A program made the position numbers and the translations under genes. A stretch of DNA of 64,000 bases from Rhodospirillales bacterium (GTDB lineage Bacteria; Pseudomonadota; Alphaproteobacteria; Kiloniellales; CBDCUY01): the NCBI GenBank assembly GCA_965222795.1, contig OZ244972.1:492286-556285 (forward strand). Direction: 5' to 3'. This document shows positions 1-64,000 of the stretch, piece by piece. Below the pieces are notes generated by a model that saw only the letters and a program-made list of their open reading frames with translations, searched no databases and was not told the DNA's origin. How positions within the stretch are numbered: the stretch's first letter is position 1; each line of letters starts with the position of its first letter.

Positions 1-365
1 GCTCCCTTGGCACGATTCATGCTAATCGCCCACGCGAGGCCCTGACTCGCTTGGAGAACATGATCGGGCTAGCCGGCATCAATCTCCCGGCCAAGGCTGT
101 GCGTACGCAAATCGCCAATGCAATCGATGTGATCATTCAGATCTCGCGCATGCGTGACGGAATGCGCCGGGTTACTCACGTAGTCGAAGTGGTCGGCATG
201 GAAGGCGAAATCATCACCACACAGGATCTTTACACCTTCGAGTTTGAGGGTGAAGATGCGAAAGGCCTGATTAAAGGCCAATTCCGATCCTCCGGGCTGA
301 GACCCCATTTCTTGCCGAAGGCCGCCTACTATGGCCTCGACCGTTCACTCATGGAGATTCTGTGA
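1..365 (+). CDS. cpaF: CpaF/TadA-type Flp (Tad) pilus secretion ATPase, C-terminal fragment; the 5' end lies outside the window
   Basis: The frame is open from the window edge (..SLGTIHANRPREALTRLENMIGLAG..VIIQISRMRDGMRRVTHVVEVVG..). This is the conserved C-terminal block of VirB11/CpaF-type ATPases. The stop at 363-365 overlaps the next gene's start. Confidence 0.8.
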   Translation, partial: SLGTIHANRPREALTRLENMIGLAGINLPAKAVRTQIANAIDVIIQISRMRDGMRRVTHVVEVVGMEGEIITTQDLYTFEFEGEDAKGLIKGQFRSSGLRPHFLPKAAYYGLDRSLMEIL

Positions 366-1381
366 TGGGTGCCTTCGGACTACCGCCTGATGCCTTAATC
401 AGGCTCATTGACATGATCCTGATCGGCATGCCCTTGGCGATCGGTATCTTAATCCTGCTGTTCGTGTTTGCTTCCGCCGGCAAAAAGAAGCGGGTCCAAA
501 ATCGCCGCGTTGCCCGCGCAAAGCTTGGTCATGGCCCCCGATCCGCCCAACCTGGCGCGATTAGTGTGAAGCGAAACACGACCTATAGTGATATCCAGCT
601 GCTGGACGTACTGATAAAGCGTGTTCTACCCCGACCGGAGATTCTGCGTGCGCGCCTCAGCAGCGCCGGCTTAGATATGTCCTTGGGCGTCTATATTGGG
701 ATCAATATCGTTGCTGTGATCATTGCCGGATTTGCCATGCAACTGAGCGGCTTGTTGCCGCCGGTTGGCGCCGCGATGGCCGGCACTGGCATAGGGATCA
801 TGATTCCCCATCTCATTGTCGGCTTCTTGCGAAAGCGACGACAGAAAAAATTCATCACCTATTTTCCCGATGCTATTGACCTCATGGTGCGTGGACTAAA
901 AGCCGGTTTGCCGATTACCGAATCGATCAAGGCGGCCGCCGATGAGATCTCGGACCCGGTTGGCTGGGAATTGAAACGGGTTACCGATGGCATGCGTTTA
1001 GGACGCAAGGTCGACGAACTCCTTTGGGAGACCGCCCAACGTATCGATGTCCCGGAATTCAAATTCTTCACGGTCAGCCTATCGATACAAAGTGAGACCG
1101 GCGGCAATTTGACCGAAACCCTGAACAACTTGGCCGAGGTGCTGCGCCGCCGCAAACAGTTGGGGCTAAAGATCAAAGCCCTGTCATCCGAGGCCAAGGC
1201 GAGTGCTTACATCATCGGATCTTTGCCCTTCTTAATGTTCACAATTCTCTATGTCCTCAATGCCGACTACATCATGCCATTGCTGACAGACCCGCGCGGA
1301 AACATGATGCTCGGCGGCGCCTTGGTGACGATCGGCGTCGGTGCCGGCGTCATGTATAAGATGCTGAGGTTCGAGGTATGA
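362..1381 (+). CDS. tadB: Flp pilus assembly inner-membrane protein TadB
   Basis: 339 aa with an N-terminal TM segment and a T2SS-F-like domain (FPDAIDLMVRGLKAGLPITESI...ETGGNLTETLNNLAEVLR). GTG/ATG at 362/365 overlaps the cpaF stop. Position is between cpaF and tadC. Confidence 0.8.
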   Translation: MMGAFGLPPDALIRLIDMILIGMPLAIGILILLFVFASAGKKKRVQNRRVARAKLGHGPRSAQPGAISVKRNTTYSDIQLLDVLIKRVLPRPEILRARLSSAGLDMSLGVYIGINIVAVIIAGFAMQLSGLLPPVGAAMAGTGIGIMIPHLIVGFLRKRRQKKFITYFPDAIDLMVRGLKAGLPITESIKAAADEISDPVGWELKRVTDGMRLGRKVDELLWETAQRIDVPEFKFFTVSLSIQSETGGNLTETLNNLAEVLRRRKQLGLKIKALSSEAKASAYIIGSLPFLMFTILYVLNADYIMPLLTDPRGNMMLGGALVTIGVGAGVMYKMLRFEV

Positions 1382-2352
1382 ATTTTGAAGCGTACCTGCC
1401 AGCCGGGATAGATTCCGGCGAACTGTTTATCCTGATGGCTGCGCTCTCGGCCTTTACCAGCGTTTTCGCCATTTGGTATACCTTGCTCAATCGCGACGGA
1501 ACTCAGCGGCGCATCAAAATGATTAGCGCGCAAAGAAATGCCATGCGTGCCGGTTTCAAGCGACCTCAGCGGCGCCAGGAAAGGCTGCAGCCGCTGACGG
1601 TCATGAAGCGCGTTGTCAACAAGCTCAAGCTGGTACAAAGTACCCAGACGGAGAAGGTGACAACAAGCCTGATGCGTGCCGGATGGCGTTCCAACGACGC
1701 CATCATCCGCTTCCTCTTTCTCAAGATCGCGATGCCGTTCATCATTGGTGGCATAGCGGTGATCTTTGTCTACGGTCTCGACATCGGACAGCTCGATTCC
1801 ACCGGCCGCCTCCTGGTTTGCCTGATGGCGGGTTTGGCGGCCGCCTACAGCCCAGAGATCTTCGTGCGCAATGCTGCCAGCAAGCGTCAAGACAAAATTC
1901 GCAAGGCCATTCCCGACGCTTTGGACCTCATGGTCATCTGCGCCGAAGCTGGCCTTAGCCTGGACGCGACCTTGATGCGGGTTGCCGAAGAAATCGCCGA
2001 GGCCGCGCCCGAAATCGCGGACGAACTGAGTGTGACCAGTTTGGAACTCGGGTTCTTGCCCGACCGGCGCAAGGCCCTGCAGAATTTGACCTTAAGGACC
2101 GATGTGCCCAGCATCAGAGCCATGGTCAATACCTTGATGCAGTCCGAACGCTACGGCACGCCGTTGGCCCACTCTCTGCGGGTCCTGGCCAACGAGTCTC
2201 GCGATGAGCGGATATTGAAGGCGGAAGAAAAGGCAGCCCGCTTGCCCGCTCTTCTGACCGTACCCATGATCGTCTTCATTCTGCCGCCACTCTTTGTCGT
2301 CCTGATCGGTCCGGCCGGCCTCGATATCGCCGACGCATTCAAGAACCTTTAA
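1378..2352 (+). CDS. tadC: Flp pilus assembly inner-membrane protein TadC
   Basis: 324 aa, paralogous to TadB (IPDALDLMVICAEAGLSLDATLMRV...SERYGTPLAHSLRVLANESR). ATGA start/stop overlap with tadB. Confidence 0.8.
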   Translation: MNFEAYLPAGIDSGELFILMAALSAFTSVFAIWYTLLNRDGTQRRIKMISAQRNAMRAGFKRPQRRQERLQPLTVMKRVVNKLKLVQSTQTEKVTTSLMRAGWRSNDAIIRFLFLKIAMPFIIGGIAVIFVYGLDIGQLDSTGRLLVCLMAGLAAAYSPEIFVRNAASKRQDKIRKAIPDALDLMVICAEAGLSLDATLMRVAEEIAEAAPEIADELSVTSLELGFLPDRRKALQNLTLRTDVPSIRAMVNTLMQSERYGTPLAHSLRVLANESRDERILKAEEKAARLPALLTVPMIVFILPPLFVVLIGPAGLDIADAFKNL

Positions 2353-2508
2353 GTCCGCCCAATTCGGGGACGAACGGGTCTAGGCTGAACCATCAACTCC
2401 CCCGACTCCGAGTGACAGCCGCGCCTGTCCCACAGGATTTCCCGATCGCCCAACTTAGAATTGAGCTAAGGTGCGGTCCATTGGTTCGACACTGCCAAGG
2501 CGTGCCCC

Positions 2509-4044
2509 ATGCTTCGCATCATGTTCACCTTGCTGTGCCTCACCTTCGCGGCTTGCGGCACCGGCGCAGAGGATAATGGAAAGAACTTCACTCATCCGAC
2601 CGCTGCTACGGCAAGTTTTGAGGCCACATCATGTTGGGTTGACATGGCGGAGGAAGCTCAGACCGACTGCGGGTGGTTGACCGTGCCCGAGCGCTGGGAC
2701 CGTCCGGGCACCCGCACGCTCAAGCTGCCGGTGGTGATCTACCAACCACGCGAGCCAGATCCAGACCTGGCGCCCGTGATCTTCCTTTCCGGCGGCCCGG
2801 GCTATCCTGCAACAGGACCAGATGGTGGAGAGCACATCCAAGGCTGGCGAGGCGGTGCAGATTATCTGTTCCCCAGCCGGGTCCTCATCGTCTTCGATCA
2901 ACGGGGCAGTGGCTTGGGCTTCCCTCGGCTCACTTGTCCTGAAGCCAAAGATCCGGCCTTCCGATGGGATCTTTCCACTGACCCGGAGGACTTCGGCGAC
3001 CGTAAGGAGCGCTTGCGCGCGGCCTATGTGGCCTGCCGGGATCGCCTGCTCTCTATGGGACACGACCTAGCCGCTTTCAACAGCCGCCAAAGCGCCGCCG
3101 ACGTCGAGGCACTTCGCCGCACGCTCGGTTTCGAGCAAGTCGTTCTCTTCGGCATCTCCTATGGCACTCGCCTGGCGCTGACGGTCATGCGGCACTACCC
3201 GGAGAATGTCTCCGCCGCCGTCCTTGATTCGGTGATCCCACCAAACACTCCGTGGATCGACCAGTTTGGCGAGGCCTACGGTGCAACGATCGACCGTCTA
3301 TTTGCTGCTTGTGCCGCACACGAACGTTGTCATCGAGCCTATCCCGACCTTAAGGACAACTTGCTGGCCGTGATCGACGCGCTGGCCCGGACACCATTGG
3401 TGATAGAGGTCGAAAATCGAAAAGGCCGCGAGCCGCTCTACGCCCGTATCGACCATCACGACTTCATCGAAATTCTGCGCAATGAGATGTACGTTTCGGC
3501 CCATATCGCCAAGCTGCCAATACTGATCGCCGGCATGGCAAAGGGGGAGCATTGGCGCCTCGAAGCCCATGCCGAGAACGTCATTTATGGCGACTTCCCG
3601 CGCAAATATGACATCGGCATGAGCTCTTCGGTCTACTGCCACGATAGGGCGAGCGAGCCCAAAGAGACCGCAGCTATGGAAGGCGATCATGCCTTTCTCA
3701 ACGCCTATAAGGCCTGGATAGAGGATCAAGACCTCTGTGCTGATTGGCCGTCAGGGATCGCTGGCACGGAGGCGGCGACCGCTGTGACAAGCGACATACC
3801 AAGCCTACTCCTCGCCGGCGCCCTCGATGCCTCAACGCCAGTGGAGTTCGCCGAGACGGCGGCTGAGACCTTGAGCGTATCACACCTCTTCGTTTTCCCG
3901 GCCAACGCCCACGAGCAGATATGGCGTGGTGAGTGCCCTCGTCAAATCCTGTGGGACTTCTTGGCCGACCCGGAAATCCGCCCCAACCCAGACTGTCTTC
4001 ACTCTCTGCGTCAACCGGCGTTCTTGGTCCTTGGTGGCGGCTGA
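2509..4044 (+). CDS. Secreted alpha/beta-hydrolase lipoprotein (S33/TAP-like peptidase or esterase)
   Basis: 511 aa. Lipoprotein-type signal MLRIMFTLLCLTFAAC. Nucleophile elbow GISYG in the ..VVLFGISYGTRLAL.. context. Oxyanion-like FLSGGPG. Confidence 0.7.
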   Translation: MLRIMFTLLCLTFAACGTGAEDNGKNFTHPTAATASFEATSCWVDMAEEAQTDCGWLTVPERWDRPGTRTLKLPVVIYQPREPDPDLAPVIFLSGGPGYPATGPDGGEHIQGWRGGADYLFPSRVLIVFDQRGSGLGFPRLTCPEAKDPAFRWDLSTDPEDFGDRKERLRAAYVACRDRLLSMGHDLAAFNSRQSAADVEALRRTLGFEQVVLFGISYGTRLALTVMRHYPENVSAAVLDSVIPPNTPWIDQFGEAYGATIDRLFAACAAHERCHRAYPDLKDNLLAVIDALARTPLVIEVENRKGREPLYARIDHHDFIEILRNEMYVSAHIAKLPILIAGMAKGEHWRLEAHAENVIYGDFPRKYDIGMSSSVYCHDRASEPKETAAMEGDHAFLNAYKAWIEDQDLCADWPSGIAGTEAATAVTSDIPSLLLAGALDASTPVEFAETAAETLSVSHLFVFPANAHEQIWRGECPRQILWDFLADPEIRPNPDCLHSLRQPAFLVLGGG

Positions 4045-4206
4045 TCCGAGTACAATCCTGGACCCAAAGCGGGTGGGTGATTGGCCCTTTTTTCTTAACC
4101 CTACCCAATTAGTATAGGCCTTGGTCTTCTCTTTCCTCGATTGGTCGGTGCCTACGCCGGCCCGTCGTGGTTAGGTTTTTTCTTACCCCCTCGGTTCAGG
4201 TGAGGA

Positions 4207-7095
4207 ATGTCAGAACTCGACGAACGCCGGCGGCAGGCAAGCCGCGTCGATACCTCTCCCTCGCCCGGAGATGACGTCAAATACACCACGTGCTACATGT
4301 GCGCCTGCCGCTGTGGCATTAAGGTCTATTTGAAAGACGGCAAGGTCCGTTACATCCAGGGAAACAGGGATCATCCGGTCAATCGCGGCGTGCTTTGCGC
4401 CAAGGGCTCGGCCGGAATCATGCAACACTACTCGCCGGCCCGGCTGACCAAGCCATTGAAACGAGTTGGCGAGCGCGGTGCCGGCACTTTCGTCGAAATC
4501 GAGTGGGAGGAAGCACTCAACATCGCCACGGAACGCTTGAAAGCCATCCGTGAAAGCGATCCCCGCAAGCTTGCCTTCTTCACCGGCCGCGACCAGAGTC
4601 AGGCGCTGACCGGTTGGTGGGCCAGTCAGTTCGGCACCCCCAATCACGCCGCCCATGGTGGATTTTGTTCAGTCAACATGGCCGCCGGCGGCCTCTACAC
4701 CATCGGCGGCTCCTTCTGGGAGTTCGGCGAGCCGGACTGGGCCCGCAGTCGTTATCTTCTGATGTTCGGGGTGGCCGAGGATCATGACAGCAACCCGATC
4801 AAAATCGGCCTTGGCAAGCTGAAGGCGGCAGGCGCCAAGTTCGTTTCCGTTAACCCCGTGCGGACCGGCTATTCGGCGATCGCCGACGAGTGGTTGGGCA
4901 TCACCCCCGGAACCGACGGGCTTTTCGCTCTTTCCTTGGTGCACGAGCTTCTGAAGGCGGGCAAGGTCGATATCGATTACCTGATTCGCTACACCAACGC
5001 CCCCTGGCTGGTCATCGAAAACCCGGGCGAGGCCGACGACGGCCTCTTCGCCCGAGATGAAGACGGTCAGCCGCTGGTTTGGGACCGCGAGAAGGAAGCC
5101 TTGGCTGGCGCCTACGCCGTCAATGCCAAGCCGTCCCTGAAGGGGCGCGTCAAGCTGGAAGATGGCCGCGACGCGGTGCCGGTCTTCCATTTGCTCGCCG
5201 AGCGCTATCTGGATGAAAAATACAAGCCGGAAGCGGTTGCAGAAAACTGCGGCATCCCGGCCGAGACAATCAAGCGCATTGCCGCTGAATTGGTCGACGC
5301 TGCCTTCACCCAAGAGGTCGTGGTCAAGGTGCCCTGGACCGACTGGAAGGGCGACCGCCACGAGACGATGGTGGGGCGACCGGTCTCCATGCACGCCATG
5401 CGCGGCATTTCAGCCCACTCCAACGGCTTTCACAGCTGCCGGGCCATTCACCTGCTGCAGGTCCTGCTTGGCTCCATCGATACTCCGGGCGGGTTCCGCT
5501 ACAAGCCGCCCTTCCCGCGGCCGGCCCCGCCTGGTCCTAAGCCGGCTGGCAAGGTCGGGCAGGTCGCGCCAGACACTCCCCTACCCGGCCCGCCGCTCGG
5601 CTTTCCGACCGGACCGGAAGACCTGCTGATCGAAGAAGACGGGTCGCCGCGACGCATCGACAAGGCTTTTTCCTGGGATGCGCCGCTCTCCAACCATGGC
5701 CTCATGCATGCGGTCATCACCAATGCCTGGAAGGGCGATCCCTATTCCATCGATACCCTTTTCATGTACATGGCGAACATGGCCTGGAACTCGGCCATGA
5801 ACACTGCCGGCACCATGAAAATGCTGACCGACAAGGACAGCGAAGGTAACTACCGCATCCCTTTCTTCATTTATGCGGATGCTTACTTTTCCGAAACCGT
5901 GGCCTATGCCGACCTGGTGCTGCCGGACACCACCTATTTGGAGCGCTGGGACTGCGTTTCCATTCTCGACCGGCCGATTTGCGAGGCCGACGGGCCGGCT
6001 GATGCCATTCGCCAGCCGGTGGTCGAGCCGGACCGCGATGTGCGGCCCTTCCAAGACGTGCTGATCGATCTCGGCGCCCGCCTTGGCCTACCCGGCCTTA
6101 CCAAGGAGGAAGGCGCGCCCCGCTATCCGGGCGGCTATGCCGATTATCTGGTGAACCATGAGCGCCAACCCGGAGTCGGGCCGCTCGCCGGATGGCGCGG
6201 CGAGGATGGTCAGCAACACGGCCGCGGCGCCCCCAATCCCAAGCAACTGGAACGCTACATCGAAAACAAGTGCTTTTGGCACGAGGAATTGGCCGAGGAA
6301 GCGAGGTATTTTAAGCACGCCAATCAAGCCTACCTCGACTACGCGGCCAAGATGGGCTGGATCGCCAATCCCGCGCCGATCATCCTGCAGCTCTATGCTG
6401 AACCGCTGCAGCGCTTCCGCTTGGCGGCCTTGGGTCATGGAGAAAGTCAGCCGCCGGACGACAAGCGCGAACGCGTCAAGACCTACTTCGATCCCTTGCC
6501 GATCTGGTACCAGCCCTTCGAGGATGAAGAAAACGACGAGGCCCGTTTTCCCCTGCATGCGGTAACCCAGCGGCCCATGGCCATGTATCACTCCTGGGGC
6601 TCACAGAACGCCTGGCTGCGCCAAATCCATGGCTGGAACCCTCTCTATCTGCCGCGCCGCCTGGCCGAAGAGATCGGTGTCGAGAACGATGATTGGGTTT
6701 GGGTCACCAGCCGCAATGGCCGCATCAAGGTACCGGTCCGCCTGATGGACGGGGTCAACGACAAGACGATCTGGACCTGGAATGCCATCGGCAAGCGGGC
6801 CGGCGCCTGGAACCTGGACCCGCAATCACCGGAGGCGACCCGGGGCTTTTTGCTGAACCATCTGATCGACGACCTGCTGCCGGAACGTGAAAGCGGCTAT
6901 CGCTACTCCAATTCGGATCCGGTCACCGGCCAGGCCGCCTGGTATGATCTCAGGGTGCGGGTGGAAAAGGCCAGCGCCGCCGAGGCCGGCGAGGTGGTGC
7001 CGAGCTTCCCGGCCTTCCAGCCGCCACCGGGCAGCAAGTCCCGCCCGGAACGGCTGCGCTATGGCGCTGAATTCAAGAAGAGGGGGCGGCGATGA
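4207..7095 (+). CDS. Mo-bis(PGD) oxidoreductase catalytic subunit with no Tat leader; SoeA-like (candidate cytoplasmic sulfite dehydrogenase)
   Basis: 962 aa. N-terminal FeS motif C-x2-C-x3-C...C (TCYMCACRCG...VLCAKG) begins about 29 aa from the start, with no RRxFLK leader. Contains a GGFCSVN segment with a candidate Mo-ligand Cys. ATGA-coupled to a ferredoxin subunit and followed by a membrane anchor. Confidence 0.75.
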   Translation: MSELDERRRQASRVDTSPSPGDDVKYTTCYMCACRCGIKVYLKDGKVRYIQGNRDHPVNRGVLCAKGSAGIMQHYSPARLTKPLKRVGERGAGTFVEIEWEEALNIATERLKAIRESDPRKLAFFTGRDQSQALTGWWASQFGTPNHAAHGGFCSVNMAAGGLYTIGGSFWEFGEPDWARSRYLLMFGVAEDHDSNPIKIGLGKLKAAGAKFVSVNPVRTGYSAIADEWLGITPGTDGLFALSLVHELLKAGKVDIDYLIRYTNAPWLVIENPGEADDGLFARDEDGQPLVWDREKEALAGAYAVNAKPSLKGRVKLEDGRDAVPVFHLLAERYLDEKYKPEAVAENCGIPAETIKRIAAELVDAAFTQEVVVKVPWTDWKGDRHETMVGRPVSMHAMRGISAHSNGFHSCRAIHLLQVLLGSIDTPGGFRYKPPFPRPAPPGPKPAGKVGQVAPDTPLPGPPLGFPTGPEDLLIEEDGSPRRIDKAFSWDAPLSNHGLMHAVITNAWKGDPYSIDTLFMYMANMAWNSAMNTAGTMKMLTDKDSEGNYRIPFFIYADAYFSETVAYADLVLPDTTYLERWDCVSILDRPICEADGPADAIRQPVVEPDRDVRPFQDVLIDLGARLGLPGLTKEEGAPRYPGGYADYLVNHERQPGVGPLAGWRGEDGQQHGRGAPNPKQLERYIENKCFWHEELAEEARYFKHANQAYLDYAAKMGWIANPAPIILQLYAEPLQRFRLAALGHGESQPPDDKRERVKTYFDPLPIWYQPFEDEENDEARFPLHAVTQRPMAMYHSWGSQNAWLRQIHGWNPLYLPRRLAEEIGVENDDWVWVTSRNGRIKVPVRLMDGVNDKTIWTWNAIGKRAGAWNLDPQSPEATRGFLLNHLIDDLLPERESGYRYSNSDPVTGQAAWYDLRVRVEKASAAEAGEVVPSFPAFQPPPGSKSRPERLRYGAEFKKRGRR

Positions 7096-7829
7096 CTTCC
7101 CTGCCCCGCACCCCGCCGCGCAAGCGCCTCGGCCTGGTGATCGATCTCGATACCTGCGTCGGCTGTCATGCTTGCGTCGTCAATTGCAAGGAATGGAACA
7201 CCGGCGGCTATCCAGCTCCACTCAGCGACAGCGACCCCTACGGCCCAGAGGCGCGCGGCGCCTGGCTCAACCGCGTCCACAGCTTCGAAGCGGGCGAAGG
7301 TGCTGCCGGCCGCACGGTGCACTTCCCCAAATCCTGCCTGCATTGCCAGGATGCCGACTGTGTCACAGTCTGCCCGACCGGCGCTTCCTACAAGCGGCTG
7401 GAGGACGGCATCGTTCTGGTAGATGAGTCGATGTGCATCGGCTGCGGGCTTTGCGCTTGGGCATGCCCTTACGGCGCCCGCGAGCTCGACGCCAATGAAG
7501 GCGTCATGAAGAAGTGCACGCTTTGCATCGACCGTATCTACAACAGCAATCTCGATCCCGTCGACCGGGTGCCGGCCTGCGTCGCCACCTGCCCGGCCTC
7601 GGCCCGCCATTTCGGCGATCTGGCCGACCCGAAATCAGAAGTCTCGCAGCTGGTGGCCGAGCGCGGCGGCATGGATCTCATGCCCGAGATGGGCTATCGG
7701 CCGACCAACAAGTATCTGCCGCCGCGCAAGATGACGGCACCGCCGGCACAGGAGCCCAAGGCGCTGGAGCCGGATGAGGCGGGCGGATTTCTCGGCTGGC
7801 TCGACCGGCTGTTGTCGGACCAGCCCTAG
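7092..7829 (+). CDS. 4Fe-4S dicluster electron-transfer subunit (DmsB/PsrB/SoeB-like)
   Basis: 245 aa with repeated ferredoxin motifs (CVGCHACVVNCK; CLHCQDADCVTVCP; CIGCGLCAWACP; CTLC...CVATCP). Its start overlaps the stop of the catalytic subunit. Confidence 0.85.
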   Translation: MTSLPRTPPRKRLGLVIDLDTCVGCHACVVNCKEWNTGGYPAPLSDSDPYGPEARGAWLNRVHSFEAGEGAAGRTVHFPKSCLHCQDADCVTVCPTGASYKRLEDGIVLVDESMCIGCGLCAWACPYGARELDANEGVMKKCTLCIDRIYNSNLDPVDRVPACVATCPASARHFGDLADPKSEVSQLVAERGGMDLMPEMGYRPTNKYLPPRKMTAPPAQEPKALEPDEAGGFLGWLDRLLSDQP

Positions 7830-7840
7830 GGGGAACCGCC

Positions 7841-8788
7841 ATGCATCCTGCCGGCTCCATTGTGCTATTCACCTCGCTTTCGGGCATCGGCTATGGCCTG
7901 CTCGCCTGGATGGGTTTGCTGGCGGCTCTGGGCGTGCTGCCGCCGGAGTCAGAGCTCGGCCTGATCGGCCTAGCTTTCGCCTTCATCCTGATCGTCATCG
8001 GCCTGGTTTCCTCGACCTTTCACCTCGGCCATCCGGAGCGTGCCTGGCGGGCGCTCAGCCAATGGCGCTCGTCTTGGCTGTCGCGCGAAGGGGTGATGGC
8101 GATCGTGACCTTCGGGCCGGCGCTGCTCTTCGCCTATGCCTGGGTGATCAACGGCAAAACCGATGGTTCGGCGGCCTTCTTCGGACTCTTAAGCGCGCTT
8201 GCAGCCGGCATCACCGTTGCCTGCACGGCGATGATCTATGCCTCCCTCAAGCCGATCCACGCCTGGCACAATTCCTGGGTGCTGCCCAATTACCTGCTGC
8301 TGGCGGCCATGGCCGGGCTGCTGTGGTGCAACCTCCTGGCCAAGCTTTTCCTGTTGCCGGGAAGCGCCATTACCTGGCTGGCGCTGATTGCCATTCTGCT
8401 TGCCTGGGCGATCAAGCACAATCACTGGCGGCACATCGACGGCTCGGCGGCCAAGGCGACGCCAGAAAGCGCCACCGGTCTCGGCAAGCTGGGCAAGGTA
8501 CGCCTGCTCGACCCGCCGCACAGCCAGAGCAACTATCTGCGCCAAGAGATGGGCTTTCAGATCGCCCGCAAGCACGCCGGCAAGCTGCGCCGCCTGACTC
8601 TAGTCTTCGCCTTCTTCCTGCCCTTGGCCTTGAGCCTCTTGCTGCTCGGTCTTAGTGGCGCCTTTGCCGCTCTCATTGCTGCTCTGGCCGCGGCCTCGGC
8701 CAGCCTGGGCATCCTGATCGAGCGCTGGCTCTTCTTCGCCGAGGCCAAGCACACGGTTACCCTCTATTACGGCGCGGAGGCGGCCTGA
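7841..8788 (+). CDS. Polytopic membrane anchor subunit (DmsC/NrfD/SoeC-like)
   Basis: 315 aa, almost entirely hydrophobic helices. Third gene of the oxidoreductase unit, starting 11 nt after the ferredoxin stop. Confidence 0.75.
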   Translation: MHPAGSIVLFTSLSGIGYGLLAWMGLLAALGVLPPESELGLIGLAFAFILIVIGLVSSTFHLGHPERAWRALSQWRSSWLSREGVMAIVTFGPALLFAYAWVINGKTDGSAAFFGLLSALAAGITVACTAMIYASLKPIHAWHNSWVLPNYLLLAAMAGLLWCNLLAKLFLLPGSAITWLALIAILLAWAIKHNHWRHIDGSAAKATPESATGLGKLGKVRLLDPPHSQSNYLRQEMGFQIARKHAGKLRRLTLVFAFFLPLALSLLLLGLSGAFAALIAALAAASASLGILIERWLFFAEAKHTVTLYYGAEAA

Positions 8789-8835
8789 GCCGATCAACGC
8801 CGGCCAGTGCCAGCGACAATCCCTTAAAGAAAGAT

Positions 8836-8868
8836 GGGCCCCGGATTTCTCCAGGGCCCTTCTTTCTT
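8836..8868 (+). terminator. Rho-independent terminator after the oxidoreductase operon (possibly bidirectional)
   Basis: GGGCCCCGGA-tttc-TCCAGGGCCC: a 10-bp stem with 1 mismatch, followed by TTCTTTCTT. An AAAGAAAGA tract precedes the stem. Confidence 0.7.
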
Positions 8869-9138
8869 AGGCGCGAGCCAAACACGTCCCTCCGCCCTCT
8901 TTTCGACGATTACTTCGGCCGCATTGCGCCCTCCCTGCAAGCGATTCAAACCAGTAAATCACTGCAAAAAGATGCACACAAATTGCCAGAAAACCCGCGC
9001 CAGTGAGCCAGAGCCTTGTTATCAAGGTCGCAGGCAAATGATAAATTTCTATAGGCGTTCAACAGGTTGTGAATTTTTTACGGCAGTTAATTTGGATGAA
9101 GTGGCTACCCCTGCCTACCTGGTGATGTAGCTGACTGG

Positions 9139-9669
9139 TTAGGTGTCACCAAGTAGCGCCAACTCCCGGGCGTAGCGTTTCCAATTCTCAACATAGTGCC
9201 GGGCGCTGGCCGTGTTGGAGGCGATTTCCTCGTCACTGAGTGAGCGCACGATCTTGCCCGGCAAGCCCATCACTAAAGAACCATCAGGTATCTCCTTGCC
9301 CTCCGGGACGAGGCAGCGGGCGGCAATCAAACAATTGCGGCCAACCCTCGCGCCGTTCAGGATGACCGCACCGATACCGATCAAACTGTTGTCACCAATG
9401 GTACAGCCGTGCAGCATGACTTGGTGGCCGACCGTCACGTCCCGACCCAGCGTCAAGGGATATCCCTCGTCAGCATGAAAGACAGAACCATCTTGGACAT
9501 TGGACCCTTCGCCGATCACGATGGGCTCAATGTCGCCGCGCAACACCGCCTGCCACCAGACACTTGCATTGCGATGCAACTCGACCTTTCCGATGATCGT
9601 GGCATTGGGAGCGATCCAACAATTGGCGTCCGACATCCGTGGACGGTCCTGACCCAAGGCATACTGCAT
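9139..9669 (-). CDS. Gamma-carbonic-anhydrase-like / hexapeptide-repeat (LbH) protein (YrdA/PaaY family)
   Basis: Left-handed beta-helix repeats (..[70 protein letters not shown]..). I chose the start at MQYALG (9669). The ORF extends to 9750. Confidence 0.8.
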
Positions 9670-9775
9670 AAGGTTGGCTCCTTCGATTCGATGACCTCTA
9701 AATCGGCGCAGGTTGTCAGAGTGGCCTGTCCAGGTCAAAAGCTGCGGCACAAACCAAAACGACCTGGTGTATTGC

Positions 9776-9851
9776 TAGTGTGGTGGATCTGAAGTTCGTA
9801 TGATTATCGGGGCGCCAAATGAAACGAACTTCAGATCCGAAAACCACACTA
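9776..9851. repeat. Hairpin element A (76 nt, imperfect palindrome)
   Basis: TAGTGTGG pairs with CCACACTA (8 bp). GGATCTGAAGTTCGT pairs with ACGAACTTCAGATCC (15 bp perfect). 24-nt loop. Preceded by TTGCTAGTG. Confidence 0.8.
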
Positions 9852-9865
9852 AATTCAACAAGTTG

Positions 9866-9940
9866 CTAGTGTCCTTGTCGATCCCGAAATTCGGTCGAGC
9901 GCGCCGCAAAATTGCGCGAATTTCGGAATCGGGACACTAG
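9866..9940. repeat. Hairpin element B (75 nt), a diverged copy of element A
   Basis: CTAGTGTCC pairs with GGACACTAG (9 bp). CGATCCCGAAATTCG pairs with CGAATTTCGGAATCG (14/15). 23-nt loop. Preceded by the same TTGCTAGTG. Confidence 0.8.
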
Positions 9941-10190
9941 ATCAGTCTTCGAATTTTCGCTAGAAGAGATGCCATCGAGGATTCGAATGGCTTGACCTCG
10001 TTGACCCTTGCGTGCTGTCACCACCAAATGATTGTCGAGTGTCAAAACGTCCTTGCTTCATTCAAAGGAATCATGGGCAGAATCTGCGGGTCCATGTAAG
10101 CCGTGCCGATTTCCTACGTAACTTGAAATCAGAGGGAAGATATCTCGACTGCCCCGCGTATCGACTTCGGGCACCCGGTTGGCCTAAGTC

Positions 10191-13100
10191 ATGATACGTC
10201 CGACTATGCGGCTCATCATCGAAGTCCTGGCCGCCATGGCTGTCGGTGTCATCGTCCTCGCCGGCATTGCCATTTGGCGTCTTTCCAGTGGCCCGGTCGA
10301 GGTCAATTTTCTAACCCCTGCCATCGAAGCGGCTCTCTCCGATCCCGCCATGGGCCTCGAGGTCGATGTCGGCCGCACGGTGGTCGCCTGGGAAGGCTGG
10401 CCAAGAACCTTTGACACCTACGCAGAGGACGTCGAGCTGCGGCTTGAGGGTTCCGAAGGCTTGACGACGGCCACCCTGCCAAAGGTCGCCGTCACCTTCA
10501 GCTTGCGTGCCCTGTTGCAAGGCCTGTTCGCGCCCACGGTAATCGAGATCTTTGGTGCTCAGGTCTCTGCGCTGCGGACAGCGGAGGGGCGCCTGCGTTT
10601 CGGCGGCGGGCCAGGAGTGGACGGTGCCGGCACGGACGACGATTTCTCCCAGTGGCCGGCAATCCTTCTTCGCGTGCTGGCAGGCGAGCGGGGTCAAGGA
10701 CATCCATTTTCCTACCTGAACATTCTACGCGTTCGTCAAGGTCGCGTTCTTTTGACCGACGAGGGCCTAGACCTATCCTTAGAGACGGTAGCCAAGGACT
10801 TGGAGGTCCGTCGCGACCAGGAGGGCATCACGGGAAAGCTTCTGCTCAGCCTTGCGGCGGAAGAGCAAACCGCTAGGTTTCGGGCAACATTTCGCCATGC
10901 AAGGGAAAGCCAGCAGACCAATCTCACTCTTTCCTTTGCAAAACTTTCGCCAGCCGTGGTGCAGACGGTCGTTCCTGAGTGGACCTTTCTTGCCGGGATA
11001 AGAACGGCTTTCACCGGATCCTTCGACATCACGCTACGAGATCAGGGCGAGCGCGTGACAATCGACTTTCAGGCAGCGGGTGGACCGGGGACTCTGGCAT
11101 TTGACGGAGTCCTTCCCGTCGCCCATGCTTTCACCGCACTCACCTTGCAAGGACATTATGACAGTCAGGTCAAGCGGCTCGATCTTTCGAAACTACGCCT
11201 TGACCTAGGAGAGGACGGGAGGACGGGGCCCCGGCTTGATGCGAAAGCTGGCCTGGAGATTCTTGAAGGCGCCCTCGCGATTTCCGGCGAGGCAGCCGCG
11301 ACCGAAGTCCCGCTGGACGACCTTGCCTCCTACTGGCCGGAAGATCTGGCGCCCAAGGCAAGACGTTGGGTTGTCCCGAATATTCGCACCGGCATCGCCG
11401 AAGAGGCCCGCCTCAAATTGCGCGCCGGCATCTCAGCCGAAGATCCCTCGGACATCCGGTTGCACGAACTGAGCGGCAGTCTTGTCTATAGGGATCTTGA
11501 CGTTCACTACCTGCGGCCTCTGCCGCCGGTCAATGGCGTGGTGGGTAGCGGGTCATTCGATAACAGTTCGCTGCGCCTATCGGTCGAGAGCGGTGAACTG
11601 GGTGACATCGCCGTTGGCCCGACACAGGTCGATATCCTGGCGGTGGATACAAAGGAGCCCAAAATCGATATTGCGCTGCAAGCCCAGGGGCCCTTTCGCG
11701 ATATTCTGGAACTCTTGGATCACCAGGAGCTAGGTTTGATCACGGCGCTCGGTCAAGACCCGACGAATGCGCGTGGGACAGCGGAGGTGAGCGTCGGCTT
11801 TCGTTTTCCCTTGAAAGAGGATCTCGCATTCGATGATGTCGAGGTCAAAGCCGATGCCAATCTTACCGCGACAACCATGGCCCAGGTCTTGCTTGGGCGG
11901 GACCTCTATAGCAACAACCTCGCTCTAGTCGTTAGTAACCGCGGCCTTCAGATAACCGGGCCTGTAGAATTCGACCAGGCGTTTGCGACGATCGATTGGT
12001 ACCGATCTTTCCTTCGGAACGAGCCCATCAAGCGACGCATAACGCTTTCGAGCTTTGAAGTGAACGATCAGGCTCGCCGCAATCTCGGCATCAACACGGG
12101 ACCGCTGAAGCTGGCCGGTTTGGTGAAGGGTGAGGCCGAGATCACCCAGTGGCAAGACGGCAACCTGAAGGCAGACGTGGCCCTGGAGCTTTCGGAAACC
12201 GGCTTCGAACTTCGGCAACCTGCCTGGCGAAAGGCGATTGGCCAACCAGGTCGAGCGGCATTCAGCCTTCACGCAATCGGAGATGAAGTAACAAGAATAG
12301 ATCCTTTCGACGCCGATATCGGCGACCTGCAAACCCACGGTGTCATCGAATTCGGCGCCGCTGCCAAGGCGGACACCGTCTCGCTTTCACGGCTTCGATT
12401 CTCCCGAAACGATTTGCAAGAGGTGGACATTCGGTTGAATGGCGATGTGGTATCGATCTCTATCGGCGGCGGCGAGCTCGACATCGAGCCATTCTGGGGC
12501 TTTGGCGAACCCTCGGAGAAAACGCCAGGCGAGGCTGAAACAGACGGAGACGCGCGCAGCATTGACCTAACAACCGGCAGGTTGGATCTAATCCGACTGT
12601 CCGAGAATCATTTCCTGGAAAAGGCTTCCATCGCCCTGCAGCGCGAAGGCCCTGGCCTCATTTACTTCGGCGCCCGCGGAGAGGTTCCCAGAAACTTTTG
12701 GCTTCCGTCGGAAGACCCAACCGAAGAGGCTGACCTCTCAGTTCCAGCGAAAAGATTCACGGTCACCTATTATGCCGATGAGGTCGGGCCGTCGCAGCTT
12801 TCGGCGGAAGCCGATGACATTGGCGCATTGCTGCGCGCCTTGGGTATGGTCGAAACGGTGGCAGGCGGTCGCCTTCAAATCGATAGTGCCCGCACTGGCG
12901 AGGAAAATGATCAGCCGTTCCGCGGGCGTATCGATGTGCGCGATTTTGTCCTGACCGAGGCACCCAACCTGGCGCGCTTGCTGACCATCGCCTCTCTTTC
13001 CGGCCTCGTTGACCTTCTCGGTGGCGCCGGAATTCGCTTTGATCAGCTGGTCGGCGACTTCACACTGACGGAAGGGATCCTTGCAAGCGATCTACTGCGT

Positions 13101-13433
13101 GCCTATGGCAACGCCCTCGGCCTGACTGCCGAAGGACAAATCGACCTCGACAGCCTTGAAGCGGACATTGCCGGCACGCTGGTGCCGGCCTATTCGATCA
13201 ATCGCGTCCTCGGCAACATACCGCTGCTCGGCCCGGTTCTGACTGGCGGCGAAGGCCAAGGGGTTGTCGCAGTCACCTACGGCATCGCGGGAGATCTTCG
13301 AGAACCAAAGTTTTCGGTCAATCCCCTTTCAGCCCTAGCGCCCGGCTTTCTCCGGGCCCTATTCGGTATTTTCGACGGCGAGGCACCGAACCCCGAGACC
13401 CTAAAGACCTTTCCTGAAGAACAAGGGCGCTAG
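10191..13433 (+). CDS. Large AsmA-family / YhdP-like (DUF3971-type) envelope protein
   Basis: 1080 aa with an N-terminal TM anchor (LIIEVLAAMAVGVIVLAGIAIW) and a long beta-rich body. C-terminal signature ..LGNIPLLGPVLTGGEGQGVVAVTYGIAGDLREPKFSVNPLSALAPGFLRALF.. is typical of AsmA/TamB/YhdP-like proteins. Confidence 0.7.
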   Translation: MIRPTMRLIIEVLAAMAVGVIVLAGIAIWRLSSGPVEVNFLTPAIEAALSDPAMGLEVDVGRTVVAWEGWPRTFDTYAEDVELRLEGSEGLTTATLPKVAVTFSLRALLQGLFAPTVIEIFGAQVSALRTAEGRLRFGGGPGVDGAGTDDDFSQWPAILLRVLAGERGQGHPFSYLNILRVRQGRVLLTDEGLDLSLETVAKDLEVRRDQEGITGKLLLSLAAEEQTARFRATFRHARESQQTNLTLSFAKLSPAVVQTVVPEWTFLAGIRTAFTGSFDITLRDQGERVTIDFQAAGGPGTLAFDGVLPVAHAFTALTLQGHYDSQVKRLDLSKLRLDLGEDGRTGPRLDAKAGLEILEGALAISGEAAATEVPLDDLASYWPEDLAPKARRWVVPNIRTGIAEEARLKLRAGISAEDPSDIRLHELSGSLVYRDLDVHYLRPLPPVNGVVGSGSFDNSSLRLSVESGELGDIAVGPTQVDILAVDTKEPKIDIALQAQGPFRDILELLDHQELGLITALGQDPTNARGTAEVSVGFRFPLKEDLAFDDVEVKADANLTATTMAQVLLGRDLYSNNLALVVSNRGLQITGPVEFDQAFATIDWYRSFLRNEPIKRRITLSSFEVNDQARRNLGINTGPLKLAGLVKGEAEITQWQDGNLKADVALELSETGFELRQPAWRKAIGQPGRAAFSLHAIGDEVTRIDPFDADIGDLQTHGVIEFGAAAKADTVSLSRLRFSRNDLQEVDIRLNGDVVSISIGGGELDIEPFWGFGEPSEKTPGEAETDGDARSIDLTTGRLDLIRLSENHFLEKASIALQREGPGLIYFGARGEVPRNFWLPSEDPTEEADLSVPAKRFTVTYYADEVGPSQLSAEADDIGALLRALGMVETVAGGRLQIDSARTGEENDQPFRGRIDVRDFVLTEAPNLARLLTIASLSGLVDLLGGAGIRFDQLVGDFTLTEGILASDLLRAYGNALGLTAEGQIDLDSLEADIAGTLVPAYSINRVLGNIPLLGPVLTGGEGQGVVAVTYGIAGDLREPKFSVNPLSALAPGFLRALFGIFDGEAPNPETLKTFPEEQGR

Positions 13434-14478
13434 AGTCTGTCATGTTTAGATAGAAGCATATCCTGCGTTTCTGAAGTAGTTTTGGCATTCGCTGGGTTTG
13501 ATGGTTTGGATGAGCTGGCCGATTTTTCGCCAGGTTTCTTCGATGCTTCGCTTTTGTGCCCTTCGCATCCAATGTTTGATTTTGGCGAATGTCTGTTCGA
13601 TTGGGTTCATGTCGGGCGAATAGGGCGGCAGGAACCACAGGCGCGCGCCGGCCCGCTTGATCAGGTTGCGGATGATCTTGGCTTTGTGGCTGCCCAGATT
13701 GTCCATGATGACGATGTCGCCAGGCTTCAAGCTCGGCATGAGGATCTGTTCCACATAGGCTTGGAATGCCACGCCGTTAATGGGACCGTCGAGGACACAG
13801 GGCGCCGTCAAGGCATCACAGCGCAAGGCGGCGATGAAGGTCATGGTTCGCCAATGGCCATGCGGCGCATAGCCCTTCAGGCGTTGACCTTTGGGGCTCC
13901 AGCCTCGGATCGGGGCCATGTTGGTCTTGATCCAGGTTTCATCAATGAAAACCAATCTCCTGGGATCCAGGCTTGGCATGAAGCTCTTCCAGCGTCGCCG
14001 TCTGCGCGCCACATCGGCACGTGCTTGTTCAAAGGCGAAGAGTGTTTTTTTTGAAGCTTAGTCCCTCGCGGCGCAAAAAGCTCCAAACCGCATGATGCGA
14101 GACCGACACGCCGCGCGCCGCCAGGATCGCCTGTAGGCCGCGCACCGTCAGGTGCGGCGTGGTATTTATTGCCGTGATAATAACATCACGATGGGGTGCC
14201 AGAAGGACCTTGCGGTGGCCACCCATCTTGCCCGGCAAAACGCTGCCTGTCGCGCGGTAGCGCTGATGCCACTTCACGACAGACGACACCGCAACCCCAA
14301 AACGCTCCGCAACCGACCGTGTCGGCGCACCCGAAACCACCGCATCCACAACCCGCTGTCTCAGGTCAATCGAATAAGGCTTGGCCATGCATCCTGCCTC
14401 CTATAGCCAGAAGGATGCTTGAAGCACAGTTCAGCCAAAAAAGATATCACCCCGATTCTATCAAAGCATGACCCGCTC
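13433..14478 (-). mobile_element. IS630-family insertion sequence (about 1046 bp) flanked by a TA target duplication
   Basis: Imperfect terminal inverted repeats GAGTCTGTCATGTTTAGATAGAA (13433-13455) and reverse-complement GAGCGGGTCATGCTTTGATAGAA (14456-14478), about 17/23 identical. TA at 13431-13432 and at 14479-14480. Encodes an HTH plus DDE transposase. Confidence 0.85.
13446..14388 (-). CDS. IS630-family DDE transposase, split between two frames at an A8 tract (ORF-A 14029..14388; ORF-B opens at 14057 and ends at 13446)
   Basis: ORF-A carries the HTH (..RSVAERFGVAVSSVVKWHQRY..). ORF-B carries D..D-x34-E (FIDETW; IVIMDNLGSH; PYSPDMNPIEQ). The frames meet in TTC-AAAAAAAA-C (14045-14052). 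Removing one A gives a continuous ..GLSFKKKTLFAFEQARADVARRRRRW.. protein. Confidence 0.85.
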
Positions 14479-14528
14479 TAGCGCTAGGCGGTGGCTTCGA
14501 GAAATGCTCTTCGGGGAAAGTCCCCGCC

Positions 14529-14996
14529 TCACTCAAGCTCGACGGTGGCCTCAACTTCCACCGCGACGCCCAACGGCAAGGCCCCGGCGGAAATTGCGGC
14601 GCGCGCGTGCTTGCCAGCCTCTCCGAAAACCTCGGCAATGAGGTCTGAGGCGCCGTTGATGACCTTCGGCTGATCGGTAAAATCAGGCGTCGAGTTGACA
14701 AATCCGCCAAGGCGAACCCAGCGCACCACCCGGTCCAAATCGCCGCCGCAGGCCTGGCGGACTTGCGCGATCAAATTAAGGCCGCAAACCCGCGCCGCCG
14801 CCTGCCCTTCTTCCACGGAGAGGTCTTGGCCCACCTTGCCCACGTACTTCAATTGTCCATTCCATAGGGTGATTTGGCCCGCAACAAAAATCAGATTCCC
14901 AGAGATCACATAGGGTACATAGTTCGCCGCCGGCGCTGCCGCTTGGGGCAGTTCGATCCCCAGCTCGGCAAGACGTGCTTCTACTCTTCCAGCCAT
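14529..14996 (-). CDS. RidA/YjgF-family reactive-intermediate deaminase
   Basis: 155 aa. The sequence ..NLIFVAGQI..GKVG.DLSVEEGQAAARVCGLNLIAQV...ARAAISAGALPLGVAVEVEATVEL is a typical YjgF/RidA fold sequence. Confidence 0.85.
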   Translation of the reverse strand: MAGRVEARLAELGIELPQAAAPAANYVPYVISGNLIFVAGQITLWNGQLKYVGKVGQDLSVEEGQAAARVCGLNLIAQVRQACGGDLDRVVRWVRLGGFVNSTPDFTDQPKVINGASDLIAEVFGEAGKHARAAISAGALPLGVAVEVEATVELE

Positions 14997-15130
14997 CGCG
15001 TCGACCTCATTGTTTGTTGAATTCTTAGACTGACTATTACCTACCGAGACCCCATATGGGGAAGCCGCCGCAAAGATAACGCCTCGCCTCGCTGACCGCT
15101 AGGCATTCAATGCCCTTAATGTCCGGTATC

Positions 15131-15165
15131 TTAGAAAAGAAGCGGGGCGGTTAAAAAACCGCCCC
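15131..15165 (-). terminator. Rho-independent terminator, 340 nt downstream of nrdJ
   Basis: Minus strand reads CGGGGCGGTT-tttt-AACCGCCCCG (10-bp perfect stem), followed by CTTCTTTTCTA. Confidence 0.75.
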
Positions 15166-15504
15166 GAAGGTCACAGGGAGACCTCGGACGAGACTCGTCA
15201 GAGGGGATGCGCTTTCCACGGGCCGGGGTGCCCGCCGGAAAACGCGATTGGCGCCGGCAAGGGAGCGAAGACCTGGAACGGCCTCCGTGGGCGCCAATCC
15301 GGCAGTCGCCGCGCCAGAACAGCGCGGCCCTGAGTATCACAGCCTCGGGGAAAGCTGATCCACATCAGGCTCGTTGTGCGCGTCGCGCCTCGAGGGCCTT
15401 GCCTCTGGGGCAAGACCACAGGCTTGCAACACGCCCGTCTCATGGGACGATCCATCTGGTTCTGCCGTCGATGTTTCGAAAGACCTTGGATCATCTTCAA
15501 TTCT

Positions 15505-18500
15505 CTAGCTGCACCCGCTGGTCGCACCACAGGTAGCGCACTTGAAGCAGGTACCGTTGCGCACCAGCGTAAAATTGCCGCATTCATCGCAGGAATCGCC
15601 CGCATAACCTTTGAGGCGGGCCATGCGAATTTCCTCGAGCTTGGCTTCCTGGGCCTGCAGGAACTCCGATGACAAGGCGACCGCATCGCGGCTACCGCCA
15701 TTGAGGCCGGTGCTGGCGCCGTGGGTTGCCAGACCTGCATGGCCGTTTTCCATAACACTTGCCGAACCCGCACCGCCATTGAGCGCAATCGCACCGCCGT
15801 TCACGGTGGCAGCTTGCGTGCGGCTGTTGTTTCCGCCGTCCAAGACCAGCAGCTGGCTGCGGACGTAGCCGGTCGAGGCATAGCGCCGAACGGTTTCGAC
15901 CATATCCCGTTCCTGGGTTGCCAGGGCGCCTTCCTTGGCACCGGCCCCCATGCTGTCAGGCAAGGTGTCGGCCGGTTCCACATGGGCGAGATCGTTGCGA
16001 CCAAGATAGGAAACGGCGAGCTCGCGAAAGATGTAGTCGAGTACCGAAGTCGACATCTTGATCGTGTCATTGCCTTCGACCATGCCCGAGGGCTCGAAGC
16101 GCGTGAAGGTAAAGGCTTCGACAAATTCTTCGAGGGGTACGCCATATTGCAGGCCGATCGAGATGGCGATGGCGAAGTTGTTCATGAGGCTGCGGAAGGC
16201 CGCCCCTTCCTTATGCATGTCGACGAAGATCTCACCGACCTTGCCGTCCTCGTACTCGCCGGTCCGCAGATAGACCTTGTGGCCGCCGACGATGGCCTTT
16301 TGCGTATAGCCCTTGCGCCGCTGTGGCAGACGCCGACGATCGACGCGCTGCTGCACGACGCGCTCGACAATCCTTTCGGCGACGATTTCGGCGCGCTTCG
16401 GCGCAGGCGCCTGGACGATTTCCTCGACCGCATCGATGGCAGCCTCGGTTGCATCGACACTGTCAACGGCCGCGGCTAAAGGCTGGGAAAGCTTCGATCC
16501 ATCACGGTACAAGGCATTGGCCTTCAATCCCAAGCGCCAGGAAGACAAGTAGGCGTCTTCGCAGTCTTTCACGCTGGCCTGCGCCGGCATGTTAATGGTC
16601 TTGGATATGGCGCCGGATATGAACGGTTGGGCAGCTGCCATCATGCGAATGTGGCTATCCACGGAAAGGAAGCGCTTGCCGCGTCGCCCGCAGGGCGTGG
16701 CGCAGTCGAAGACCGGTAAGTGCTCTGCCTTGAGGTGAGGGGCGCCTTCCAGCGTCATCGCGCCGCCGCAGTAAACATTGGCCGCCTCGATCTCATCACG
16801 CCCAAAACCGAGCGCCGTGAGCAGGTCAAATCCCGGCCGGTTTAACTCCTCGGGACTGAGACCCAGCTCATCACGGCAAAACTCGTCTCCCAAGGTCCAG
16901 CGATTGAAGGCGAATTTGATATCGAAGGCGTTGGCTAGGGAGGATTCGAGCTTTTCCAACGCCGCCGCCGTAAAGCCTTTGGCCGACAGGCTCTCGTGAT
17001 TGACGCCAGGCGCGCCGTCAAGCGTCCCGTGACCCAAGGCGTATCTGATGATCTCAGTAATCTCGGTCTCGTCATAGCCGAGACTGCGCAAGGCCTCGGG
17101 AACCACGCGATTGATAATCTTGAAGTAACCGCCCCCGGCAAGCTTCTTAAACTTGACCATGGCGTAATCGGGTTCGACACCCGTGGTGTCGCAATCCATG
17201 ACCAGGCCGATGGTACCGGTGGGGGCAATGACGCTGGCTTGTGCATTGCGATAGCCATATTTCTCGCCAAGCGCCAGGGCCTCTCCCCAGGCTTTGCACG
17301 CGCTCTCGACAAGCGCCGGGTCCACGCAATCGGCGGCCTTAAGCGGCACCGGGGTCACGCTCAGGCCTTCATAACCAGCATCCTCCCCTAGAACCGCACG
17401 ACGATGATTGCGCATCACCCGCAGCATGGCGTCCCGATTGGGCTCGTAGCCCGGAAAGGCACCCAGTTCAGCGGCCATCTCTGCCGAAGTCGCATAGGCA
17501 ACGCCGGTCAAAAGCGCACTGACGGCGGCGCAAATGGCGCGCCCCGCATCCGAGTCATAAGGCACGCCAGAGGCCATCAAGAGGCCGCCAAGATTGGCAT
17601 AGCCAAGGCCCAGAGTGCGGTACTCGTGGGAAAGCTTGGCGATGCGGCGCGACGGAAACTGCGCCATGGCGACCGAAACTTCGAGCGTTATGGTCCACAG
17701 CCGGACGGCGTGTTGCAGCGCTTCGACGTCGATACGCCCATCCGCGCGCCGGAATGCGAAGAGGTTCAGCGAAGCGAGATTGCATGCCGTATCGTCCAAG
17801 AACATGTATTCGGAGCAAGGATTGGACGCATTGATGCGGCCACTTTGCGGGCAGGTGTGCCACTCGTTGATGGTGGTGTCGTACTGTATCCCAGGATCGG
17901 CAGAGGCCCAGGCCGCATAGGCAATGTCCTGCCAGAGCGCCTTGGCCTTGAGGGTTTTGACAGCCCGGCCGTCGGTGCGCGCGGTCAAAGCCCAGTCGTC
18001 ATCTTTGACAACGGCCTCTAGAAAACCATTGGGAACCCGAATGGAGTTGTTGGAATTCTGACCGGAAACGGTGAGATAGGCCTCCGAATCCCAATCCGTG
18101 TCATAGCTCGGGAACTCGATGCGTTGAAAGCCCTGGCGGGCGAATTCAACCACCCGTTGGATATAAGCTTCCGGAACCATCGCCCGCCTGGCCACTCTGA
18201 TCGCCGACTTTAGCCGATGGTTCTTGGCGGGCTCACAGTTGGTACCGGTTTCGTCGTGGTGACAGGCTTGAATGATAGCATTCAGATGATGCTGGCACTG
18301 CTTAGAGCCGGTCACCATGGCGGCGACCTTCTGCTCTTCAATGACTTTCCAGTTGACGAACTCTTCGATATCCGGGTGATCGATATCGACGCTGACCATC
18401 TTTGCAGCCCGCCGGGTGGTCCCGCCGGATTTGATAGCGCCGGCCGCCCGATCGCCGATCTTCAGAAACGACATCAAGCCTGAGGATCTGCCGCCGCCTG

Positions 18501-19236
18501 AAAGCGGCTCGCCGGCGCCCCGCAACCGGGAAAAATTGGTGCCCGTACCGGAGCCATACTTGAACAGTCGCGCTTCACGAACCCAGAGGTCCATGATGCC
18601 GTTTTCGTTTACCAAATCGTCGTCAACAGACTGGATGAAGCAGGCGTGCGGCTGCGGTCGCTCGTAGGCGCTGGTGGAGCGGACTGGCTTTCCGGTCTTT
18701 TGATTTACGTAATAGTGGCCCTGGCTGGGCCCATCGATACCATAGGCCCAGTGCAGCCCAGTATTGAACCACTGTGGCGAGTTTGGCGCCGCCATTTGCC
18801 GCGCCAGCATATGTCGTGTCTCGTCGAAGTAGGCACGTGCATCCGCTTCCGAATCGAAATAGCCGCCGCGCCAGCCCCAATAAGCCCAGGTCCCGGCGAG
18901 CCGATCGAACACCTGCTTGGCGCTTGTTTCCCCGCCGTACTGTTCCTCGGGAGTTAGGTGAGAAAGCTCTTTGCGATCAGCCTCACTGCGCCACAGCCAA
19001 GCCGGCACGCCTTTTTCAGGGACCCGGCGCAGCGCGCGGGCAACACCACGCCTGCGAAAGTATTTCTGCGCCAAAATATCGCAGGCCATCGGCGACCAGG
19101 CCGCCGGGACTTCAATATCACTGGCCTCAAAGACGACCGAACCATCCGGATTACGGATTTCGCTCGCTGTGCGGCGAAACTCAATGCCGTCGTAGGCATC
19201 ACCTTCCGGATTGGTGAATCGTCTCGCGATCCGCAT
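15505..19236 (-). CDS. nrdJ: Class II (adenosylcobalamin-dependent) ribonucleotide reductase
   Basis: 1243 aa. Contains ..[21 protein letters not shown].., ..[15 protein letters not shown].., and a C-terminal Cys-rich tail [28 protein letters not shown] characteristic of long proteobacterial NrdJ. Confidence 0.95.
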
Positions 19237-19397
19237 TTACCCCAGTTCCCTCAGAATTTTTCACTTGCCTTGGCGTTTGAGGATGCTGGATATCACCACG
19301 AGAACGCGACCACCCCCCGTCACTCATGATGCCATATGTTGCTTAGAGCACTATGGCTAGCTCCCTCGATTTGGAAGCTACCTAAATATGGCAGGGT

Positions 19398-19413
19398 CGT
19401 CAATATATTGTGG
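19398..19413 (-). promoter_or_regulatory. Candidate NrdR-box-like palindrome in the nrdJ leader
   Basis: CGTCAATATATTGTGG has a perfectly palindromic core CAATATATTG. About 12/16 match to the NrdR box consensus as I recall it (acacwAtATaTwgtgt). No convincing second box at the usual spacing. Confidence 0.3.
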
Positions 19414-19497
19414 TGGGGATGGAGCACACTTGCAGGATTTTGTGTCTTGCCGGTGAAACATGGCAATCTTTACCCTGTTTGCGGGTATCGATCGAAG

Positions 19498-20514
19498 TTA
19501 AATGGGATCGACCAGTGGTAGGTTGATCAAGACGTTTTGCGGCTTCAGTTTCAACGACTTGTTGGCATGCATGCAGAGGCCGAGGTAGACAGGACGGCCG
19601 GCAATCCGGGGCAGCATGACTCGAGGATCGGCGAACTCGAGTCGGAACAGACTGAGCAAGCTTTCCAGACGGTCGGACTCCACCGTGTTGCCTTGATAAA
19701 GATCGTTCAGCAGCTGGCTGGCTTCGCTGTCGAGGCCAATATGCCATACCCACCGTTCGTCGGTGATTTTTTGCACGGGCTGCACCGCGACGCTTGTCCT
19801 TGTAAAATGCGCAATCCAGGCTTCCAGCACTCGGCAAAAAGCATCCAAACCGGCGCCGGCGAAACTCAGGTCCAGCACCGTGTCGTGGGCTTGATCGCGC
19901 CCCCAATAGAGGTCTGCGTTGCCCTCGTCCAGAATGTCCAATTGAATGGTCCTAAGTGGTGTTTGCGATTCGGTGATGAGGCGCCCCAAAGATCCGAATC
20001 CACCGGACCTGGCATACATTTGGACGGTCTCTTGATCGGCAACCATGATGCGAGACTGGTCGATGGTGACGGCCTGCTCGCGAAAGAACAGTTCGCCAGC
20101 GCGGGCCTTCAGGCCGTCTAGTGAACCGTCGAGAATGTTGCGCAGCACCAAATGAACCAGCTGGTCGATGAAAAGCGGCGGCAGGGTGACGCCGCCCTTA
20201 CTGCGGAAAATTCCAAGATAACAGGCTTCAAGCGTGCCCGCGGCCAACAGCTGATCCCGAAACGCAAGCACATAACGGTAGTTTTCCTGGGCATCCGGAT
20301 CGGCGAAACGGGCCAAATCCTCGTCGCCGACCGGCCGCCGGGGATCCTCGAGCAATGCCGCGTGCAGCGCGCGTTCCTGGGAACAGGATTCGGCGATCGG
20401 CGCCACTTCAGGCCGATGAAAGTAGGCCCGCAGCAAGGCATCACCAACCCGCAAGTAACCCTCGGCATCACGGTCCACCAAATGAAAGCCTGAATCTCGC
20501 CAAAAATCGGGCAT
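19498..20514 (-). CDS. Conserved hypothetical protein (I recall similar alphaproteobacterial proteins labelled DUF6352; unverified)
   Basis: 339 aa from MPDFWRDSGFHLV.. with balanced composition. The ORF also extends to 20664, which would abut the divergent NDUFA12-like gene. No recognisable catalytic motif. Confidence 0.55.
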   Translation of the reverse strand: MPDFWRDSGFHLVDRDAEGYLRVGDALLRAYFHRPEVAPIAESCSQERALHAALLEDPRRPVGDEDLARFADPDAQENYRYVLAFRDQLLAAGTLEACYLGIFRSKGGVTLPPLFIDQLVHLVLRNILDGSLDGLKARAGELFFREQAVTIDQSRIMVADQETVQMYARSGGFGSLGRLITESQTPLRTIQLDILDEGNADLYWGRDQAHDTVLDLSFAGAGLDAFCRVLEAWIAHFTRTSVAVQPVQKITDERWVWHIGLDSEASQLLNDLYQGNTVESDRLESLLSLFRLEFADPRVMLPRIAGRPVYLGLCMHANKSLKLKPQNVLINLPLVDPI

Positions 20515-20666
20515 GTCCAACTCTATAGAGAGCGGGCTTCGGTCTTGTCCAGTCCTGGATGAAGACCCTACGGCGCCTCTCTGCGCTACCTTGGTCGGAG
20601 GCCTCTGGACGCCGATCACGCGAGATGCGATAGTCACCACGCTGACTGCCCAATAGGAAAGCATCG

Positions 20667-21050
20667 ATGATTTGGGACTTTAATCTAGGAACTTGGCTCT
20701 ACACGCGCTTTCGCGGCGAAATGGTCGGTCGGGACGAATTTGGCAATTGCTACTACCGCGAACGCGGCGGCGGCCGGGTTCACCAGGACAGCCTGCGCAA
20801 GGAGCGCCGCTGGGTGGTTTATGACGGCGAGGTCGAAGCCAGTCGCGTGCCGCCGGAGTGGCATGCCTGGCTGCACCACACCGTCGACGAAACACCGGAT
20901 TCCGGCGGTGTCAAGAAACGCAAGTGGCAAAAGCCGCACCTCCGCAACCAAACCGGCACCAATGAAGCCTATAGACCGCCCGGTCATGTCCTGATGGGCG
21001 GGCAACGGCAAAAATCCTCCGGCGACTACGAGCCGTGGACCCCTGAGTAA
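20667..21050 (+). CDS. NADH:ubiquinone oxidoreductase subunit NDUFA12 (B17.2)-like protein
   Basis: 127 aa. ..GTWLYTRFRGEMVGRDEFGNCYY....RRWVVYDGEVEASRVPPEWHAWLHHTVD...YEPWTP is the characteristic NDUFA12 family pattern. Confidence 0.85.
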   Translation: MIWDFNLGTWLYTRFRGEMVGRDEFGNCYYRERGGGRVHQDSLRKERRWVVYDGEVEASRVPPEWHAWLHHTVDETPDSGGVKKRKWQKPHLRNQTGTNEAYRPPGHVLMGGQRQKSSGDYEPWTPE

Positions 21051-21286
21051 GAGCGGAAATCGCGACCAATTAACCCAATTCCAAGAGTTGATGGCAATTA
21101 CTATTTCAATGGGAAGGTTTGGCCACTTCATGGGCCAATAGCTTTGTTGCGGGCTTCTTGCGCAACAGCTAGCCGTGAGCTTGCTGACCCAATGATTCAG
21201 GGGCTCTAGGCCGGTATTCCGAACCACGAAGCGATGGTGGCTGGCGGCGCAGGGGAGATGTCGCCCATCGTCATCGGGAGACCCAC

Positions 21287-21754
21287 ATGAAACGAAACGT
21301 AATCGAGACAATCATGGGCGCGGTCGTCTTGTTGGTCGCAATCGTGTTTGTGGCGGTCGCCTTTTCCACCAGTGATGTCGGCGCGGTCCATGGTTACCAG
21401 GTCGTGGCGGACTTTGATGACGCCTCGGGCCTACGGCCGGGGACGGAAGTGCGCATGAGTGGCATCAAGGTCGGTACGGTCAGCCAGCAGACGATCGATC
21501 CGGCAACCTACTTCGCGCGCATTACCATGACCATCGATGACGCCATCAAGCTGCCGCTGGGGACCTCGGCGCGAGTCGTACCCGACGGATTGCTGGGCGC
21601 CAACTTTGTGGTGCTCGAGCCAGGCGGCGAAGATGAGATGATCGAAGCCGGCGGCAAGATCGAGTATACGCAGGGTGCCATCAATGTGGTGGACCTCTTG
21701 GGCCGCTTTATCTTCGGCTCGGCCGGCAGCCCGAGCGAACTGGAGTCGCCATGA
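21287..21754 (+). CDS. mlaD: MlaD (MCE-domain) outer-membrane lipid asymmetry protein
   Basis: 155 aa with an N-terminal TM (IETIMGAVVLLVAIVFVAVAF) followed by an MCE domain (..YQVVADFDDASGLRPGTEVRMSGIKVGTV..ITMTIDD..LPLGTSARVVPDGLLG..). Confidence 0.8.
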   Translation: MKRNVIETIMGAVVLLVAIVFVAVAFSTSDVGAVHGYQVVADFDDASGLRPGTEVRMSGIKVGTVSQQTIDPATYFARITMTIDDAIKLPLGTSARVVPDGLLGANFVVLEPGGEDEMIEAGGKIEYTQGAINVVDLLGRFIFGSAGSPSELESP

Positions 21755-22521
21755 GCTCACGCCCGGGTCCCCAGGGTCAACATTGGGACCCCGACCGCTA
21801 CGCGCGCAATGCTCGCTTTGTCGCCGATCTTGGTATGCCTGTGCTTGACCTCCTGGCCCCGAAATCGGGAGAGCGAATCCTTGACCTTGGCTGCGGTGAC
21901 GGTGCCTTAACCGAGAAATTGGCGGAGCGGGGTATTGAGGTCGTCGGGGTCGATGCCAGCCCAGACCAGGTCCAAGCCGCGCAGCGCCGCGGCCTCGATG
22001 CCAGGGTCATGGATGCCCGCGACTTGACGTTTCACCACGAGTTTGACGCGGTTTTTAGCAATGCGGCCCTGCACTGGGTCCGGCAAGCCGAGGCGGTGAT
22101 CGCCGGTGTTCGGCGATCGCTGAAGCCCGGTGGCCGTTTCGTCGGCGAGATGGGTGGCCACGGCAATGTTGAGGCGGTCCGTAGGGCTTTGTATACCGTC
22201 CTCGAAAACCGGGGCATTGACCCATCGCCCTCAGATCTCTGGTACTTTCCGACCCCTGAAGCCTATTCCACGGCACTGCGGGAAGGCGGCTTCGCAGTCC
22301 GCTCGATCGAACTCTTCCCGCGACCGACCCCCCTGCCCGGCCAGGTTACCGATTGGCTTCAAACCTTTGCCGAGAGTTTCCTGAATAGGGTCGAAACTGA
22401 TGCCCGGCCCCAGCTCCTGACCGAGGTGGCGGAGCAACTGCGGCCACAGCTTTGCGCGGACGATGGGGTTTGGACCGTCGACTATGTCCGCCTTCGCTTC
22501 TTCGCCGAGCGCAAAGACTGA
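21751..22521 (+). CDS. Class I SAM-dependent methyltransferase (Tam-like)
   Basis: 256 aa. Motif I ILDLGCGDGALT. An acidic loop VVGVDAS. ATGA overlap with mlaD. Confidence 0.8.
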   Translation: MSSRPGPQGQHWDPDRYARNARFVADLGMPVLDLLAPKSGERILDLGCGDGALTEKLAERGIEVVGVDASPDQVQAAQRRGLDARVMDARDLTFHHEFDAVFSNAALHWVRQAEAVIAGVRRSLKPGGRFVGEMGGHGNVEAVRRALYTVLENRGIDPSPSDLWYFPTPEAYSTALREGGFAVRSIELFPRPTPLPGQVTDWLQTFAESFLNRVETDARPQLLTEVAEQLRPQLCADDGVWTVDYVRLRFFAERKD

Positions 22522-22595
22522 CCTTGCAGGCGCCAGGGTGCTGTCTTACCTGATCTTAGAAGCCAAATGGTCACAAGGACGTCAGGTTTGATCGG

Positions 22596-22835
22596 ATGAA
22601 GGTCTTGGATACAACGGTAAATCCCCCATTGTGGCGGCAAACCGACGGCACGCCAGTTTCTTGCAAAGAAAAGATTGTCGTGCTTAACGAAAACTTGAAC
22701 GAGATCAAACAGATTTGCCAAGACGCGCTGGAAGATGCGATTTTGATGGGCTGCGATGAAGAACAAGTGCGCGGCGTGCTGCATGACCTTGTCGATGGGT
22801 TGCGCAATCCTTATGCCAAGCCGTCATCGGATTAA
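22596..22835 (+). CDS. Small hypothetical protein (79 aa)
   Basis: Protein-like composition (MKVLDTTVNPPLWRQTDGTPVSCKEKIVVLNENLNEIKQICQDALEDAILMGCDEEQVRGVLHDLVDGLRNPY..). It sits in a locally lower-GC patch with a weak SD. Overlaps the next gene's start by 23 nt. No family recognised. Confidence 0.35.
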   Translation: MKVLDTTVNPPLWRQTDGTPVSCKEKIVVLNENLNEIKQICQDALEDAILMGCDEEQVRGVLHDLVDGLRNPYAKPSSD

Positions 22836-23343
22836 ATTTCTCGGCCTTGGCCTGTGGGTTTTGGGCATCTGGCTTCTGTCCCCTGTGACCTCCTCGCAGG
22901 CGCAAGCAACCCTCGATACCACGACGATCACAGACGAGCAGGCGCTGCCACCCGCACCCTGGCCCCGGCCAGACGCGTCCGATCCCTCGGCGGCGGCAGG
23001 CGGCCACGCAGGGGTCGAGGTGGCCTTGCTGCAAGGCCTCGACAAGATCACGGCACGGGTTTCTACCTTCGAGGCACCGATCGGCGTGGCCGTTCAGTTC
23101 GGCAGCCTGTCGATCACCACCCGCGCCTGCAACAAACGACCGCCGGAAGAGCCGCCTGAAAGCGCGAGTTTCTTGGAGATTGTCGATATCCGGCCCGATT
23201 CCCCGTCGGTTCAAGTCTTTACCGGCTGGATGTTCGCGTCGTCTCCGGCCCTTTCTGCCCTGGAGCACCCGGTCTACGATGTCTGGGTCGTCGACTGTAA
23301 GAACGCCTCGAACAAGCCCTCATCAAGCGACTCCGGAAACTGA
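22813..23343 (+). CDS. DUF2155-like periplasmic protein
   Basis: Signal peptide MPSRHRIKFLGLGLWVLGIWLLSPVTSSQA. Conserved core ..VEVALLQGLDKITARVSTFEAPIGVAVQFGSLSITTRACNKRPPEEPPESASFLEIVD..VFTGWMFASSPALSALEHPVYDVWVVDC. The ORF also opens at 22756. Confidence 0.7.
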   Translation: MPSRHRIKFLGLGLWVLGIWLLSPVTSSQAQATLDTTTITDEQALPPAPWPRPDASDPSAAAGGHAGVEVALLQGLDKITARVSTFEAPIGVAVQFGSLSITTRACNKRPPEEPPESASFLEIVDIRPDSPSVQVFTGWMFASSPALSALEHPVYDVWVVDCKNASNKPSSSDSGN

Positions 23344-23921
23344 GCCGAGCGGCGTATCGCCCGGGACAAACGCGCACGATACTGCGCGCGGGTGATCTCG
23401 ATCGCCCCGAATTGTTTGAGATGCTGGGTCGTGAATTGGGTATCGAGAAGCAAGAAACCGCCATGGCGCAAGCGGGCGACCAAGTGTGCCAAAGCCACCT
23501 TGCTGGCGTCGGTGTGGCGGCTAAACATGCTCTCGCCGAAAAAGGCCGCACCCAGCCCAACCCCATAAAGGCCACCCACCAGCGCGCCATCTTTTCGGCA
23601 TTCGACCGAGTGCGCGAACCCCATCCGATGCAAACCGTTGTAAAGGTGTTCGATGGTCGGGTTGATCCAGGTGTCCGGGCGGTTAGGTTCCGGCGCCGCA
23701 CAGAGGCGGATGACCTCCGAAAAGGCCTTGTTGCAGCTGACCTCGAACTCTTTGTTGCGCAGCCTTCGACGCAGTTTTCGCGGCAGATGGAAGCGATCGA
23801 GCGGCAAAATGCCGCGGCGCTCGGGATCGATCCAATGCACATCCAAGTCGCTGCGACTCTCCGCCATCGGAAAGATGCCGACGGCGTAGGCCCGTAACAA
23901 AAGTTCTGGCGTTAGCTCCAT
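23274..23921 (-). CDS. aat: Leucyl/phenylalanyl-tRNA--protein transferase
   Basis: 215 aa. MELTPELLLRAYAVGIFPMAESR....WIDPERRGILPLD.FH.PRKLRR...VSCN.AF..VI..CA...R..TWI...I...Y..LH..G.AHSVE. Confidence 0.9.
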   Translation of the reverse strand: MELTPELLLRAYAVGIFPMAESRSDLDVHWIDPERRGILPLDRFHLPRKLRRRLRNKEFEVSCNKAFSEVIRLCAAPEPNRPDTWINPTIEHLYNGLHRMGFAHSVECRKDGALVGGLYGVGLGAAFFGESMFSRHTDASKVALAHLVARLRHGGFLLLDTQFTTQHLKQFGAIEITRAQYRARLSRAIRRSAQFPESLDEGLFEAFLQSTTQTS

Positions 23922-24120
23922 TTATTCGCGCCGCAAGGCTTGCAGTCCATCGGCTGCCACTGCGACCGGCTGCTGTTGGCCGGTACCGCCCATATTACAT
24001 CCGCTACTTACATCCGCTACCCTGTCGTGGACAGTCTCGCCTGCCCTGACGTGGCCTGAGCCATGGACCCAAGAAAGCCACCCTCGCTGCTTCCCGTCCC
24101 ATGTATCGACGGCGCAGACC

Positions 24121-25464
24121 TCAATGGGACGCGCCCAGTAAGCGCTCAAGCCAGTGAATATCATAAACGCCATCAATAAAATCGTTCTCGGCTATCAAAC
24201 GCTGATGCAATGGGATTGTCGTCTTGATTCCCTCAATAACAAATTCCTCCAAGGCGCGACGCAACCGCATCAAGCATTCGTTGCGAGTCTGCCCGTGGAC
24301 GATCAGCTTGGCCACCAGGCTGTCGTAATATGGGGGAACACGGTAACCTGTATAGAGACCCGAATCCACGCGGACGCCAAGACCACCGGGCGCGTGGTAC
24401 TCGGTCACGGTTCCTGGGGAGGGTACAAAATTTTGCGGGTCTTCGGCGTTGATGCGGCATTCGATCGAATGCCCGGAGAACTGCACCTGATGCTGCTTCA
24501 AACTGACCGGCAAGCCAGCGGCGATCCGCAACTGTTCGCGCACGAGATCTATGCCTGTGATTGCTTCTGATATAGGGTGCTCTACCTGAAGTCGTGTATT
24601 CATTTCAATGAAGAAGAATTCACCATCCTGGTAAAGAAACTCTAGAGTCCCGACGCTGCGATACCCGAGTTTGCCCATGGCCTCGGCGATCACACTGGTC
24701 AGGTGTTCCCGCTGTTCCCTGTTCAGGGCGGGAGACAGCGCTTCTTCGATGAGCTTTTGGTGGCGCCGCTGCATGGAGCAGTCTCTTTCCCCTAAGACCA
24801 CCACCTCGCCGAAGTTGTCTGCGAGAATTTGCACCTCGATATGGCGTGGACGATCGAAGTAGCGTTCCAAATAGACACGGTCGTCGCCGAAGGCAGCCTT
24901 CGCTTCCTGCCGCGCAAGGCGCAAGGCCGTGGACAGCTCTTCTGGTGCGCGAACGACCTTCATGCCTCTCCCGCCACCACCGGCGGCAGCCTTGACCAGC
25001 AAGGGATAGCCGATCTCCTTGGCCGCCGCCATGGCTTCGCTATCGCTCTCCAAGGGGCTCTCGCCGCCCGGCACCACCGGCAAGCCAAGGCTACTGATCG
25101 CCCGCTTCGCCACCACTTTATCGCCCATAAGACGGATGTGCTCTGGCGCCGGCCCAACGAAGACAAAGCCATGCTCTTCCACCATCGCGGCGAAGTCTGC
25201 GTTCTCAGAGAGAAAGCCGACCCCCGGGTGGATGGCATCGGCGCCGGTTATGCTCGCTGCCGACAAAATGGCCGGAACGTTGAGGTAGCTTTGGGCCGGC
25301 TGCGGCGGTCCGATGCAGACGCTTTCGTCGGCCAGACGCACGTGCATTGCGTCTTCATCCGCGGTCGAGTGCACAGCGACGGTATGGATGCCCATCTCCC
25401 GGCAGGCGCGGTGAACTCGCAAAGCGATTTCACCCCGATTGGCAATCAGGACCTTCTCGAACAT
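24121..25464 (-). CDS. accC: Acetyl-CoA carboxylase, biotin carboxylase subunit
   Basis: 447 aa. MFEKVLIANRGEIALRVHRACREMGI.., ATP-grasp GGGGRGM, EMNTRLQVEHP. Confidence 0.95.
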   Translation of the reverse strand: MFEKVLIANRGEIALRVHRACREMGIHTVAVHSTADEDAMHVRLADESVCIGPPQPAQSYLNVPAILSAASITGADAIHPGVGFLSENADFAAMVEEHGFVFVGPAPEHIRLMGDKVVAKRAISSLGLPVVPGGESPLESDSEAMAAAKEIGYPLLVKAAAGGGGRGMKVVRAPEELSTALRLARQEAKAAFGDDRVYLERYFDRPRHIEVQILADNFGEVVVLGERDCSMQRRHQKLIEEALSPALNREQREHLTSVIAEAMGKLGYRSVGTLEFLYQDGEFFFIEMNTRLQVEHPISEAITGIDLVREQLRIAAGLPVSLKQHQVQFSGHSIECRINAEDPQNFVPSPGTVTEYHAPGGLGVRVDSGLYTGYRVPPYYDSLVAKLIVHGQTRNECLMRLRRALEEFVIEGIKTTIPLHQRLIAENDFIDGVYDIHWLERLLGASH

Positions 25465-25473
25465 GCGCCCGCG

Positions 25474-25914
25474 TTACTCGATCACCAGAAGCGGTTCACC
25501 GAACTCCACCGGCTGACCGTCGTGGACCAGGATCTCGCTCACCCTACCGGCCCTGGGGCTGGGGATTTGGTTCATCACCTTCATGGCTTCAATAATGAGC
25601 AAGGGCTGGCCTTCACGCACCGTGTCGCCAACCCGAACAAAAGGTGGCGCACCTGGTTCGGGAGCAACATAAACCGTCCCCACCATGGGCGCCGTAACCG
25701 CGCCGCTGGGCGGCCCTTTGCTGGCCGCTGGCATCTCATCGCGCGCAGATGCCGGCGCCGGCGCCGTGGCCGTTGGCGGCAACCCCAGCACAGCCCCACG
25801 CGATACCCGAATGCGCTCTCCCGCTGCTTCGTACTCGATCTCGTTGAGGCCGGATTCTTCAAGCAGTTGAGCGAGCTTGCGGATCAAATTTTCATCAGGC
25901 CCAAAGTCGGCCAT
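25474..25914 (-). CDS. accB: Acetyl-CoA carboxylase biotin carboxyl carrier protein
   Basis: 146 aa with a Pro/Ala linker and the biotinylation motif IEAMKVMN. Confidence 0.95.
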   Translation of the reverse strand: MADFGPDENLIRKLAQLLEESGLNEIEYEAAGERIRVSRGAVLGLPPTATAPAPASARDEMPAASKGPPSGAVTAPMVGTVYVAPEPGAPPFVRVGDTVREGQPLLIIEAMKVMNQIPSPRAGRVSEILVHDGQPVEFGEPLLVIE

Positions 25915-26402
25915 TAAACCTCTCTCTCCAGTTCAAGGATCTGCGCAAGCGCATCCAGTGCCATGATGTAGCCGTGCATGCCAAAGCCACAAATCACCCC
26001 TTGTGCTGCCTGCGAAACATAAGAATGATGGCGAAAGACATCGCGTCGAAAGATGTTACTTAAGTGCACTTCAACAATCGGTAAATCACTTGCCAAGAGG
26101 GCATCGAGAATAGCGATCGACGTATGGGTGTAGGCACCGGCATTCAGGATGATGCCGGCCTGGGTCGCCCGCGCTTCTTGAATCCAGCTGACCAGCTCTC
26201 CTTCATGGTTGGACTGGCGAAATTCAAGGGAAAGGCCACGTGTTCGCGCATGCGTCCGGCATGACGCCTCGATGTCCGCCAGGGTGGTGCGCCCGTAGAC
26301 CTCCGGCTCCCGACTACCCAACATGTTTAGGTTTGGTCCGTTAAGAACCAGGACCGATACGGCTGCGCTCACCCTCGCCTCCAGCGGCAATTGCCCCGAC
26401 AA
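25914..26402 (-). CDS. aroQ: Type II 3-dehydroquinate dehydratase
   Basis: ..[27 protein letters not shown]....[14 protein letters not shown]...[26 protein letters not shown] stop/start overlap with accB. The start could be a little downstream. Confidence 0.9.
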
Positions 26403-26440
26403 GCGTTATCATATGCAAGACCTTAGTGGCAATGCGGCAG

Positions 26441-27886
26441 TCAAGTGGCGGGATAGGAACCTGTTGGTCGACGCAGGTGCCAGGGACAGGCAGCCTCAAG
26501 CTGGCTGGACAAGCGCACGAGCAGGGCTTCTTCGCCGAGGCGGGAAGCAATCTGTACGCCAATCGGCAAGCCGTTATCCCAGAAAAGCGGCAGCGAGGCG
26601 GCCGGCCCACCGGTAATGTTGAAGAGGCTGGTGAAGCGAATTACCGGCACCACCCGTTCGGTGAGGGCGTCGATGTCACCGCTGAGCGTGTCGATATCCC
26701 CGAGCGGCCAGGGCTTGCGGGTGATGGTCGGGCTGAGGATCGCATCAAAATCGGACAGGAACTGCCCAATCCGTCGACCGCAGTGATGAACCTGAAAGAC
26801 AGCGGCCGCATAGTCGGCTGCGGAAAAGCGCTCGGCCTCGGACAGGAAGACCTGGGTGCCGTGCTCGAGCTCGCTGGGCTCGGGATGTCTACCGATCTCT
26901 CCCACGCGCGCGGCGATGTCGTTTTTCAAGTTCGCCGCAATGATGACTCTCACGGCCTCCGTTAGTGCTTGCCAGTCAACGGGCAGCTGCACCTCTTCTA
27001 TTTCATGGCCTAGCGACTGGCAGAGCATAGCCGCATCATCGACAGCGGCCACACAGGCCGGTTCTATATCGGGATCGCTTGGCGGAGCCTGCCGTACCAG
27101 CGCCAATTTGAGGCGCCCAGGAGCGGCACCGACTTCTTGTAGCAATGGCCGTGCCAGGGGCGGCGCCGCGTAGGGATCACCCGGCTCCGGGCCATGCGTC
27201 GCATCCAACAGTGCCGCCGAATCGCGAACGCTGCGGGTCACCGCGTGCTGTACCGCTAAGCCGGCCCAGCCCTCGCCAACCACCGGGCCGATCGGATTAC
27301 GCCCGCGACTGGGTTTGAGGCCGAACAATCCGCAGCAGGCGGCCGGAATGCGGATCGACCCGCCGCCGTCGCTGGCGTAGGCAGCTGGCAATATACCAGC
27401 GGCAACCGCGGCCGCGGCCCCGCCGCTCGATCCGCCGGCACTGTGACTGGTGAGCCAAGGATTGCGGGTTGGACCGAAAGCTTGCGGTTCCGTCGAAATG
27501 TGTAAACCGAGTTCTGAACTGTTGGTAGTGCCAAAGATCACCAGGCCCGCCTGTCGCAGGCGGGAAACCAGGGTCGAGTCGGCGCGAGCCACGGCGCCGT
27601 CGAAAAAGCGGCAGCCATTGGTCATCGGCTGCCCCGAATAGGGCGCATAAAGATCCTTGAGCAGATAGGGGACGCCGCGAAAAGGGCCATCCGGCAGGCC
27701 CTCGGCAATACGGGCAAAGGCCTCATCGACCCAGTGGTGGACGACCGCGTTAACGATCGGATTGCGCTGCTCCATCCTTTCGACAGCGGCTCTTAGAAGC
27801 TCTTCGGCAGAGACCTCCCCTTTGGCCACCAAGCCGGCCAGATCAACGGCGTCGTAGTCTTCGTAGTCGGGCAAGGTCATCGGCAC
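26441..27886 (-). CDS. Amidase-signature (AS) family amidase
   Basis: 481 aa. AS motif [14 protein letters not shown] and ..[25 protein letters not shown].. Confidence 0.85.
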
Positions 27887-28010
27887 GCAAAGTTACTCCC
27901 AGCTGCCCACTATCGAACACGGTCGGTACGACGGCCCGTCGTGCGGGCACCGCTCAATTCTTGGTTCGCGTAGTTGGTTTACATGAAGTCGATTAGGGTT
28001 GCGGTCAGCC

Positions 28011-28787
28011 CTAGCTCGCGCCGGCGCGCGCGTCATTCACCAGTTGGCGCAGTTGATCCATGGAAAGCGCGCCGGGGACGACCTGGTCATGAATGACGAA
28101 AGCCGGCGTTCCCCGAATAGCCAGCGCGCCGGCAAGCTCGTGGACATCGCGAATGGCCTGCATCACCTCGGGCGAATCCATATCCTGCTGCAGTTGTTCC
28201 ATATCGAGGCCAAGTTGCCGGGCGGTCGCGAGCGTACTCTCCTCGGTGATGCCCCCGCCTATGGTCATGAGCTCTAGGTGAAACTCTTGATACAGTCCTT
28301 GCTTGGCCGCGGCCAAAGCTGCCTTTGCCGCAAAAACCGACTCCGGCCCCAAGATGGGGTACTCCTTCATGACCAGGCGGATACGCCCGTCCTCTTCGAC
28401 CACCTCAATAATATCTTCCGCCACCTTCCGGCAGTATGGGCAGCGGTAGTCGAAGAACTCCACCAAAACCACGTCGCCTTCTGGATTACCTAATACCGGC
28501 GAGTTCGGATCGCTCGTCAAGGCAACCTGATTATTGGCCACGGCCTCGCGCTGCCGCGATTCCTCGGCCAGGTTTTGTCGCTTCTCAAGTTCATTGATGG
28601 CGTCGAGAATGACTTCCGGATTGGCGATTAGGTATTCGCGAACGACCTGCTCGATGGCCTCTACCTCGCTGGGCGAGAACTCGGAGCCTTGGCCGCTGGT
28701 TTGCGCATCGGCGCGATCGTTCCCGCCGAGCAAGAGAAGGAGGAGTCCGACACCAAGAATAAGGCCGCGTTGGTAGGGCCTGATCAT
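28011..28787 (-). CDS. DsbA-family thiol:disulfide oxidoreductase (periplasmic)
   Basis: 258 aa with a Sec-type signal and the thioredoxin active site CPYC in EFFDYRCPYCRK. Confidence 0.85.
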   Translation of the reverse strand: MIRPYQRGLILGVGLLLLLLGGNDRADAQTSGQGSEFSPSEVEAIEQVVREYLIANPEVILDAINELEKRQNLAEESRQREAVANNQVALTSDPNSPVLGNPEGDVVLVEFFDYRCPYCRKVAEDIIEVVEEDGRIRLVMKEYPILGPESVFAAKAALAAAKQGLYQEFHLELMTIGGGITEESTLATARQLGLDMEQLQQDMDSPEVMQAIRDVHELAGALAIRGTPAFVIHDQVVPGALSMDQLRQLVNDARAGAS

Positions 28788-28832
28788 GCTTAGTCCTTTC
28801 TGAGCTTGTTCGGCAAGGCTATGGCCTTTTCC

Positions 28833-30188
28833 CTAGCTCTTGCGTTTCATTCGCCGTTCAGCTTCATGTCTAATGTCGTCGGCGCGAAGCCAAGCAGCAC
28901 TTCCCTCCTGTAGCAACTGCAACGCTCTTTGCGCGTGTTGTCTTGCTTCGCGCGGATTGCCGCGGGCCAGCGAGGCCTCAGCCAAAGACAGCGTTGTCAT
29001 CGCCTTGTCGCCCTTGCGACCGTGCGAGATGGCGGAAAGTCGCCATGCCGAAGCGTTGTCCGGCTCATGGCGTAGGACTTCGCTCAGATGGGCTAGGGCA
29101 GCGTCGTTCAATGCCGCATCACCCGCTTCTATCTGTGCTGCGGCGAGTGCAAGACGAATTTGGGGAGAAGAGGGTAGTTGGGCCAGAGCCGCTTCGTATT
29201 CGGGAATCGATTCGGCAATGCGACCGTTTTCAAACAGTATTTGCCCTTTTAGTTCCAAGAAATAGGGGTCGTCTGGCTGCTCTGATATAAGTTGATCGAT
29301 CAATGGCAGGGCCTTCACCAGATCCGGCAGACGATAATAGGCAATAGCCCGCGCGTAGCGGGCCGCCAGGCTGGTATCATCCTCGGGATACCGGCGGAAC
29401 ACGCGGTCGGTCGGCTCTAGGAAGCCTACCAGCTTGGCGCGCATCCTGTCGTGCATGCTGGTGAACGCGGCGCCTGCCGCCTGGTCGGCGAAGGGCGAGT
29501 TTACCACCGCTTGCTCAAGGAAGTTGATACGATCGCTGGTCAGCGGGTGGGTGCGCACATAGGGATCCTGGCTGCTGGAGAGCAGCGCCTCCTGATCTTC
29601 CAGAATCCGCAGGAAATCGAGCAGTCCCCGCGGTGACTGCCTGGTTCCTTTGAGCAACGTGATGGCCGCCTGATCGGCGGCTTGCTCCTGGCTGCGCGAG
29701 TAACTCAAGAGCCCGCGGGTGGCGACACTCTGGCCCCCCGTGATGATGGCCGCACCGACATCCGGTCGCCCGGAGGCAACCGCCGCACCAAGGCCGAGAA
29801 TGTAACTGGCGATCACAGCGCCGACTGTCTTTTTCAGCTCATCCTTGCGGCCAGCCAGGTGGCCGCCGGTAATGTGCCCGGTTTCATGGGCAATCACGCC
29901 AATGACCTGCAAAGGGTCTTCGCTGCGCATCAAGAGCCCGGTATGAATAAACATGTTCATCCCGCCGGCCACAAAAGCATTGAGTGAACGGTCCTGGACC
30001 AGATAAACATCAATGGCTTGCGGGTTTAGCCCTGCAGCTTGGAAGAGCGGGGTTGCATAAGCGCGGATGGTGTTTTCTATTTCGGCGTCACGAATCAATT
30101 GCAAACCCTGCGCCGACGCCCGCGCAGCGACGGCAAGCGTCGCCAGGAGAACCAACGCCACCCAAAGGGGGACAAGAGTCTTGCGCAA
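28833..30188 (-). CDS. M48-family zinc metalloprotease with C-terminal TPR repeats (BepA/YfgC-like)
   Basis: 451 aa. Signal peptide. HETGH zinc motif (VIAHETGHITGGH). TPR-like C-terminal half. Apparent TTG start at 30188. Confidence 0.85.
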   Translation of the reverse strand: MRKTLVPLWVALVLLATLAVAARASAQGLQLIRDAEIENTIRAYATPLFQAAGLNPQAIDVYLVQDRSLNAFVAGGMNMFIHTGLLMRSEDPLQVIGVIAHETGHITGGHLAGRKDELKKTVGAVIASYILGLGAAVASGRPDVGAAIITGGQSVATRGLLSYSRSQEQAADQAAITLLKGTRQSPRGLLDFLRILEDQEALLSSSQDPYVRTHPLTSDRINFLEQAVVNSPFADQAAGAAFTSMHDRMRAKLVGFLEPTDRVFRRYPEDDTSLAARYARAIAYYRLPDLVKALPLIDQLISEQPDDPYFLELKGQILFENGRIAESIPEYEAALAQLPSSPQIRLALAAAQIEAGDAALNDAALAHLSEVLRHEPDNASAWRLSAISHGRKGDKAMTTLSLAEASLARGNPREARQHAQRALQLLQEGSAAWLRADDIRHEAERRMKRKS

Positions 30189-31695
30189 AGGTTTTTCCTC
30201 CGATCCTCGTGTTCAAAGTAGTCGCCTCGCAGGCGCTATTCAATCGATCTTCCGCAAGGTCGCGGAATTTCGGATTTCAGTCATAGGGTTAGCGGCGGCC
30301 GCCACGCTCGTCGGCTGTGCCGGTGACGAGCCCAGCGGCAGGGTGGCGGTGGTCGCGGGTTTCGCCGGCTTGGTGGCCGCCGACGAACCGCGCGCGGCCC
30401 TGGTCGGGCGTGACGTTCTGGGCAATGGCGGCACGGCGGCCGACGCCGCGGTGGCCATTGCCTTTGCCATGAGCGTGACGCTGCCCTCCCGCGCCGGTCT
30501 CGCCAGTCAGGGAGTCTGCGTCACCTATAAGGGCGAGGCGCGCCAGGGCCTGGCTATCCCGTTTTTCGTTGATGGCCAAGGTCCGATCTTGACCCTGCCG
30601 CGCGCCATGGCCCTTCTCCATGCGCGATACGGCAACCTGCCATGGGAATATCTCGTGGCTCCGGCAGAACAGCTTGCGCGCTTTGGCCATGTGATCAGCC
30701 GCGCCTTGGCGGTGGACATCGCCGCCCTTGGCCCGTCACTTGGCACCGGGACAGACCTGGAAGCCTTCCTTACGTCGCAACAAGGCAAGCCCTTGCAATT
30801 AGGCGACAAATTGACGCAAGCCGAGCTCTCCGCTGTGCTCACGGGGATCCGCGCTCAAGGGGCCGGCTATGCATATAGCAGCCTTTTCGCCACGCGCTTT
30901 GCTAGTGCTGCCACGGCGGCTGGTGCACCGGTTCAGGTCGAGGCACTGCGCGGTTATCGGGTCGAACAGGTTGCGGCGGCTGAAGCCCCCTTCGGCCTGC
31001 ACATCGCCTACTTCGCCCCGGCGCCCAGCGGTGGCGAGCGTGCCGCCAAGCTCTGGAGTGAACTCGTCGAAGACGGGGATTACGACGATCTCGCGGCACC
31101 GGCGAGGGCAAGGCTGTTACTCGACGTGGGCGCGGAGGCGCTGGGCCGGCAGATAGAGCCCGCGACGCCGGTTGCGAGTTTTGTCGTCGGGGATCGCTGG
31201 GGCAATGCGGTCGCCTGCGGCATGACTTTGAACGACCTCTTCGGCCAACGTCGCCTGGCCGAAGGAACCGGCATTATCTTACCGGCGCCGCCGCCGGCGG
31301 CCGGTCATGAAACCCGCTGGATCGCACCTGTCATCGTCGCCAATAGCAACAACGGTTTTCTACCTCTGGCCGGGGTAGCCAGCGGCGGCCCAGCCGGTAT
31401 CGCAAGCCTGGTCGACGCCATGGTCGCCATCGCCGAGGACGAGCGCCCGCTGCCCGATGTGACCACCGAGCCTCGCTTCTACTATGGAGAGTCCTTGGGC
31501 TGGGTCGTCCACGAACCCAACCTGGAGACGGGGATCCGCGAGACACTGCTCGGGCAAGGCCTGCACCTAAGGGAACGCTCGTCGCTCGGGCGGATAAACA
31601 TCATTTCCTGCCCCAAGGGCCTGCGTGAAGGCAAGCAATCCTGCGTGGTGGCCGCCGATCCGCGTTTTCATGGATTGGCCAAAGTGGTGCAATAA
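30181..31695 (+). CDS. Gamma-glutamyltransferase-family lipoprotein (start uncertain; nucleophile Thr apparently absent)
   Basis: GGT-like N-terminal (..GLVAADEPRAALVGRDVLGNGGTAADAAVA..) and C-terminal (..FVVGDRWGNAVACGMTLNDLFG....GTGIIL..) blocks. Lipobox LVGC. In-frame start candidates are ATG 30067 (121-nt overlap with the divergent gene) or TTG 30181. Confidence 0.6.
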   Translation: MRKGFSSDPRVQSSRLAGAIQSIFRKVAEFRISVIGLAAAATLVGCAGDEPSGRVAVVAGFAGLVAADEPRAALVGRDVLGNGGTAADAAVAIAFAMSVTLPSRAGLASQGVCVTYKGEARQGLAIPFFVDGQGPILTLPRAMALLHARYGNLPWEYLVAPAEQLARFGHVISRALAVDIAALGPSLGTGTDLEAFLTSQQGKPLQLGDKLTQAELSAVLTGIRAQGAGYAYSSLFATRFASAATAAGAPVQVEALRGYRVEQVAAAEAPFGLHIAYFAPAPSGGERAAKLWSELVEDGDYDDLAAPARARLLLDVGAEALGRQIEPATPVASFVVGDRWGNAVACGMTLNDLFGQRRLAEGTGIILPAPPPAAGHETRWIAPVIVANSNNGFLPLAGVASGGPAGIASLVDAMVAIAEDERPLPDVTTEPRFYYGESLGWVVHEPNLETGIRETLLGQGLHLRERSSLGRINIISCPKGLREGKQSCVVAADPRFHGLAKVVQ

Positions 31696-31698
31696 CCG

Positions 31699-32859
31699 AT
31701 GTCCCTCAAAGTCGCCAAACGAGGCCTGGTTCCCCCTTTCATCGTCATGGATGTGATGCAAGCGGCCGCCGATCGGGAAGCAAGCGGCCAGCAAGTCTTG
31801 CATTTGGAAGTGGGGCAGCCAGGCACCCCGGCGCCGAAAGGGGTTCTCGATGCAGCGCGGCGGGCCTTGGAGGCCGACCGCATCGGCTACACAGTGGCGC
31901 CCGGCATTCGCAGTCTGCGGCAGCGCATCAGCGAACATTACAAGGCCGCCTATGGGGTCGACGTCGATCCGGACCGGGTGGCCGTGACGACCGGTTCTTC
32001 GAGTGGCTTTCTTTTGGCCTTTTTAGCGGCCTTCGATGTCGGCGACCGAGTGGCCTTGGCGGCGCCGGGCTATCCTGCCTACCGAAACATACTTCAGGCC
32101 CTGGGAATTGATGCCGTATTGTTGCCGACCACCGCCGCCGAGCGCTACCAGCCGAGCCCAGCCTCCCTCGCGGCAGTCGAGGGGCGGCTCGACGGTCTGA
32201 TCGTCGCCAGTCCTTCGAACCCCACCGGCACGATGTTGGCGCAGCCGCAGCTCAAGGCCCTGGTGGAGGCTTGCCAGGCAGGCGGGATTCGTCTCGTCTC
32301 TGATGAGATCTATCACGGCATCTCCTATGGTAACCGCGCAACCAGCGTCCTCGAACAGTGTCAGGATGCCATCGTCATCAACAGCTTCTCAAAATACTAT
32401 TCGATGACCGGCTGGCGTCTTGGCTGGATGATTCTGCCGGAAGACCTTTGCCGCCCGGTGGAATGCCTGGCCCAGAATCTCTACATCTCGCCGCCCACAT
32501 TATCGCAAATTGCCGCGGAGGCAGCCTTCGACTGTGGCGAGGAACTGGACGGCCATGTGGCGCGCTATGCTCGCAACCGCGCGCGTCTGCTCGATGGTCT
32601 GCCGCAGGCTGGCTTTGCCGACCTCGCCCCGGCCGACGGCGCCTTTTACCTCTATGCGGACGTCAGCCGCCTGACCAACGATAGCCAAGCCTTCTGCCGG
32701 CGCGTCTTGCACGAACTGGGAATTGCCATCACGCCGGGGGTCGATTTCGATCCGGAGCGCGGCAATCGATTCGTCCGCTTCTCATTCGCTGGACCGGAAG
32801 CGGTCATCGAAGAAGCGGTCGACAAGCTAATTGCCTGGCGCAAGAATCTTGGAGACTGA
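31699..32859 (+). CDS. PLP-dependent aminotransferase, class I/II
   Basis: 386 aa. PLP-lysine context INSFSKYYSMTGWRLGW. ..ASPSNPTG. Confidence 0.85.
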   Translation: MSLKVAKRGLVPPFIVMDVMQAAADREASGQQVLHLEVGQPGTPAPKGVLDAARRALEADRIGYTVAPGIRSLRQRISEHYKAAYGVDVDPDRVAVTTGSSSGFLLAFLAAFDVGDRVALAAPGYPAYRNILQALGIDAVLLPTTAAERYQPSPASLAAVEGRLDGLIVASPSNPTGTMLAQPQLKALVEACQAGGIRLVSDEIYHGISYGNRATSVLEQCQDAIVINSFSKYYSMTGWRLGWMILPEDLCRPVECLAQNLYISPPTLSQIAAEAAFDCGEELDGHVARYARNRARLLDGLPQAGFADLAPADGAFYLYADVSRLTNDSQAFCRRVLHELGIAITPGVDFDPERGNRFVRFSFAGPEAVIEEAVDKLIAWRKNLGD

Positions 32860-32897
32860 CCCGGTAAGAGGCTTCACACTGAGTCTTTATCCGGACA

Positions 32898-35615
32898 TCA
32901 ACTCATCAGTCGCTGCCACCAGCCTCTGCGCCGCGGCCCGGACGGCTCCGCGTCATCCTCGGGATCCTGAGGACTCGAAAGGGCAGCTCCGTCGGCCGCG
33001 TCCGCGGCCAGCGGCGGCGCTTGCTCTTGTGGCTCTGGCATGCTCGCATCGTTGTCGCCGGCCTCCGGAAAGGAATCGCCTGGCGCAGCGGGCTCCGGGT
33101 CATTTGAGGCACTCTCCGATTCGACCGCCGGCTCAAGCTCCATTTGTTCGTTTGCTTCGCCAGTCTCGCTCGGCTTGCTGCGCGCTCGGGAACGCCGTGG
33201 GCGTCTTGAGCGACGCGGCTTGGCGTCTGATCGGGCGGCGGTCACCGATTCAGCCTCGTCGCCACCATCTGATCCCTCGGTTGTCTCCTGTGCGGTGGCA
33301 CCTTGCTTTTCACTGCCGGCCTCGGCTCCCGCCTCTTTCGACGGTGCTGGCTCGAGGGTATCATCGGACTCCGCGTCCGCCGCGCTTGCCGGCTGGCCAT
33401 CCCTCTGGCGTCGGGTCCGCTTGCGCCCGCCTCGCTTGCCACGCCGTCGCCTCTGGCGCTGTGGTTCTTGGTCTTGCTCCTGACTCTCGCCGCTTGCCTC
33501 ACCCTCCTCAGCGGGCTGGCTCTCATCGGCGGCGGCCGCTTCTGCTTTGTCGCCGGCTGTCTCCGATCCAGCGGCACTTTTTCGCCGCCGCCGGCGCCGT
33601 CTCGAACGGCCGTCGTTGTCACTTTCCTCTTGCGACGCAGCAATGTCGGATTGGGCATCCGTCTGCCCGGTGACCGGCCCGGAGGCACGGCTTAGTCGAT
33701 AGTCCGGTGTGATGAGACTGTCGTCCGTCAAAATCTCGACGCTCAGGCCATAGCGAGCCTCTATCTCCAGCAAGCGCCGGCGTTTCTGGTTGAGAATGAA
33801 CAGGGCCACGGAACTTGGCACCTGCAGGGTTAATTGGTCATCGCCCTGCCGAATTCCCTCATCTTCTATAGCGCGCAACACGTGTAGTGCCGAGGAATCT
33901 GTGGAGCGAACATGGCCTAGCCCGCCGCAGACCACACAGGGTTCGGTAGAGCTCTCCACCAAGCTGGGCCGCAAGCGCTGGCGCGACATCTCCAACAAGC
34001 CAAAGTGGCTGATGCGCCCGAGTTGAATGCGGGCCCGGTCATTGCGCATGGCCTCCTTGAGCTTGCGCTCGACGTCCCGGTTGTGGCGTTGCTCCTCCAT
34101 GTCGATGAAATCGATGACGATCAATCCGGCTAAATCACGCAGCCTAAGCTGGCGGGAAATTTCCTCGGCCGCTTCCAGGTTGGTCTTTAGCGCGGTTTCC
34201 TCAATATGCCGCTCCTTGGTGGCCCGCCCGGAATTCACATCCACCGCGACCAGCGCCTCGGTTGGGTTGAGTACGATGTAGCCGCCGGATTTCAGCTGCA
34301 CCGTGGAATTGTGCATAGCATCGAGCTGGGATTCGATTTGATAGCGGTGGAAAAGCGGGATGCTGGGGTCCTTGTAGAGTTTCACGTTACGGGCGTGGCT
34401 GGGCATCAAGGTCTTCATGAAACCCTTGGCGACCTTATAGTGCTCGTCGCCTTCCACCAGGATCTCGTCCATGTCACGACTGTAAAGGTCGCGTATGACC
34501 CGCTTGGTCAGATCGGCCTCTTCGTAAATCAACTCTGGCGCTGTGGATTTCAGGGTCGTTTCCCGAACCTCATTCCAAAGGCGCAGCAAGTATTCATAAT
34601 CCCGACGGATTTCCAGCTTGGTGCGCTGCGAGCCGGCAGTACGGACGATGACCGCCATGCCCTCGGGAATCTGTAGTTCTGACAGGACCTTCTTGAGGCG
34701 ACGGCGGTCGTGGGCATTGCTGATCTTGCGACTGATGCCCCCGCCTTTTGCCGTGTTAGGCATCAAGACACAGTAGCGCCCTGCGAGGGAGATGTAGGTG
34801 GTTAAGGCAGCCCCTTTGTTGCCGCGTTCTTCCTTCGCGACCTGAACCAAGATCACTTGCCGCTGCTTGATCACTTCCTGGATCTTGTAGCGGCGCATTA
34901 ACCTGGCCCGCTGCCGCTGCTCCTCGTCGATTTCATCGCCGCCGACCGTTTCAACAGAATCGGCGTCCGCTAATTCGGTGACTTCTCTCGCCTCTTCAGG
35001 AGGATCGGTCTCGCCGCCAAGCTCGTCAGCCTGCTGTGGTTCTTGGTCTGGCGCGGACTCTTCCCAGCTATCGGCCGCGGCATCGGCCAGATTTATTGCG
35101 ATATTGCTAGGATCGATTTCCTCCCCATCGCTCTCACCTTCGGAATCGATTTTGGGCAGCTCGGCATTGCCGTTGGCCGGACCCTCCAACGCCGATAATT
35201 GCGGCAACACCCCGTCCGTGCCAGCATCCTGCTCGTCCGGCTCGGCTGCCTCGTGCTGATCGTCGGAAGAGGCATCGCCCGTGTCGCTGTCGTTGCTTGT
35301 CCCTTCCTCTGACTCCTCGTCGTCCGTAAGCCTGGCCTCTTCGGCCAGCAACGCTCTTCGGTCGGCAATCGGAATCCGATAATAGTCAGGGTGAATTTCG
35401 CTGAAGGGAAGAAAACCATGCCGGTTTCCGCCATAGTCCACAAAGGCGGCCTGCAGCGATGGTTCTACGCGGGTAATTTTCGCGAGGTAGATGTTTCCCT
35501 TAAGTTGCTTCCTTGAAAGCGACTCGTAATCAAACTCCTCGAGTCGGTTGCCGCTCACAACCACAACCCGAGTCTCCTCGGGATGCGTTGCATCGATTAG
35601 CATTCTTCGTGCCAT
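32898..35615 (-). CDS. rne: Ribonuclease E
   Basis: Start MARRMLIDATHPEETRVVVV. Split S1 domain. ..KEERGNKGAALTTYISLAGRYCVLMPN.., DNase-I-like and Zn-link (CVVCGGLGHV) regions. Long Arg-rich/acidic C-terminal tail. The ORF also extends to 35648. Confidence 0.95.
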   Translation of the reverse strand: MARRMLIDATHPEETRVVVVSGNRLEEFDYESLSRKQLKGNIYLAKITRVEPSLQAAFVDYGGNRHGFLPFSEIHPDYYRIPIADRRALLAEEARLTDDEESEEGTSNDSDTGDASSDDQHEAAEPDEQDAGTDGVLPQLSALEGPANGNAELPKIDSEGESDGEEIDPSNIAINLADAAADSWEESAPDQEPQQADELGGETDPPEEAREVTELADADSVETVGGDEIDEEQRQRARLMRRYKIQEVIKQRQVILVQVAKEERGNKGAALTTYISLAGRYCVLMPNTAKGGGISRKISNAHDRRRLKKVLSELQIPEGMAVIVRTAGSQRTKLEIRRDYEYLLRLWNEVRETTLKSTAPELIYEEADLTKRVIRDLYSRDMDEILVEGDEHYKVAKGFMKTLMPSHARNVKLYKDPSIPLFHRYQIESQLDAMHNSTVQLKSGGYIVLNPTEALVAVDVNSGRATKERHIEETALKTNLEAAEEISRQLRLRDLAGLIVIDFIDMEEQRHNRDVERKLKEAMRNDRARIQLGRISHFGLLEMSRQRLRPSLVESSTEPCVVCGGLGHVRSTDSSALHVLRAIEDEGIRQGDDQLTLQVPSSVALFILNQKRRRLLEIEARYGLSVEILTDDSLITPDYRLSRASGPVTGQTDAQSDIAASQEESDNDGRSRRRRRRRKSAAGSETAGDKAEAAAADESQPAEEGEASGESQEQDQEPQRQRRRRGKRGGRKRTRRQRDGQPASAADAESDDTLEPAPSKEAGAEAGSEKQGATAQETTEGSDGGDEAESVTAARSDAKPRRSRRPRRSRARSKPSETGEANEQMELEPAVESESASNDPEPAAPGDSFPEAGDNDASMPEPQEQAPPLAADAADGAALSSPQDPEDDAEPSGPRRRGWWQRLMS

Positions 35616-36380
35616 AAAGGTCATTCTCCGAAACGCGACCGGCATCATCGGCGCTAGCAGCCGATAGCGGCGCGTCCTTATTGTGTGTTCGAGTTGCGTA
35701 GAATCGGACTATCATCCTGATACTCTGCGCTATAGGACTTCGCCTAACCGACCGGGTCGAGAAAGGCAAATCCTGACTAATCCTTTGAATTGCCGTTAGT
35801 GGACGCAGCCGCACCTAAAGAACGTTGATGGCGCGCTCCGCCCCGGCGATCTCTATGGCTCAAAACCGACAAAGCAGTTCCAAGCCGGAAACCTTTCAAC
35901 CATGCACTCGTGCAACCAGCGTGAGGCTACTGCCGAGGTTGGCGGTTGTAATCCTAAGATACAATATGACGAGATAGAGGTTTCGACAATGGTTAATAAA
36001 ATGGATTTGGTGGCAAACCCAAATATCTGGTCTATCACTATATTTGTTTTCAGGTAAATCTGGGCAAGGTTGGAAGCGAGGATCGGGCAAGTTTCTCTGG
36101 TTCCTGCCGTACAACCAGGTATCACATGGCTGTTGTGCTGCCGGATTGGTGTTGGGCAGTCCCCGGTTACTTGATCGAGCCATCGGGTGTCGCAAAAGCC
36201 TGAATCGATCAATTACTGCCCAATTCTTGAGCAATCCACGGTGACTGAAGTCGACGACAGATTGCGAATCGATGAAAAGCCGGATACCCCTGCCCGAAAG
36301 GGTAACGATGTGAGAGCGCTATGCCTCGGCTAAGAGGCGCAGATTCGGCCTCAGGTTTCCAGCGAGGCGTTACATCGACG

Positions 36381-37571
36381 ATGCGATTACTGGCAGGTAT
36401 CGTTTTTCTCTGTTTCCTTGCGAGCGACGCCCTGGCCAAGCCCGCCGTTAGCGCCGTTCGAGTCGGTATCCATCCCGAGAAAACACGCTTTGTGCTCGAA
36501 CTGTCCGAGTCTCCGGCATACCGCATTTTCCTGCTTCCCGACCCCTATCGGGTGGTCATCGACCTACCGGAAGTCGATTGGCAGTTGGAAAGGCCGACCC
36601 GGCGCTGGGCCCGTGGCCACATCGCCGCGTTGCGATTCGGCCTTTTTGCACCGGGTACAAGTCGTGTCGTACTTGACCTGAGCAGCGCCGCCGAAGTACA
36701 GGCAGCCTTCGTGCTACCACCGCGCGGCGAACGGCAGTACCGCATGGTGATCGATCTTGGTCGAGCGAACCGCAGTAAGTTTTTGGCGGCGGTACGATCT
36801 GGCCCGATCCTTTCAAAAAAGCCACTGCCGCGCGTACAGCCATCGACGCCGACGCCATCACACGATCTAGCCGATACCCGCCCGACCATCATCATCGATC
36901 CGGGACACGGTGGCGTTGATCCCGGCACTGTCGGCCGCGGCGGTAGCCATGAAAAGGAGGTTACGCTCGCAGTTGCCAAAGCCCTAAAGGCCGAACTCGA
37001 GGCTCTTGGCCACTACAAGGTGGTGATGACACGGCGCAAAGATATATTCGTCCGATTGAGCCGGCGTGTTGATCTCGCCAGGCAAGCCGAGGGTGATCTA
37101 TTTGTCTCCCTGCACGCCGATGCGCACGCCTCGGCGAAGCTGAGAGGCGCCTCCGTCTACACGCTTTCCGAAAAGGCTTCCGACAAGGCAGCCGCGGCCC
37201 TGGCAGCTAAGGAAAACAAGTCTGACGTCATTGCAGGCGTCAATCTCACGGATCAAACCCCCGTGGTCAGCAAGATCTTGATCGATCTGGCGCAACGCGA
37301 AACAAAAAACCTCTCGGCCCAGTTCGCATCAATGCTCATCAAAGATTTGGCCAAAGAAACCCGCGTCCTGCGCAACAGCCACCGATTCGCCGGATTTGCC
37401 GTGCTTAAGGCACCCGACATCCCTTCGGTCCTGGTTGAACTAGGCTACCTTTCAAATCCGATCGAAGAGAAGCTCCTCACCACACGCGCCCATCAACGTA
37501 AAATTGCAAAAACTATTGCAACTGCTATCGACCGATATTTCGTGTTGCAGAGAAACCTCAATAGGTCATAA
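36381..37571 (+). CDS. N-acetylmuramoyl-L-alanine amidase (AMIN domain + Amidase_3; AmiC-like)
   Basis: Signal MRLLAGIVFLCFLASDALA. AMIN-like domain (VRVGIHPEKTRFVLEL..). Catalytic domain IIIDPGHGGVDPG...DLFVSLHADA. The ORF also opens at 36321. Confidence 0.85.
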   Translation: MRLLAGIVFLCFLASDALAKPAVSAVRVGIHPEKTRFVLELSESPAYRIFLLPDPYRVVIDLPEVDWQLERPTRRWARGHIAALRFGLFAPGTSRVVLDLSSAAEVQAAFVLPPRGERQYRMVIDLGRANRSKFLAAVRSGPILSKKPLPRVQPSTPTPSHDLADTRPTIIIDPGHGGVDPGTVGRGGSHEKEVTLAVAKALKAELEALGHYKVVMTRRKDIFVRLSRRVDLARQAEGDLFVSLHADAHASAKLRGASVYTLSEKASDKAAAALAAKENKSDVIAGVNLTDQTPVVSKILIDLAQRETKNLSAQFASMLIKDLAKETRVLRNSHRFAGFAVLKAPDIPSVLVELGYLSNPIEEKLLTTRAHQRKIAKTIATAIDRYFVLQRNLNRS

Positions 37572-37743
37572 GCAAGCCATAATTCCCGCATAAAGATTGA
37601 CTGGTGGTGGATCCTCATGGCTGGTTAGCAAATCTGCGGATAAGATAGTCACTGGTCGTCGCGTGAGGCTGGTGAATGGGCAGTCTTACCCGGTGAACGA
37701 AAAATTAAATTGGGCCCTCTTCCGGCCGCAGGAAGCTTAAACG

Positions 37744-40170
37744 ATGGGAATACTGCGATGGATCGCAGGACTGTTTGCTGTAGCCGTGATCGCGGCAGTG
37801 TTTGCGGCAGTCATAGTGCTTTACGGCTTTCACCACTATGGGCGAGACCTTCCTGATTACAAACAGTTAGCCGACTACAATCCGCCGATGGTGACGCGCG
37901 TGCACGCGGGCGATGGGCGCCTGCTTACTGAGTTTGCCATCGAAAAACGAATTTTTGTCCCCATCCAAGCGATTCCAAAACGGGTGATATCTGCCTTCCT
38001 TTCCGCGGAAGATAAGAACTTCTATCGCCACCCTGGCGTCGATCTCTTGTCCATTGGTCGGGCGGCGGCGACCAACGTGATGAACTATGGGCGCAACAGA
38101 CGTCCGGTTGGCGCCTCAACCATCACCCAGCAGGTTGCCAAGAATTTCCTGCTCACAAACGAGGTCTCTATCGAGCGCAAGATCAAAGAGGCCATCCTGG
38201 CCATCCGCATCGAGCATGCCTTTTCGAAAGAGCAGATTCTGGAGCTGTACCTAAACGAAATCTATCTCGGCTTAGGGTCTTATGGTGTGGCGGCTGCGGC
38301 GCTTAACTACTTCAACAAGTCTCTAGACCAACTCACTCTTGCGGAAGCGGCCTACCTGGCTGCCCTACCCAAGGCTCCCAACAACTACCACCCGGTGAGA
38401 CGCCACGAGGCAGCGGTGGCGCGGCGTGATTGGGTGATAGGCCGCATGGCTGAGGACGGACGGGTATCGCCAGACGAAGCCAAAACAGCCCAGGCTGAAC
38501 CCTTGGCAATGCGCGAACGGGACGCAACGGAAGTCGCTGAAGCAGCATTCTTTGCCGAGGAAGTACGTCGCGAGGTGGTACGGCTTTATGGCGAGGACGA
38601 ACTGTATGAGGGCGGGCTTTCGATAAGAACGACGGTCGATCCAAAGTTACAGAGGCTGGCCGACAAAAGCCTGCGCGATGGCCTAATTGCGTACGACCGT
38701 AGGCACGGGTGGCGCGGCGCCATTGGCCAGATTGATCCGGCTACGGAAAACTGGCAGGACGCCTTGGCCGCCATCGTCAAGCCGCAGGGTGTCGATGATT
38801 GGCAACTGGCGGCCGTACTGGCAACCAGCGCTGAAGACGTGTCAATCGCTTTGGCCGACGGCAGCACAGGCAGCATCCCCCTCGCTGAGTTGCGTTGGGC
38901 TCGGCCATGGATGGAAGACCAAAATGTTGGCCCAGAGCCGACAAAACCTGCCGACGTTCTTAACGTAGGTGATGTGGTTTTGGTGGAAGGCGTAGAGGTG
39001 GGACCAGACGAAGTCGCCTACCCTGAAGGCAGCTATGGCCTGCGTCAGGTGCCCGACGTCAATGGCGCCATCGTTGCCCTTGATCCGCACACTGGACGTG
39101 TTCTGGCCATGAGCGGCGGGTTTTCGCAGCAAGAAAGCGAGTTCAACCGGGCGGTCCAGGCGCGCCGCCAACCAGGCTCAGCCTTCAAGCCGATCGTCTA
39201 TCTGGCTGCTCTCGATAATGGCTTTACCCCGTCAACCCAGGTCCTCGACGCTCCCTTTGTCATCGACCAGGGCGAGGGCCAAGGCAAGTGGAAACCGGCC
39301 AACTACACGCGCAAATTTTACGGGCCGACGCCGATGCGGGTGGGTATCGAAAAGTCCCGTAATCTCATGACAGTACGGCTCGCCCAGGCCGTCGGTATGG
39401 ACAAAATCGTCGACTATGCCCGGCGCATGGGAATTGTCGACGATATGCCCCCGGTTCTGTCCATGGCGCTGGGAGCCGGCGAAACCACGCTCATGCGCCT
39501 AACCACATTTTATGCCATGTTGGTCAACGGTGGAAAACGGATCAATCCAACGCTGATCGACCGAATTCAAGACCGCAACGGCAAGACCATTTTCAAGCAC
39601 GACAACCGTCCTTGCAACGCTTGCAGGGCGCTCTTCTGGGAGGACCAGGCCGTGCCGGCGGTTCCAGATCAGCGCGAACAGGTGGCCGACCCTGGTAGCG
39701 CCTATCAAGTGGTGGCAATGTTGAAGGGCGTGGTTGACCGAGGCACCGGTCGGCGCATCAGCAGTGTTGGCAAACCACTGGCAGGAAAGACTGGCACCAC
39801 CAACGATAGCCTTGACACCTGGTTTGTCGGATTTTCGCCTGATCTTGCCGTCGGCGTGTTTGTCGGCTTCGATCAACCCAAACCGCTTGGCCGTCGCGAA
39901 ACCGGTTCGAGTGTTGCAGCGCCGGTGTTCCGCGATTTTATGGCCGGCGCACTCGAAGACCGGCCCGCCCTCCCCTTTCGCATTCCAGAGGGTATTCAAT
40001 TGGTCCGAGTAGACGGCCAAACCGGACGCCGGGCAAGAGCCGGCGATCGGGGCGCCCTACTCGAAGCCTTCAAAGTCGGCACCGGTCCCGAAACGCAACA
40101 ATCCCTGATTGAAAGCGATGATAACCCGGTCGCCAGCAAGGGTAATGCCTCGACAGGCGGCCTTTACTAG
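37744..40170 (+). CDS. mrcA: Penicillin-binding protein 1A (bifunctional glycosyltransferase/transpeptidase)
   Basis: 808 aa. GT51 motifs (..AEDKNFYRHPGVD.., GASTITQQVAKN). Transpeptidase SAFKP, SRN, KTGTTN. Confidence 0.95.
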   Translation: MGILRWIAGLFAVAVIAAVFAAVIVLYGFHHYGRDLPDYKQLADYNPPMVTRVHAGDGRLLTEFAIEKRIFVPIQAIPKRVISAFLSAEDKNFYRHPGVDLLSIGRAAATNVMNYGRNRRPVGASTITQQVAKNFLLTNEVSIERKIKEAILAIRIEHAFSKEQILELYLNEIYLGLGSYGVAAAALNYFNKSLDQLTLAEAAYLAALPKAPNNYHPVRRHEAAVARRDWVIGRMAEDGRVSPDEAKTAQAEPLAMRERDATEVAEAAFFAEEVRREVVRLYGEDELYEGGLSIRTTVDPKLQRLADKSLRDGLIAYDRRHGWRGAIGQIDPATENWQDALAAIVKPQGVDDWQLAAVLATSAEDVSIALADGSTGSIPLAELRWARPWMEDQNVGPEPTKPADVLNVGDVVLVEGVEVGPDEVAYPEGSYGLRQVPDVNGAIVALDPHTGRVLAMSGGFSQQESEFNRAVQARRQPGSAFKPIVYLAALDNGFTPSTQVLDAPFVIDQGEGQGKWKPANYTRKFYGPTPMRVGIEKSRNLMTVRLAQAVGMDKIVDYARRMGIVDDMPPVLSMALGAGETTLMRLTTFYAMLVNGGKRINPTLIDRIQDRNGKTIFKHDNRPCNACRALFWEDQAVPAVPDQREQVADPGSAYQVVAMLKGVVDRGTGRRISSVGKPLAGKTGTTNDSLDTWFVGFSPDLAVGVFVGFDQPKPLGRRETGSSVAAPVFRDFMAGALEDRPALPFRIPEGIQLVRVDGQTGRRARAGDRGALLEAFKVGTGPETQQSLIESDDNPVASKGNASTGGLY

Positions 40171-40348
40171 CGAGCAGGCGCCCCTGTCAGGCGGACAAGG
40201 ATTGGTTGGCCAGCGATCACTCTCGATCCTGCACCAAGTGTCATTATGCTTTCCCTTTATTCTCAATAGGATTCTATTGACCAGGCCGTCACTCCAAGGC
40301 ACAAGGGGCCAAGACTTGACTAACAAGTGATCGAGGAGACCAGCGCGG

Positions 40349-41495
40349 ATGCGTGCCGAATTCGAAGCCCTCGCAGCCAACATTCGCCAATCGCTTGAGC
40401 TCTTGCGGAGGCATCTTTGACTTAGAGGCTGCCCAGCGCCGCCTCGATGAACTGAACAGCCTGGCCGGTGACCCGGATCTTTGGGAAGATCCGACCGCGG
40501 CCGAAAAACTGATGCGTGAACGTACACGGCTGGATCAGGCAATCGCCGAGTTTCAAGAGCTTCAGTCGGGCCTTGACGATGCCCTGGTCCTCATGGAACT
40601 CGGCGAAGCGGAGGAAGATGCCAAATCCATTGAGGAGGCCCATGCACAGCTAGTCGCCCTCGATCGGCGGGGCACGCAGCTGCAACTGGATAGTCTTCTT
40701 TCTGGTGAGGCGGACGAAAACGACTGCTATCTGGAAATACACGCAGGTGCCGGCGGCACCGAGGCCCAGGACTGGGCGGAAATGCTCGCGCGCATGTACA
40801 CCCGTTGGGCCGAACGGCGTAGTTTCAAGGTCGATTGGTTAGAAGAAAGCCCCGGCGAGGAGGCCGGTCTGAAGTCCGCGACCATGAAGGTAGAGGGCCA
40901 CAACGCTTATGGCTGGCTGAAGACCGAGTCCGGCGTACATCGCCTGGTGCGCATCTCGCCCTTCGACTCACAGTCGCGACGCCACACCAGCTTTGCTAGT
41001 GTATGGGTCTATCCCGTGATCGATGAAGAAATCACCGTAGAGGTGCAAGACAAGGATCTAAGGGTCGACACCTACCGCGCCTCCGGAGCCGGCGGACAGC
41101 ATGTCAACAAAACCGATAGCGCCATACGCATCACCCACCTTCCCACGGGAATAGTCGTTCAATGCCAAAATGACCGCTCGCAGCACCGAAACCGCGCCCA
41201 GGCCATGGACATGTTGCGCGCCCGCCTCTACGAGACAGAGTTGCAAAAACGGGAAGCGGAGGCCCAGGCCGAGGCGGATGCCAAGACCGATATCGGCTGG
41301 GGCCATCAAATCCGTTCCTATGTCCTGCAGCCCTATCAGATGGTGAAGGATTTGCGCACCGGTGTGGAAAAGGGCAACGCCCAAGCCGTCCTGGACGGCA
41401 ACATCGACGATTACCTAGAGGCCGCCCTGGCGCAGCGCATTGACGGTGGCAATGCAGCCGGTCAGCGTTCAGATTCCGAAAGTCCCATCGACTAG
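40349..41495 (+). CDS. prfB: Peptide chain release factor 2, expressed via a programmed +1 frameshift: join(40349..40417,40419..41495)
   Basis: Frame 0 reads [23 protein letters not shown] then TGA at 40418. The +1 frame continues [13 protein letters not shown]... and contains SPF and GGQ ([16 protein letters not shown]). Confidence 0.95.
40407..40421 (+). promoter_or_regulatory. RF2 autoregulatory +1 frameshift site
   Basis: GGAGG-CAT-CTT-TGA-C: an internal SD-like element 3 nt upstream of the CTT slippery codon, followed by an in-frame TGA C. Same layout as E. coli AGGGGG-TAT-CTT-TGA-C. Confidence 0.9.
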
Positions 41496-41500
41496 AGCGT

Positions 41501-41588
41501 CGGGCGGCAATTTGGGATCAATTCTGCTTGGCCTCTGGCGTGGCGATCCGCTGTCGGGACGGGCGGTTTGGTTCCAAATTGCCGCCCG
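41501..41588. repeat. Perfect 15-bp inverted repeat with a 58-nt spacer between the convergent prfB and smc genes
   Basis: CGGGCGGCAATTTGG (41501-41515) and CCAAATTGCCGCCCG (41574-41588). A proximal imperfect partner GGGCGGTTTGG (41561-41571) offers an alternative pairing. Confidence 0.8.
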
Positions 41589-41593
41589 ATGCT

Positions 41594-44500
41594 CTAGGCA
41601 CTCTCCCGCAGGCTTTCCGCCGCCTCGAGATCGACAGAAACCAATTGGCTTACCCCACGCTCCGCCATGGTCACACCGAAGAGGCGATCCACTCGCGCCA
41701 TGGTCATCCGATGGTGGGTGATGATGATAAAGCGGGTGTCCATGCGCTCGGCCATTTCCTCGACCAGGGTGCAGAAGCGATCGACGTTGGCATCGTCAAG
41801 CGGCGCATCGACCTCGTCCAGCACACAGACCGGCGAGGGATTGGTCAGGAAGACGGCAAACAACAGGGCAAGAGCCGTCAAAGCCTGCTCGCCACCAGAC
41901 AGCAGTGAGAGTACCTGCAGGCGTTTGCCCGGTGGGCTGGCGAGGATCTCCAGGCCGGCATCCAAAGGATCCTCCGATTCGGTCATGCGCAGGTGCGCGC
42001 GACCACCGCCGAAGAGACGGACAAAGAGCTTCGAGAAATGCTCGTTCACCACCTCGAAGGCGGCCAGAAGCCGTTCCCTACCCTCGCGGTTCAGGCTGGC
42101 GATCCCCTGCCTTAGGCGCGCGATGGCCGACAGCAGGTCGGCGCGCTCCCGCTCCAACTCGGCGATCTTTTCTTCCAGCTCACGGGCTTCCTGCTCGGCG
42201 CGCAGGTTGACTGGGCCGATGGCATCACGCTCGCGGGTCAGGCGCGCCACTTTGGCTTCGACCTGATCGCGTTCGGGCAAGACCTGGTCCGGGTCAATCT
42301 CCGCCACCTCTGCCACCCGCGCCATGTCACAATCCAAATGCTCGCGTACCCGTTGGGACAGGTTATCCAGATTGTGCTGACATTGCGAAACCGACGCCTC
42401 GGATCGCACCCGCTCCTCGCGGGCTGACGCCAGGGCAGCCTCCGCGGCCTTGGCCGCGCGGTCCGCTTCACCGAGTTGACGCTCTGAAATCGCCAGGCGG
42501 TCGCTTGCTTGCCGCCGCGCCAGTTCCGCTGCCTCGATCTGCACCGCTAGTTCTTCGCCATGGCGATGGAGCTCCGCCGGGCGCGAGGCCAAGGCTTGCA
42601 GCTCTCCGGCCACCGACTCTAGGCGCCCGTCGAGATCGGCGATGTGGCTCTTACTTTGCTCCGACCGGCGGGTCCAGGAGGCGATTTCCTCGGCGATTGC
42701 ACGCAAGCGCTCCGCTCGCGCCGCCGCCTTTCGTTGAAGATCGTCAACTGCAAGACGGCAGGCAGCCTGCTGGTCTCGCTGCGATGTCACTTCCTTCCAC
42801 AGCTGTTCCTTGCGGGCCCGAGACTCGGAAGAATCAGACAGGCTATCGCTATCCGTTCGCGCTTCGGCCAAGGCCGAGCGAGCCTCCATCAAATCGACCT
42901 CCAGGCGCGCTAACGCCTCATCGGAGGCGGCCAGGCGGGATTCCTGCGCGGCTTGCTGTTGCTTGAGGGCGGACAAACGGGCAGCCGCGTCGTTTACGGC
43001 TTGTCCAGACCGCTGCAGGCCCTGGCGAGTCTGCGCTTCCTGCTCACCGGCATCCTCGGCCCTGGCCTGAGCATGGGTACAACATTCACGGGCTTCAGAG
43101 AGGGCCACCGCCGCGGCTTGCACCTCTCGCCTTAGTTTTCGTAGCCGGTTGCGCTGTTGCAGCCGCTGGGCTGCCGGCATCGGCGCATCCGGGGTCACGG
43201 TCAGCCCGTCCCACCGCCAAAGTCCGCCGTTGCGTGTCACCAGCCGATGCCCCGGACCCAAATCAGGCTGCAGCCGCCGTGCGGTTTCCGCGTCCGGAAC
43301 CACGCCAATGAACGCCAAGCGCCGCGCCAGACTCGCTGGGGCCTGGACAAATGCCGCCAGGGCCTCGCTGCCGTTCGGCAAGTTCGGCTCATCTGGGTAA
43401 GCGGTCAGCGATCGCCAGTGCAGGGGAGCAGTTTCATCCTCGGGCAGTATCAAGTCGTCGCCCAAGGCCGCCCCGAGCGCTGCTTCATATCCAGGATCGA
43501 CGCTGACGCTATCGACCACCGGACTGCAATCCGGCGAAACGCCCTTATCAAGAAGCGACGACAAAGCGTCTGCTTCTGCCTGCAGCTTGGTATGAGCCTC
43601 CTCGGCCGAATTGAGCGTCTTGCGCGCTTCGGCTTCCTGGCGGCGGGCTTCGGTCAAGTTTTCAGCCGCCTGCTCGCCAGCCTTTTGCAAGGCCTCGAAG
43701 GTCGCTTGCGCTTCCTCGGCCGCTTGCGCCGCCGCCGCTAGATCATCACCGGCAATCGATTTTTGCCGGATCTTGGCGCGTTGGTCATCCAACTCGGTCT
43801 TTCGCTTTGCCAGTGTTGCATTGCGCGATTCCCAGTCGGAGATCCGCCGTTCAAGGGAGGAAGCCGCTGCTTCCGTGCGCGCGAGCTCTTCACTAAGGTC
43901 GGCAAAACGCTGCTCGACATTGGAAAGCGACTTGTTGACAGCGGCAAGACGGGCTTCGGATTCCTGACGTTCGGCCTCCTGGCCGGCGGTAGCCTCCTGC
44001 AAGGAGCGACGCTCTTCTGCCAATGCCTCACCGGCTTTGGCTGCGTCCTCCGCCAGGGCGCGGGCGCGGGCCAGATCCATCTCGATCTGCCCGATGCGGC
44101 GGCGGGATTCCGCTTCGGCTTCCTCGATCCTCTTGGCTTCGCGGGTCAGATTGTCACGCTCAACCAAGAGGCGCTGCAAAGAAGCCGCCTTTTCCGCCTC
44201 GGCCTGACGCTCGCCGGGTAGGCGCGCCGCCAGCTGGGCTTGTTCCTTTGCCCGGGTCGCCGCCTCTCGGCTGCGCTCGGTCACTTCCCCTTCCGACCGC
44301 ACCAGCGCCTGTCGGGCCGCCTCCAAGCCCCCTTTGGCCGCTTCCGCCTCGATATGCAGCAAGAGCGCATCCTTGCGCCGCAGTTCTTCGGCAATTTTGC
44401 GGTAACGCTTGGCCTGGCGAGCCTGCTTCTTGAGGCTCTGCAGTTGCGCCTCCAAGGTGACGACCACGTCGTCCAGGCGCTCCAGGTTGGTTTCGGCCGC

Positions 44501-45058
44501 CCGCAGGCGAAGTTCGGCTTCATGCCGACGGGTGTTCAGGCCGGCAATGCCTGCGGCCTCTTCCAGCAGTGCTCGCCGTTCGGTTGGCTTGGCATTGATT
44601 AAGGCGCCCACGCGCCCTTGCCCCACCATTGCCGGCGAATGGGCTCCGGTTGCCGCATCGGCAAAAAGCATCTGAACGTCCCGAGCCCGTACCTCCCGAC
44701 CGTTGACCCGGTAAGCCGATCCGCTGCCGCGGTGGATGCGGCGCGTCACCTCAAGCTCATCGTGCTCGTTGAATTGAGCGGGGGCAATGCGCCGCCGATT
44801 ATCCAAGGAAATGGCAACCTCGGCAATGTCACGCGATGGTCGCTTGGCCGACCCGGCGAATATGACGTCATCCATTTCACCGCCGCGCATGGATTTGGGA
44901 GAGGTTTCTCCCATCACCCAGCGAAGGGCCTCAACCAGATTGGATTTCCCGCAGCCATTCGGCCCGACAACGCCGGTCAGGCCCGGTTCGAACAGAAGAT
45001 CTGTGGGATCGACGAAGGACTTAAAGCCGCTTATGCGGAGCTTGGTGAATTGGACCAA
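41594..45058 (-). CDS. smc: Chromosome segregation protein SMC
   Basis: N-terminal ..VQFTKLRISGFKSF...GVVGPNGCGKSN (Walker A). Long coiled coils and a hinge. C-terminal LSGGEQALTALALLFA (signature) and VCVLDEVDAPLD (Walker B). TTG at 45058 places Walker A at the usual distance. The ORF also opens at GTG 45112. Confidence 0.95.
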   Translation of the reverse strand: MVQFTKLRISGFKSFVDPTDLLFEPGLTGVVGPNGCGKSNLVEALRWVMGETSPKSMRGGEMDDVIFAGSAKRPSRDIAEVAISLDNRRRIAPAQFNEHDELEVTRRIHRGSGSAYRVNGREVRARDVQMLFADAATGAHSPAMVGQGRVGALINAKPTERRALLEEAAGIAGLNTRRHEAELRLRAAETNLERLDDVVVTLEAQLQSLKKQARQAKRYRKIAEELRRKDALLLHIEAEAAKGGLEAARQALVRSEGEVTERSREAATRAKEQAQLAARLPGERQAEAEKAASLQRLLVERDNLTREAKRIEEAEAESRRRIGQIEMDLARARALAEDAAKAGEALAEERRSLQEATAGQEAERQESEARLAAVNKSLSNVEQRFADLSEELARTEAAASSLERRISDWESRNATLAKRKTELDDQRAKIRQKSIAGDDLAAAAQAAEEAQATFEALQKAGEQAAENLTEARRQEAEARKTLNSAEEAHTKLQAEADALSSLLDKGVSPDCSPVVDSVSVDPGYEAALGAALGDDLILPEDETAPLHWRSLTAYPDEPNLPNGSEALAAFVQAPASLARRLAFIGVVPDAETARRLQPDLGPGHRLVTRNGGLWRWDGLTVTPDAPMPAAQRLQQRNRLRKLRREVQAAAVALSEARECCTHAQARAEDAGEQEAQTRQGLQRSGQAVNDAAARLSALKQQQAAQESRLAASDEALARLEVDLMEARSALAEARTDSDSLSDSSESRARKEQLWKEVTSQRDQQAACRLAVDDLQRKAAARAERLRAIAEEIASWTRRSEQSKSHIADLDGRLESVAGELQALASRPAELHRHGEELAVQIEAAELARRQASDRLAISERQLGEADRAAKAAEAALASAREERVRSEASVSQCQHNLDNLSQRVREHLDCDMARVAEVAEIDPDQVLPERDQVEAKVARLTRERDAIGPVNLRAEQEARELEEKIAELERERADLLSAIARLRQGIASLNREGRERLLAAFEVVNEHFSKLFVRLFGGGRAHLRMTESEDPLDAGLEILASPPGKRLQVLSLLSGGEQALTALALLFAVFLTNPSPVCVLDEVDAPLDDANVDRFCTLVEEMAERMDTRFIIITHHRMTMARVDRLFGVTMAERGVSQLVSVDLEAAESLRESA

Positions 45059-45156
45059 CTGCGTTTCGACCCTTTTTATCCGATCCTGACCCGCCTCACC
45101 GGCTATGACCACCCCGACGTTTCATCACATCCAAGGGCCGCCAGAAATCTCCGCGG

Positions 45157-45783
45157 CTAGGAGGTCAGCTCCTTCAAGACTTCTTCGAACTTCTCAACGT
45201 TAATAGCGCCCTCGACCTTGCGGCCATTGATCACAAAGGTAGGTGTGGAGCGAATGCTGAAATCGGCCTCGCCCGCCTTGGCTCGCGCGATGATGCGATC
45301 CATTTCCTGACGATCGCTGACGCATTTGTCGAAGCTCTCTTGGCTGAGGCCGGCAAGCTTACTCAGCCGGGCCAGTTCCGCCAGCGGATGCTCGGCCCGG
45401 GCCCAGCGTTGCTGGTTGGCGTAAAGGACGTCGACAAAGCTAAAATGCCGATCCCCTTCAAGGCAATTTGCTACCAAGGCGGCCCGCAAGGCCAAACCGT
45501 CAAGAGGAAAATGTCGCAAAATCAAACGGACCTTACCTTCATCAATCCAGTCGCGTTTCAGCATCGGCAAGGTGGATTTGTGAAATTCAGCGCAATGTGG
45601 ACAGGTCAGGGACGAATACTCAATGATGGTTATCGGCGCGTCCTTCGAGCCCAAGATTCGATCATCTGAGAAGATCTCTGCGTCTTCAGCATGGGCCGGA
45701 GCCAGCCATTGCGGCGCCAAGAACGGCAAGGCCGCTGCCGTCGCCGCGGAAAGGCCTACTCCCAGGATCTGTCGTCGATTCAT
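45157..45783 (-). CDS. DsbA-family thioredoxin-fold protein with a twin-arginine-like signal
   Basis: 208 aa. N-terminus MNRRQILGVGLSAATAAALPFLAPQWLAPAHA. Active site CPHC in EYSSLTCPHCAEF. Confidence 0.8.
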   Translation of the reverse strand: MNRRQILGVGLSAATAAALPFLAPQWLAPAHAEDAEIFSDDRILGSKDAPITIIEYSSLTCPHCAEFHKSTLPMLKRDWIDEGKVRLILRHFPLDGLALRAALVANCLEGDRHFSFVDVLYANQQRWARAEHPLAELARLSKLAGLSQESFDKCVSDRQEMDRIIARAKAGEADFSIRSTPTFVINGRKVEGAINVEKFEEVLKELTS

Positions 45784-45922
45784 GTTTCACCTACCAAATC
45801 TAGTATATGCTAGTGATGGCCGCGCGATTGCACAAGCTTTCTGCACAGTTCTACGAGACCAGAAGCACATTTGGGTAACCGGTGGGCTAGCTTACAAGCC
45901 CGGATCGCCGATCTTTGGATCA

Positions 45923-46447
45923 CTATTTGTTGCGCTGGCCGAGCGACTGTCCCAGGCCCAAAAGGGCAGACCGCAGGGCCGAATCCTCGACATCGGCCAG
46001 TTTTTCCACAAGCACGGCCTCGGATTCCGGATCCAAAGATGGCTTTTGCACCTCGGGCAAGGGGCGATTGACCGGCAAGGGTCCTTGTTGAAATTTTAGG
46101 CGAATGATTCCTTGATAGCCGAGAAATCCGTTAATTCGCTCGATGATTTGCGGCTCGAGGTGCTGCAGCTCGGTCGCGAATCCTGACGCCACCCGCAACA
46201 GCAATGTGCCATCGCGCCGCTGGCGGCGATTCGCGTAGCTAACACCCCGCGGCCGACAGCGCTGCGCCAAGCGTTCCCCAACGATCTCGGTCCACCGGGT
46301 AATCAAGGCCCCTTCCGAGAAGCCGCGCTTGCCTAGAGCCCGGTTCGTCACCTTCGGCAGCATGGCAGCCAGGCTTCGGCAACCGCCCCCCTTGTCCTTA
46401 CGGGACCTTGCCTCCTCCGGCGCCAATCTGGTCGTTTCCCGGCTCAT
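45923..46447 (-). CDS. DUF721/DciA-like protein
   Basis: ..LAAMLPKVTNRALGKRGFSEGALITRWTEIVGERLAQRCRP......GTLLLRVASGFATELQHLEPQIIERINGFLGYQGIIRLKF.. matches my recollection of the DUF721 (DciA) family, which commonly neighbours mutY in alphaproteobacteria. Start chosen at 46447; the ORF extends to 46543. Confidence 0.6.
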   Translation of the reverse strand: MSRETTRLAPEEARSRKDKGGGCRSLAAMLPKVTNRALGKRGFSEGALITRWTEIVGERLAQRCRPRGVSYANRRQRRDGTLLLRVASGFATELQHLEPQIIERINGFLGYQGIIRLKFQQGPLPVNRPLPEVQKPSLDPESEAVLVEKLADVEDSALRSALLGLGQSLGQRNK

Positions 46448-46485
46448 GTCGCAGCAGGCTTTCCCGTCGATTTGCCTTGCTCTAT

Positions 46486-47577
46486 ATGAACGCCATGCGG
46501 CCTCCATCTGCAAGCCATTCCGCCGAGAAAAGTGCCGAGCCATTGCTCGCTTGGTATGACGCCCACGGGCGAGAGCTGCCCTGGCGAATCCGAGGCGCCG
46601 GCCGTCCCGATCCTTATCGGGTCTGGCTCAGCGAGATCATGTTGCAGCAGACCACGGTGGCGACGGTAAAGCCCTATTTCGAACGCTTTCTCCAAAAGTG
46701 GCCGACAGTCAATGATCTGGCGGCAGCGCCGCTCGATCAAGTTATGGCTGCCTGGGCCGGGCTCGGGTACTACGCCCGCGCCCGCAACTTGCACCGCTGC
46801 GCCCAGATCGTCAGTACTGACTACGGCGGCAGGTTTCCTGAAGACGAAACCGGCCTAAAGGCACTGCCGGGCGTCGGCAACTATACTGCCGCCGCCATCG
46901 CCGCCATCGCCTTCGACCAGGTCGCCACCGTGGTTGACGGCAATGTGGAGCGGGTGGTCGCCCGCCTCTTCGCCGTCGAGACACCCCTGCCGAAGGCCAA
47001 GCCGGAGATCAGTCGGCTCGCCGCCACGCTGACACCGCAAGAACGCGCCGGCGACTATGCGCAAGCGATGATGGACCTGGGAGCAACGATCTGCACGGCC
47101 GCTCGGCCCAAGTGCCTCCTCTGCCCACTCAAGGAGGGATGCCTGGCTCACGCGCGCGGCTTGGCGGCGGAACTACCGCGCCGCACGCCCAAAGCGGCCA
47201 GGCCGATCCGCCGTGCGGTCGCCTTTTGGCTGGAAGGCCGCAACAAGGAGGTATTGCTGCGCCGGCGTCCGCCCAAAGGCCTCCTGGGCGGCATGATGGA
47301 GGTACCATCGACTACGTGGCGCGAAGCACCCTGGAGTCCCGAGGAGGCTGTTGAATTTGCACCCGTTGAAATCGACTGGCAGCCACTACCCGGTGTCGTG
47401 CGGCATACCTTCACCCATTTTCACTTCGAGATTGCGGTTTGGACCGGTAGATCGTCGGACGCCGTTCCTGCCCGCGACGCAGAGATGTGGTGTCCAATCG
47501 ATCGGCTAGCCGAACAGGCCCTACCGACTGTCATGCGCAAGATCGCCCGCCACGCGATGAGTGCGGATGAAATCTGA
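46486..47577 (+). CDS. mutY: A/G-specific adenine DNA glycosylase
   Basis: ..LLAWYDAHGRELPWR....PYRVWLSEIMLQQTTV..., HhH-GPD (LPGVGNYTAAAIAAIAF), the FeS cluster loop C..C..C...C (CTAARPKCLLCPLKEGC), and a NUDIX-like C-terminal domain. Confidence 0.9.
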   Translation: MNAMRPPSASHSAEKSAEPLLAWYDAHGRELPWRIRGAGRPDPYRVWLSEIMLQQTTVATVKPYFERFLQKWPTVNDLAAAPLDQVMAAWAGLGYYARARNLHRCAQIVSTDYGGRFPEDETGLKALPGVGNYTAAAIAAIAFDQVATVVDGNVERVVARLFAVETPLPKAKPEISRLAATLTPQERAGDYAQAMMDLGATICTAARPKCLLCPLKEGCLAHARGLAAELPRRTPKAARPIRRAVAFWLEGRNKEVLLRRRPPKGLLGGMMEVPSTTWREAPWSPEEAVEFAPVEIDWQPLPGVVRHTFTHFHFEIAVWTGRSSDAVPARDAEMWCPIDRLAEQALPTVMRKIARHAMSADEI

Positions 47578-47653
47578 AGCCAACGCGTGGGTTACCGCCC
47601 TGACCGGCGCTGCGGCTGCGCGCTACTTTGCGTATTGAAATAGGAACAGCGGC

Positions 47654-48800
<1,147 letters not shown>

Positions 48801-48810
48801 AAAGGTTTAT

Positions 48811-49443
48811 TCAGTTATCCTCAAGACGCTGGCGGACCGGCGCAAAGGACCGCCGGTGGTGTGGGCTGACGCCCAGGCGGGCGAGACCCTCACGATGTTC
48901 GCGCGTCCCATAGCCACGGTTTCGTTCCCAGCCATAGCCTGGGTTTTCTTCGGCTAGGGTTGTCATTCTTCGGTCGCGGCTCTCCTTGGCGATGATCGAG
49001 GCGGCCGCAATGGAAAGCGAAAGACCATCCCCCTTGATAATCGGTACGGCAAGGCAATCGAGCGACGGCGCCCGGTTGCCGTCGACCAACGCGACATCTG
49101 GGCGAATCGGCAAAGCCTCGATGGCCCGGCGCATGGCCAGCAGGCTCGCCTGCAAGATGTTCAACTCGTCGATCTCGGTGACACTGGCCTCGCCCAACCC
49201 GACCTCGGCCCTAGCCCATATGACCGCCGCCAACTGCTCCCGGCTGCGCGCCGTCAGCCGCTTTGAGTCATCTAGTCTATGGAGAATCTCCGCCGGCAGG
49301 AGGGCCGGGGTCAAGTGGACGGCGGCGGCAACAACGGGGCCGGCCCAAGGTCCCCTCCCGGCCTCGTCAACGCCCACAACCCTTCGCCCACCGGCAGCGC
49401 CATGGGCATCTTCGTAGGAAAAATTTGGCACGCGCTTCAGCAA
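48811..49443 (-). CDS. rnhB: Ribonuclease HII
   Basis: 210 aa. ..VGVDEAGRGPWAGPVVAAAV.., ..DDSKRLT...RE.., ..ASIIAKESRDR.M.. Confidence 0.9.
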   Translation of the reverse strand: MLKRVPNFSYEDAHGAAGGRRVVGVDEAGRGPWAGPVVAAAVHLTPALLPAEILHRLDDSKRLTARSREQLAAVIWARAEVGLGEASVTEIDELNILQASLLAMRRAIEALPIRPDVALVDGNRAPSLDCLAVPIIKGDGLSLSIAAASIIAKESRDRRMTTLAEENPGYGWERNRGYGTREHREGLARLGVSPHHRRSFAPVRQRLEDN

Positions 49444-49452
49444 GCAACTCGG

Positions 49453-50880
49453 TTAGTGTCGCTTGGGTCTATCGCTTCCCGGGTAGCGGCGCAAGCGGTT
49501 CGCGCCGCCGAGATGATCCCCCGGTTGGGTAAAGTTTCCGGGCGGCCCGCCACGCTGGCGAGGGATGATGTCCCCCATCCAGCGGGTGGCATTGTTGGCC
49601 ATGGAGATCATCGCGCTTTCCGCCTTCATCGTTGATCGGAAAAGAGCCGATGCCTCTGGTCCGATGGTCAGGCGTATGGTCTCGCTGCCGGAGGTGACCC
49701 CCAAGAGATCGACCCGGTGGAGACGGCGCGCCGCCTCCATCCAGAAGGGGCTGCCAACAAGCGACAGCACAGTGATGGCGACGATGAGGCGGTGCCCTTC
49801 ATCGGTCAGGACACCGGAGGCGAGACCGAGGGCTGCCAGAATGAAGGAAAATTCGCCCAATTGCGCCAACATGACGCCGGATTGAAAGGCGCGCGGCCAG
49901 GTTTCACCGAGAATTCGGATCAAACCCACATTCAGTGCCGTCTTGAAGAAGGCGACGAAGGTCACGATCGCCATTACGGTCCAAAAATTACTTATTATGT
50001 ACTTGAAGTCGATCAACAAGCCGATGGAAAGGAAAAACACCATCAAGAGGATAGACTGGATGGGGCCGGTGTGTTGGATCATGGTCTGCCGGCTGGTTGA
50101 GTTACCGATCACCAAGCCGGCCAAAAAGGCCCCGTAAGCCGCTGACAGACCAAGCAAGCCAGAAACCGCTGCGGCGCCAAAGCAGAAGACCAGACCAGCA
50201 AGGGGCGTCAGGTCATGGTTCTTGCCGACGATGGTCGCAAACGGCAACTTTAGGCGTTTGCGCCGACTGAGGTAAATGATCAGCAAGCCGAGGAAAAGCA
50301 CCGACAGGCCGGCCTTGATGATGGCGTCAAGGCCGAGGCCGCCTTCGCCCCCAAGGGAGCCCACAATCAGCATCATTGGTACGACGGCCAGGTCCTGCGC
50401 GATCAGCACGCCGATGGTGATCTGGCCCACTCTCGTCCTGAGTTCGCCCACCTCTTCCAGCATCTTGACCGCAACCGCCGTACTGGAAAGCGCCACCACG
50501 AACCCGACGAGGACGATTAACGCCAATGGCCAGTCAAGGTAGTAGCCAAGCGCGCCCATGGCACCCAAACCGACGAGGATTTGCAATGCCGTGGTGATGA
50601 GGGCTATTCGCCAGACCTCCTTGATGCCGCGCAGCGACAGCTCCATGCCGATGAGGAACAGCAGCATCAGAACGCCGAGCTCGGCCAAGGTTTGCACCAT
50701 GGCGCGGTTTTCCACCATGCCGAGCCCGGTCGGCCCCAGTAAGGCACCAGCAAGGATGTAGCCGAGGACCACGGGTTGGCGCAAACGCGCCATGATGACG
50801 CCGCAACCCAAGGCGGCCAGCGCCACGATCGCAAGTCCGGTTAAATCACCGCCGTGTTCATGCATTGCCGATGCCCACAA
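49453..50880 (-). CDS. Cation:proton antiporter (CPA2/Kef-like membrane domain)
   Basis: 475 aa with about 12 hydrophobic helices. N-terminal ..LRQPVVLGYILAGALLGPTGLG.. is typical of the Na+/H+ exchanger family. Short soluble tail. Confidence 0.8.
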   Translation of the reverse strand: MWASAMHEHGGDLTGLAIVALAALGCGVIMARLRQPVVLGYILAGALLGPTGLGMVENRAMVQTLAELGVLMLLFLIGMELSLRGIKEVWRIALITTALQILVGLGAMGALGYYLDWPLALIVLVGFVVALSSTAVAVKMLEEVGELRTRVGQITIGVLIAQDLAVVPMMLIVGSLGGEGGLGLDAIIKAGLSVLFLGLLIIYLSRRKRLKLPFATIVGKNHDLTPLAGLVFCFGAAAVSGLLGLSAAYGAFLAGLVIGNSTSRQTMIQHTGPIQSILLMVFFLSIGLLIDFKYIISNFWTVMAIVTFVAFFKTALNVGLIRILGETWPRAFQSGVMLAQLGEFSFILAALGLASGVLTDEGHRLIVAITVLSLVGSPFWMEAARRLHRVDLLGVTSGSETIRLTIGPEASALFRSTMKAESAMISMANNATRWMGDIIPRQRGGPPGNFTQPGDHLGGANRLRRYPGSDRPKRH

Positions 50881-51092
50881 TATTCCCGTCTATGGATGCC
50901 ACGCGGCCCTTCATATTCCGCTAAGATCACCGAAGGAGGGTGCATTTTCCCATGTGGATTGTTCCGCCCGATGACGGCGAAGGAATCCCACATGTCTTAT
51001 TCCAGCCTGCAAATAGACCAGCAATAGGATGACGAAATCACATTATAGCTAAACTGTGGTCTTCCGTGGGCATTACAAGGCGAACTTCGCCC

Positions 51093-52169
51093 TCACAACA
51101 ACTGCAGCTGCTGTGGCTGTCCGGCGGGTGGCCGAAAGGCATCTGTATCAAGTTTCTCGCGATCCTTGTTCAGTCCCAACCGACGGCAAGCCAACTCAAA
51201 GCGACGGGCGAGCGCCTCAGCATAAATGCCCTGGCCTCTCTGCCGGCGGCCAAAGGTCGGGTCGTAAAGCGCCCCGCCGCGCATCTGGCGCATCAGACTG
51301 AGGACATGTTGAGCCTTGCCCGGATAGTGGGATTTCAGCCATTCGGTGAAGAGCTGCTTTATCTCCAGTGGCAGCCGCAGCACAACATAGCCGGCAGTGA
51401 CTGCCCCGGCCTTCGCCGCCTCGTGTAGTATAGTCTCCAGCTCGCAGTCATTTAGAGCCGGGATCATCGGCGCGGCCAAGACCCCCACCGGCACGCCGGC
51501 GGCAGCAAGCCCCCTCACCGTCTCCAGCCGCAGGCCAGGAGCGCTGGCCCTCGGTTCCATGCTTCGCGCCAACTCTTTGTCGAAGGTAGTGATGGAGACC
51601 ATGACCTGCGCCAGCCCCTCCCTTCCCATGGGCGCAAGGATATCGAGATCACGCAGCACCAATTTGGACTTGGTCACGATACACACGGGATGGCGGCATT
51701 CATGCAGAACCTCCAAAATCGATCGGGTGATGGCAAGCCGGCGCTCGATTGGCTGATAGGGATCGGTGTTCGCCCCGAGCGCCAGCAAATCGGCGCGGTA
51801 TCCTGGCTTTGCCAGCTCCTTCCTTAGAAGCCGCGCCGCATCCGGCTTGGCAAATAGCTTGGTCTCGAAATCCAATCCCGGAGACAACCCAAGCCAGGCG
51901 TGCGTGGGCCGGGCAAAACAATAAATGCAGCCATGCTCGCAGCCGCGATAGGGATTGATGGAGCGATCGAAGGGTACATCGGGCGAGGTGTTACGGGCGA
52001 TAATGCTGCGGCTATGATCGATCGCGATCGTGGTCTTTTCGCCCGTTTCGTCGTCTTGCAACCACCAGCCGTCGTCAAAGCTTTCACGCTTTTCCGCCTC
52101 GTAGCGGCCGGTCGGATTGATCGTTGCCCCGCGACCTTTGACTCTTGATCTTTCCCCGGCCTGGTCCAT
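51093..52169 (-). CDS. Radical SAM protein, PA0069/SplB-like family
   Basis: 358 aa. N-terminal ..KGRGATINPTGRYE.. Cluster motif CEHGCIYC (Cx3Cx2C). ..ALGANTDPYQPIE.. Confidence 0.8.
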   Translation of the reverse strand: MDQAGERSRVKGRGATINPTGRYEAEKRESFDDGWWLQDDETGEKTTIAIDHSRSIIARNTSPDVPFDRSINPYRGCEHGCIYCFARPTHAWLGLSPGLDFETKLFAKPDAARLLRKELAKPGYRADLLALGANTDPYQPIERRLAITRSILEVLHECRHPVCIVTKSKLVLRDLDILAPMGREGLAQVMVSITTFDKELARSMEPRASAPGLRLETVRGLAAAGVPVGVLAAPMIPALNDCELETILHEAAKAGAVTAGYVVLRLPLEIKQLFTEWLKSHYPGKAQHVLSLMRQMRGGALYDPTFGRRQRGQGIYAEALARRFELACRRLGLNKDREKLDTDAFRPPAGQPQQLQLL

Positions 52170-52230
52170 GAACCAAGTCTAGGGCAATCAATCGGAACAA
52201 ATCAAGAACAAAAAGTGAGGTCAAAGCCGA

Positions 52231-53313
52231 TCAAAACAGGTCATAGAGGGATGGAGAATCCAGCCATTCGCCGCGCATGCGCCTTAGGCTCGCATGACTG
52301 AGATAGTCGTCGACCCTACCGGCGACGTGATTGATCACCGCGGCATCGCTGTTCTCGGCCGACCAATCCTCAGTGCTTTGCCTCTCGTGCTTGTTTTCGA
52401 GACTGGATTGCCGGTGCAGCACCTGCCACTTGGCGCACCAGGTAATCGCCCTCAAGAACAGGAGCCGCCGCATCGGCACCAGCCATGGCCGCAGCTGCTC
52501 CGCCCGGGCCTTTGGTAGGGAACGCAGATAATGCCGATAAAATGAAGCAACCTCTGCCAACGACAACTCGGCATAGCTATCCGGATCCCAGGTCGTGGAG
52601 GAGTAGACGCTGCTGTGCGCTAGGTCTATGCCGGCGGAACCGTATAGCGCCTTCTCTAGGTCGACAATGAACGCCCGGCCGCTCTGGTCGATGACGAAGT
52701 TGGCCGGATGCGTGTCGGTTAGCACCAGGCAAATCGGCTGATCACTATTACAGTTATCTGACAAGAACTCTCGGGCCCACGTCAGTTCGGTGTCGATTTC
52801 CCCCCGTGCAGCGGTGCTAAGATTCGCGGCATCGAGAAAGGCAGCCTGCTGTGCGATCTCCTCCATGATGCCGGCAACCGGATCGCGGTGATCGGCGAGC
52901 GGTGCTCGGGCCTCTGGCTCCGGCACCGCCATGCCATGCACCGCCGCCATACATTCGGCCAAGGCCGGCAGATCGCCCGGAAGTTCGGGCGCACGACCGC
53001 GAACGTGGTCGACCACCAGGGCCCCCATGGGAACCGACGGCCCCGGTCGAATGACACCATGAAGGCGCGGCGCAAAACCGCTGTCGCTCACCCGGCGAAA
53101 ACAGGATTCTTGATAGATGAGATTGTCGCGTGCCGACAGCGCGAACTGACTCTGCTTAGGAACCCGCAGCAATTGGTCCGTGCCGAGGATGGCAACATGG
53201 TCATGAGCAAGGCCGCGGAATGGCAAGGGCTGCAGGTCTTCCGGCCCCACTCCGGAGTAGGCTGGGATCTGAGTCAGTTCTTTGTGCAGGGCTTCGAGCA
53301 ATTCTTGATGCAT
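52231..53313 (-). CDS. Phosphotransferase-family (APH / choline-kinase-like) protein
   Basis: 360 aa. Kinase-like catalytic loop ..LVLTDTHPANFVID..GRAFIVDLEKA.. (Brenner-type H.N...D followed by D.E). Confidence 0.65.
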   Translation of the reverse strand: MHQELLEALHKELTQIPAYSGVGPEDLQPLPFRGLAHDHVAILGTDQLLRVPKQSQFALSARDNLIYQESCFRRVSDSGFAPRLHGVIRPGPSVPMGALVVDHVRGRAPELPGDLPALAECMAAVHGMAVPEPEARAPLADHRDPVAGIMEEIAQQAAFLDAANLSTAARGEIDTELTWAREFLSDNCNSDQPICLVLTDTHPANFVIDQSGRAFIVDLEKALYGSAGIDLAHSSVYSSTTWDPDSYAELSLAEVASFYRHYLRSLPKARAEQLRPWLVPMRRLLFLRAITWCAKWQVLHRQSSLENKHERQSTEDWSAENSDAAVINHVAGRVDDYLSHASLRRMRGEWLDSPSLYDLF

Positions 53314-53390
53314 GGCAGGTGACGCCTAGCACAAATGCCGGCCCACTTCCTAGCTCGCGGTAAACCGCGGTCCTGTGATATCACCGCGCC

Positions 53391-54083
53391 ATGGAAGGCC
53401 CCGACCTCAGCATCGTGATTCCGGCACTCAACGCGGCCGAAACTCTGCCGACAACGTTGGCAGCCCTGGCTAGCCCTGGTGGTGAAAATTTCACTACCGA
53501 AATCATCCTCGTCGACGGTAGCTCCACAGACGCTACCGTGGCGTTGGCCGCAAGCCGGGGAGTCACGGTAATCCCCAGCTTAGCGGGACGGGGTCTGCAG
53601 CTCCAGGCAGGCGCAAAGGCCGCGAAGGCTCCTTGGTTGCTGTTCCTGCACGCCGATACACGGCTTGCCGATGGCTGGGTCGATGCGGCACGCGATTTTC
53701 AAGGTGTCGACAAAGCCGAAGATAAGGCCGCGGTCTTCACCCTCCAACTGGACGACGGGGACCCACGCGCCCGCCGGATCGAGCGTTTGGCCGCCTGGCG
53801 GGCTCGTCGCCTCGGGCTGCCCTATGGCGACCAAGGACTTCTTATCTCGCGAGGTTTTTACGACCGCGTGGGCGGCTATCGGTCATTGCCCTTAATGGAG
53901 GATGTAGATCTGGTTCGGCGGATCGGCAGCGAGCGCATAGTCACGCTACCCGTCGCGGCCATTACTTCTGCAAAACGCTATCGCCGAGATGGTTGGTGGC
54001 TGCGACCAATGCGCAACCTCTGCGTCCTCGTCCTCTACTTCCTGGGCGTTCCCAGCACATTGCTGCAGCGGCTCTACGGGTGA
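53391..54083 (+). CDS. GT2-type glycosyltransferase; resembles the TIGR04283 family (database label 'arsenosugar biosynthesis / rSAM-selenodomain-associated')
   Basis: 230 aa. ..LSIVIPALNAAETLPTTL..EIILVDGSSTDATV...GRGLQLQAGAKAA.APWLLFLHADTRL.. matches the family pattern as I recall it. Confidence 0.7.
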   Translation: MEGPDLSIVIPALNAAETLPTTLAALASPGGENFTTEIILVDGSSTDATVALAASRGVTVIPSLAGRGLQLQAGAKAAKAPWLLFLHADTRLADGWVDAARDFQGVDKAEDKAAVFTLQLDDGDPRARRIERLAAWRARRLGLPYGDQGLLISRGFYDRVGGYRSLPLMEDVDLVRRIGSERIVTLPVAAITSAKRYRRDGWWLRPMRNLCVLVLYFLGVPSTLLQRLYG

Positions 54084-54688
54084 GGCAGCGTCGAAACCTG
54101 GTCATCTTCCTGCGTCAGCCGCTCCTTGGCACGGTGAAGCGCCGCCTCAGCCGCGACCTCGGCACGACCGAGGCACTACGTCTTTACCGGCAAATGACCA
54201 CAATCTTGATTGGCCGTTTGGGGCGAGATCGGCGCTGGCAGACTTGGCTCGCGGTGACACCGGGGCCGGCAGCCCGACAAGCACAGCGTATTTGGCGCAC
54301 CAGCCTTCCTAGCCTACCGCAGCCGCGGGGCGACCTGGGCACCCGCATGCTACTGTGCCTGCGCCGATTCCCAAGGGAGCGGACCATCATTGTCGGCTCG
54401 GACATTCCCGGTATCACTGCCGGCCACGTCATGGCAGCCTTCCATGCCCTTGACGCTGCCGACTGGGTCCTGGGGCCAGCCGAGGACGGTGGCTACTGGC
54501 TGATCGGCACGCGCCAACAACCCGTCGGCTTCGACCCTTTTCTGGATGTGCGGTGGTCCAGCTCGGCCTCCCTTAGCGATACCCTCGCTAACCTCGGCGG
54601 CCGTCGCGTCGCCCTAGTCGATAAATTACGGGATTTGGATACGCTGGCCGATCTGAAACATCTGACCACAAGTTTGGAGAGGCACTAG
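54080..54688 (+). CDS. DUF2064 / TIGR04282-like nucleotidyl-transferase-fold protein
   Basis: GTG at 54080 overlaps the upstream TGA (GTGA). ..LVIFLRQPLLGTVKRRL...LG...A..LY......PRGDLGTRM...IIVGSDIPGIT...AF.AL...DWVLGPAEDGGYWLIG....W.S.......L.. are the signature blocks of DUF2064. The ORF nominally opens at 53993 inside the upstream gene. Confidence 0.7.
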   Translation: MRQRRNLVIFLRQPLLGTVKRRLSRDLGTTEALRLYRQMTTILIGRLGRDRRWQTWLAVTPGPAARQAQRIWRTSLPSLPQPRGDLGTRMLLCLRRFPRERTIIVGSDIPGITAGHVMAAFHALDAADWVLGPAEDGGYWLIGTRQQPVGFDPFLDVRWSSSASLSDTLANLGGRRVALVDKLRDLDTLADLKHLTTSLERH

Positions 54689-55230
54689 CCCGAAGTGGCC
54701 AAGTGCTCCTTCAAGCGCGGCATCAGCTCCACCAAATTGCAGGGGCGATGGCGATAGTCCAACTGGTATCGCAAGATCTCCTGCCAACCGTCCTTGCAGG
54801 CGCCGGGAGAGCCTGGCAGGGCGAAGAGATAGGTACCATCGGCAACACCGCCCAGCGCCCGGCTCTGGATCGTCGACGTGCCGACCTTCTGGTAGCTGAT
54901 CCAGCGGAACAACTCGCCAAAACCTTCGATTTCCTTTTCAAGCACCCGGGCAAAGGCCTCCGGCGTGACATCCCTGCCGGTTACCCCTGTGCCGCCGGTG
55001 GTGATCACCACATCGACAGAAGGATCGGCAACCAGTGCCTGCAGCGCCGTCTCGATCGCATCCGCATCGTCGCGAATGATGTCACGCTTGACCACCTGGT
55101 GGCCGTCGCCGGTGATCATCTCCTGCAGGCGGTCACCGGACCTGTCCTCGGCCAGACTGCGAGTGTCCGAAATCGTCAAGACGGCGATGTTAACAGGGAG
55201 AAATGATCGAGATTCGTCAATTCCGGGCAT
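54685..55230 (-). CDS. moaB: Molybdenum cofactor biosynthesis protein B
   Basis: ..IAVLTISDTRS..EDRSGD.L......GH.VV.......D...I........VDVVITTGGTGVTGRDVTPEA......KEIEGFGELFR.ISY..VGTSTIQSRA.GGVA....LFALPGSPGACKDGW.EIL..QLD.R.RPCN is near-colinear with E. coli MoaB. Start at 55230; the ORF extends to 55302. Confidence 0.9.
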   Translation of the reverse strand: MPGIDESRSFLPVNIAVLTISDTRSLAEDRSGDRLQEMITGDGHQVVKRDIIRDDADAIETALQALVADPSVDVVITTGGTGVTGRDVTPEAFARVLEKEIEGFGELFRWISYQKVGTSTIQSRALGGVADGTYLFALPGSPGACKDGWQEILRYQLDYRHRPCNLVELMPRLKEHLATSG

Positions 55231-57106
55231 TCTGCACCACCTCGCTCGGCCCAAAATCCAGCCGCTCGTAGCTCGGCCACTCCCCGGAGGCCAGAGCAAC
55301 AAGAGAAGCAGGGGGCTGACCGAGGCGATGGCGATATACCCATAGATTGGTCAGGACGCGCTCGATGAAAAGGCGTGTTTCGCGTGACGGCAAACTTTCT
55401 ATGAAAAGCAGCGGGTCATTGTCATAGCTCGTCTTGCGATCCCATTTGCCGAGATTACCGGGCCCGCCGTTGTAGGCGGCTGCCAGGCGAAAGAGATCGC
55501 CTTGCACGGCTTCATGCTGCAGAAGATAGCTGACATAGCGTTGGCCGAGATCAATATTCAATTGTGGATCGAAGAGCCGGCGCCGTTCGTTGCCGCGAAA
55601 GCGCTCGCCGGCAACATAACTGGCTGTCCTCGGCATCAACTGCATCAGCCCTCTTGCACCGTCCTTGCTCTTGGCTCGCGGATTGAAGCCGGATTCCTGC
55701 CGCATGAGAGCATAGACAAGGGCCCGGTCCACGAGAAAACCTTCCTCCGGCTGCCAAGGCGGGATCGGATATAGGCCCGCGATCAACGAATCAGGACTAC
55801 CGAGTTCTCTGTCCGAGTCCTTTAGGTAGCGGGCGAATTTGAAGGCGAGCTGGGGCATCTGCGCACCATCAGCGACTGCCAGGAGGCCTTCGACGATCGT
55901 CTGGTCATGCCAGGGACCAAGGCGCAACAATTCCTCCTCCGCGCGCTGACGTTGGTCGGCTTGCAGAAGGGCCAGCGCCCGCGATCCGCCGGACTGCTGC
56001 AGCACAGCAGCAATGGCGCCGTCGTTCACGGGCCGGTCGGCAAACACAAAGTCGGTCACTTGACCCAGCGCTTCGCGCGCCAGAAGGCCGTAGAACGTCA
56101 AAGGATAGTCCGCGGCAATGCGAAGCCAACGGCTCATTTCCGTCGGACGTTTGAGTTTGAGGTTGGCACGGGCAGCCCAATAGGCACCGGCTGCTAGGTT
56201 CCAATCCGAAACTTTGGCCGACGAGGCTAAGGCTTGAAAATGCTCGGCCGCTTGCTCCGTTTCGCCCATGCGCCAAGCCGCCAGACCCGCCGTCCAATGG
56301 GCAATGGGCACATGCTCCCCAGAGCGCGAAGCGGCTCTGCTTGCAAGATCATAAGCTTTCTCGTCGTTGCCATAGTGATACCAGCCAGCGGCAACGCTGG
56401 CTGTTGCCTGGTCGCGCTCCACCTGGTCGAGCAGGCGCTTAGCGGACTTGCCGGCAATCAACTTTTCCGCTGCACTGAGGCGCGTCCGCAAAACCTTGCG
56501 GCGAATATCCTGCTTCAGGCGAGCTGCGCTGCGACGCCCCTTCTTTCCAAGACGCTTGGTCGACTGGTAGGTCTCGCCGCCCCGATTGACGGCTTCCTGG
56601 TTCAGCAGGCCATCTGTAATTTCCGGTTCCTTTGGACCCAAATGGTTTCTCGGTCGCCGCTTAATCGCCAGTTTATGGATCCGTTTTGCCTGCGGATGAT
56701 CGGCGTAATCGGCCATCCAGGCCTTAAGTTCTTTGTAAGTCGAACGGTAGGCAGTGGGGTGCAAGTAGCGCTGGGCCAAGACATGGCCCATCAGCCGTTG
56801 ATCTTGCAGGCTGGCGATCAAGCGGTCGGCCGCCTTGATGTTACCTTCCTCTTGCTGGGCAAAGATATCTCGATAGAGCTGCGCGTCTTCCGGTGTCAGG
56901 ATACGCGGCAAACTACCGGGTGTTTGCGCCACTCGTGGCATCAACGCGGCGGTCTCGATGCGTCGCGCCGTGTCTTCTCCTGCAGCAACGGGACCAAGCA
57001 GCACAGGCCCCAAGATAGCAACCGCAATCAGGCTACTCAGTGTTTTCACTCGCAAGATATACAAGAGGGACCCCCAAAAAATTCGGTTGATAAGGGTAGT
57101 CAACAC
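55217..57106 (-). CDS. Soluble lytic murein transglycosylase (Slt70-like)
   Basis: 629 aa with a signal/anchor, a superhelical N-terminal region, and the C-terminal SLT domain (..LMRQESGFNPRAKSKDGARGLMQLMPRTA..AAYNGGPGN..). Confidence 0.85.
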   Translation of the reverse strand: MLTTLINRIFWGSLLYILRVKTLSSLIAVAILGPVLLGPVAAGEDTARRIETAALMPRVAQTPGSLPRILTPEDAQLYRDIFAQQEEGNIKAADRLIASLQDQRLMGHVLAQRYLHPTAYRSTYKELKAWMADYADHPQAKRIHKLAIKRRPRNHLGPKEPEITDGLLNQEAVNRGGETYQSTKRLGKKGRRSAARLKQDIRRKVLRTRLSAAEKLIAGKSAKRLLDQVERDQATASVAAGWYHYGNDEKAYDLASRAASRSGEHVPIAHWTAGLAAWRMGETEQAAEHFQALASSAKVSDWNLAAGAYWAARANLKLKRPTEMSRWLRIAADYPLTFYGLLAREALGQVTDFVFADRPVNDGAIAAVLQQSGGSRALALLQADQRQRAEEELLRLGPWHDQTIVEGLLAVADGAQMPQLAFKFARYLKDSDRELGSPDSLIAGLYPIPPWQPEEGFLVDRALVYALMRQESGFNPRAKSKDGARGLMQLMPRTASYVAGERFRGNERRRLFDPQLNIDLGQRYVSYLLQHEAVQGDLFRLAAAYNGGPGNLGKWDRKTSYDNDPLLFIESLPSRETRLFIERVLTNLWVYRHRLGQPPASLVALASGEWPSYERLDFGPSEVVQNARN

Positions 57107-57168
57107 AACTGATGATGGCCATATAGGCTTGCCGATTCCTGGTTTATTTTGCGTTAAACGTCAGCCAG

Positions 57169-58062
57169 TTAAGACATTGATAATGGATTTTCGCCGCGGG
57201 CGATCGCTTGTCGGAAGGCAAGGAAATCGCGCCAGGCCAGACGTTTTTGTGCCGGCTGCCGCAAAAGATACGCCGGGTGAAGCGTCGCTAGCGCCGGGAT
57301 CGGCTTGGCAAGCCCGGGCTGATCATAGGCCTCCCAGCGGCCACGCAGACGCAAGATCCCCTGGGTGCGGCCCAGCAACGTCTTTGCTGAAATACCGCCG
57401 ATCAACAGCAGGTAGTCGGGCTGAATGATCGCGATCTGACGCTGCATGAAGGGCAGGCAAACGGCAATTTCCTGTGCTGTCGGTGTCCGATTGCCCGGTG
57501 GCCGCCAGTAGATGACGTTGGTGATGTGGACTTGTTGCCGATCAAGGCCGATGGCCGCCAGCATGCGGTCGAGCAACTTGCCGCTACGCCCGACAAAGGG
57601 CAGGCCTTGGCGGTCCTCTTCCGGACCGGGTGCCTCGCCGATGATCATGTAGCGGGCTTCGGGATTGCCATCGGCAAAACAAAGACGGGTGGCGGTCGCC
57701 TTCAAGGGACAACCATCAAAGGCCTCTAACACCTGCTTGAGATCAGCGATGCTTTGGGCCGCCGCGGCCAGTTCACTTGCCGTAGCAGCCGCGCTCCGGG
57801 GTGATGCGAGAGTTCCGGGCTGAGGTTGCCAAAACGATGGCTGAGGCGCGACCGGCGCGACCATGGGATCAGCGACCATGGGATCAGTCGGCGGCGAATT
57901 GGGTGTTGGTGGCTGTGGCGAAGTGACCTGTTCTTCGATTCGGGGCTTGGGATCGCGCAGGCGGTTCCGCGGTTCCCCACCGATCGGCTCGTCGACGCCC
58001 GCTGCAATCTGCCATTCCAGCATTGCCAGCAACTTTCGTGCGTCATCGCATTCTTTCGCCAT
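57169..58062 (-). CDS. Family 4 uracil-DNA glycosylase with an N-terminal extension
   Basis: C-terminal 180 aa: ..[30 protein letters not shown]....N...WRPPGNR.P......C.PF...Q......L..LGG.....L.......RG.W......[10 protein letters not shown]. The N-terminal ~115 aa is Pro-rich. Confidence 0.85.
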
Positions 58063-58135
58063 AGCCCGCTGTTATCGCCTGTATTATGGTGCCGGTGCAA
58101 CCAGGCAATAGCGATCGCACGGAGATAGGGACGAG

Positions 58136-59788
58136 ATGGAACGCGAATCCATGGAATACGATGTCGTCATTGTGGGTGCCGGGCCGGCCGGTCTGGCCGC
58201 GGCAATTCGATTGCGGCAACTGAGCCTGGAGGCCGGGAAAGAGGTCAGCGTCTGTGTGCTGGAGAAGGGGTCCGAGGTTGGGGCCCACATCTTTTCTGGT
58301 GCGGTCTTCGAGCCGCGCCCGCTCAATGAGCTAGTTCCGGATTGGCAGGAAAAAGGGGCGCCATTGAACACCCCGGTCAGTGCCGAGAAGTTCCTCATGC
58401 TGAGCGAAAGCAAGGCACTGTCCGTGCCTATATGGGCCCTGCCGTCGGAAATGCACAACCACGGTAACTATATCATTTCATTGGGCAATCTTTGTCGCTG
58501 GCTGGCCCAGCAAGCAGAGGAGCTCGAGGTCGAGATCTATCCCGGCTTTGCTGCTGTCGAGGTACTTTATCACGACGACGGCCGGGTCAAGGGCGTGGCC
58601 ACGAGCGACATGGGCATCAACAGGCAAGGTGAACAAAAAGACACCTTCGAGCCGGGCATCGAATTGCACGCCCGCTATACTTTCTTCGCCGAGGGCTGTC
58701 GTGGCTCTCTCACCAAGTCTCTCTTCGAGCGCTTTGGCCTGCGTCAGGACTGCGACCCACAGACTTACGGCATCGGCATCAAAGAACTCTGGCAGCTTGA
58801 CCCGGCCCAGCATAACCAGGGCCTGGTCATGCATACGGCCGGCTGGCCCATGGATCAGCGCACCTGGGGTGGCTCGTTTGTCTATCACCTCGAAGACAAC
58901 CAGGCCTATGTCGGCTATGTGGTGGGTTTGGACTACCAAAACCCACACCTCTCCCCCTTCGAAGAAATGCAGCGCTTCAAGACCCATCCGGTCATCAGCA
59001 GTCAGCTACAGGGCGGCAAGCGCTTAGCTTACGGCGCCCGCGCCCTAAACGAAGGCGGTGTCCAATCGATCCCTAAGTTGGTTTTTCCAGGCGGCGCTCT
59101 AATTGGCTGCGCGGCGGGCTTCCTCAATGTCCCAAAGATCAAAGGCAGCCACAACGCGATGAAAACCGGCATGCTGGCCGCCGAGGCAGCTTTCCAGGCC
59201 CTGGGCCAAGAGACGAGTGCCCCGCCAGTCCTCGACAGCTATCCCGAAAAACTTCGCAGTTCCTGGGTTTATCAGGAGCTTCACAGGGCCCGAAATTTTC
59301 GGCCAGCTTTTGCCCGCTGGGGGCTTTGGGGCGGCATGGCTTACGGTGGCTTCGATCTCAAAGTCTTGGGCGGCAAATCGCCTTGGACCTTCCATCACAA
59401 GCATGAAGATCACACCTGCCTCAAGCCAAAGGACAAGATGCCGAAGATCACCTATCCTAAGCCAGACGGCACGTTGACCTTCGACCGCCTGTCATCGGTG
59501 TTTCTTTCCAACACCAACCATGAAGAAGACCAGCCTGTCCACCTTCGTTTGAAAGACGACACCATCCCCATCAACCACAACCTCGAACTCTACGATGCAC
59601 CGGAACAACGGTTCTGCCCGGCCGGGGTTTACGAAATCGTGCGCGATGACGATGGAAGTAACCCAAGGCTACAGATCAACGCGCAGAACTGTGTCCATTG
59701 CAAGACCTGCGACATCAAGGACCCCTTGCAGAATATCAATTGGGTTCCACCCGAAGGAGGCGGCGGCCCCAATTACCCGAACATGTAG
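58136..59788 (+). CDS. Electron-transfer flavoprotein:ubiquinone oxidoreductase
   Basis: 550 aa. FAD motif [16 protein letters not shown]-terminal 4Fe-4S ferredoxin-like ..CPAGVYE....[30 protein letters not shown]. Confidence 0.95.
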
Positions 59789-59956
59789 GCCGCGTTAATC
59801 TTGACCTTTAGACCACGAAAGCAGATCCTGGTATTTTGGTCTTTAGGCGAATATTTGTAATCTTTGGCTGGAATTCTGGTATTCATCATTAATGACTTGT
59901 GAGTATTTGAGCCGCGATATTTGAGGGATGGAAGGAGGACAGGTTTGCCGCAAGGA

Positions 59957-61672
59957 ATGCAAAAGTCTCGGGCAGCGCGGGTTTTAGCCGCAGCTGTCGT
60001 GGCTGCGTTACTGAGTTTCTCCGCATCGCCGGCGGCTACAGCTGCCTCACCCCAGCAAGCTAGCGAAGTCGGCGACGCTTCGCACTTTGGGAATTATCTG
60101 GCTGGCCGCTTTGCCGACAGCCAGCAAGATCATTTGGCTGCCGCCAAGTTCTTAGGTCGAGCCTTAGAACACGATCCAGACAATGTGGCACTGCTCAACC
60201 GTACCTTTGTCTTGACCGCCGCGAACGGTGATCTTGCCGGCGCCACCAAGCTGGCAAAACGGCTGGTAAGTCTGGACCCAGAGCATGGCATGGCCAATCT
60301 GATACTGGCGGTGGACCAAGTCTTGGCAGGTGAACTTGGGCCGGCCCGGAATATCCTCCAATCTCTGCCCTCGCGCGGCCTAAACAGCATCATTGTGCCG
60401 ATGATGCAAGCTTGGCTTTTGGTCGACAGCAATGTCGACGGGGCCATGAACGCGATCGACAACCTCAAGGATAGCAGCGGGTTTGAGACTTTTTACAATC
60501 TGCACCGCGCCTTGATGTTTGATGTCTCCGGAGCAACTGAGGAAGCACTTGCGGCCTACACCGCCGCTTTGACCGCGAACGAACAACCGTCGTTGAGGCT
60601 GGTTTGGTTGGCGGGGAACTTCTTCGAGCGAACCGGCAAGCGGGAAGAAGCGCGGCAGCTTTATGCTGATTTCCTCAGCCGCAATCCCGGCACAACCCTC
60701 CTCGATCCGGCCCTCAAACGCTTGGCAAATGACGGTGTGCCACAGCCTGAGATTTCTACCTCGCAACATGGCATCGCCGAAGTCATGTTCAACATGGCAA
60801 GCCTGCTGTCGCAGGAAAGGGTGGATGTCATAGGCTTGCTGCATGGCCACCTTGCTTTGCAGTTACGCCCGGACTTCGCTGTTGCACAGGTGCTGCTGGG
60901 GGAAACCCTCGAATCGCAGCAGCGACGTCAAGAAGCCATTGCGGTTTATAAGCAGGTCTCCGAAGCTTCTCCATTTGCTTGGTTGGTGCGCATGCGCATT
61001 GCCGATGGCCTCGACCAGCTGGACCAAACCGATGAAGCGATCACCGTACTCGACGACTTGGCCGAACGGCGGCCGGACAGGTTTGAGCCCTATTTTCGCA
61101 TCGGCAACCTGTTACGTACCAAAGAGCGCTTCGCGGAAGCCGTCGGCTATTATGACAAGGCTGTCGATCGGGTCAGCACGATAGAAAAACGCCACTGGTC
61201 GCTGCTCTATTTCCGTGGCATTGCGCTCGAAAGAGCCGGTCAATGGCACCGTGCCGAATCCGATTTCCTACAGGCCTTGGAGCTGCAACCCGAACAACCT
61301 TACGTTATGAACTATCTTGCCTATTCCTGGGTGGAGCAAAAGATCCATCTGGAAAAGGCACGAAGCATGCTCATTCGTGCCGTCGAGTTGAGGCCCGATG
61401 ATGGCTATATCGTCGACAGCCTGGGCTGGGTCCATTATCGCTTCGGCGAATACAGTGATGCTGTCAAGCACCTTGAAAGGGCCGTCGAGTTGCGCCCGCA
61501 GGACCCGGTAATCAACGACCACTTGGGCGATGCCTATTGGCGGGTCGGCAGGCGTGCCGAGGCCAGGTTCCAGTGGCGAAGAGCCTTGAGCCTCAAGCCT
61601 GAGGAGGACCTTGTCCCGACCATCGAGGGCAAAATTGATATCGGCCTGGATACTGAACTAAACGACACATAG
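59957..61672 (+). CDS. Periplasmic TPR-repeat protein
   Basis: Signal MQKSRAARVLAAAVVAALLSFSASPAATA followed by multiple TPR units (..AESDFLQALELQPEQPYVMNYLAYSW..; ..AVKHLERAVELRPQDPVINDHLGDAYW..). The ORF also opens at TTG 59921. Confidence 0.8.
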   Translation: MQKSRAARVLAAAVVAALLSFSASPAATAASPQQASEVGDASHFGNYLAGRFADSQQDHLAAAKFLGRALEHDPDNVALLNRTFVLTAANGDLAGATKLAKRLVSLDPEHGMANLILAVDQVLAGELGPARNILQSLPSRGLNSIIVPMMQAWLLVDSNVDGAMNAIDNLKDSSGFETFYNLHRALMFDVSGATEEALAAYTAALTANEQPSLRLVWLAGNFFERTGKREEARQLYADFLSRNPGTTLLDPALKRLANDGVPQPEISTSQHGIAEVMFNMASLLSQERVDVIGLLHGHLALQLRPDFAVAQVLLGETLESQQRRQEAIAVYKQVSEASPFAWLVRMRIADGLDQLDQTDEAITVLDDLAERRPDRFEPYFRIGNLLRTKERFAEAVGYYDKAVDRVSTIEKRHWSLLYFRGIALERAGQWHRAESDFLQALELQPEQPYVMNYLAYSWVEQKIHLEKARSMLIRAVELRPDDGYIVDSLGWVHYRFGEYSDAVKHLERAVELRPQDPVINDHLGDAYWRVGRRAEARFQWRRALSLKPEEDLVPTIEGKIDIGLDTELNDT

Positions 61673-61698
61673 GCCAGCTCAGATAAGATTGCCAAACG

Positions 61699-62616
61699 AT
61701 GGCTGCCGTGCAGGTAACCGCTTGGGCGAAGATAAATTTGTACCTGCACGTGCTGGGCCGCAGGCCCGACGGCTATCATCTGCTCGAAAGCCTGGTGGTT
61801 TTTGCGGGCATCGGCGATCTTCTTCGTTTTGAAGCTGCCCCCGACTTTTCGCTGACCATTGATGGTCCCTTCGCCGACGCACTCGACGGTGACAAGGATA
61901 ATCTCGTCGCACAGGCGGCCCACGATCTAGCAGGGCACTTCGGCAAGAGACCCGGCGCGCGCATCACATTGGAAAAGCAATTGCCTGTTGCGGCCGGCCT
62001 TGGGGGCGGATCGGCTGATGCGGCAGCTAGCCTGCTCGGCCTTGCCAGGCTCTGGCAACTGCCGACCGAGCTAAGTCAATTGGAAGGTTTGGCTGCATCT
62101 TTGGGTGCCGACGTCCCAGTTTGCCTAAGCTCCCAGCCCTCTATCATGAGCGGCATCGGCGAGCGACTACACCCGGTCGAAGCCTTACCGCAAGCCTGGG
62201 TGGTGCTGGTCAACCCGGGAATGCCACTGTCGACGCCAAAGGTCTTTGGCATGCGTCGAGGACCGTTTTCCGAGCCTGCACGCCCTTTCGAAAAGCAGAC
62301 CGATGCCGCCGCCTTGGCCTCATACCTGGCTTCCTGCCGCAATGACCTGGAGCCGACGGCACGACGCTTGCTGCCAGTCATCGACACCGTGCTTTCATCC
62401 TTGCGGCACAGCCAGGGCTGTCTGATTGCCCGGCTCTCCGGCAGCGGCGGCAGCTGCTTTGGTCTCTATCAGGTACACCAAGATGCCCTATCGGCTGCTG
62501 AGGCTATTAGCGCTTCACAGCCACGATGGTGGGTGAAAGCAGCACCCCTATTGACGGCGGCCGAGGTCACAGACCGCTGCCGCGGGCCAGCGGAGGAGAT
62601 ACCCGCACAAACGTGA
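61699..62616 (+). CDS. ispE: 4-diphosphocytidyl-2-C-methyl-D-erythritol kinase
   Basis: 305 aa. ..AKINLYLHVLGRRPDGYH.L.SL..F....D.., GHMP-kinase motif LPVAAGLGGGSADAAA, ..GADVP.C.. Confidence 0.9.
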   Translation: MAAVQVTAWAKINLYLHVLGRRPDGYHLLESLVVFAGIGDLLRFEAAPDFSLTIDGPFADALDGDKDNLVAQAAHDLAGHFGKRPGARITLEKQLPVAAGLGGGSADAAASLLGLARLWQLPTELSQLEGLAASLGADVPVCLSSQPSIMSGIGERLHPVEALPQAWVVLVNPGMPLSTPKVFGMRRGPFSEPARPFEKQTDAAALASYLASCRNDLEPTARRLLPVIDTVLSSLRHSQGCLIARLSGSGGSCFGLYQVHQDALSAAEAISASQPRWWVKAAPLLTAAEVTDRCRGPAEEIPAQT

Positions 62617-62738
62617 ATCTGCCCAAGGGATTTTGGTTGCACTGCTTGATCCTTGACCGACGGCCTGATAACTCACAGGAGGAATTTCATCCCTAACTCC
62701 ATCGGTCTGCCTTCGCCGTCGCACACGCTATAAATTTC

Positions 62739-63332
62739 ATGAGCCACAATACTTGGATTCACCGCATCGTTCGCAAAGCCGTGCGTCCCCTGGTTGGTAC
62801 TTCGGTTACGCCCAATCACATCACCACGCTGCGTTTGCTCAGCGGCTTGGCTGCTGCCGCCGCCCTATCGGAAGGCACGGATACCTGGCGCAACGCCGGT
62901 GCCGGCATATTTCTGCTATCCTTTTTTCTCGACCGGGCAGACGGTGAATTGGCGCGGCAAGGTGGTATCTCGACCCCTTTGGGGCACAAGTACGACCTCA
63001 TTTCTGATGGTGTTTGCAATGCATTGGCCTTTTTTGGCCTAGGCATAGGCTTGACGGCTGGCTTTTTCGGCAACTGGGCCATCGCCATGGGCATAATCGC
63101 TTCGATTTCAGTCGCGTCCGTATTTTGGCTGGTCAATCGTGTCGAGGCATCGAAAGGAGAAAGGGCGGCCGAGCTTTCCAGCAAGGCCGGGTTCGATGCC
63201 GATGACGGCATGTTGGCCTTGCCGATTCTGATCTGGTTGGGGCAAGCGGATTGGCTATTGATGGCGGCCTGTATCGGCGCGCCGATTTTCGCTGCCTTCA
63301 TGGTGATCAAGATGCGCGACTTAGTTGCCTGA
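62739..63332 (+). CDS. CDP-alcohol phosphatidyltransferase-family membrane protein
   Basis: 197 aa and polytopic. The complete signature D-x2-D-G-x2-A-R...G-x3-D-x3-D is visible as DRADGELAR....GHKYDLISD. Confidence 0.8.
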   Translation: MSHNTWIHRIVRKAVRPLVGTSVTPNHITTLRLLSGLAAAAALSEGTDTWRNAGAGIFLLSFFLDRADGELARQGGISTPLGHKYDLISDGVCNALAFFGLGIGLTAGFFGNWAIAMGIIASISVASVFWLVNRVEASKGERAAELSSKAGFDADDGMLALPILIWLGQADWLLMAACIGAPIFAAFMVIKMRDLVA

Positions 63333-63344
63333 AATGCATCCTGA

Positions 63345-64000
63345 ATGATGCTCACTCACGCGAGCCTTGAACGGCTTTTTAATGCCTGGATCGCCTTGGT
63401 CACCAGGAAGGCCTGGCTAACGATAGCTTTTTGCATGCTGCTGGCCGCCGCCTCCTTGGCCTTGACGATCTCCCGCATCGGCATAAACACGGACACCACC
63501 GATATGTTGTCCGAGGAGTTGCCGTTCCGCCAGAACCACCGCGCTCTCACCGAGGCCTTCGCCCATCTCGGCGACAGCCTGGTTGTGGTGATTGAAGGCG
63601 CCAATCCGGATCGCGTTTCCCAGGCTGCGGATCTGCTCTTCCAGCGCCTGAGTTCGGGGCCCGACCTGGCAGGCGTCGCCTACTATCCGGAAGGTGAAGG
63701 CTTTCTGCGCCGCAACGGCCTGCTCTATCTCGACTTGCCGGATCTCATCGCCCTCAGCGACCGGCTTGCCGAATTGCAGCCGATTTTGTCCGGGCTAAGC
63801 GCCGACCCTAGCCTGCGCGGCCTCGCCGAAGCCTTGGGACTGGCGCTCCGCGAAGCGGACGAGGAATCGGCCCTGGCCCTGGCCCCGGCGCTCAACGATA
63901 TGGCCACGGTCACGGCGTCGCTGGCTGAAGGCAACGCGGATCATCTGGCCTGGCAAAGCTTGCTGCGCGGCGGTCCACCTGATCCTCGCGATCGGCGGCG
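63345..64000 (+). CDS. RND/MMPL-family transporter, HpnN-like; N-terminal fragment that runs off the window
   Basis: Not in the supplied ORF track because there is no stop in the window. ATGATG at 63345 opens a stop-free frame to 64000: MMLTHASLERLFNAWIALVTRKAWLTIAFCMLLAAASLALTISRIGINTDTTDMLSEELPFRQNHRALTEAF...VVVIEGANPDRV...FLRRNGLLYLDLPDL.. This gives TM1 plus the start of the first periplasmic loop, resembling hopanoid-associated HpnN N-termini as I recall them. Confidence 0.6.
   Translation, partial: MMLTHASLERLFNAWIALVTRKAWLTIAFCMLLAAASLALTISRIGINTDTTDMLSEELPFRQNHRALTEAFAHLGDSLVVVIEGANPDRVSQAADLLFQRLSSGPDLAGVAYYPEGEGFLRRNGLLYLDLPDLIALSDRLAELQPILSGLSADPSLRGLAEALGLALREADEESALALAPALNDMATVTASLAEGNADHLAWQSLLRGGPPDPRDRR

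Follow-up and report, generated by a model that had tools for sequence, protein, structure and literature searches.

The genes that bound the region studied here, a gamma-carbonic-anhydrase-like gene (ATG at 9670, minus strand) and a YhdP/AsmA-like gene (start at 10191), are divergent and separated by a 520-bp intergenic region within a 64-kb window (the whole stretch of DNA that was analysed). Two strong imperfect palindromes lie in this region (h1 and h2, Table 1), in agreement with a preliminary description of the locus. The architecture given there, an outer stem, a bulge, an inner stem and a loop, was recovered with dimensions of 9 bp, 4 nt, 15 bp and 23-26 nt, and the two inner stems do differ from each other in the compensated way described there. 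The outer stems pair TAGTGTGGT with ACCACACTA and CTAGTGTCC with GGACACTAG. An inverted-repeat search returned the outer stems as 9 bp at 100% and two further repeats of 21 nt at 90% and 15 nt at 93%; the inner stem of h2 contains one C·A mismatch. The 4-nt bulge of h1 is located 3′ and that of h2 5′, so that both bulges face the linker; the two hairpins are thus arranged symmetrically on either side of it and do not form a simple direct tandem. The predicted RNA folds have energies of -40.5 (h1) and -36.2 (h2) kcal/mol, with z scores of -9.5 and -4.6 against dinucleotide shuffles, and the predicted DNA folds have energies of -23.4 (h1) and -23.1 (h2) kcal/mol, with z scores of -8.3 and -5.6 against shuffles. 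Both hairpins fold far more strongly than shuffles whichever strand is read. A scan for sigma-70 promoters and terminators gave no match within the element.

Table 1. Coordinates of the double-hairpin element, its parts and the open reading frames of an insertion sequence (IS) in the same window (a point marks features without a strand)
Feature	Position	Strand	Remarks
Whole composite element with both flanking CTAGs	9775..9940	.	Family profile match, model positions 1-165, 136.9 bits
Element proper, 160 bp (GTGTGG...GGGACAC)	9778-9937		
Left target TA copy (inside CTAG 9775-9778)	9776..9777	.	Single CTAG at the empty site of relative L001; family flanks
Right target TA copy (inside CTAG 9937-9940)	9938..9939	.	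Single CTAG at the empty site of relative L001; family flanks
Hairpin h1 (family hairpin B)	9776..9851	.	Outer stem 9 bp, inner stem 15 bp, loop 26 nt; GAAA bulge facing the linker
Linker AATTCAACAAGTTGC, 15 nt	9852..9866	.	Conserved in composites; family consensus GAATCATAAACTTGC on the same strand; quasi-palindromic; IHF-site-like
Hairpin h2 (family hairpin A)	9867..9939	.	Outer stem 9 bp, inner stem 15 bp, loop 23 nt; TTGT bulge facing the linker
h1 outer arm with subterminal TATGATTATC	9776..9812	+	Matches an IS630-family IS terminus, best on the transposase-start side, with a slight margin over the stop side
h2 outer arm	9902..9940	-	Matches the stop-codon-side terminus of an IS630-family IS
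GAATC	9926..9930	.	Sole remaining GANTC (CcrM methylation) site in the window copy
orfA-like HTH ORF of the window IS	14029-14388	-	
DDE ORF of the window IS	13446-14012	-	Contains PPYSPDMNPIEQ

The same intergenic region was compared with that of the closest sequenced relative (L001), an ENA contig that has the same gene order and carries a cluster mate of the gamma-carbonic-anhydrase-like protein at 89% amino acid identity. The intergenic region of L001 is 334 bp long. Its flanks are ~85% identical to those of the window as read from the alignment (79% as the mean column identity across the alignment), and precisely the block 9779-9940 is missing. L001 reads GTATTG-CTAG-ATCGGTC with one CTAG, and the window reads GTATTG-CTAG-TGTGG…GGGACA-CTAG-ATCAGTC. 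This exact absence indicates that the two hairpins were gained or lost together with the 15-nt linker, as a single unit between the copies of the duplicated CTAG/TA. The comparison also separates two sequences that the preliminary description had taken as one repeated feature, the TTGCTAGTG preceding both hairpins: the first TTG is host flank and is present at the empty site of L001, and the second TTGC is the conserved end of the linker. The family profile described below has no match in 20.5 kb of the contig of the relative. An ISL3-family transposase gene at L001 18817-20040 is unrelated to the element. For more distant relatives, at 69-71% amino acid identity, synteny is lost, and the comparison is a single empty/filled pair with no outgroup. 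Excision in the relative would thus also be compatible with the data; insertion in the window lineage is the direction that we infer.

Searches of the 64-kb window, including one with the family profile, found no further copy of the element. Other TTGCTAGTG matches, at 30899-30907 and 40993-41002, are in regions that look coding by reading and have no palindromic partner; judged by these features they are not elements. A pattern made of the positions common to all four arms was searched in a collection of species-representative genomes and matched at least 120 loci, against ~30 chance matches estimated for the whole collection. Among the matches listed, the hosts are almost all Alphaproteobacteria, including Bradyrhizobium, Mesorhizobium, Hyphomicrobium, Xanthobacteraceae, Devosia and Hoeflea of the Hyphomicrobiales, as well as Caulobacterales, Parvularculaceae, Hyphomonadaceae, Micropepsales/Rhizomicrobium and Rhodospirillales. 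A family copy is present in Caulobacter ginsengisoli and other Caulobacteraceae. Nearly every hairpin is one half of a composite of the form CTAGTGT-hairpin-ACACTAG·CAAnnnnTGnnTT·CTAGTGT-hairpin-ACACTAG, with arms of 23-27 nt, 25-nt loops and a linker of 13-15 nt. The two hairpins of the window are thus different halves of one ~165-bp composite rather than two tandem copies of one element; in the family structure, h1 corresponds to helices 3-4 and h2 to helices 1-2.

A family profile built from 33 composites was searched in 121 sequences and gave at least 140 sites, exactly one of them in the window. About 112 are full composites, and the remainder are solo hairpins or are cut by contig ends. 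The window element was aligned column by column with 98 other composites. The flanks of the copies are mutually unrelated beyond a C at -1 and a G at +1 (each in 32 of 33 composites). Several copies occur per genome; within a genome they are up to 97.6% identical (median about 0.86), and the median between genomes is 0.63. No protein family recurs next to the copies within 2.5 kb of element sites, where the largest ORF clusters are ABC transporter, TctC and SDR paralogues. The copies are intergenic and occur in tandem, divergent and convergent contexts, and their orientation with respect to genes shows no significant bias (28 vs. 18); these assignments are from crude GC3-based gene calls, and their counts are coarse, the caller having miscalled the context of the window itself.

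Outside the elements, the sequence CTAGTGT hardly occurs: the 917 kb of fetched loci contain 7 orphan sites. Abutting elements are frequent and have exactly one CTAG in common. Head-to-tail arrays of two or three elements with one CTAG per junction are present at L110 4100-4599 (three elements in a row), L058 3425-3752, L024 198-528 and L120 6011-6244. CTAG itself is strongly depleted: the window has 80 sites where ~231 are expected, and 895 kb of flanking DNA (L002-L121) have 0.47 per kb. Each element brings three to four CTAGs and would thereby offer a preferred landing site for further copies. The 165-nt consensus had no match in PLSDB by blastn at E ≤ 1e-3. Weaker arm matches in PLSDB are found in Roseomonas, Bradyrhizobium sp. 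CB82, Rhizobium gallicum chromids and Sinorhizobium, on large replicons and in some records at two places; these probably represent further copies or related IS ends.

The target site was analysed using cleanly delimited composites, 63 of 73 of which are flanked by C…G. The non-canonical flanks are those of L114 (G-TA…TA-A), L053, L044 and L113 (…TA-C), L105 (…TA-A) and L051 (G-TA…). In these copies the inner TA-GTGT…ACAC-TA is kept and a single outer base is changed. As judged from the flanks, TA is the duplicated sequence and the target is NTAN, with CTAG strongly and symmetrically preferred. A 4-bp CTAG duplication of the IS5-like type was rejected, as it would alter the inner base too, which the non-canonical flanks do not show. 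The palindromic, double-stranded target favours a DDE transposase over the one-sided single-stranded target of HUH enzymes.

A relaxed blastn search of PLSDB with a 31-nt arm matched 21 of 22 terminal nucleotides at the end of an annotated IS630-family transposase gene in Komagataeibacter oboediens pKOB2 (WP_275877819.1). The pKOB2 IS is 1,155 bp long, bounded by C-TA-GTGTCCCGATTCTGAAGTT… and …AACTTCTCGATCAGGACAC-TA-G, and has 35-nt terminal inverted repeats (TIRs) of 80% complementarity. Its product of 366 residues contains DDE_3 and HTH domains, and the terminal TA together with the flanking base makes up the TAG stop codon. The IS subfamily comprises at least 7,981 proteins at E ≤ 1e-80, many of them on ~1,158-bp contigs. 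Four more members, whose proteins are 77-83% identical in amino acid sequence to that of pKOB2, share these termini and carry the TAG stop at the tip. Termini of this cognate type read TAGTGTCC. When the family profile was searched against the five IS loci, it matched exactly the IS ends in 5 of 5 (E = 6.5e-5 to 5e-3). The outer arm of h1 agrees with the start-side end of the IS copy L126 at 29 of 38 positions (shuffles: mean 20.6, maximum 26), and the outer arm of h2 agrees with the stop-side end of L126 at 29 of 38. Over the five IS copies, the outer arm of h2 scores 29, 25, 27, 27 and 26 of 38 against the stop side vs. 23, 22, 24, 24 and 25 against the start side. For the outer arm of h1 with TATGATTATC, the start-side end is the best match, marginally. 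The element and the IS870/IS630-family IS (IS870 of Agrobacterium vitis and the pKOB2 copy) share the terminal sequence TA-GTGTCC[CT]GAT..GAAGTT, insertion at CTAG with TA duplication, and GANTC on the stop side. According to the account of IS870 in PMC13630536, citing Fournier et al. 1993, its CTAG target is needed to supply the stop codon. Unlike the full-length IS, the element has no transposase and possesses inverted partner arms and a conserved linker.

Neither the window nor the 917 kb of fetched loci yielded a cognate transposase or an IS with TAGTGT termini, and a search of the same 917 kb for long elements with the termini of the element returned the 7 orphan CTAGTGT sites and no IS ends. 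The window does contain another IS630-family IS at 13431-14481 (~1.05 kb; ORFs in Table 1), with 29-nt TIRs that start with TA followed by GAGTCTGTCATG. It sits at the CTAG from which the YhdP-like gene takes its TAG stop codon, and it is absent from L001, in which ~50 bp separate YhdP from a RidA-like gene. This IS was rejected as the cognate since its termini are unlike the hairpin arms, and it is a cousin.

[quoted passage not shown] Window positions 9775-9940 very probably hold one copy of a ~165-bp non-autonomous MITE from an IS870-type IS630-family IS, in line with one proposal of the preliminary description, a miniature palindromic mobile element with CTAG-type ends, to which the empty site, the TA duplication and the cognate IS termini can now be added. 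The element would consist of two fold-back modules joined by the conserved 13-15-nt linker, and in each module ~25 nt would lie between an IS terminus and the inverted copy of that terminus. The outermost arms would act as the functional TIRs. A DDE transposase encoded elsewhere would bind these arms, excise the element and insert it at the TA within a CTAG, with duplication of that TA, and in this way the whole unit would have reached its present place in the divergent promoter region of the gamma-carbonic-anhydrase-like and YhdP/AsmA-like genes. Because no cognate transposase was found in the window, we infer mobilization in trans by such an enzyme.

The preliminary description had also proposed that pairing was maintained while the sequence drifted, and this was confirmed at the level of the family. 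RNAalifold on the 99 aligned composites predicted two hairpins with 42 pairs, of which 33 show double compensatory changes. In a controlled count, 97.3% of cells are paired vs. 82.3% in shuffles, and the observed value was reached in 0 of 500 shuffles. Cells with double changes number 630 vs. 177 in shuffles, and sliding the partner leaves pairing in 19-46% of cells only. Pairing is strictly Watson-Crick, with G·U intermediates almost absent from the family stems, and the rare stem mismatches are strand-symmetric (G·T 12 vs. A·C 15). This pattern is that of a DNA palindrome and argues against an RNA transcribed from a single strand. In the full-length IS, neither terminus has an inverted partner beside it, and the two ends are only ~80% alike. 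In the MITE, the partner arm of each terminus is ~97% complementary through lineage-specific changes, and the linker is also conserved. Transposase binding alone does not account for the arm-to-arm complementarity or the conserved linker. One candidate cause of the kept complementarity is palindrome-templated correction during replication, which would be neutral and which the preliminary description had named as well. The other candidate is selection on the fold-back DNA form, perhaps aided by an IHF-type bend.

There is a small chance that the double hairpin is a selected design kept across alphaproteobacterial orders, beyond a pair of decayed IS ends. An IS630-type DDE transposase might need or exploit extruded fold-back DNA, with the linker bent by IHF, for the synapsis of ends only ~160 bp from each other; alternatively, the host might have recruited the CcrM sites to tie local expression or transposition to the cell cycle. 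The control of IS10 by Dam offers an analogy for such cell-cycle coupling. If the design were selected, the Watson-Crick covariation would represent selection on DNA secondary structure, which is not a known requirement of IS630-family transposition.

The CcrM sites bear on a related explanation, in which the element is a host-recruited protein-binding module, with CcrM sites, an IHF-like bend and cruciform-prone palindromes, that regulates divergent genes or organizes the nucleoid, its mobile origin being secondary. GANTC occurs 2.17 times per element vs. 0.29 times per 165 bp of flanking DNA (~7.5-fold) and is concentrated at three fixed alignment columns, one in each stem arm of hairpin A and the third in the linker; its variable N is a covarying stem position. 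The linker matches WATCAANNNNTTR with at most one mismatch in 17 of 33 copies, as against 1.4% of shuffles, and architecture and sequence are conserved over several alphaproteobacterial orders. In addition, a link to CcrM regulation has been proposed for the CIR repeats in the account given in PMC2229807. These points favour recruitment by the host. However, the same linker search matched 14 of 33 copies on the other strand, and with a near-equal match on both strands of a quasi-palindrome, the IHF-like site is a putative lead only. Descent from the stop-side IS terminus accounts for the fixed GANTC sites: this terminus carries GANTC in 5 of 5 IS, where it encodes Glu-Ser of the …SESGH* C-terminus of the transposase; the start-side termini have GATCG in its place in 5 of 5. 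The window copy has lost the linker GANTC and all others but one, which by this comparison would likewise be inherited from the stop-side terminus, and the relative lacks the element at the orthologous site altogether. Recruitment as a host module is therefore improbable.

The two opposed palindromic units around an IHF-like linker also resemble the BIME-1/RIP (REP-IHF-REP) elements of Escherichia coli, in which two palindromic units in opposite orientation flank an IHF-type linker. A REP/BIME- or REPIN-like element would transpose in the form of single-stranded DNA hairpins through the action of an HUH tyrosine transposase (RAYT or IS200/IS605-like) and would lie beside a CTA/TA target with no true duplication. 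Bulged imperfect palindromes with strict pairing are what enzymes recognizing single-stranded DNA use, and a TA duplication reads the same in sequence as a target TA next to an element ending in TA. However, the target is palindromic and symmetric, with C at -1 and G at +1 each in ~90% of copies, no Y1-transposase-like or other gene recurs in the 2.5-kb flanks, and the arms match the ends of a DDE IS. REPs are 20-40 bp long, tagged with GTAG (or CGTC) and linked to RAYT tyrosine transposases (PMC3733652), whereas the tag here is CTAG at both ends. Of the REP/BIME-like reading in the preliminary description, the architectural analogy stands, and transposition by an HUH enzyme is highly unlikely.

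A structured RNA pair transcribed from the divergent region with its fold under selection (an sRNA, a 5′-UTR element or processing/stability hairpins), which had been suggested as well, is barely credible: the very stable predicted RNA hairpins, the strong covariation and the reported effects of Correia and ERIC MITEs on mRNA processing if co-transcribed (PMC10969869) are outweighed by the near absence of G·U and the strand-symmetric mismatches, unlike RNA families, by the occurrence in all gene-orientation contexts with no significant bias in the crude gene calls, by the empty orthologous site of the close relative, by the identity of the arms as IS termini, and by an Rfam covariance-model scan of 9000-11000 at E ≤ 10 that returned miRNA-hairpin noise only (best 24.8 bits vs. 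a gathering score of 74).

Among known repeats, the element resembles the CcrM-associated intergenic repeats CIR1-4 of Caulobacter (Chen & Shapiro 2003, via Delihas 2008). As described in that review (PMC2229807), the CIRs consist of two arms and a linker, have TA termini, are strictly intergenic and occur throughout the alpha-proteobacteria, and the mechanism of their mobility is given as unexplained. By the same description, the element shares with them an Alphaproteobacteria-wide, intergenic distribution, a length of >100 bp, two inverted repeats with a linker, GANTC sites, TA termini and the lack of ORFs; of these features, the GANTC sites are the one by which the CIRs are defined. The CIRs are described as ~110 bp long with GANTC at or in the terminal loop, whereas the element is ~165 bp long with GANTC in the stem arms and the linker. 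The element is of the same kind and, as far as the review description goes, may be one of CIR1-4.

The Correia/nemis repeats of Neisseria are MITEs of 100-155 bp with ~24-bp TIRs, a TA duplication, a central IHF site and a long fold-back transcript (PMC2229807 Table 1; PMC10969869). They resemble the element as TA-duplicating MITEs with an IHF or IHF-like centre and a fold-back form. However, a Correia repeat is a single fold-back made from its two ends, whereas the element has two local hairpins and a linker; the two are unrelated in sequence and in host clade, and Correia has no established cognate IS. The differences from BIME-1/RIP are the arms, which are DDE-IS termini, and the CTAG tag. 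[quoted passage not shown] The likeness consists in palindromic intergenic repeats of roughly 100 bp in an alphaproteobacterium. The family profile had no match in 47.8 kb of Brucella DNA. The repeat downstream of bp26, which we take to be Bru-RS1, is part of this DNA. Identity with Bru-RS was rejected, since the repeat downstream of bp26 has a different sequence, with GANTC in its loop.

That repeat is an instance of a second, unrelated two-hairpin repeat of Alphaproteobacteria, which reads GATTAGAGCGCG…GAATC…GCGCTCTAATC and then GCGCATCTTTTCCGAAAACC…TTTTCGGGATGCG. It was observed at L122 10821-10935, L085 5133-5167 and L086 1727-1761, and also in L043, L066, L118 and L119. Its second hairpin recurs in several fetched loci, twice directly adjoining the element studied here. 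This second repeat is probably of the Bru-RS/CIR type.

As a copy of the MITE family, the conspicuous 166-bp structure of the window is explained as a lineage-specific insertion in a divergent promoter region. The element is ordinary selfish DNA, the presence of which differs between close relatives, and not an RNA gene; in annotation it should be masked as a repeat. For the family, a pan-alphaproteobacterial double-hairpin repeat bearing CcrM sites is tied to a concrete parent, an IS870-type IS630-family IS, and to an insertion rule, the TA within CTAG. Its GANTC sites are accounted for as inherited from the end of the IS that encodes the transposase C-terminus. If the element is a CIR, the mobility of these repeats, described as unexplained in the 2008 review, would gain a testable mechanism.

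Follow-up and report, generated by a model that had tools for sequence, protein, structure and literature searches.

A putative kinase, CofC-like nucleotidyl-transferase and GT2 transferase module beside a LexA-box-bearing radical SAM gene in an alphaproteobacterium

The window, a 64 kb stretch of DNA (64,000 nucleotides) from a Rhodospirillales bacterium, carries a radical SAM (rSAM) gene and a kinase-like gene on the minus strand, divergent from a GT2 gene and a DUF2064 gene on the plus strand. The features of the locus are the following.

51093–52169, minus strand: rSAM gene of the PA0069 family (SplB or "photolyase-like" type), 358 aa, with the motifs CEHGCIYC and KGRGATINPTGRYE
52195–52209, minus strand: putative LexA (SOS) box, GTTCTTGATTTGTTC, inside the 61-bp kinase/rSAM spacer
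52231–53313, minus strand: small-molecule kinase of the APH/choline-kinase fold, belonging to an unnamed family, 360 aa, with TDTHPANFVID and VDLE
53314–53390, no strand assigned: 77-bp control region from which the kinase and GT2 genes diverge, with paired GTGCTA-type elements
53391–54083, plus strand: GT2 (GT-A) transferase of the TIGR04283 family, 230 aa, assigned by HMM score
54080–54688, plus strand: DUF2064 (TIGR04282) protein, GTG start at 54080, assigned by HMM score and AF2 fold
54685–55230, minus strand: moaB (TIGR02667, 238.8 bits), the convergent boundary gene outside the unit

The kinase stop codon precedes the rSAM start by 61 bp, the kinase and GT2 genes diverge from a 77-bp spacer, the TGA stop of GT2 overlaps the GTG start of DUF2064 by 4 nt (GTGA, 54080–54083), and the CTAG at 54685–54688 provides the stops of both DUF2064 and the convergent moaB. 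All four open reading frames were found where the original prediction had placed them, with the same motifs, spacers and overlaps, and the public database annotation gives the identical four proteins (360, 202, 230, and 358 aa) on one 6,044,551-bp contig. The 4-nt GT2/DUF2064 overlap is also present in loci L085–L087 and L089–L091. The sharing of CTAG is not repeated in relatives, with a 2-nt gap in L090, and is incidental; moaB is often split from DUF2064 by insertions, as in L005, L017, L032, and L039, and relocated loci lack it.

Profile searches placed the rSAM, GT2 and DUF2064 proteins above the cut-offs of the PA0069 rSAM, TIGR04283 and TIGR04282 models, respectively, and the kinase in Pfam APH. 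The identification of the plus-strand genes as the TIGR04283/TIGR04282 pair in the original prediction is thereby secured. GT2 scores 213.4 bits on TIGR04283 (cut-off 182) over model positions 1–221 of 221 and matches Pfam Glycos_transf_2; among solved structures, the closest in sequence is that of the GT-A fucosyltransferase WrtF (PDB 9omh, E 1.4e-7). Its C-terminal segment, WWLRPMRNLCVLVLYFLGVP, is hydrophobic and conserved, which suggests that GT2 acts at the membrane surface.

The DUF2064 protein reaches 142.3 bits on TIGR04282 (cut-off 134) and 98 bits on PF09837 (25.8). Its AF2 model, with a pLDDT of 93.2, is most similar in Foldseek to 3cgx (TM 0.88), followed by the CofC/FbiD structures 7p97, 2i5e, and 6bwg/6bwh (TM 0.69–0.72) and, further down the list, by KdsB, NeuA, IspD, and MobA-like proteins; no glycosyltransferase occurs in the top 50. 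This agrees with the CofC/MobA-type nucleotidyl-transferase fold expected beforehand. When its profile is compared with CofC 7p97, the K-x-R-L, G-x-D-x-P, and D-x-D motifs fall in register, and we propose from the model that DUF2064 is a CofC/FbiD-like nucleotidyl-transferase and not a glycosyltransferase. The match to the CofC model TIGR03552 is full-length and weak (26 bits, below the cut-off of 105); together with the shared fold and motifs, this score means that DUF2064 would work like CofC and yet lies outside the CofC/FbiD family.

Such properties bear on the name that NCBIfam gives to TIGR04282 and TIGR04283. The arsenosugar pair is a computationally defined association with ArsS (TIGR04167), which the window pair resembles in passing both cut-offs, in being adjacent and in its translational coupling. 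It differs from that pair in having no ArsS-level partner, in the window or in the sampled relatives, and the term "arsenosugar biosynthesis glycosyltransferase" contrasts with the resemblance of DUF2064 to a nucleotidyl-transferase. As stated in the original prediction, no arsM or arsS gene is visible: no ArsS- or ArsM-type partner was seen near the window pair, where the rSAM protein is of the PA0069 type and not ArsS. Close relatives of the pair stand beside a metallophosphoesterase–rSAM fusion, which was ruled out as ArsS by its 54 bits on TIGR04167 (cut-off 300). Used as a probe, this fusion had no homologue in either the 64 kb window or the 80 kinase loci L001–L080. None of the sampled pairs has a visible ArsS-level neighbour, and the present data therefore give no support to the "arsenosugar" label. 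The pair could nevertheless work with a distal ArsS/ArsM system, the kinase being either irrelevant or an MTR-kinase-like enzyme that phosphorylates 5-deoxy-5-(dimethylarsinoyl)ribose. That ArsS acts as a radical SAM adenosyl-arsenic enzyme has been proven, the kinase and rSAM genes of L028, L041, and L042 are separated by an ArsR–ArsC fusion gene, and the NCBIfam names themselves point this way. MTR kinase belongs to the same fold class as the APH/choline-kinase-fold kinase of the window, which, however, matches no MtnK model. Set against the failure of the fusion probe, its low TIGR04167 score and the lack of an ArsS-level gene beside the sampled pairs, an arsenosugar pathway appears very improbable.

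The kinase scores 42.2 bits on Pfam APH (PF01636, gathering threshold 23.2). It matches no NCBIfam family at E ≤ 0.01 and no curated equivalog of the named subfamilies (MtnK, AmgK, NahK, LicA, ThiK, and homoserine kinase II), and no relative of its family profile was found among PDB sequences. It has a bilobal kinase fold with a D-x-x-x-x-N loop and a metal-binding D-x-E motif; the catalytic residues D200, N205, D218, and E220 are invariant among 19 homologues. The best Foldseek matches of its AF2 model (pLDDT 79.6, pTM 0.81) are choline/ethanolamine kinases, APH(2''), LicA, and NahK at TM ~0.5 and 12–16% identity, with a probability of 1.0 for choline kinases and APH(2''). At TM ~0.5, these fold matches are generic and point to no substrate.

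Between the kinase and GT2 genes, a GTGCTA-type element precedes the kinase start by ~15 nt, and at an equal distance ahead of the GT2 start the window has GTGATA and most orthologous loci GTGCTA. Read on one strand as TAGCAC...GTGCTA, this pattern is repeated across the orthologous loci. The paired elements probably serve as −10 boxes for two promoters that stand back to back and give very short leaders; a search of the 77-bp region for E. coli-type sigma-70 promoters gave no match.

GT2 is divergent from and adjacent to the kinase gene in 47 of 66 loci, with kinases of 38–63% identity. Every co-occurrence of the four genes falls within one conserved alphaproteobacterial block, of the order MutY-CcrM-RnhB-(CPA2)-rSAM<>[kinase]<>GT2-DUF2064-MoaB-SLT-UDG<>ETF-QO, and counts of raw co-occurrence therefore make the functional linkage look stronger than it is. 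The triad of kinase, GT2, and DUF2064 is also found without any other block gene in Virgifigura (L018), in L022, and in Rhodovibrio (L030/L051), three relocations that keep the same divergent arrangement and lack, like all relocated triads, the rSAM gene. In these relocations, the kinase moved together with the pair, and the rSAM gene did not. Nor is the kinase a constant companion. In a pair-centred metagenome sample of 37 classifiable loci, it was the upstream neighbour of the pair in three (~8%) and the rSAM gene in 24. The kinase-less loci are scattered over the DUF2064 tree. The pair can therefore function with no kinase beside it; the kinase has been repeatedly lost or gained and is an accessory rather than an obligatory step.

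A second connection between the kinase and the pair is made by a transporter. The relocated triads adjoin a gene for a YnjB-type binding protein (NF008633, 550–573 bits); in Competibacteraceae, where the pair is absent, the kinase gene is followed by a YnjB-type binding protein gene and a fused YnjC-like permease gene; and in L117 a threshold-level pair lies within a ynjB-...-ynjC-ynjD operon. Adjacency of YnjB/C/D to the kinase or the pair thus concerns L018, L030/L051, L058/60/61, and L117, that is, only four independent cases, and the 64 kb window contains no YnjB, YnjC, or YnjD homologue and no ydj/ynj gene. As each is found beside genes of a YnjB/YnjBCD-type ABC transporter, the kinase and the pair probably form one pathway. 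The arrangement could also be a matter of synteny throughout, with a self-contained GT2/DUF2064 pair that, like CofC/FbiD, is supplied with a phospho-substrate by central metabolism, next to an unrelated kinase and an unrelated rSAM enzyme. The confinement of the four-gene co-occurrence to one block and the frequency of pairs without the kinase would be in line with this, as would a kinase clade (42–45% identity) that has neither the pair nor YnjB nearby, and phospho-acids of central metabolism (PEP, 2-phospholactate, and 3-phosphoglycerate) are the substrates of the proteins structurally nearest to DUF2064. We nevertheless regard such an explanation as unlikely, if worth serious consideration: three relocations retain the divergent kinase/GT2/DUF2064 arrangement after the loss of all other block genes, and the uncommon YnjB/YnjBCD family independently neighbours both the kinase and the pair.

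In some relatives, the pair is accompanied by the metallophosphoesterase–rSAM fusion, a MerA-like flavoprotein, a DedA protein, and a YnjA-like AhpD protein. The pair, the kinase, YnjBCD, the YnjA-like AhpD, DedA, and the fusion recur as interchangeable modules, which links them with the orphan operon ydjXYZ-ynjABCD of E. coli, known to be FNR-activated. Where a binding protein is encoded beside the kinase or pair, it is 43–48% identical to YnjB and has YnjC-/YnjD-like partners. In the Reyranella, Magnetospirillum, and Ferrovibrio clusters, the AhpD-like protein encoded after DUF2064 is 46–50% identical to YnjA over its full length and the DedA protein is ~30% identical to YdjX/YdjZ. The E. 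coli operon differs in that no kinase, GT2, or DUF2064 is annotated within or beside it.

The rSAM protein scores 523.5 bits on NF033668 (PA0069 rSAM, cut-off 360), also matches Pfam Radical_SAM, and carries its CxxxCxxC cluster motif as CEHGCIYC. The LexA box is a perfect alphaproteobacterial GTTC-N7-GTTC located 25 nt upstream of the rSAM ATG, with its 5' end at −40; GTTCN7GTTC is the published Caulobacter SOS box. Searched as GAAC-N7-GAAC, it is the sole match in the 64 kb window (52195–52209). The exact box precedes the rSAM orthologue at the same position in 41 of 51 orthologous genome loci and in 29 of 36 loci of a further set, for a background expectation of 0.008 per 280-bp window, and most loci without it have a near-match (1–2 mismatches) at that position. 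The box is also present upstream of the rSAM gene where the rSAM and kinase genes are apart, and in kinase-less loci its distance is ~25 nt to the rSAM start and ~58 nt to that of GT2. In P. aeruginosa, PA0069 is among the 15 SOS genes, and Rv2578c shows a LexA ChIP peak and RecA-dependent induction. The window protein resembles the PA0069/Rv2578c family in passing its cut-off and bearing a lineage-appropriate box; SOS control is known in those organisms, whereas in the window LexA control is predicted from the box alone. From this sequence evidence, we infer that the rSAM gene is a LexA-controlled member of the SOS regulon in this organism.

Of the 57 loci that carry kinase and pair, 26 have the rSAM gene in the adjacent position, 16 have it moved away by unrelated insertions, and 15 lack it; L112, L116, and the clusters with the other rSAM fusion are likewise without it. 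The adjacency of the rSAM gene to the pair is best explained by synteny, through shared membership of an ancient block of housekeeping genes, with the rSAM gene outside the kinase/transferase unit. In L149 and L152, rSAM<>pair adjacency is kept in flanks that have no other block gene, and the two may therefore still be functionally linked. The rSAM enzyme might cooperate with the pair, and perhaps also with the kinase, in one damage-induced process, such as a modification or repair in which a nucleotide-linked intermediate takes part. Indeed, no gene borders the pair directly more often than the rSAM gene (24/37), and in kinase-less loci both share a divergent spacer of ~100 bp. Such cooperation is quite improbable, however, given that the LexA box sits on the rSAM promoter and not on that of GT2, that 31 of 57 triad loci either lack the rSAM gene or have it displaced, that the relocated triads, L112, L116, and the other-fusion clusters have no PA0069-type gene, and that PA0069/Rv2578c family members are lone SOS genes in the organisms for which the family is named. 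Whether the rSAM linkage is functional was initially left undecided; the gene is best read as a LexA-controlled SOS gene adjacent by synteny.

A close parallel for the remaining genes is F420 side-chain activation, where CofC/FbiD, a 2-phospholactate, PEP or 3-phosphoglycerate guanylyltransferase sharing fold and motifs with DUF2064, joins a phospho-compound to a nucleotide before a dedicated transferase, CofD/FbiA, takes over. The partner in the window is a GT2/GT-A protein instead of CofD and no F420 genes are nearby; F420 systems also have no dedicated kinase, unlike the window pair with its associated kinase. In proposed step order and kinase fold class, the genes recall the import–kinase–nucleotidyl-transferase–transferase pathways LicB/LicA/LicC/LicD (phosphocholine decoration) and AmgK/MurU (MurNAc recycling), and here too an importer is associated with the kinase or the pair in some genomes. 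The differences are that the window kinase has no sequence-level membership (no NCBIfam family, no PDB sequence match), that the nucleotidyl-transferase is CofC-like and not LicC- or MurU-like, and that the importer is a YnjBCD-type ABC transporter.

The three-step logic of kinase, DUF2064 and GT2 put forward in the original prediction is consistent with the relocations and with the shared YnjB/YnjBCD linkage; the rSAM enzyme is probably not a pathway member. We give an even chance to the combined reading in which the rSAM gene is a LexA-repressed SOS neighbour and kinase, DUF2064 and GT2 are an activation-and-transfer module, whose activities, step order, and membrane localization we infer. 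The rSAM gene would have its own LexA-repressed promoter within the 61-bp spacer. As an optional entry step, the kinase would phosphorylate a hydroxyl group of a small compound, probably imported in some genomes by the YnjBCD-type ABC transporter. By CofC/FbiD-type chemistry, DUF2064 would couple the phosphorylated compound to the NMP part of an NTP (probably GTP), yielding an NDP-linked intermediate, and GT2 would pass the activated group on to an acceptor, probably where the membrane faces the cytoplasm.

Four genes form a divergent arrangement in the window, with a PA0069-type radical SAM gene (rSAM) and a kinase-like gene on the minus strand, and a GT2-DUF2064 pair on the plus strand:

51093-52169, minus strand: rSAM, PA0069 family NF033668 (523.5 bits, cut-off 360)
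52231-53313, minus strand: phosphotransferase of the APH/choline-kinase fold (Pfam APH, 42 bits), hereafter the kinase, with a 61-bp spacer to the rSAM start
53391-54083, plus strand: GT2, TIGR04283 (213.4 bits, cut-off 182), with a 77-bp divergent spacer to the kinase
54080-54688, plus strand: DUF2064, TIGR04282 (142.3 bits, cut-off 134) and PF09837, with a GTG start that overlaps the GT2 TGA (GTGA)

The open reading frames bear out the four gene positions, the GTGA overlap, the CTAG at 54685-54688, which is the joint stop site of DUF2064 and moaB, and the peptide motifs of the original prediction; the families that it had named (PA0069 rSAM, TIGR04283, and TIGR04282) score above their HMM cut-offs. 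In the same HMM scan the kinase matches none of the NCBIfam models and is recognized by Pfam APH alone, and the four genes lie between MoaB and a MagA-like CPA2 antiporter. The antiporter gene (49453-50880, minus strand), whose top NCBIfam match is 'iron transporter MagA' with 440 bits for a cut-off of 700, is present in many orthologous blocks, not in all. The same four products (360, 202, 230, and 358 residues) are found in a public protein collection, all from one 6,044,551-bp contig. A GTGCTA element recurs about 15 nt upstream of the kinase and GT2 starts in the intergenic spacer (53314-53390) and in the orthologous spacers, with the overall pattern TAGCAC...GTGCTA and a GT2-side copy that reads GTGATA in the window. 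These elements are probably -10 boxes of the Caulobacter type, whose transcripts would have very short leaders or none. Scanning of 50800-55400 with E. coli-type models returned no promoter match and two terminator-like sites, both within the rSAM coding sequence and below the shuffled expectation. Elsewhere in the window, two consecutive short ORFs of 119 and 188 residues (13446-14388, minus strand) resemble, on visual inspection, the two parts of a split IS630-type transposase and may mark an insertion sequence among genes that are otherwise housekeeping.

A search based on aligned homologues of the kinase provided 80 loci from different species (L001-L080, 38-63% kinase identity), spanning Kiloniellales, Rhodovibrionaceae, Oceanibaculum, Tistlia, Algihabitans, Nisaea, SAR116, Stellaceae, and others. 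Genes of the high-GC loci were called by a GC3-based procedure, which errs on moaB, and the key genes were verified by ORF listing and HMMs; tblastn of the loci with twelve window proteins defined the shared block. Nearly all 80 loci represent one syntenic block (MutY, CcrM, RNase HII, (CPA2), rSAM, kinase <> GT2, DUF2064, MoaB, SLT, UDG <> ETF-QO), found at 46408-59788 in the window and representing a long gene order conserved in alphaproteobacteria (L001-L171), so that co-occurrence alone is weak evidence of function.

Among the 66 loci with sufficient upstream sequence, GT2 is divergent from and adjacent to the kinase in 47, displaced in 7, and absent from 12. Ten of these 12 belong to a kinase clade of 42-45% identity, and in the other two DUF2064 directly abuts the kinase. 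In three related loci (L037, L045, and L046, the first left out of the 66-locus count for its short upstream sequence), the kinase and DUF2064 genes are immediate divergent neighbours, and no GT2 separates them: in this clade GT2 is lost or moved, and kinase and DUF2064 remain together. Among the 57 kinase-plus-pair loci, 26 have an adjacent rSAM gene, 16 have one that is shifted away by 0.4-5 kb, and 15 have none. Both junctions of the kinase are insertion hot spots; the genes inserted toward rSAM or GT2 (amidohydrolase, PQQ-dehydrogenase, RND efflux, ArsR-ArsC, and others) are mutually unrelated and were dropped as a pathway clue, being too heterogeneous. Four loci from three lineages (Virgifigura deserti L018; L022; Rhodovibrio L030/L051) carry GT2-DUF2064 <> kinase without the other block genes, which indicates that the triad of kinase and pair relocated as a unit and left the rSAM behind. 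A connection of the triad to MoaB and molybdenum cofactor was rejected, as MoaB adjacency is often broken and is gone on relocation. The 42-45% clade (L064, L065, L067, L068, L070, L072-L075, and L077, from Defluviicoccus-like Alphaproteobacteria) has neither the pair nor a YnjB gene nearby; its neighbours, CoA-transferase III, enoyl-CoA hydratase, and FAD mono-oxygenase, were rejected as a link because none points to the pair, and its kinase may have a different substrate.

The pair was also followed in its own right, starting with DUF2064 homologues of 48-57% identity with annotated context. Five loci show rSAM <> GT2-DUF2064 without the kinase (L085, L087, L089 (Acetobacteraceae), L090, L091 (Kiloniellaceae MAG)), and another, L086, has a kinase-sized and kinase-placed gene of 356 residues between rSAM and GT2, with no Pfam match on record. 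In Reyranella, Magnetospirillum, and Ferrovibrio, the pair belongs to an alternative operon encoding a metallophosphoesterase-rSAM fusion, a MerA-like flavoprotein, a DedA/VTT protein, GT2, DUF2064, and an AhpD-like protein; the proteins that accompany the pair in this alternative cluster are absent from the window and from L001-L080. A metagenome scan added 80 further loci, and in 37 of them GT2 adjoins DUF2064 and the upstream sequence extends for 500 bp or more. Over these 37, the upstream neighbour of the pair is most often a PA0069-type rSAM (24 loci), followed by the kinase and the other rSAM cluster (3 each), RNase HII or the CPA2 antiporter (2), and YnjB (1), with no tested family in the remaining 4. 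Two loci (L149 and L152) keep the rSAM <> pair adjacency without other block genes. In a rough neighbour-joining tree of DUF2064, built without support values, kinase-less loci are interspersed with kinase-bearing ones, and the alternative-cluster proteins form one clade nested inside this set, a pattern that implies that the kinase has been gained or lost more than once and speaks against a separate paralogous subfamily. The kinase is dispensable in most relatives. Recurrent linkage is seen at the kinase-GT2 junction (47/66), the rSAM is absent from 15/57 kinase-plus-pair loci, and viewed from the pair the kinase is the rarer neighbour (3/37, against 24/37 for the rSAM). At L153 (4878-5750), a metallo-beta-lactamase-fold gene with a Tat signal lies between GT2 and DUF2064 and breaks their translational coupling; a similar GT2-DUF2064 gap of about 1.1 kb exists in L099, L125, and L147, the gene having been read in L153 only. 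L109 was set aside as evidence on the pair, for its DUF2064 stands alone, flanked by a GNAT gene and by RNase R.

The rSAM gene has regulatory features of its own. PA0069 is among 15 SOS genes of P. aeruginosa, where it is called 'photolyase-like', its relative Rv2578c shows a LexA ChIP peak and RecA-dependent induction, and the published SOS box of Caulobacter crescentus is GTTCN7GTTC. The sole match to this box in the 64-kb window, GTTCTTGATTTGTTC at 52195-52209 on the rSAM strand, falls in the 61-bp spacer, 25 nt before the ATG. Of 51 genome loci, 41 have an exact box upstream of their rSAM orthologue; the remaining ten have a box at the same position with one mismatch (seven) or more degenerate (three). 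The background is 74 boxes per 1.31 Mb, that is 0.008 per 280-bp window on one strand, and a second independent sample gave an exact box in 29 of 36 loci. Where genes are inserted between rSAM and kinase, the box stays with rSAM. In loci that lack the kinase, the distance from the box to the true rSAM start is about 25 nt and that to the start of GT2 about 58 nt, and we therefore assign it to the rSAM promoter and not to that of GT2. Given the conserved box and the PA0069, Rv2578c, and Caulobacter literature, we conclude that rSAM has its own predicted LexA-controlled promoter, which LexA would bind and DNA damage would induce.

The kinase keeps an invariant catalytic loop (D200 and N205) and metal-binding D218-x-E220 in the homologue alignment, and its AF2 model (pLDDT 79.6) resembles choline/ethanolamine kinases, APH(2''), LicA, NahK, and FN3K (TM about 0.5, 12-16% identity); no sequence-level relative was found in the PDB. 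We therefore infer that it is a predicted active small-molecule kinase of an unnamed family. The AF2 model of DUF2064 (pLDDT 93.2) is closest to 3cgx (TM 0.88), then to CofC/FbiD proteins (TM 0.69-0.72), namely 7p97 (a 3-phosphoglycerate guanylyltransferase), 2i5e, and Rv2983 with PEP, and after these to KdsB, NeuA, IspD, TarI, MobA-like proteins, and GlmU, with no glycosyltransferase among the best 50 structural matches. The K-x-R-L, G-x-D-x-P, and C-terminal D-x-D motifs of the family profile are in register with 7p97. The CofC/MobA-like fold named in the original prediction is thereby supported, and the protein most probably nucleotidylates a phosphate ester, as judged from fold and motifs, which casts doubt on its database name 'glycosyltransferase'. 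The N-terminal, nucleotide-binding half of GT2 is of the usual type, and a hydrophobic segment is conserved at its C-terminus, the latter suggesting that it acts at the membrane; it matches MftF, GpgS, and others weakly in HMM scans and WrtF in the PDB.

A transporter family may connect kinase and pair. Of the three relocated lineages, two (L018 and L030/L051) encode an ABC binding protein of the YnjB type (NF008633, 550-573 bits) next to the triad. In Competibacteraceae, which lack the pair at this site, the kinase is followed by a YnjB-type binding protein and a fused two-domain permease. The metagenomic locus L117 (2612-10068) embeds the pair (GT2, TIGR04283, 209 bits; DUF2064, TIGR04282, 147 bits) in an ABC importer operon: TetR, an unclassified rSAM that matches no NCBIfam model and ends in a SPASM-like tail, YnjB (472 bits), GT2, DUF2064, a YnjC-like permease, and a YnjD-like ATPase, each overlapping the next, and then an HDAC-family deacetylase. 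Kinase and pair are thus independently associated with the same uncommon YnjB/YnjBCD transporter family, in four independent cases only, and the alternative cluster of the pair has two further components in common with the E. coli operon described below. It is mainly this transitive argument, together with the relocations, that makes one pathway for kinase and pair probable.

In E. coli K-12 (L172, NC_000913.3 1833401-1841403), ynjB is part of ydjX(DedA)-ydjY-ydjZ(DedA)-ynjA(AhpD-like)-ynjB-ynjC-ynjD, a single FNR-activated operon of orphan function, followed by ynjE (sulfurtransferase) and ynjF (CDP-alcohol phosphatidyltransferase). The operon's YnjA-like and DedA components recur in the alternative clusters of Reyranella, Magnetospirillum, and Ferrovibrio. 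In BLASTP comparisons, YnjA is 46-50% identical over its full length (E about 1e-60) to the AhpD-like protein after DUF2064 in Reyranella and Magnetospirillum, YdjX/YdjZ are about 30% identical to the alternative-cluster DedA protein, and YnjB is 43-48% identical to the binding proteins beside kinase or pair. A CDP-alcohol phosphatidyltransferase of 197 residues is also encoded in the window (62739-63332, plus strand), 8 kb downstream of the pair; its similarity to YnjF is weak (32% over 95 residues, E 4.5e-5), and it scores below cut-off on archaetidylinositol-phosphate and PIP synthase models.

The original prediction held the 'arsenosugar' label of the pair to be one of association, and the label is further weakened here, as none of the sampled pairs was seen with an ArsS of threshold level next to it. 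The metallophosphoesterase-rSAM cluster was rejected as a canonical ArsS cluster, because the fusion reaches only 54 of the 300 bits required for TIGR04167 and 98 of the 380 required for the Rv1681 family. A profile of the rSAM part of these fusions has more than 8000 homologues in the protein collection. The sole arsenic-related gene near any triad is an ArsR-ArsC (LMW-PTP arsenate reductase) fusion between kinase and rSAM in three Rhodovibrionaceae/Rhodospirillales loci (L028 14178-15101, minus strand; L041 6045; L042 8694), which could be a coincidence. The window also contains a three-gene Mo-oxidoreductase cluster (4207-8788, plus strand) for a 962-residue catalytic subunit, a 4Fe-4S subunit, and an NrfD-like membrane subunit. 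The catalytic subunit reaches no equivalog model, with PhsA as top match (218 bits, cut-off 694); PhsA/Psr-like and far under the ArrA cut-off, the cluster was rejected as an arsenic link.

The best reading is that two units were set side by side by history, a predicted SOS-regulated PA0069-type rSAM and a kinase/DUF2064/GT2 module. Against this separation counts the very common rSAM <> pair adjacency in pair-centred loci (24/37), which persists in L149 and L152 without the rest of the block. The module would activate and then transfer a small molecule by means of a kinase, a CofC-like nucleotidyl-transferase, and GT2, entry through the kinase being optional and an importer of the YnjBCD type being the likely supplier in some genomes. 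The kinase, DUF2064, GT2 order of the original prediction is thus retained, in line with the triad relocations and the YnjB links, and the rSAM is removed from it, having its LexA box and being absent or displaced in many loci. More tentatively, the three genes may belong to a widespread modular pathway with YnjBCD, YnjA-like AhpD, DedA/YdjX-type, MerA-like flavoprotein, and metallophosphoesterase-rSAM components as interchangeable parts, in which a small molecule would be taken up or generated, linked to an NDP by CofC-like chemistry, and attached to a membrane-associated acceptor; 'arsenosugar biosynthesis' would be at most a special case and E. coli ydjXYZ-ynjABCD a reduced version. The DUF2064/GT2 pair itself is already known, as a computationally defined kind; no functional study of DUF2064, TIGR04282, TIGR04283, or ynjBCD was found in the full-text literature searched, and neither the kinase-linked form nor the network of modules appears to have been described so far.

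These results bring the PA0069-type rSAM into the predicted SOS regulon of many Alphaproteobacteria through a conserved LexA box, which supports a DNA-damage role for this uncharacterised SplB-like family. The name "arsenosugar biosynthesis glycosyltransferases" of TIGR04282/TIGR04283, spread over thousands of genome annotations, our analysis suggests to be doubly wrong for this lineage, DUF2064 being nucleotidyl-transferase-like and the sampled pairs having no visible ArsS partner. The kinase- and YnjBCD-linked variants offer experimental handles, cultured strains with the triad and a binding protein open to ligand screening, on a conserved pathway and, by association, on the long-orphaned E. 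coli operon ydjXYZ-ynjABCD.
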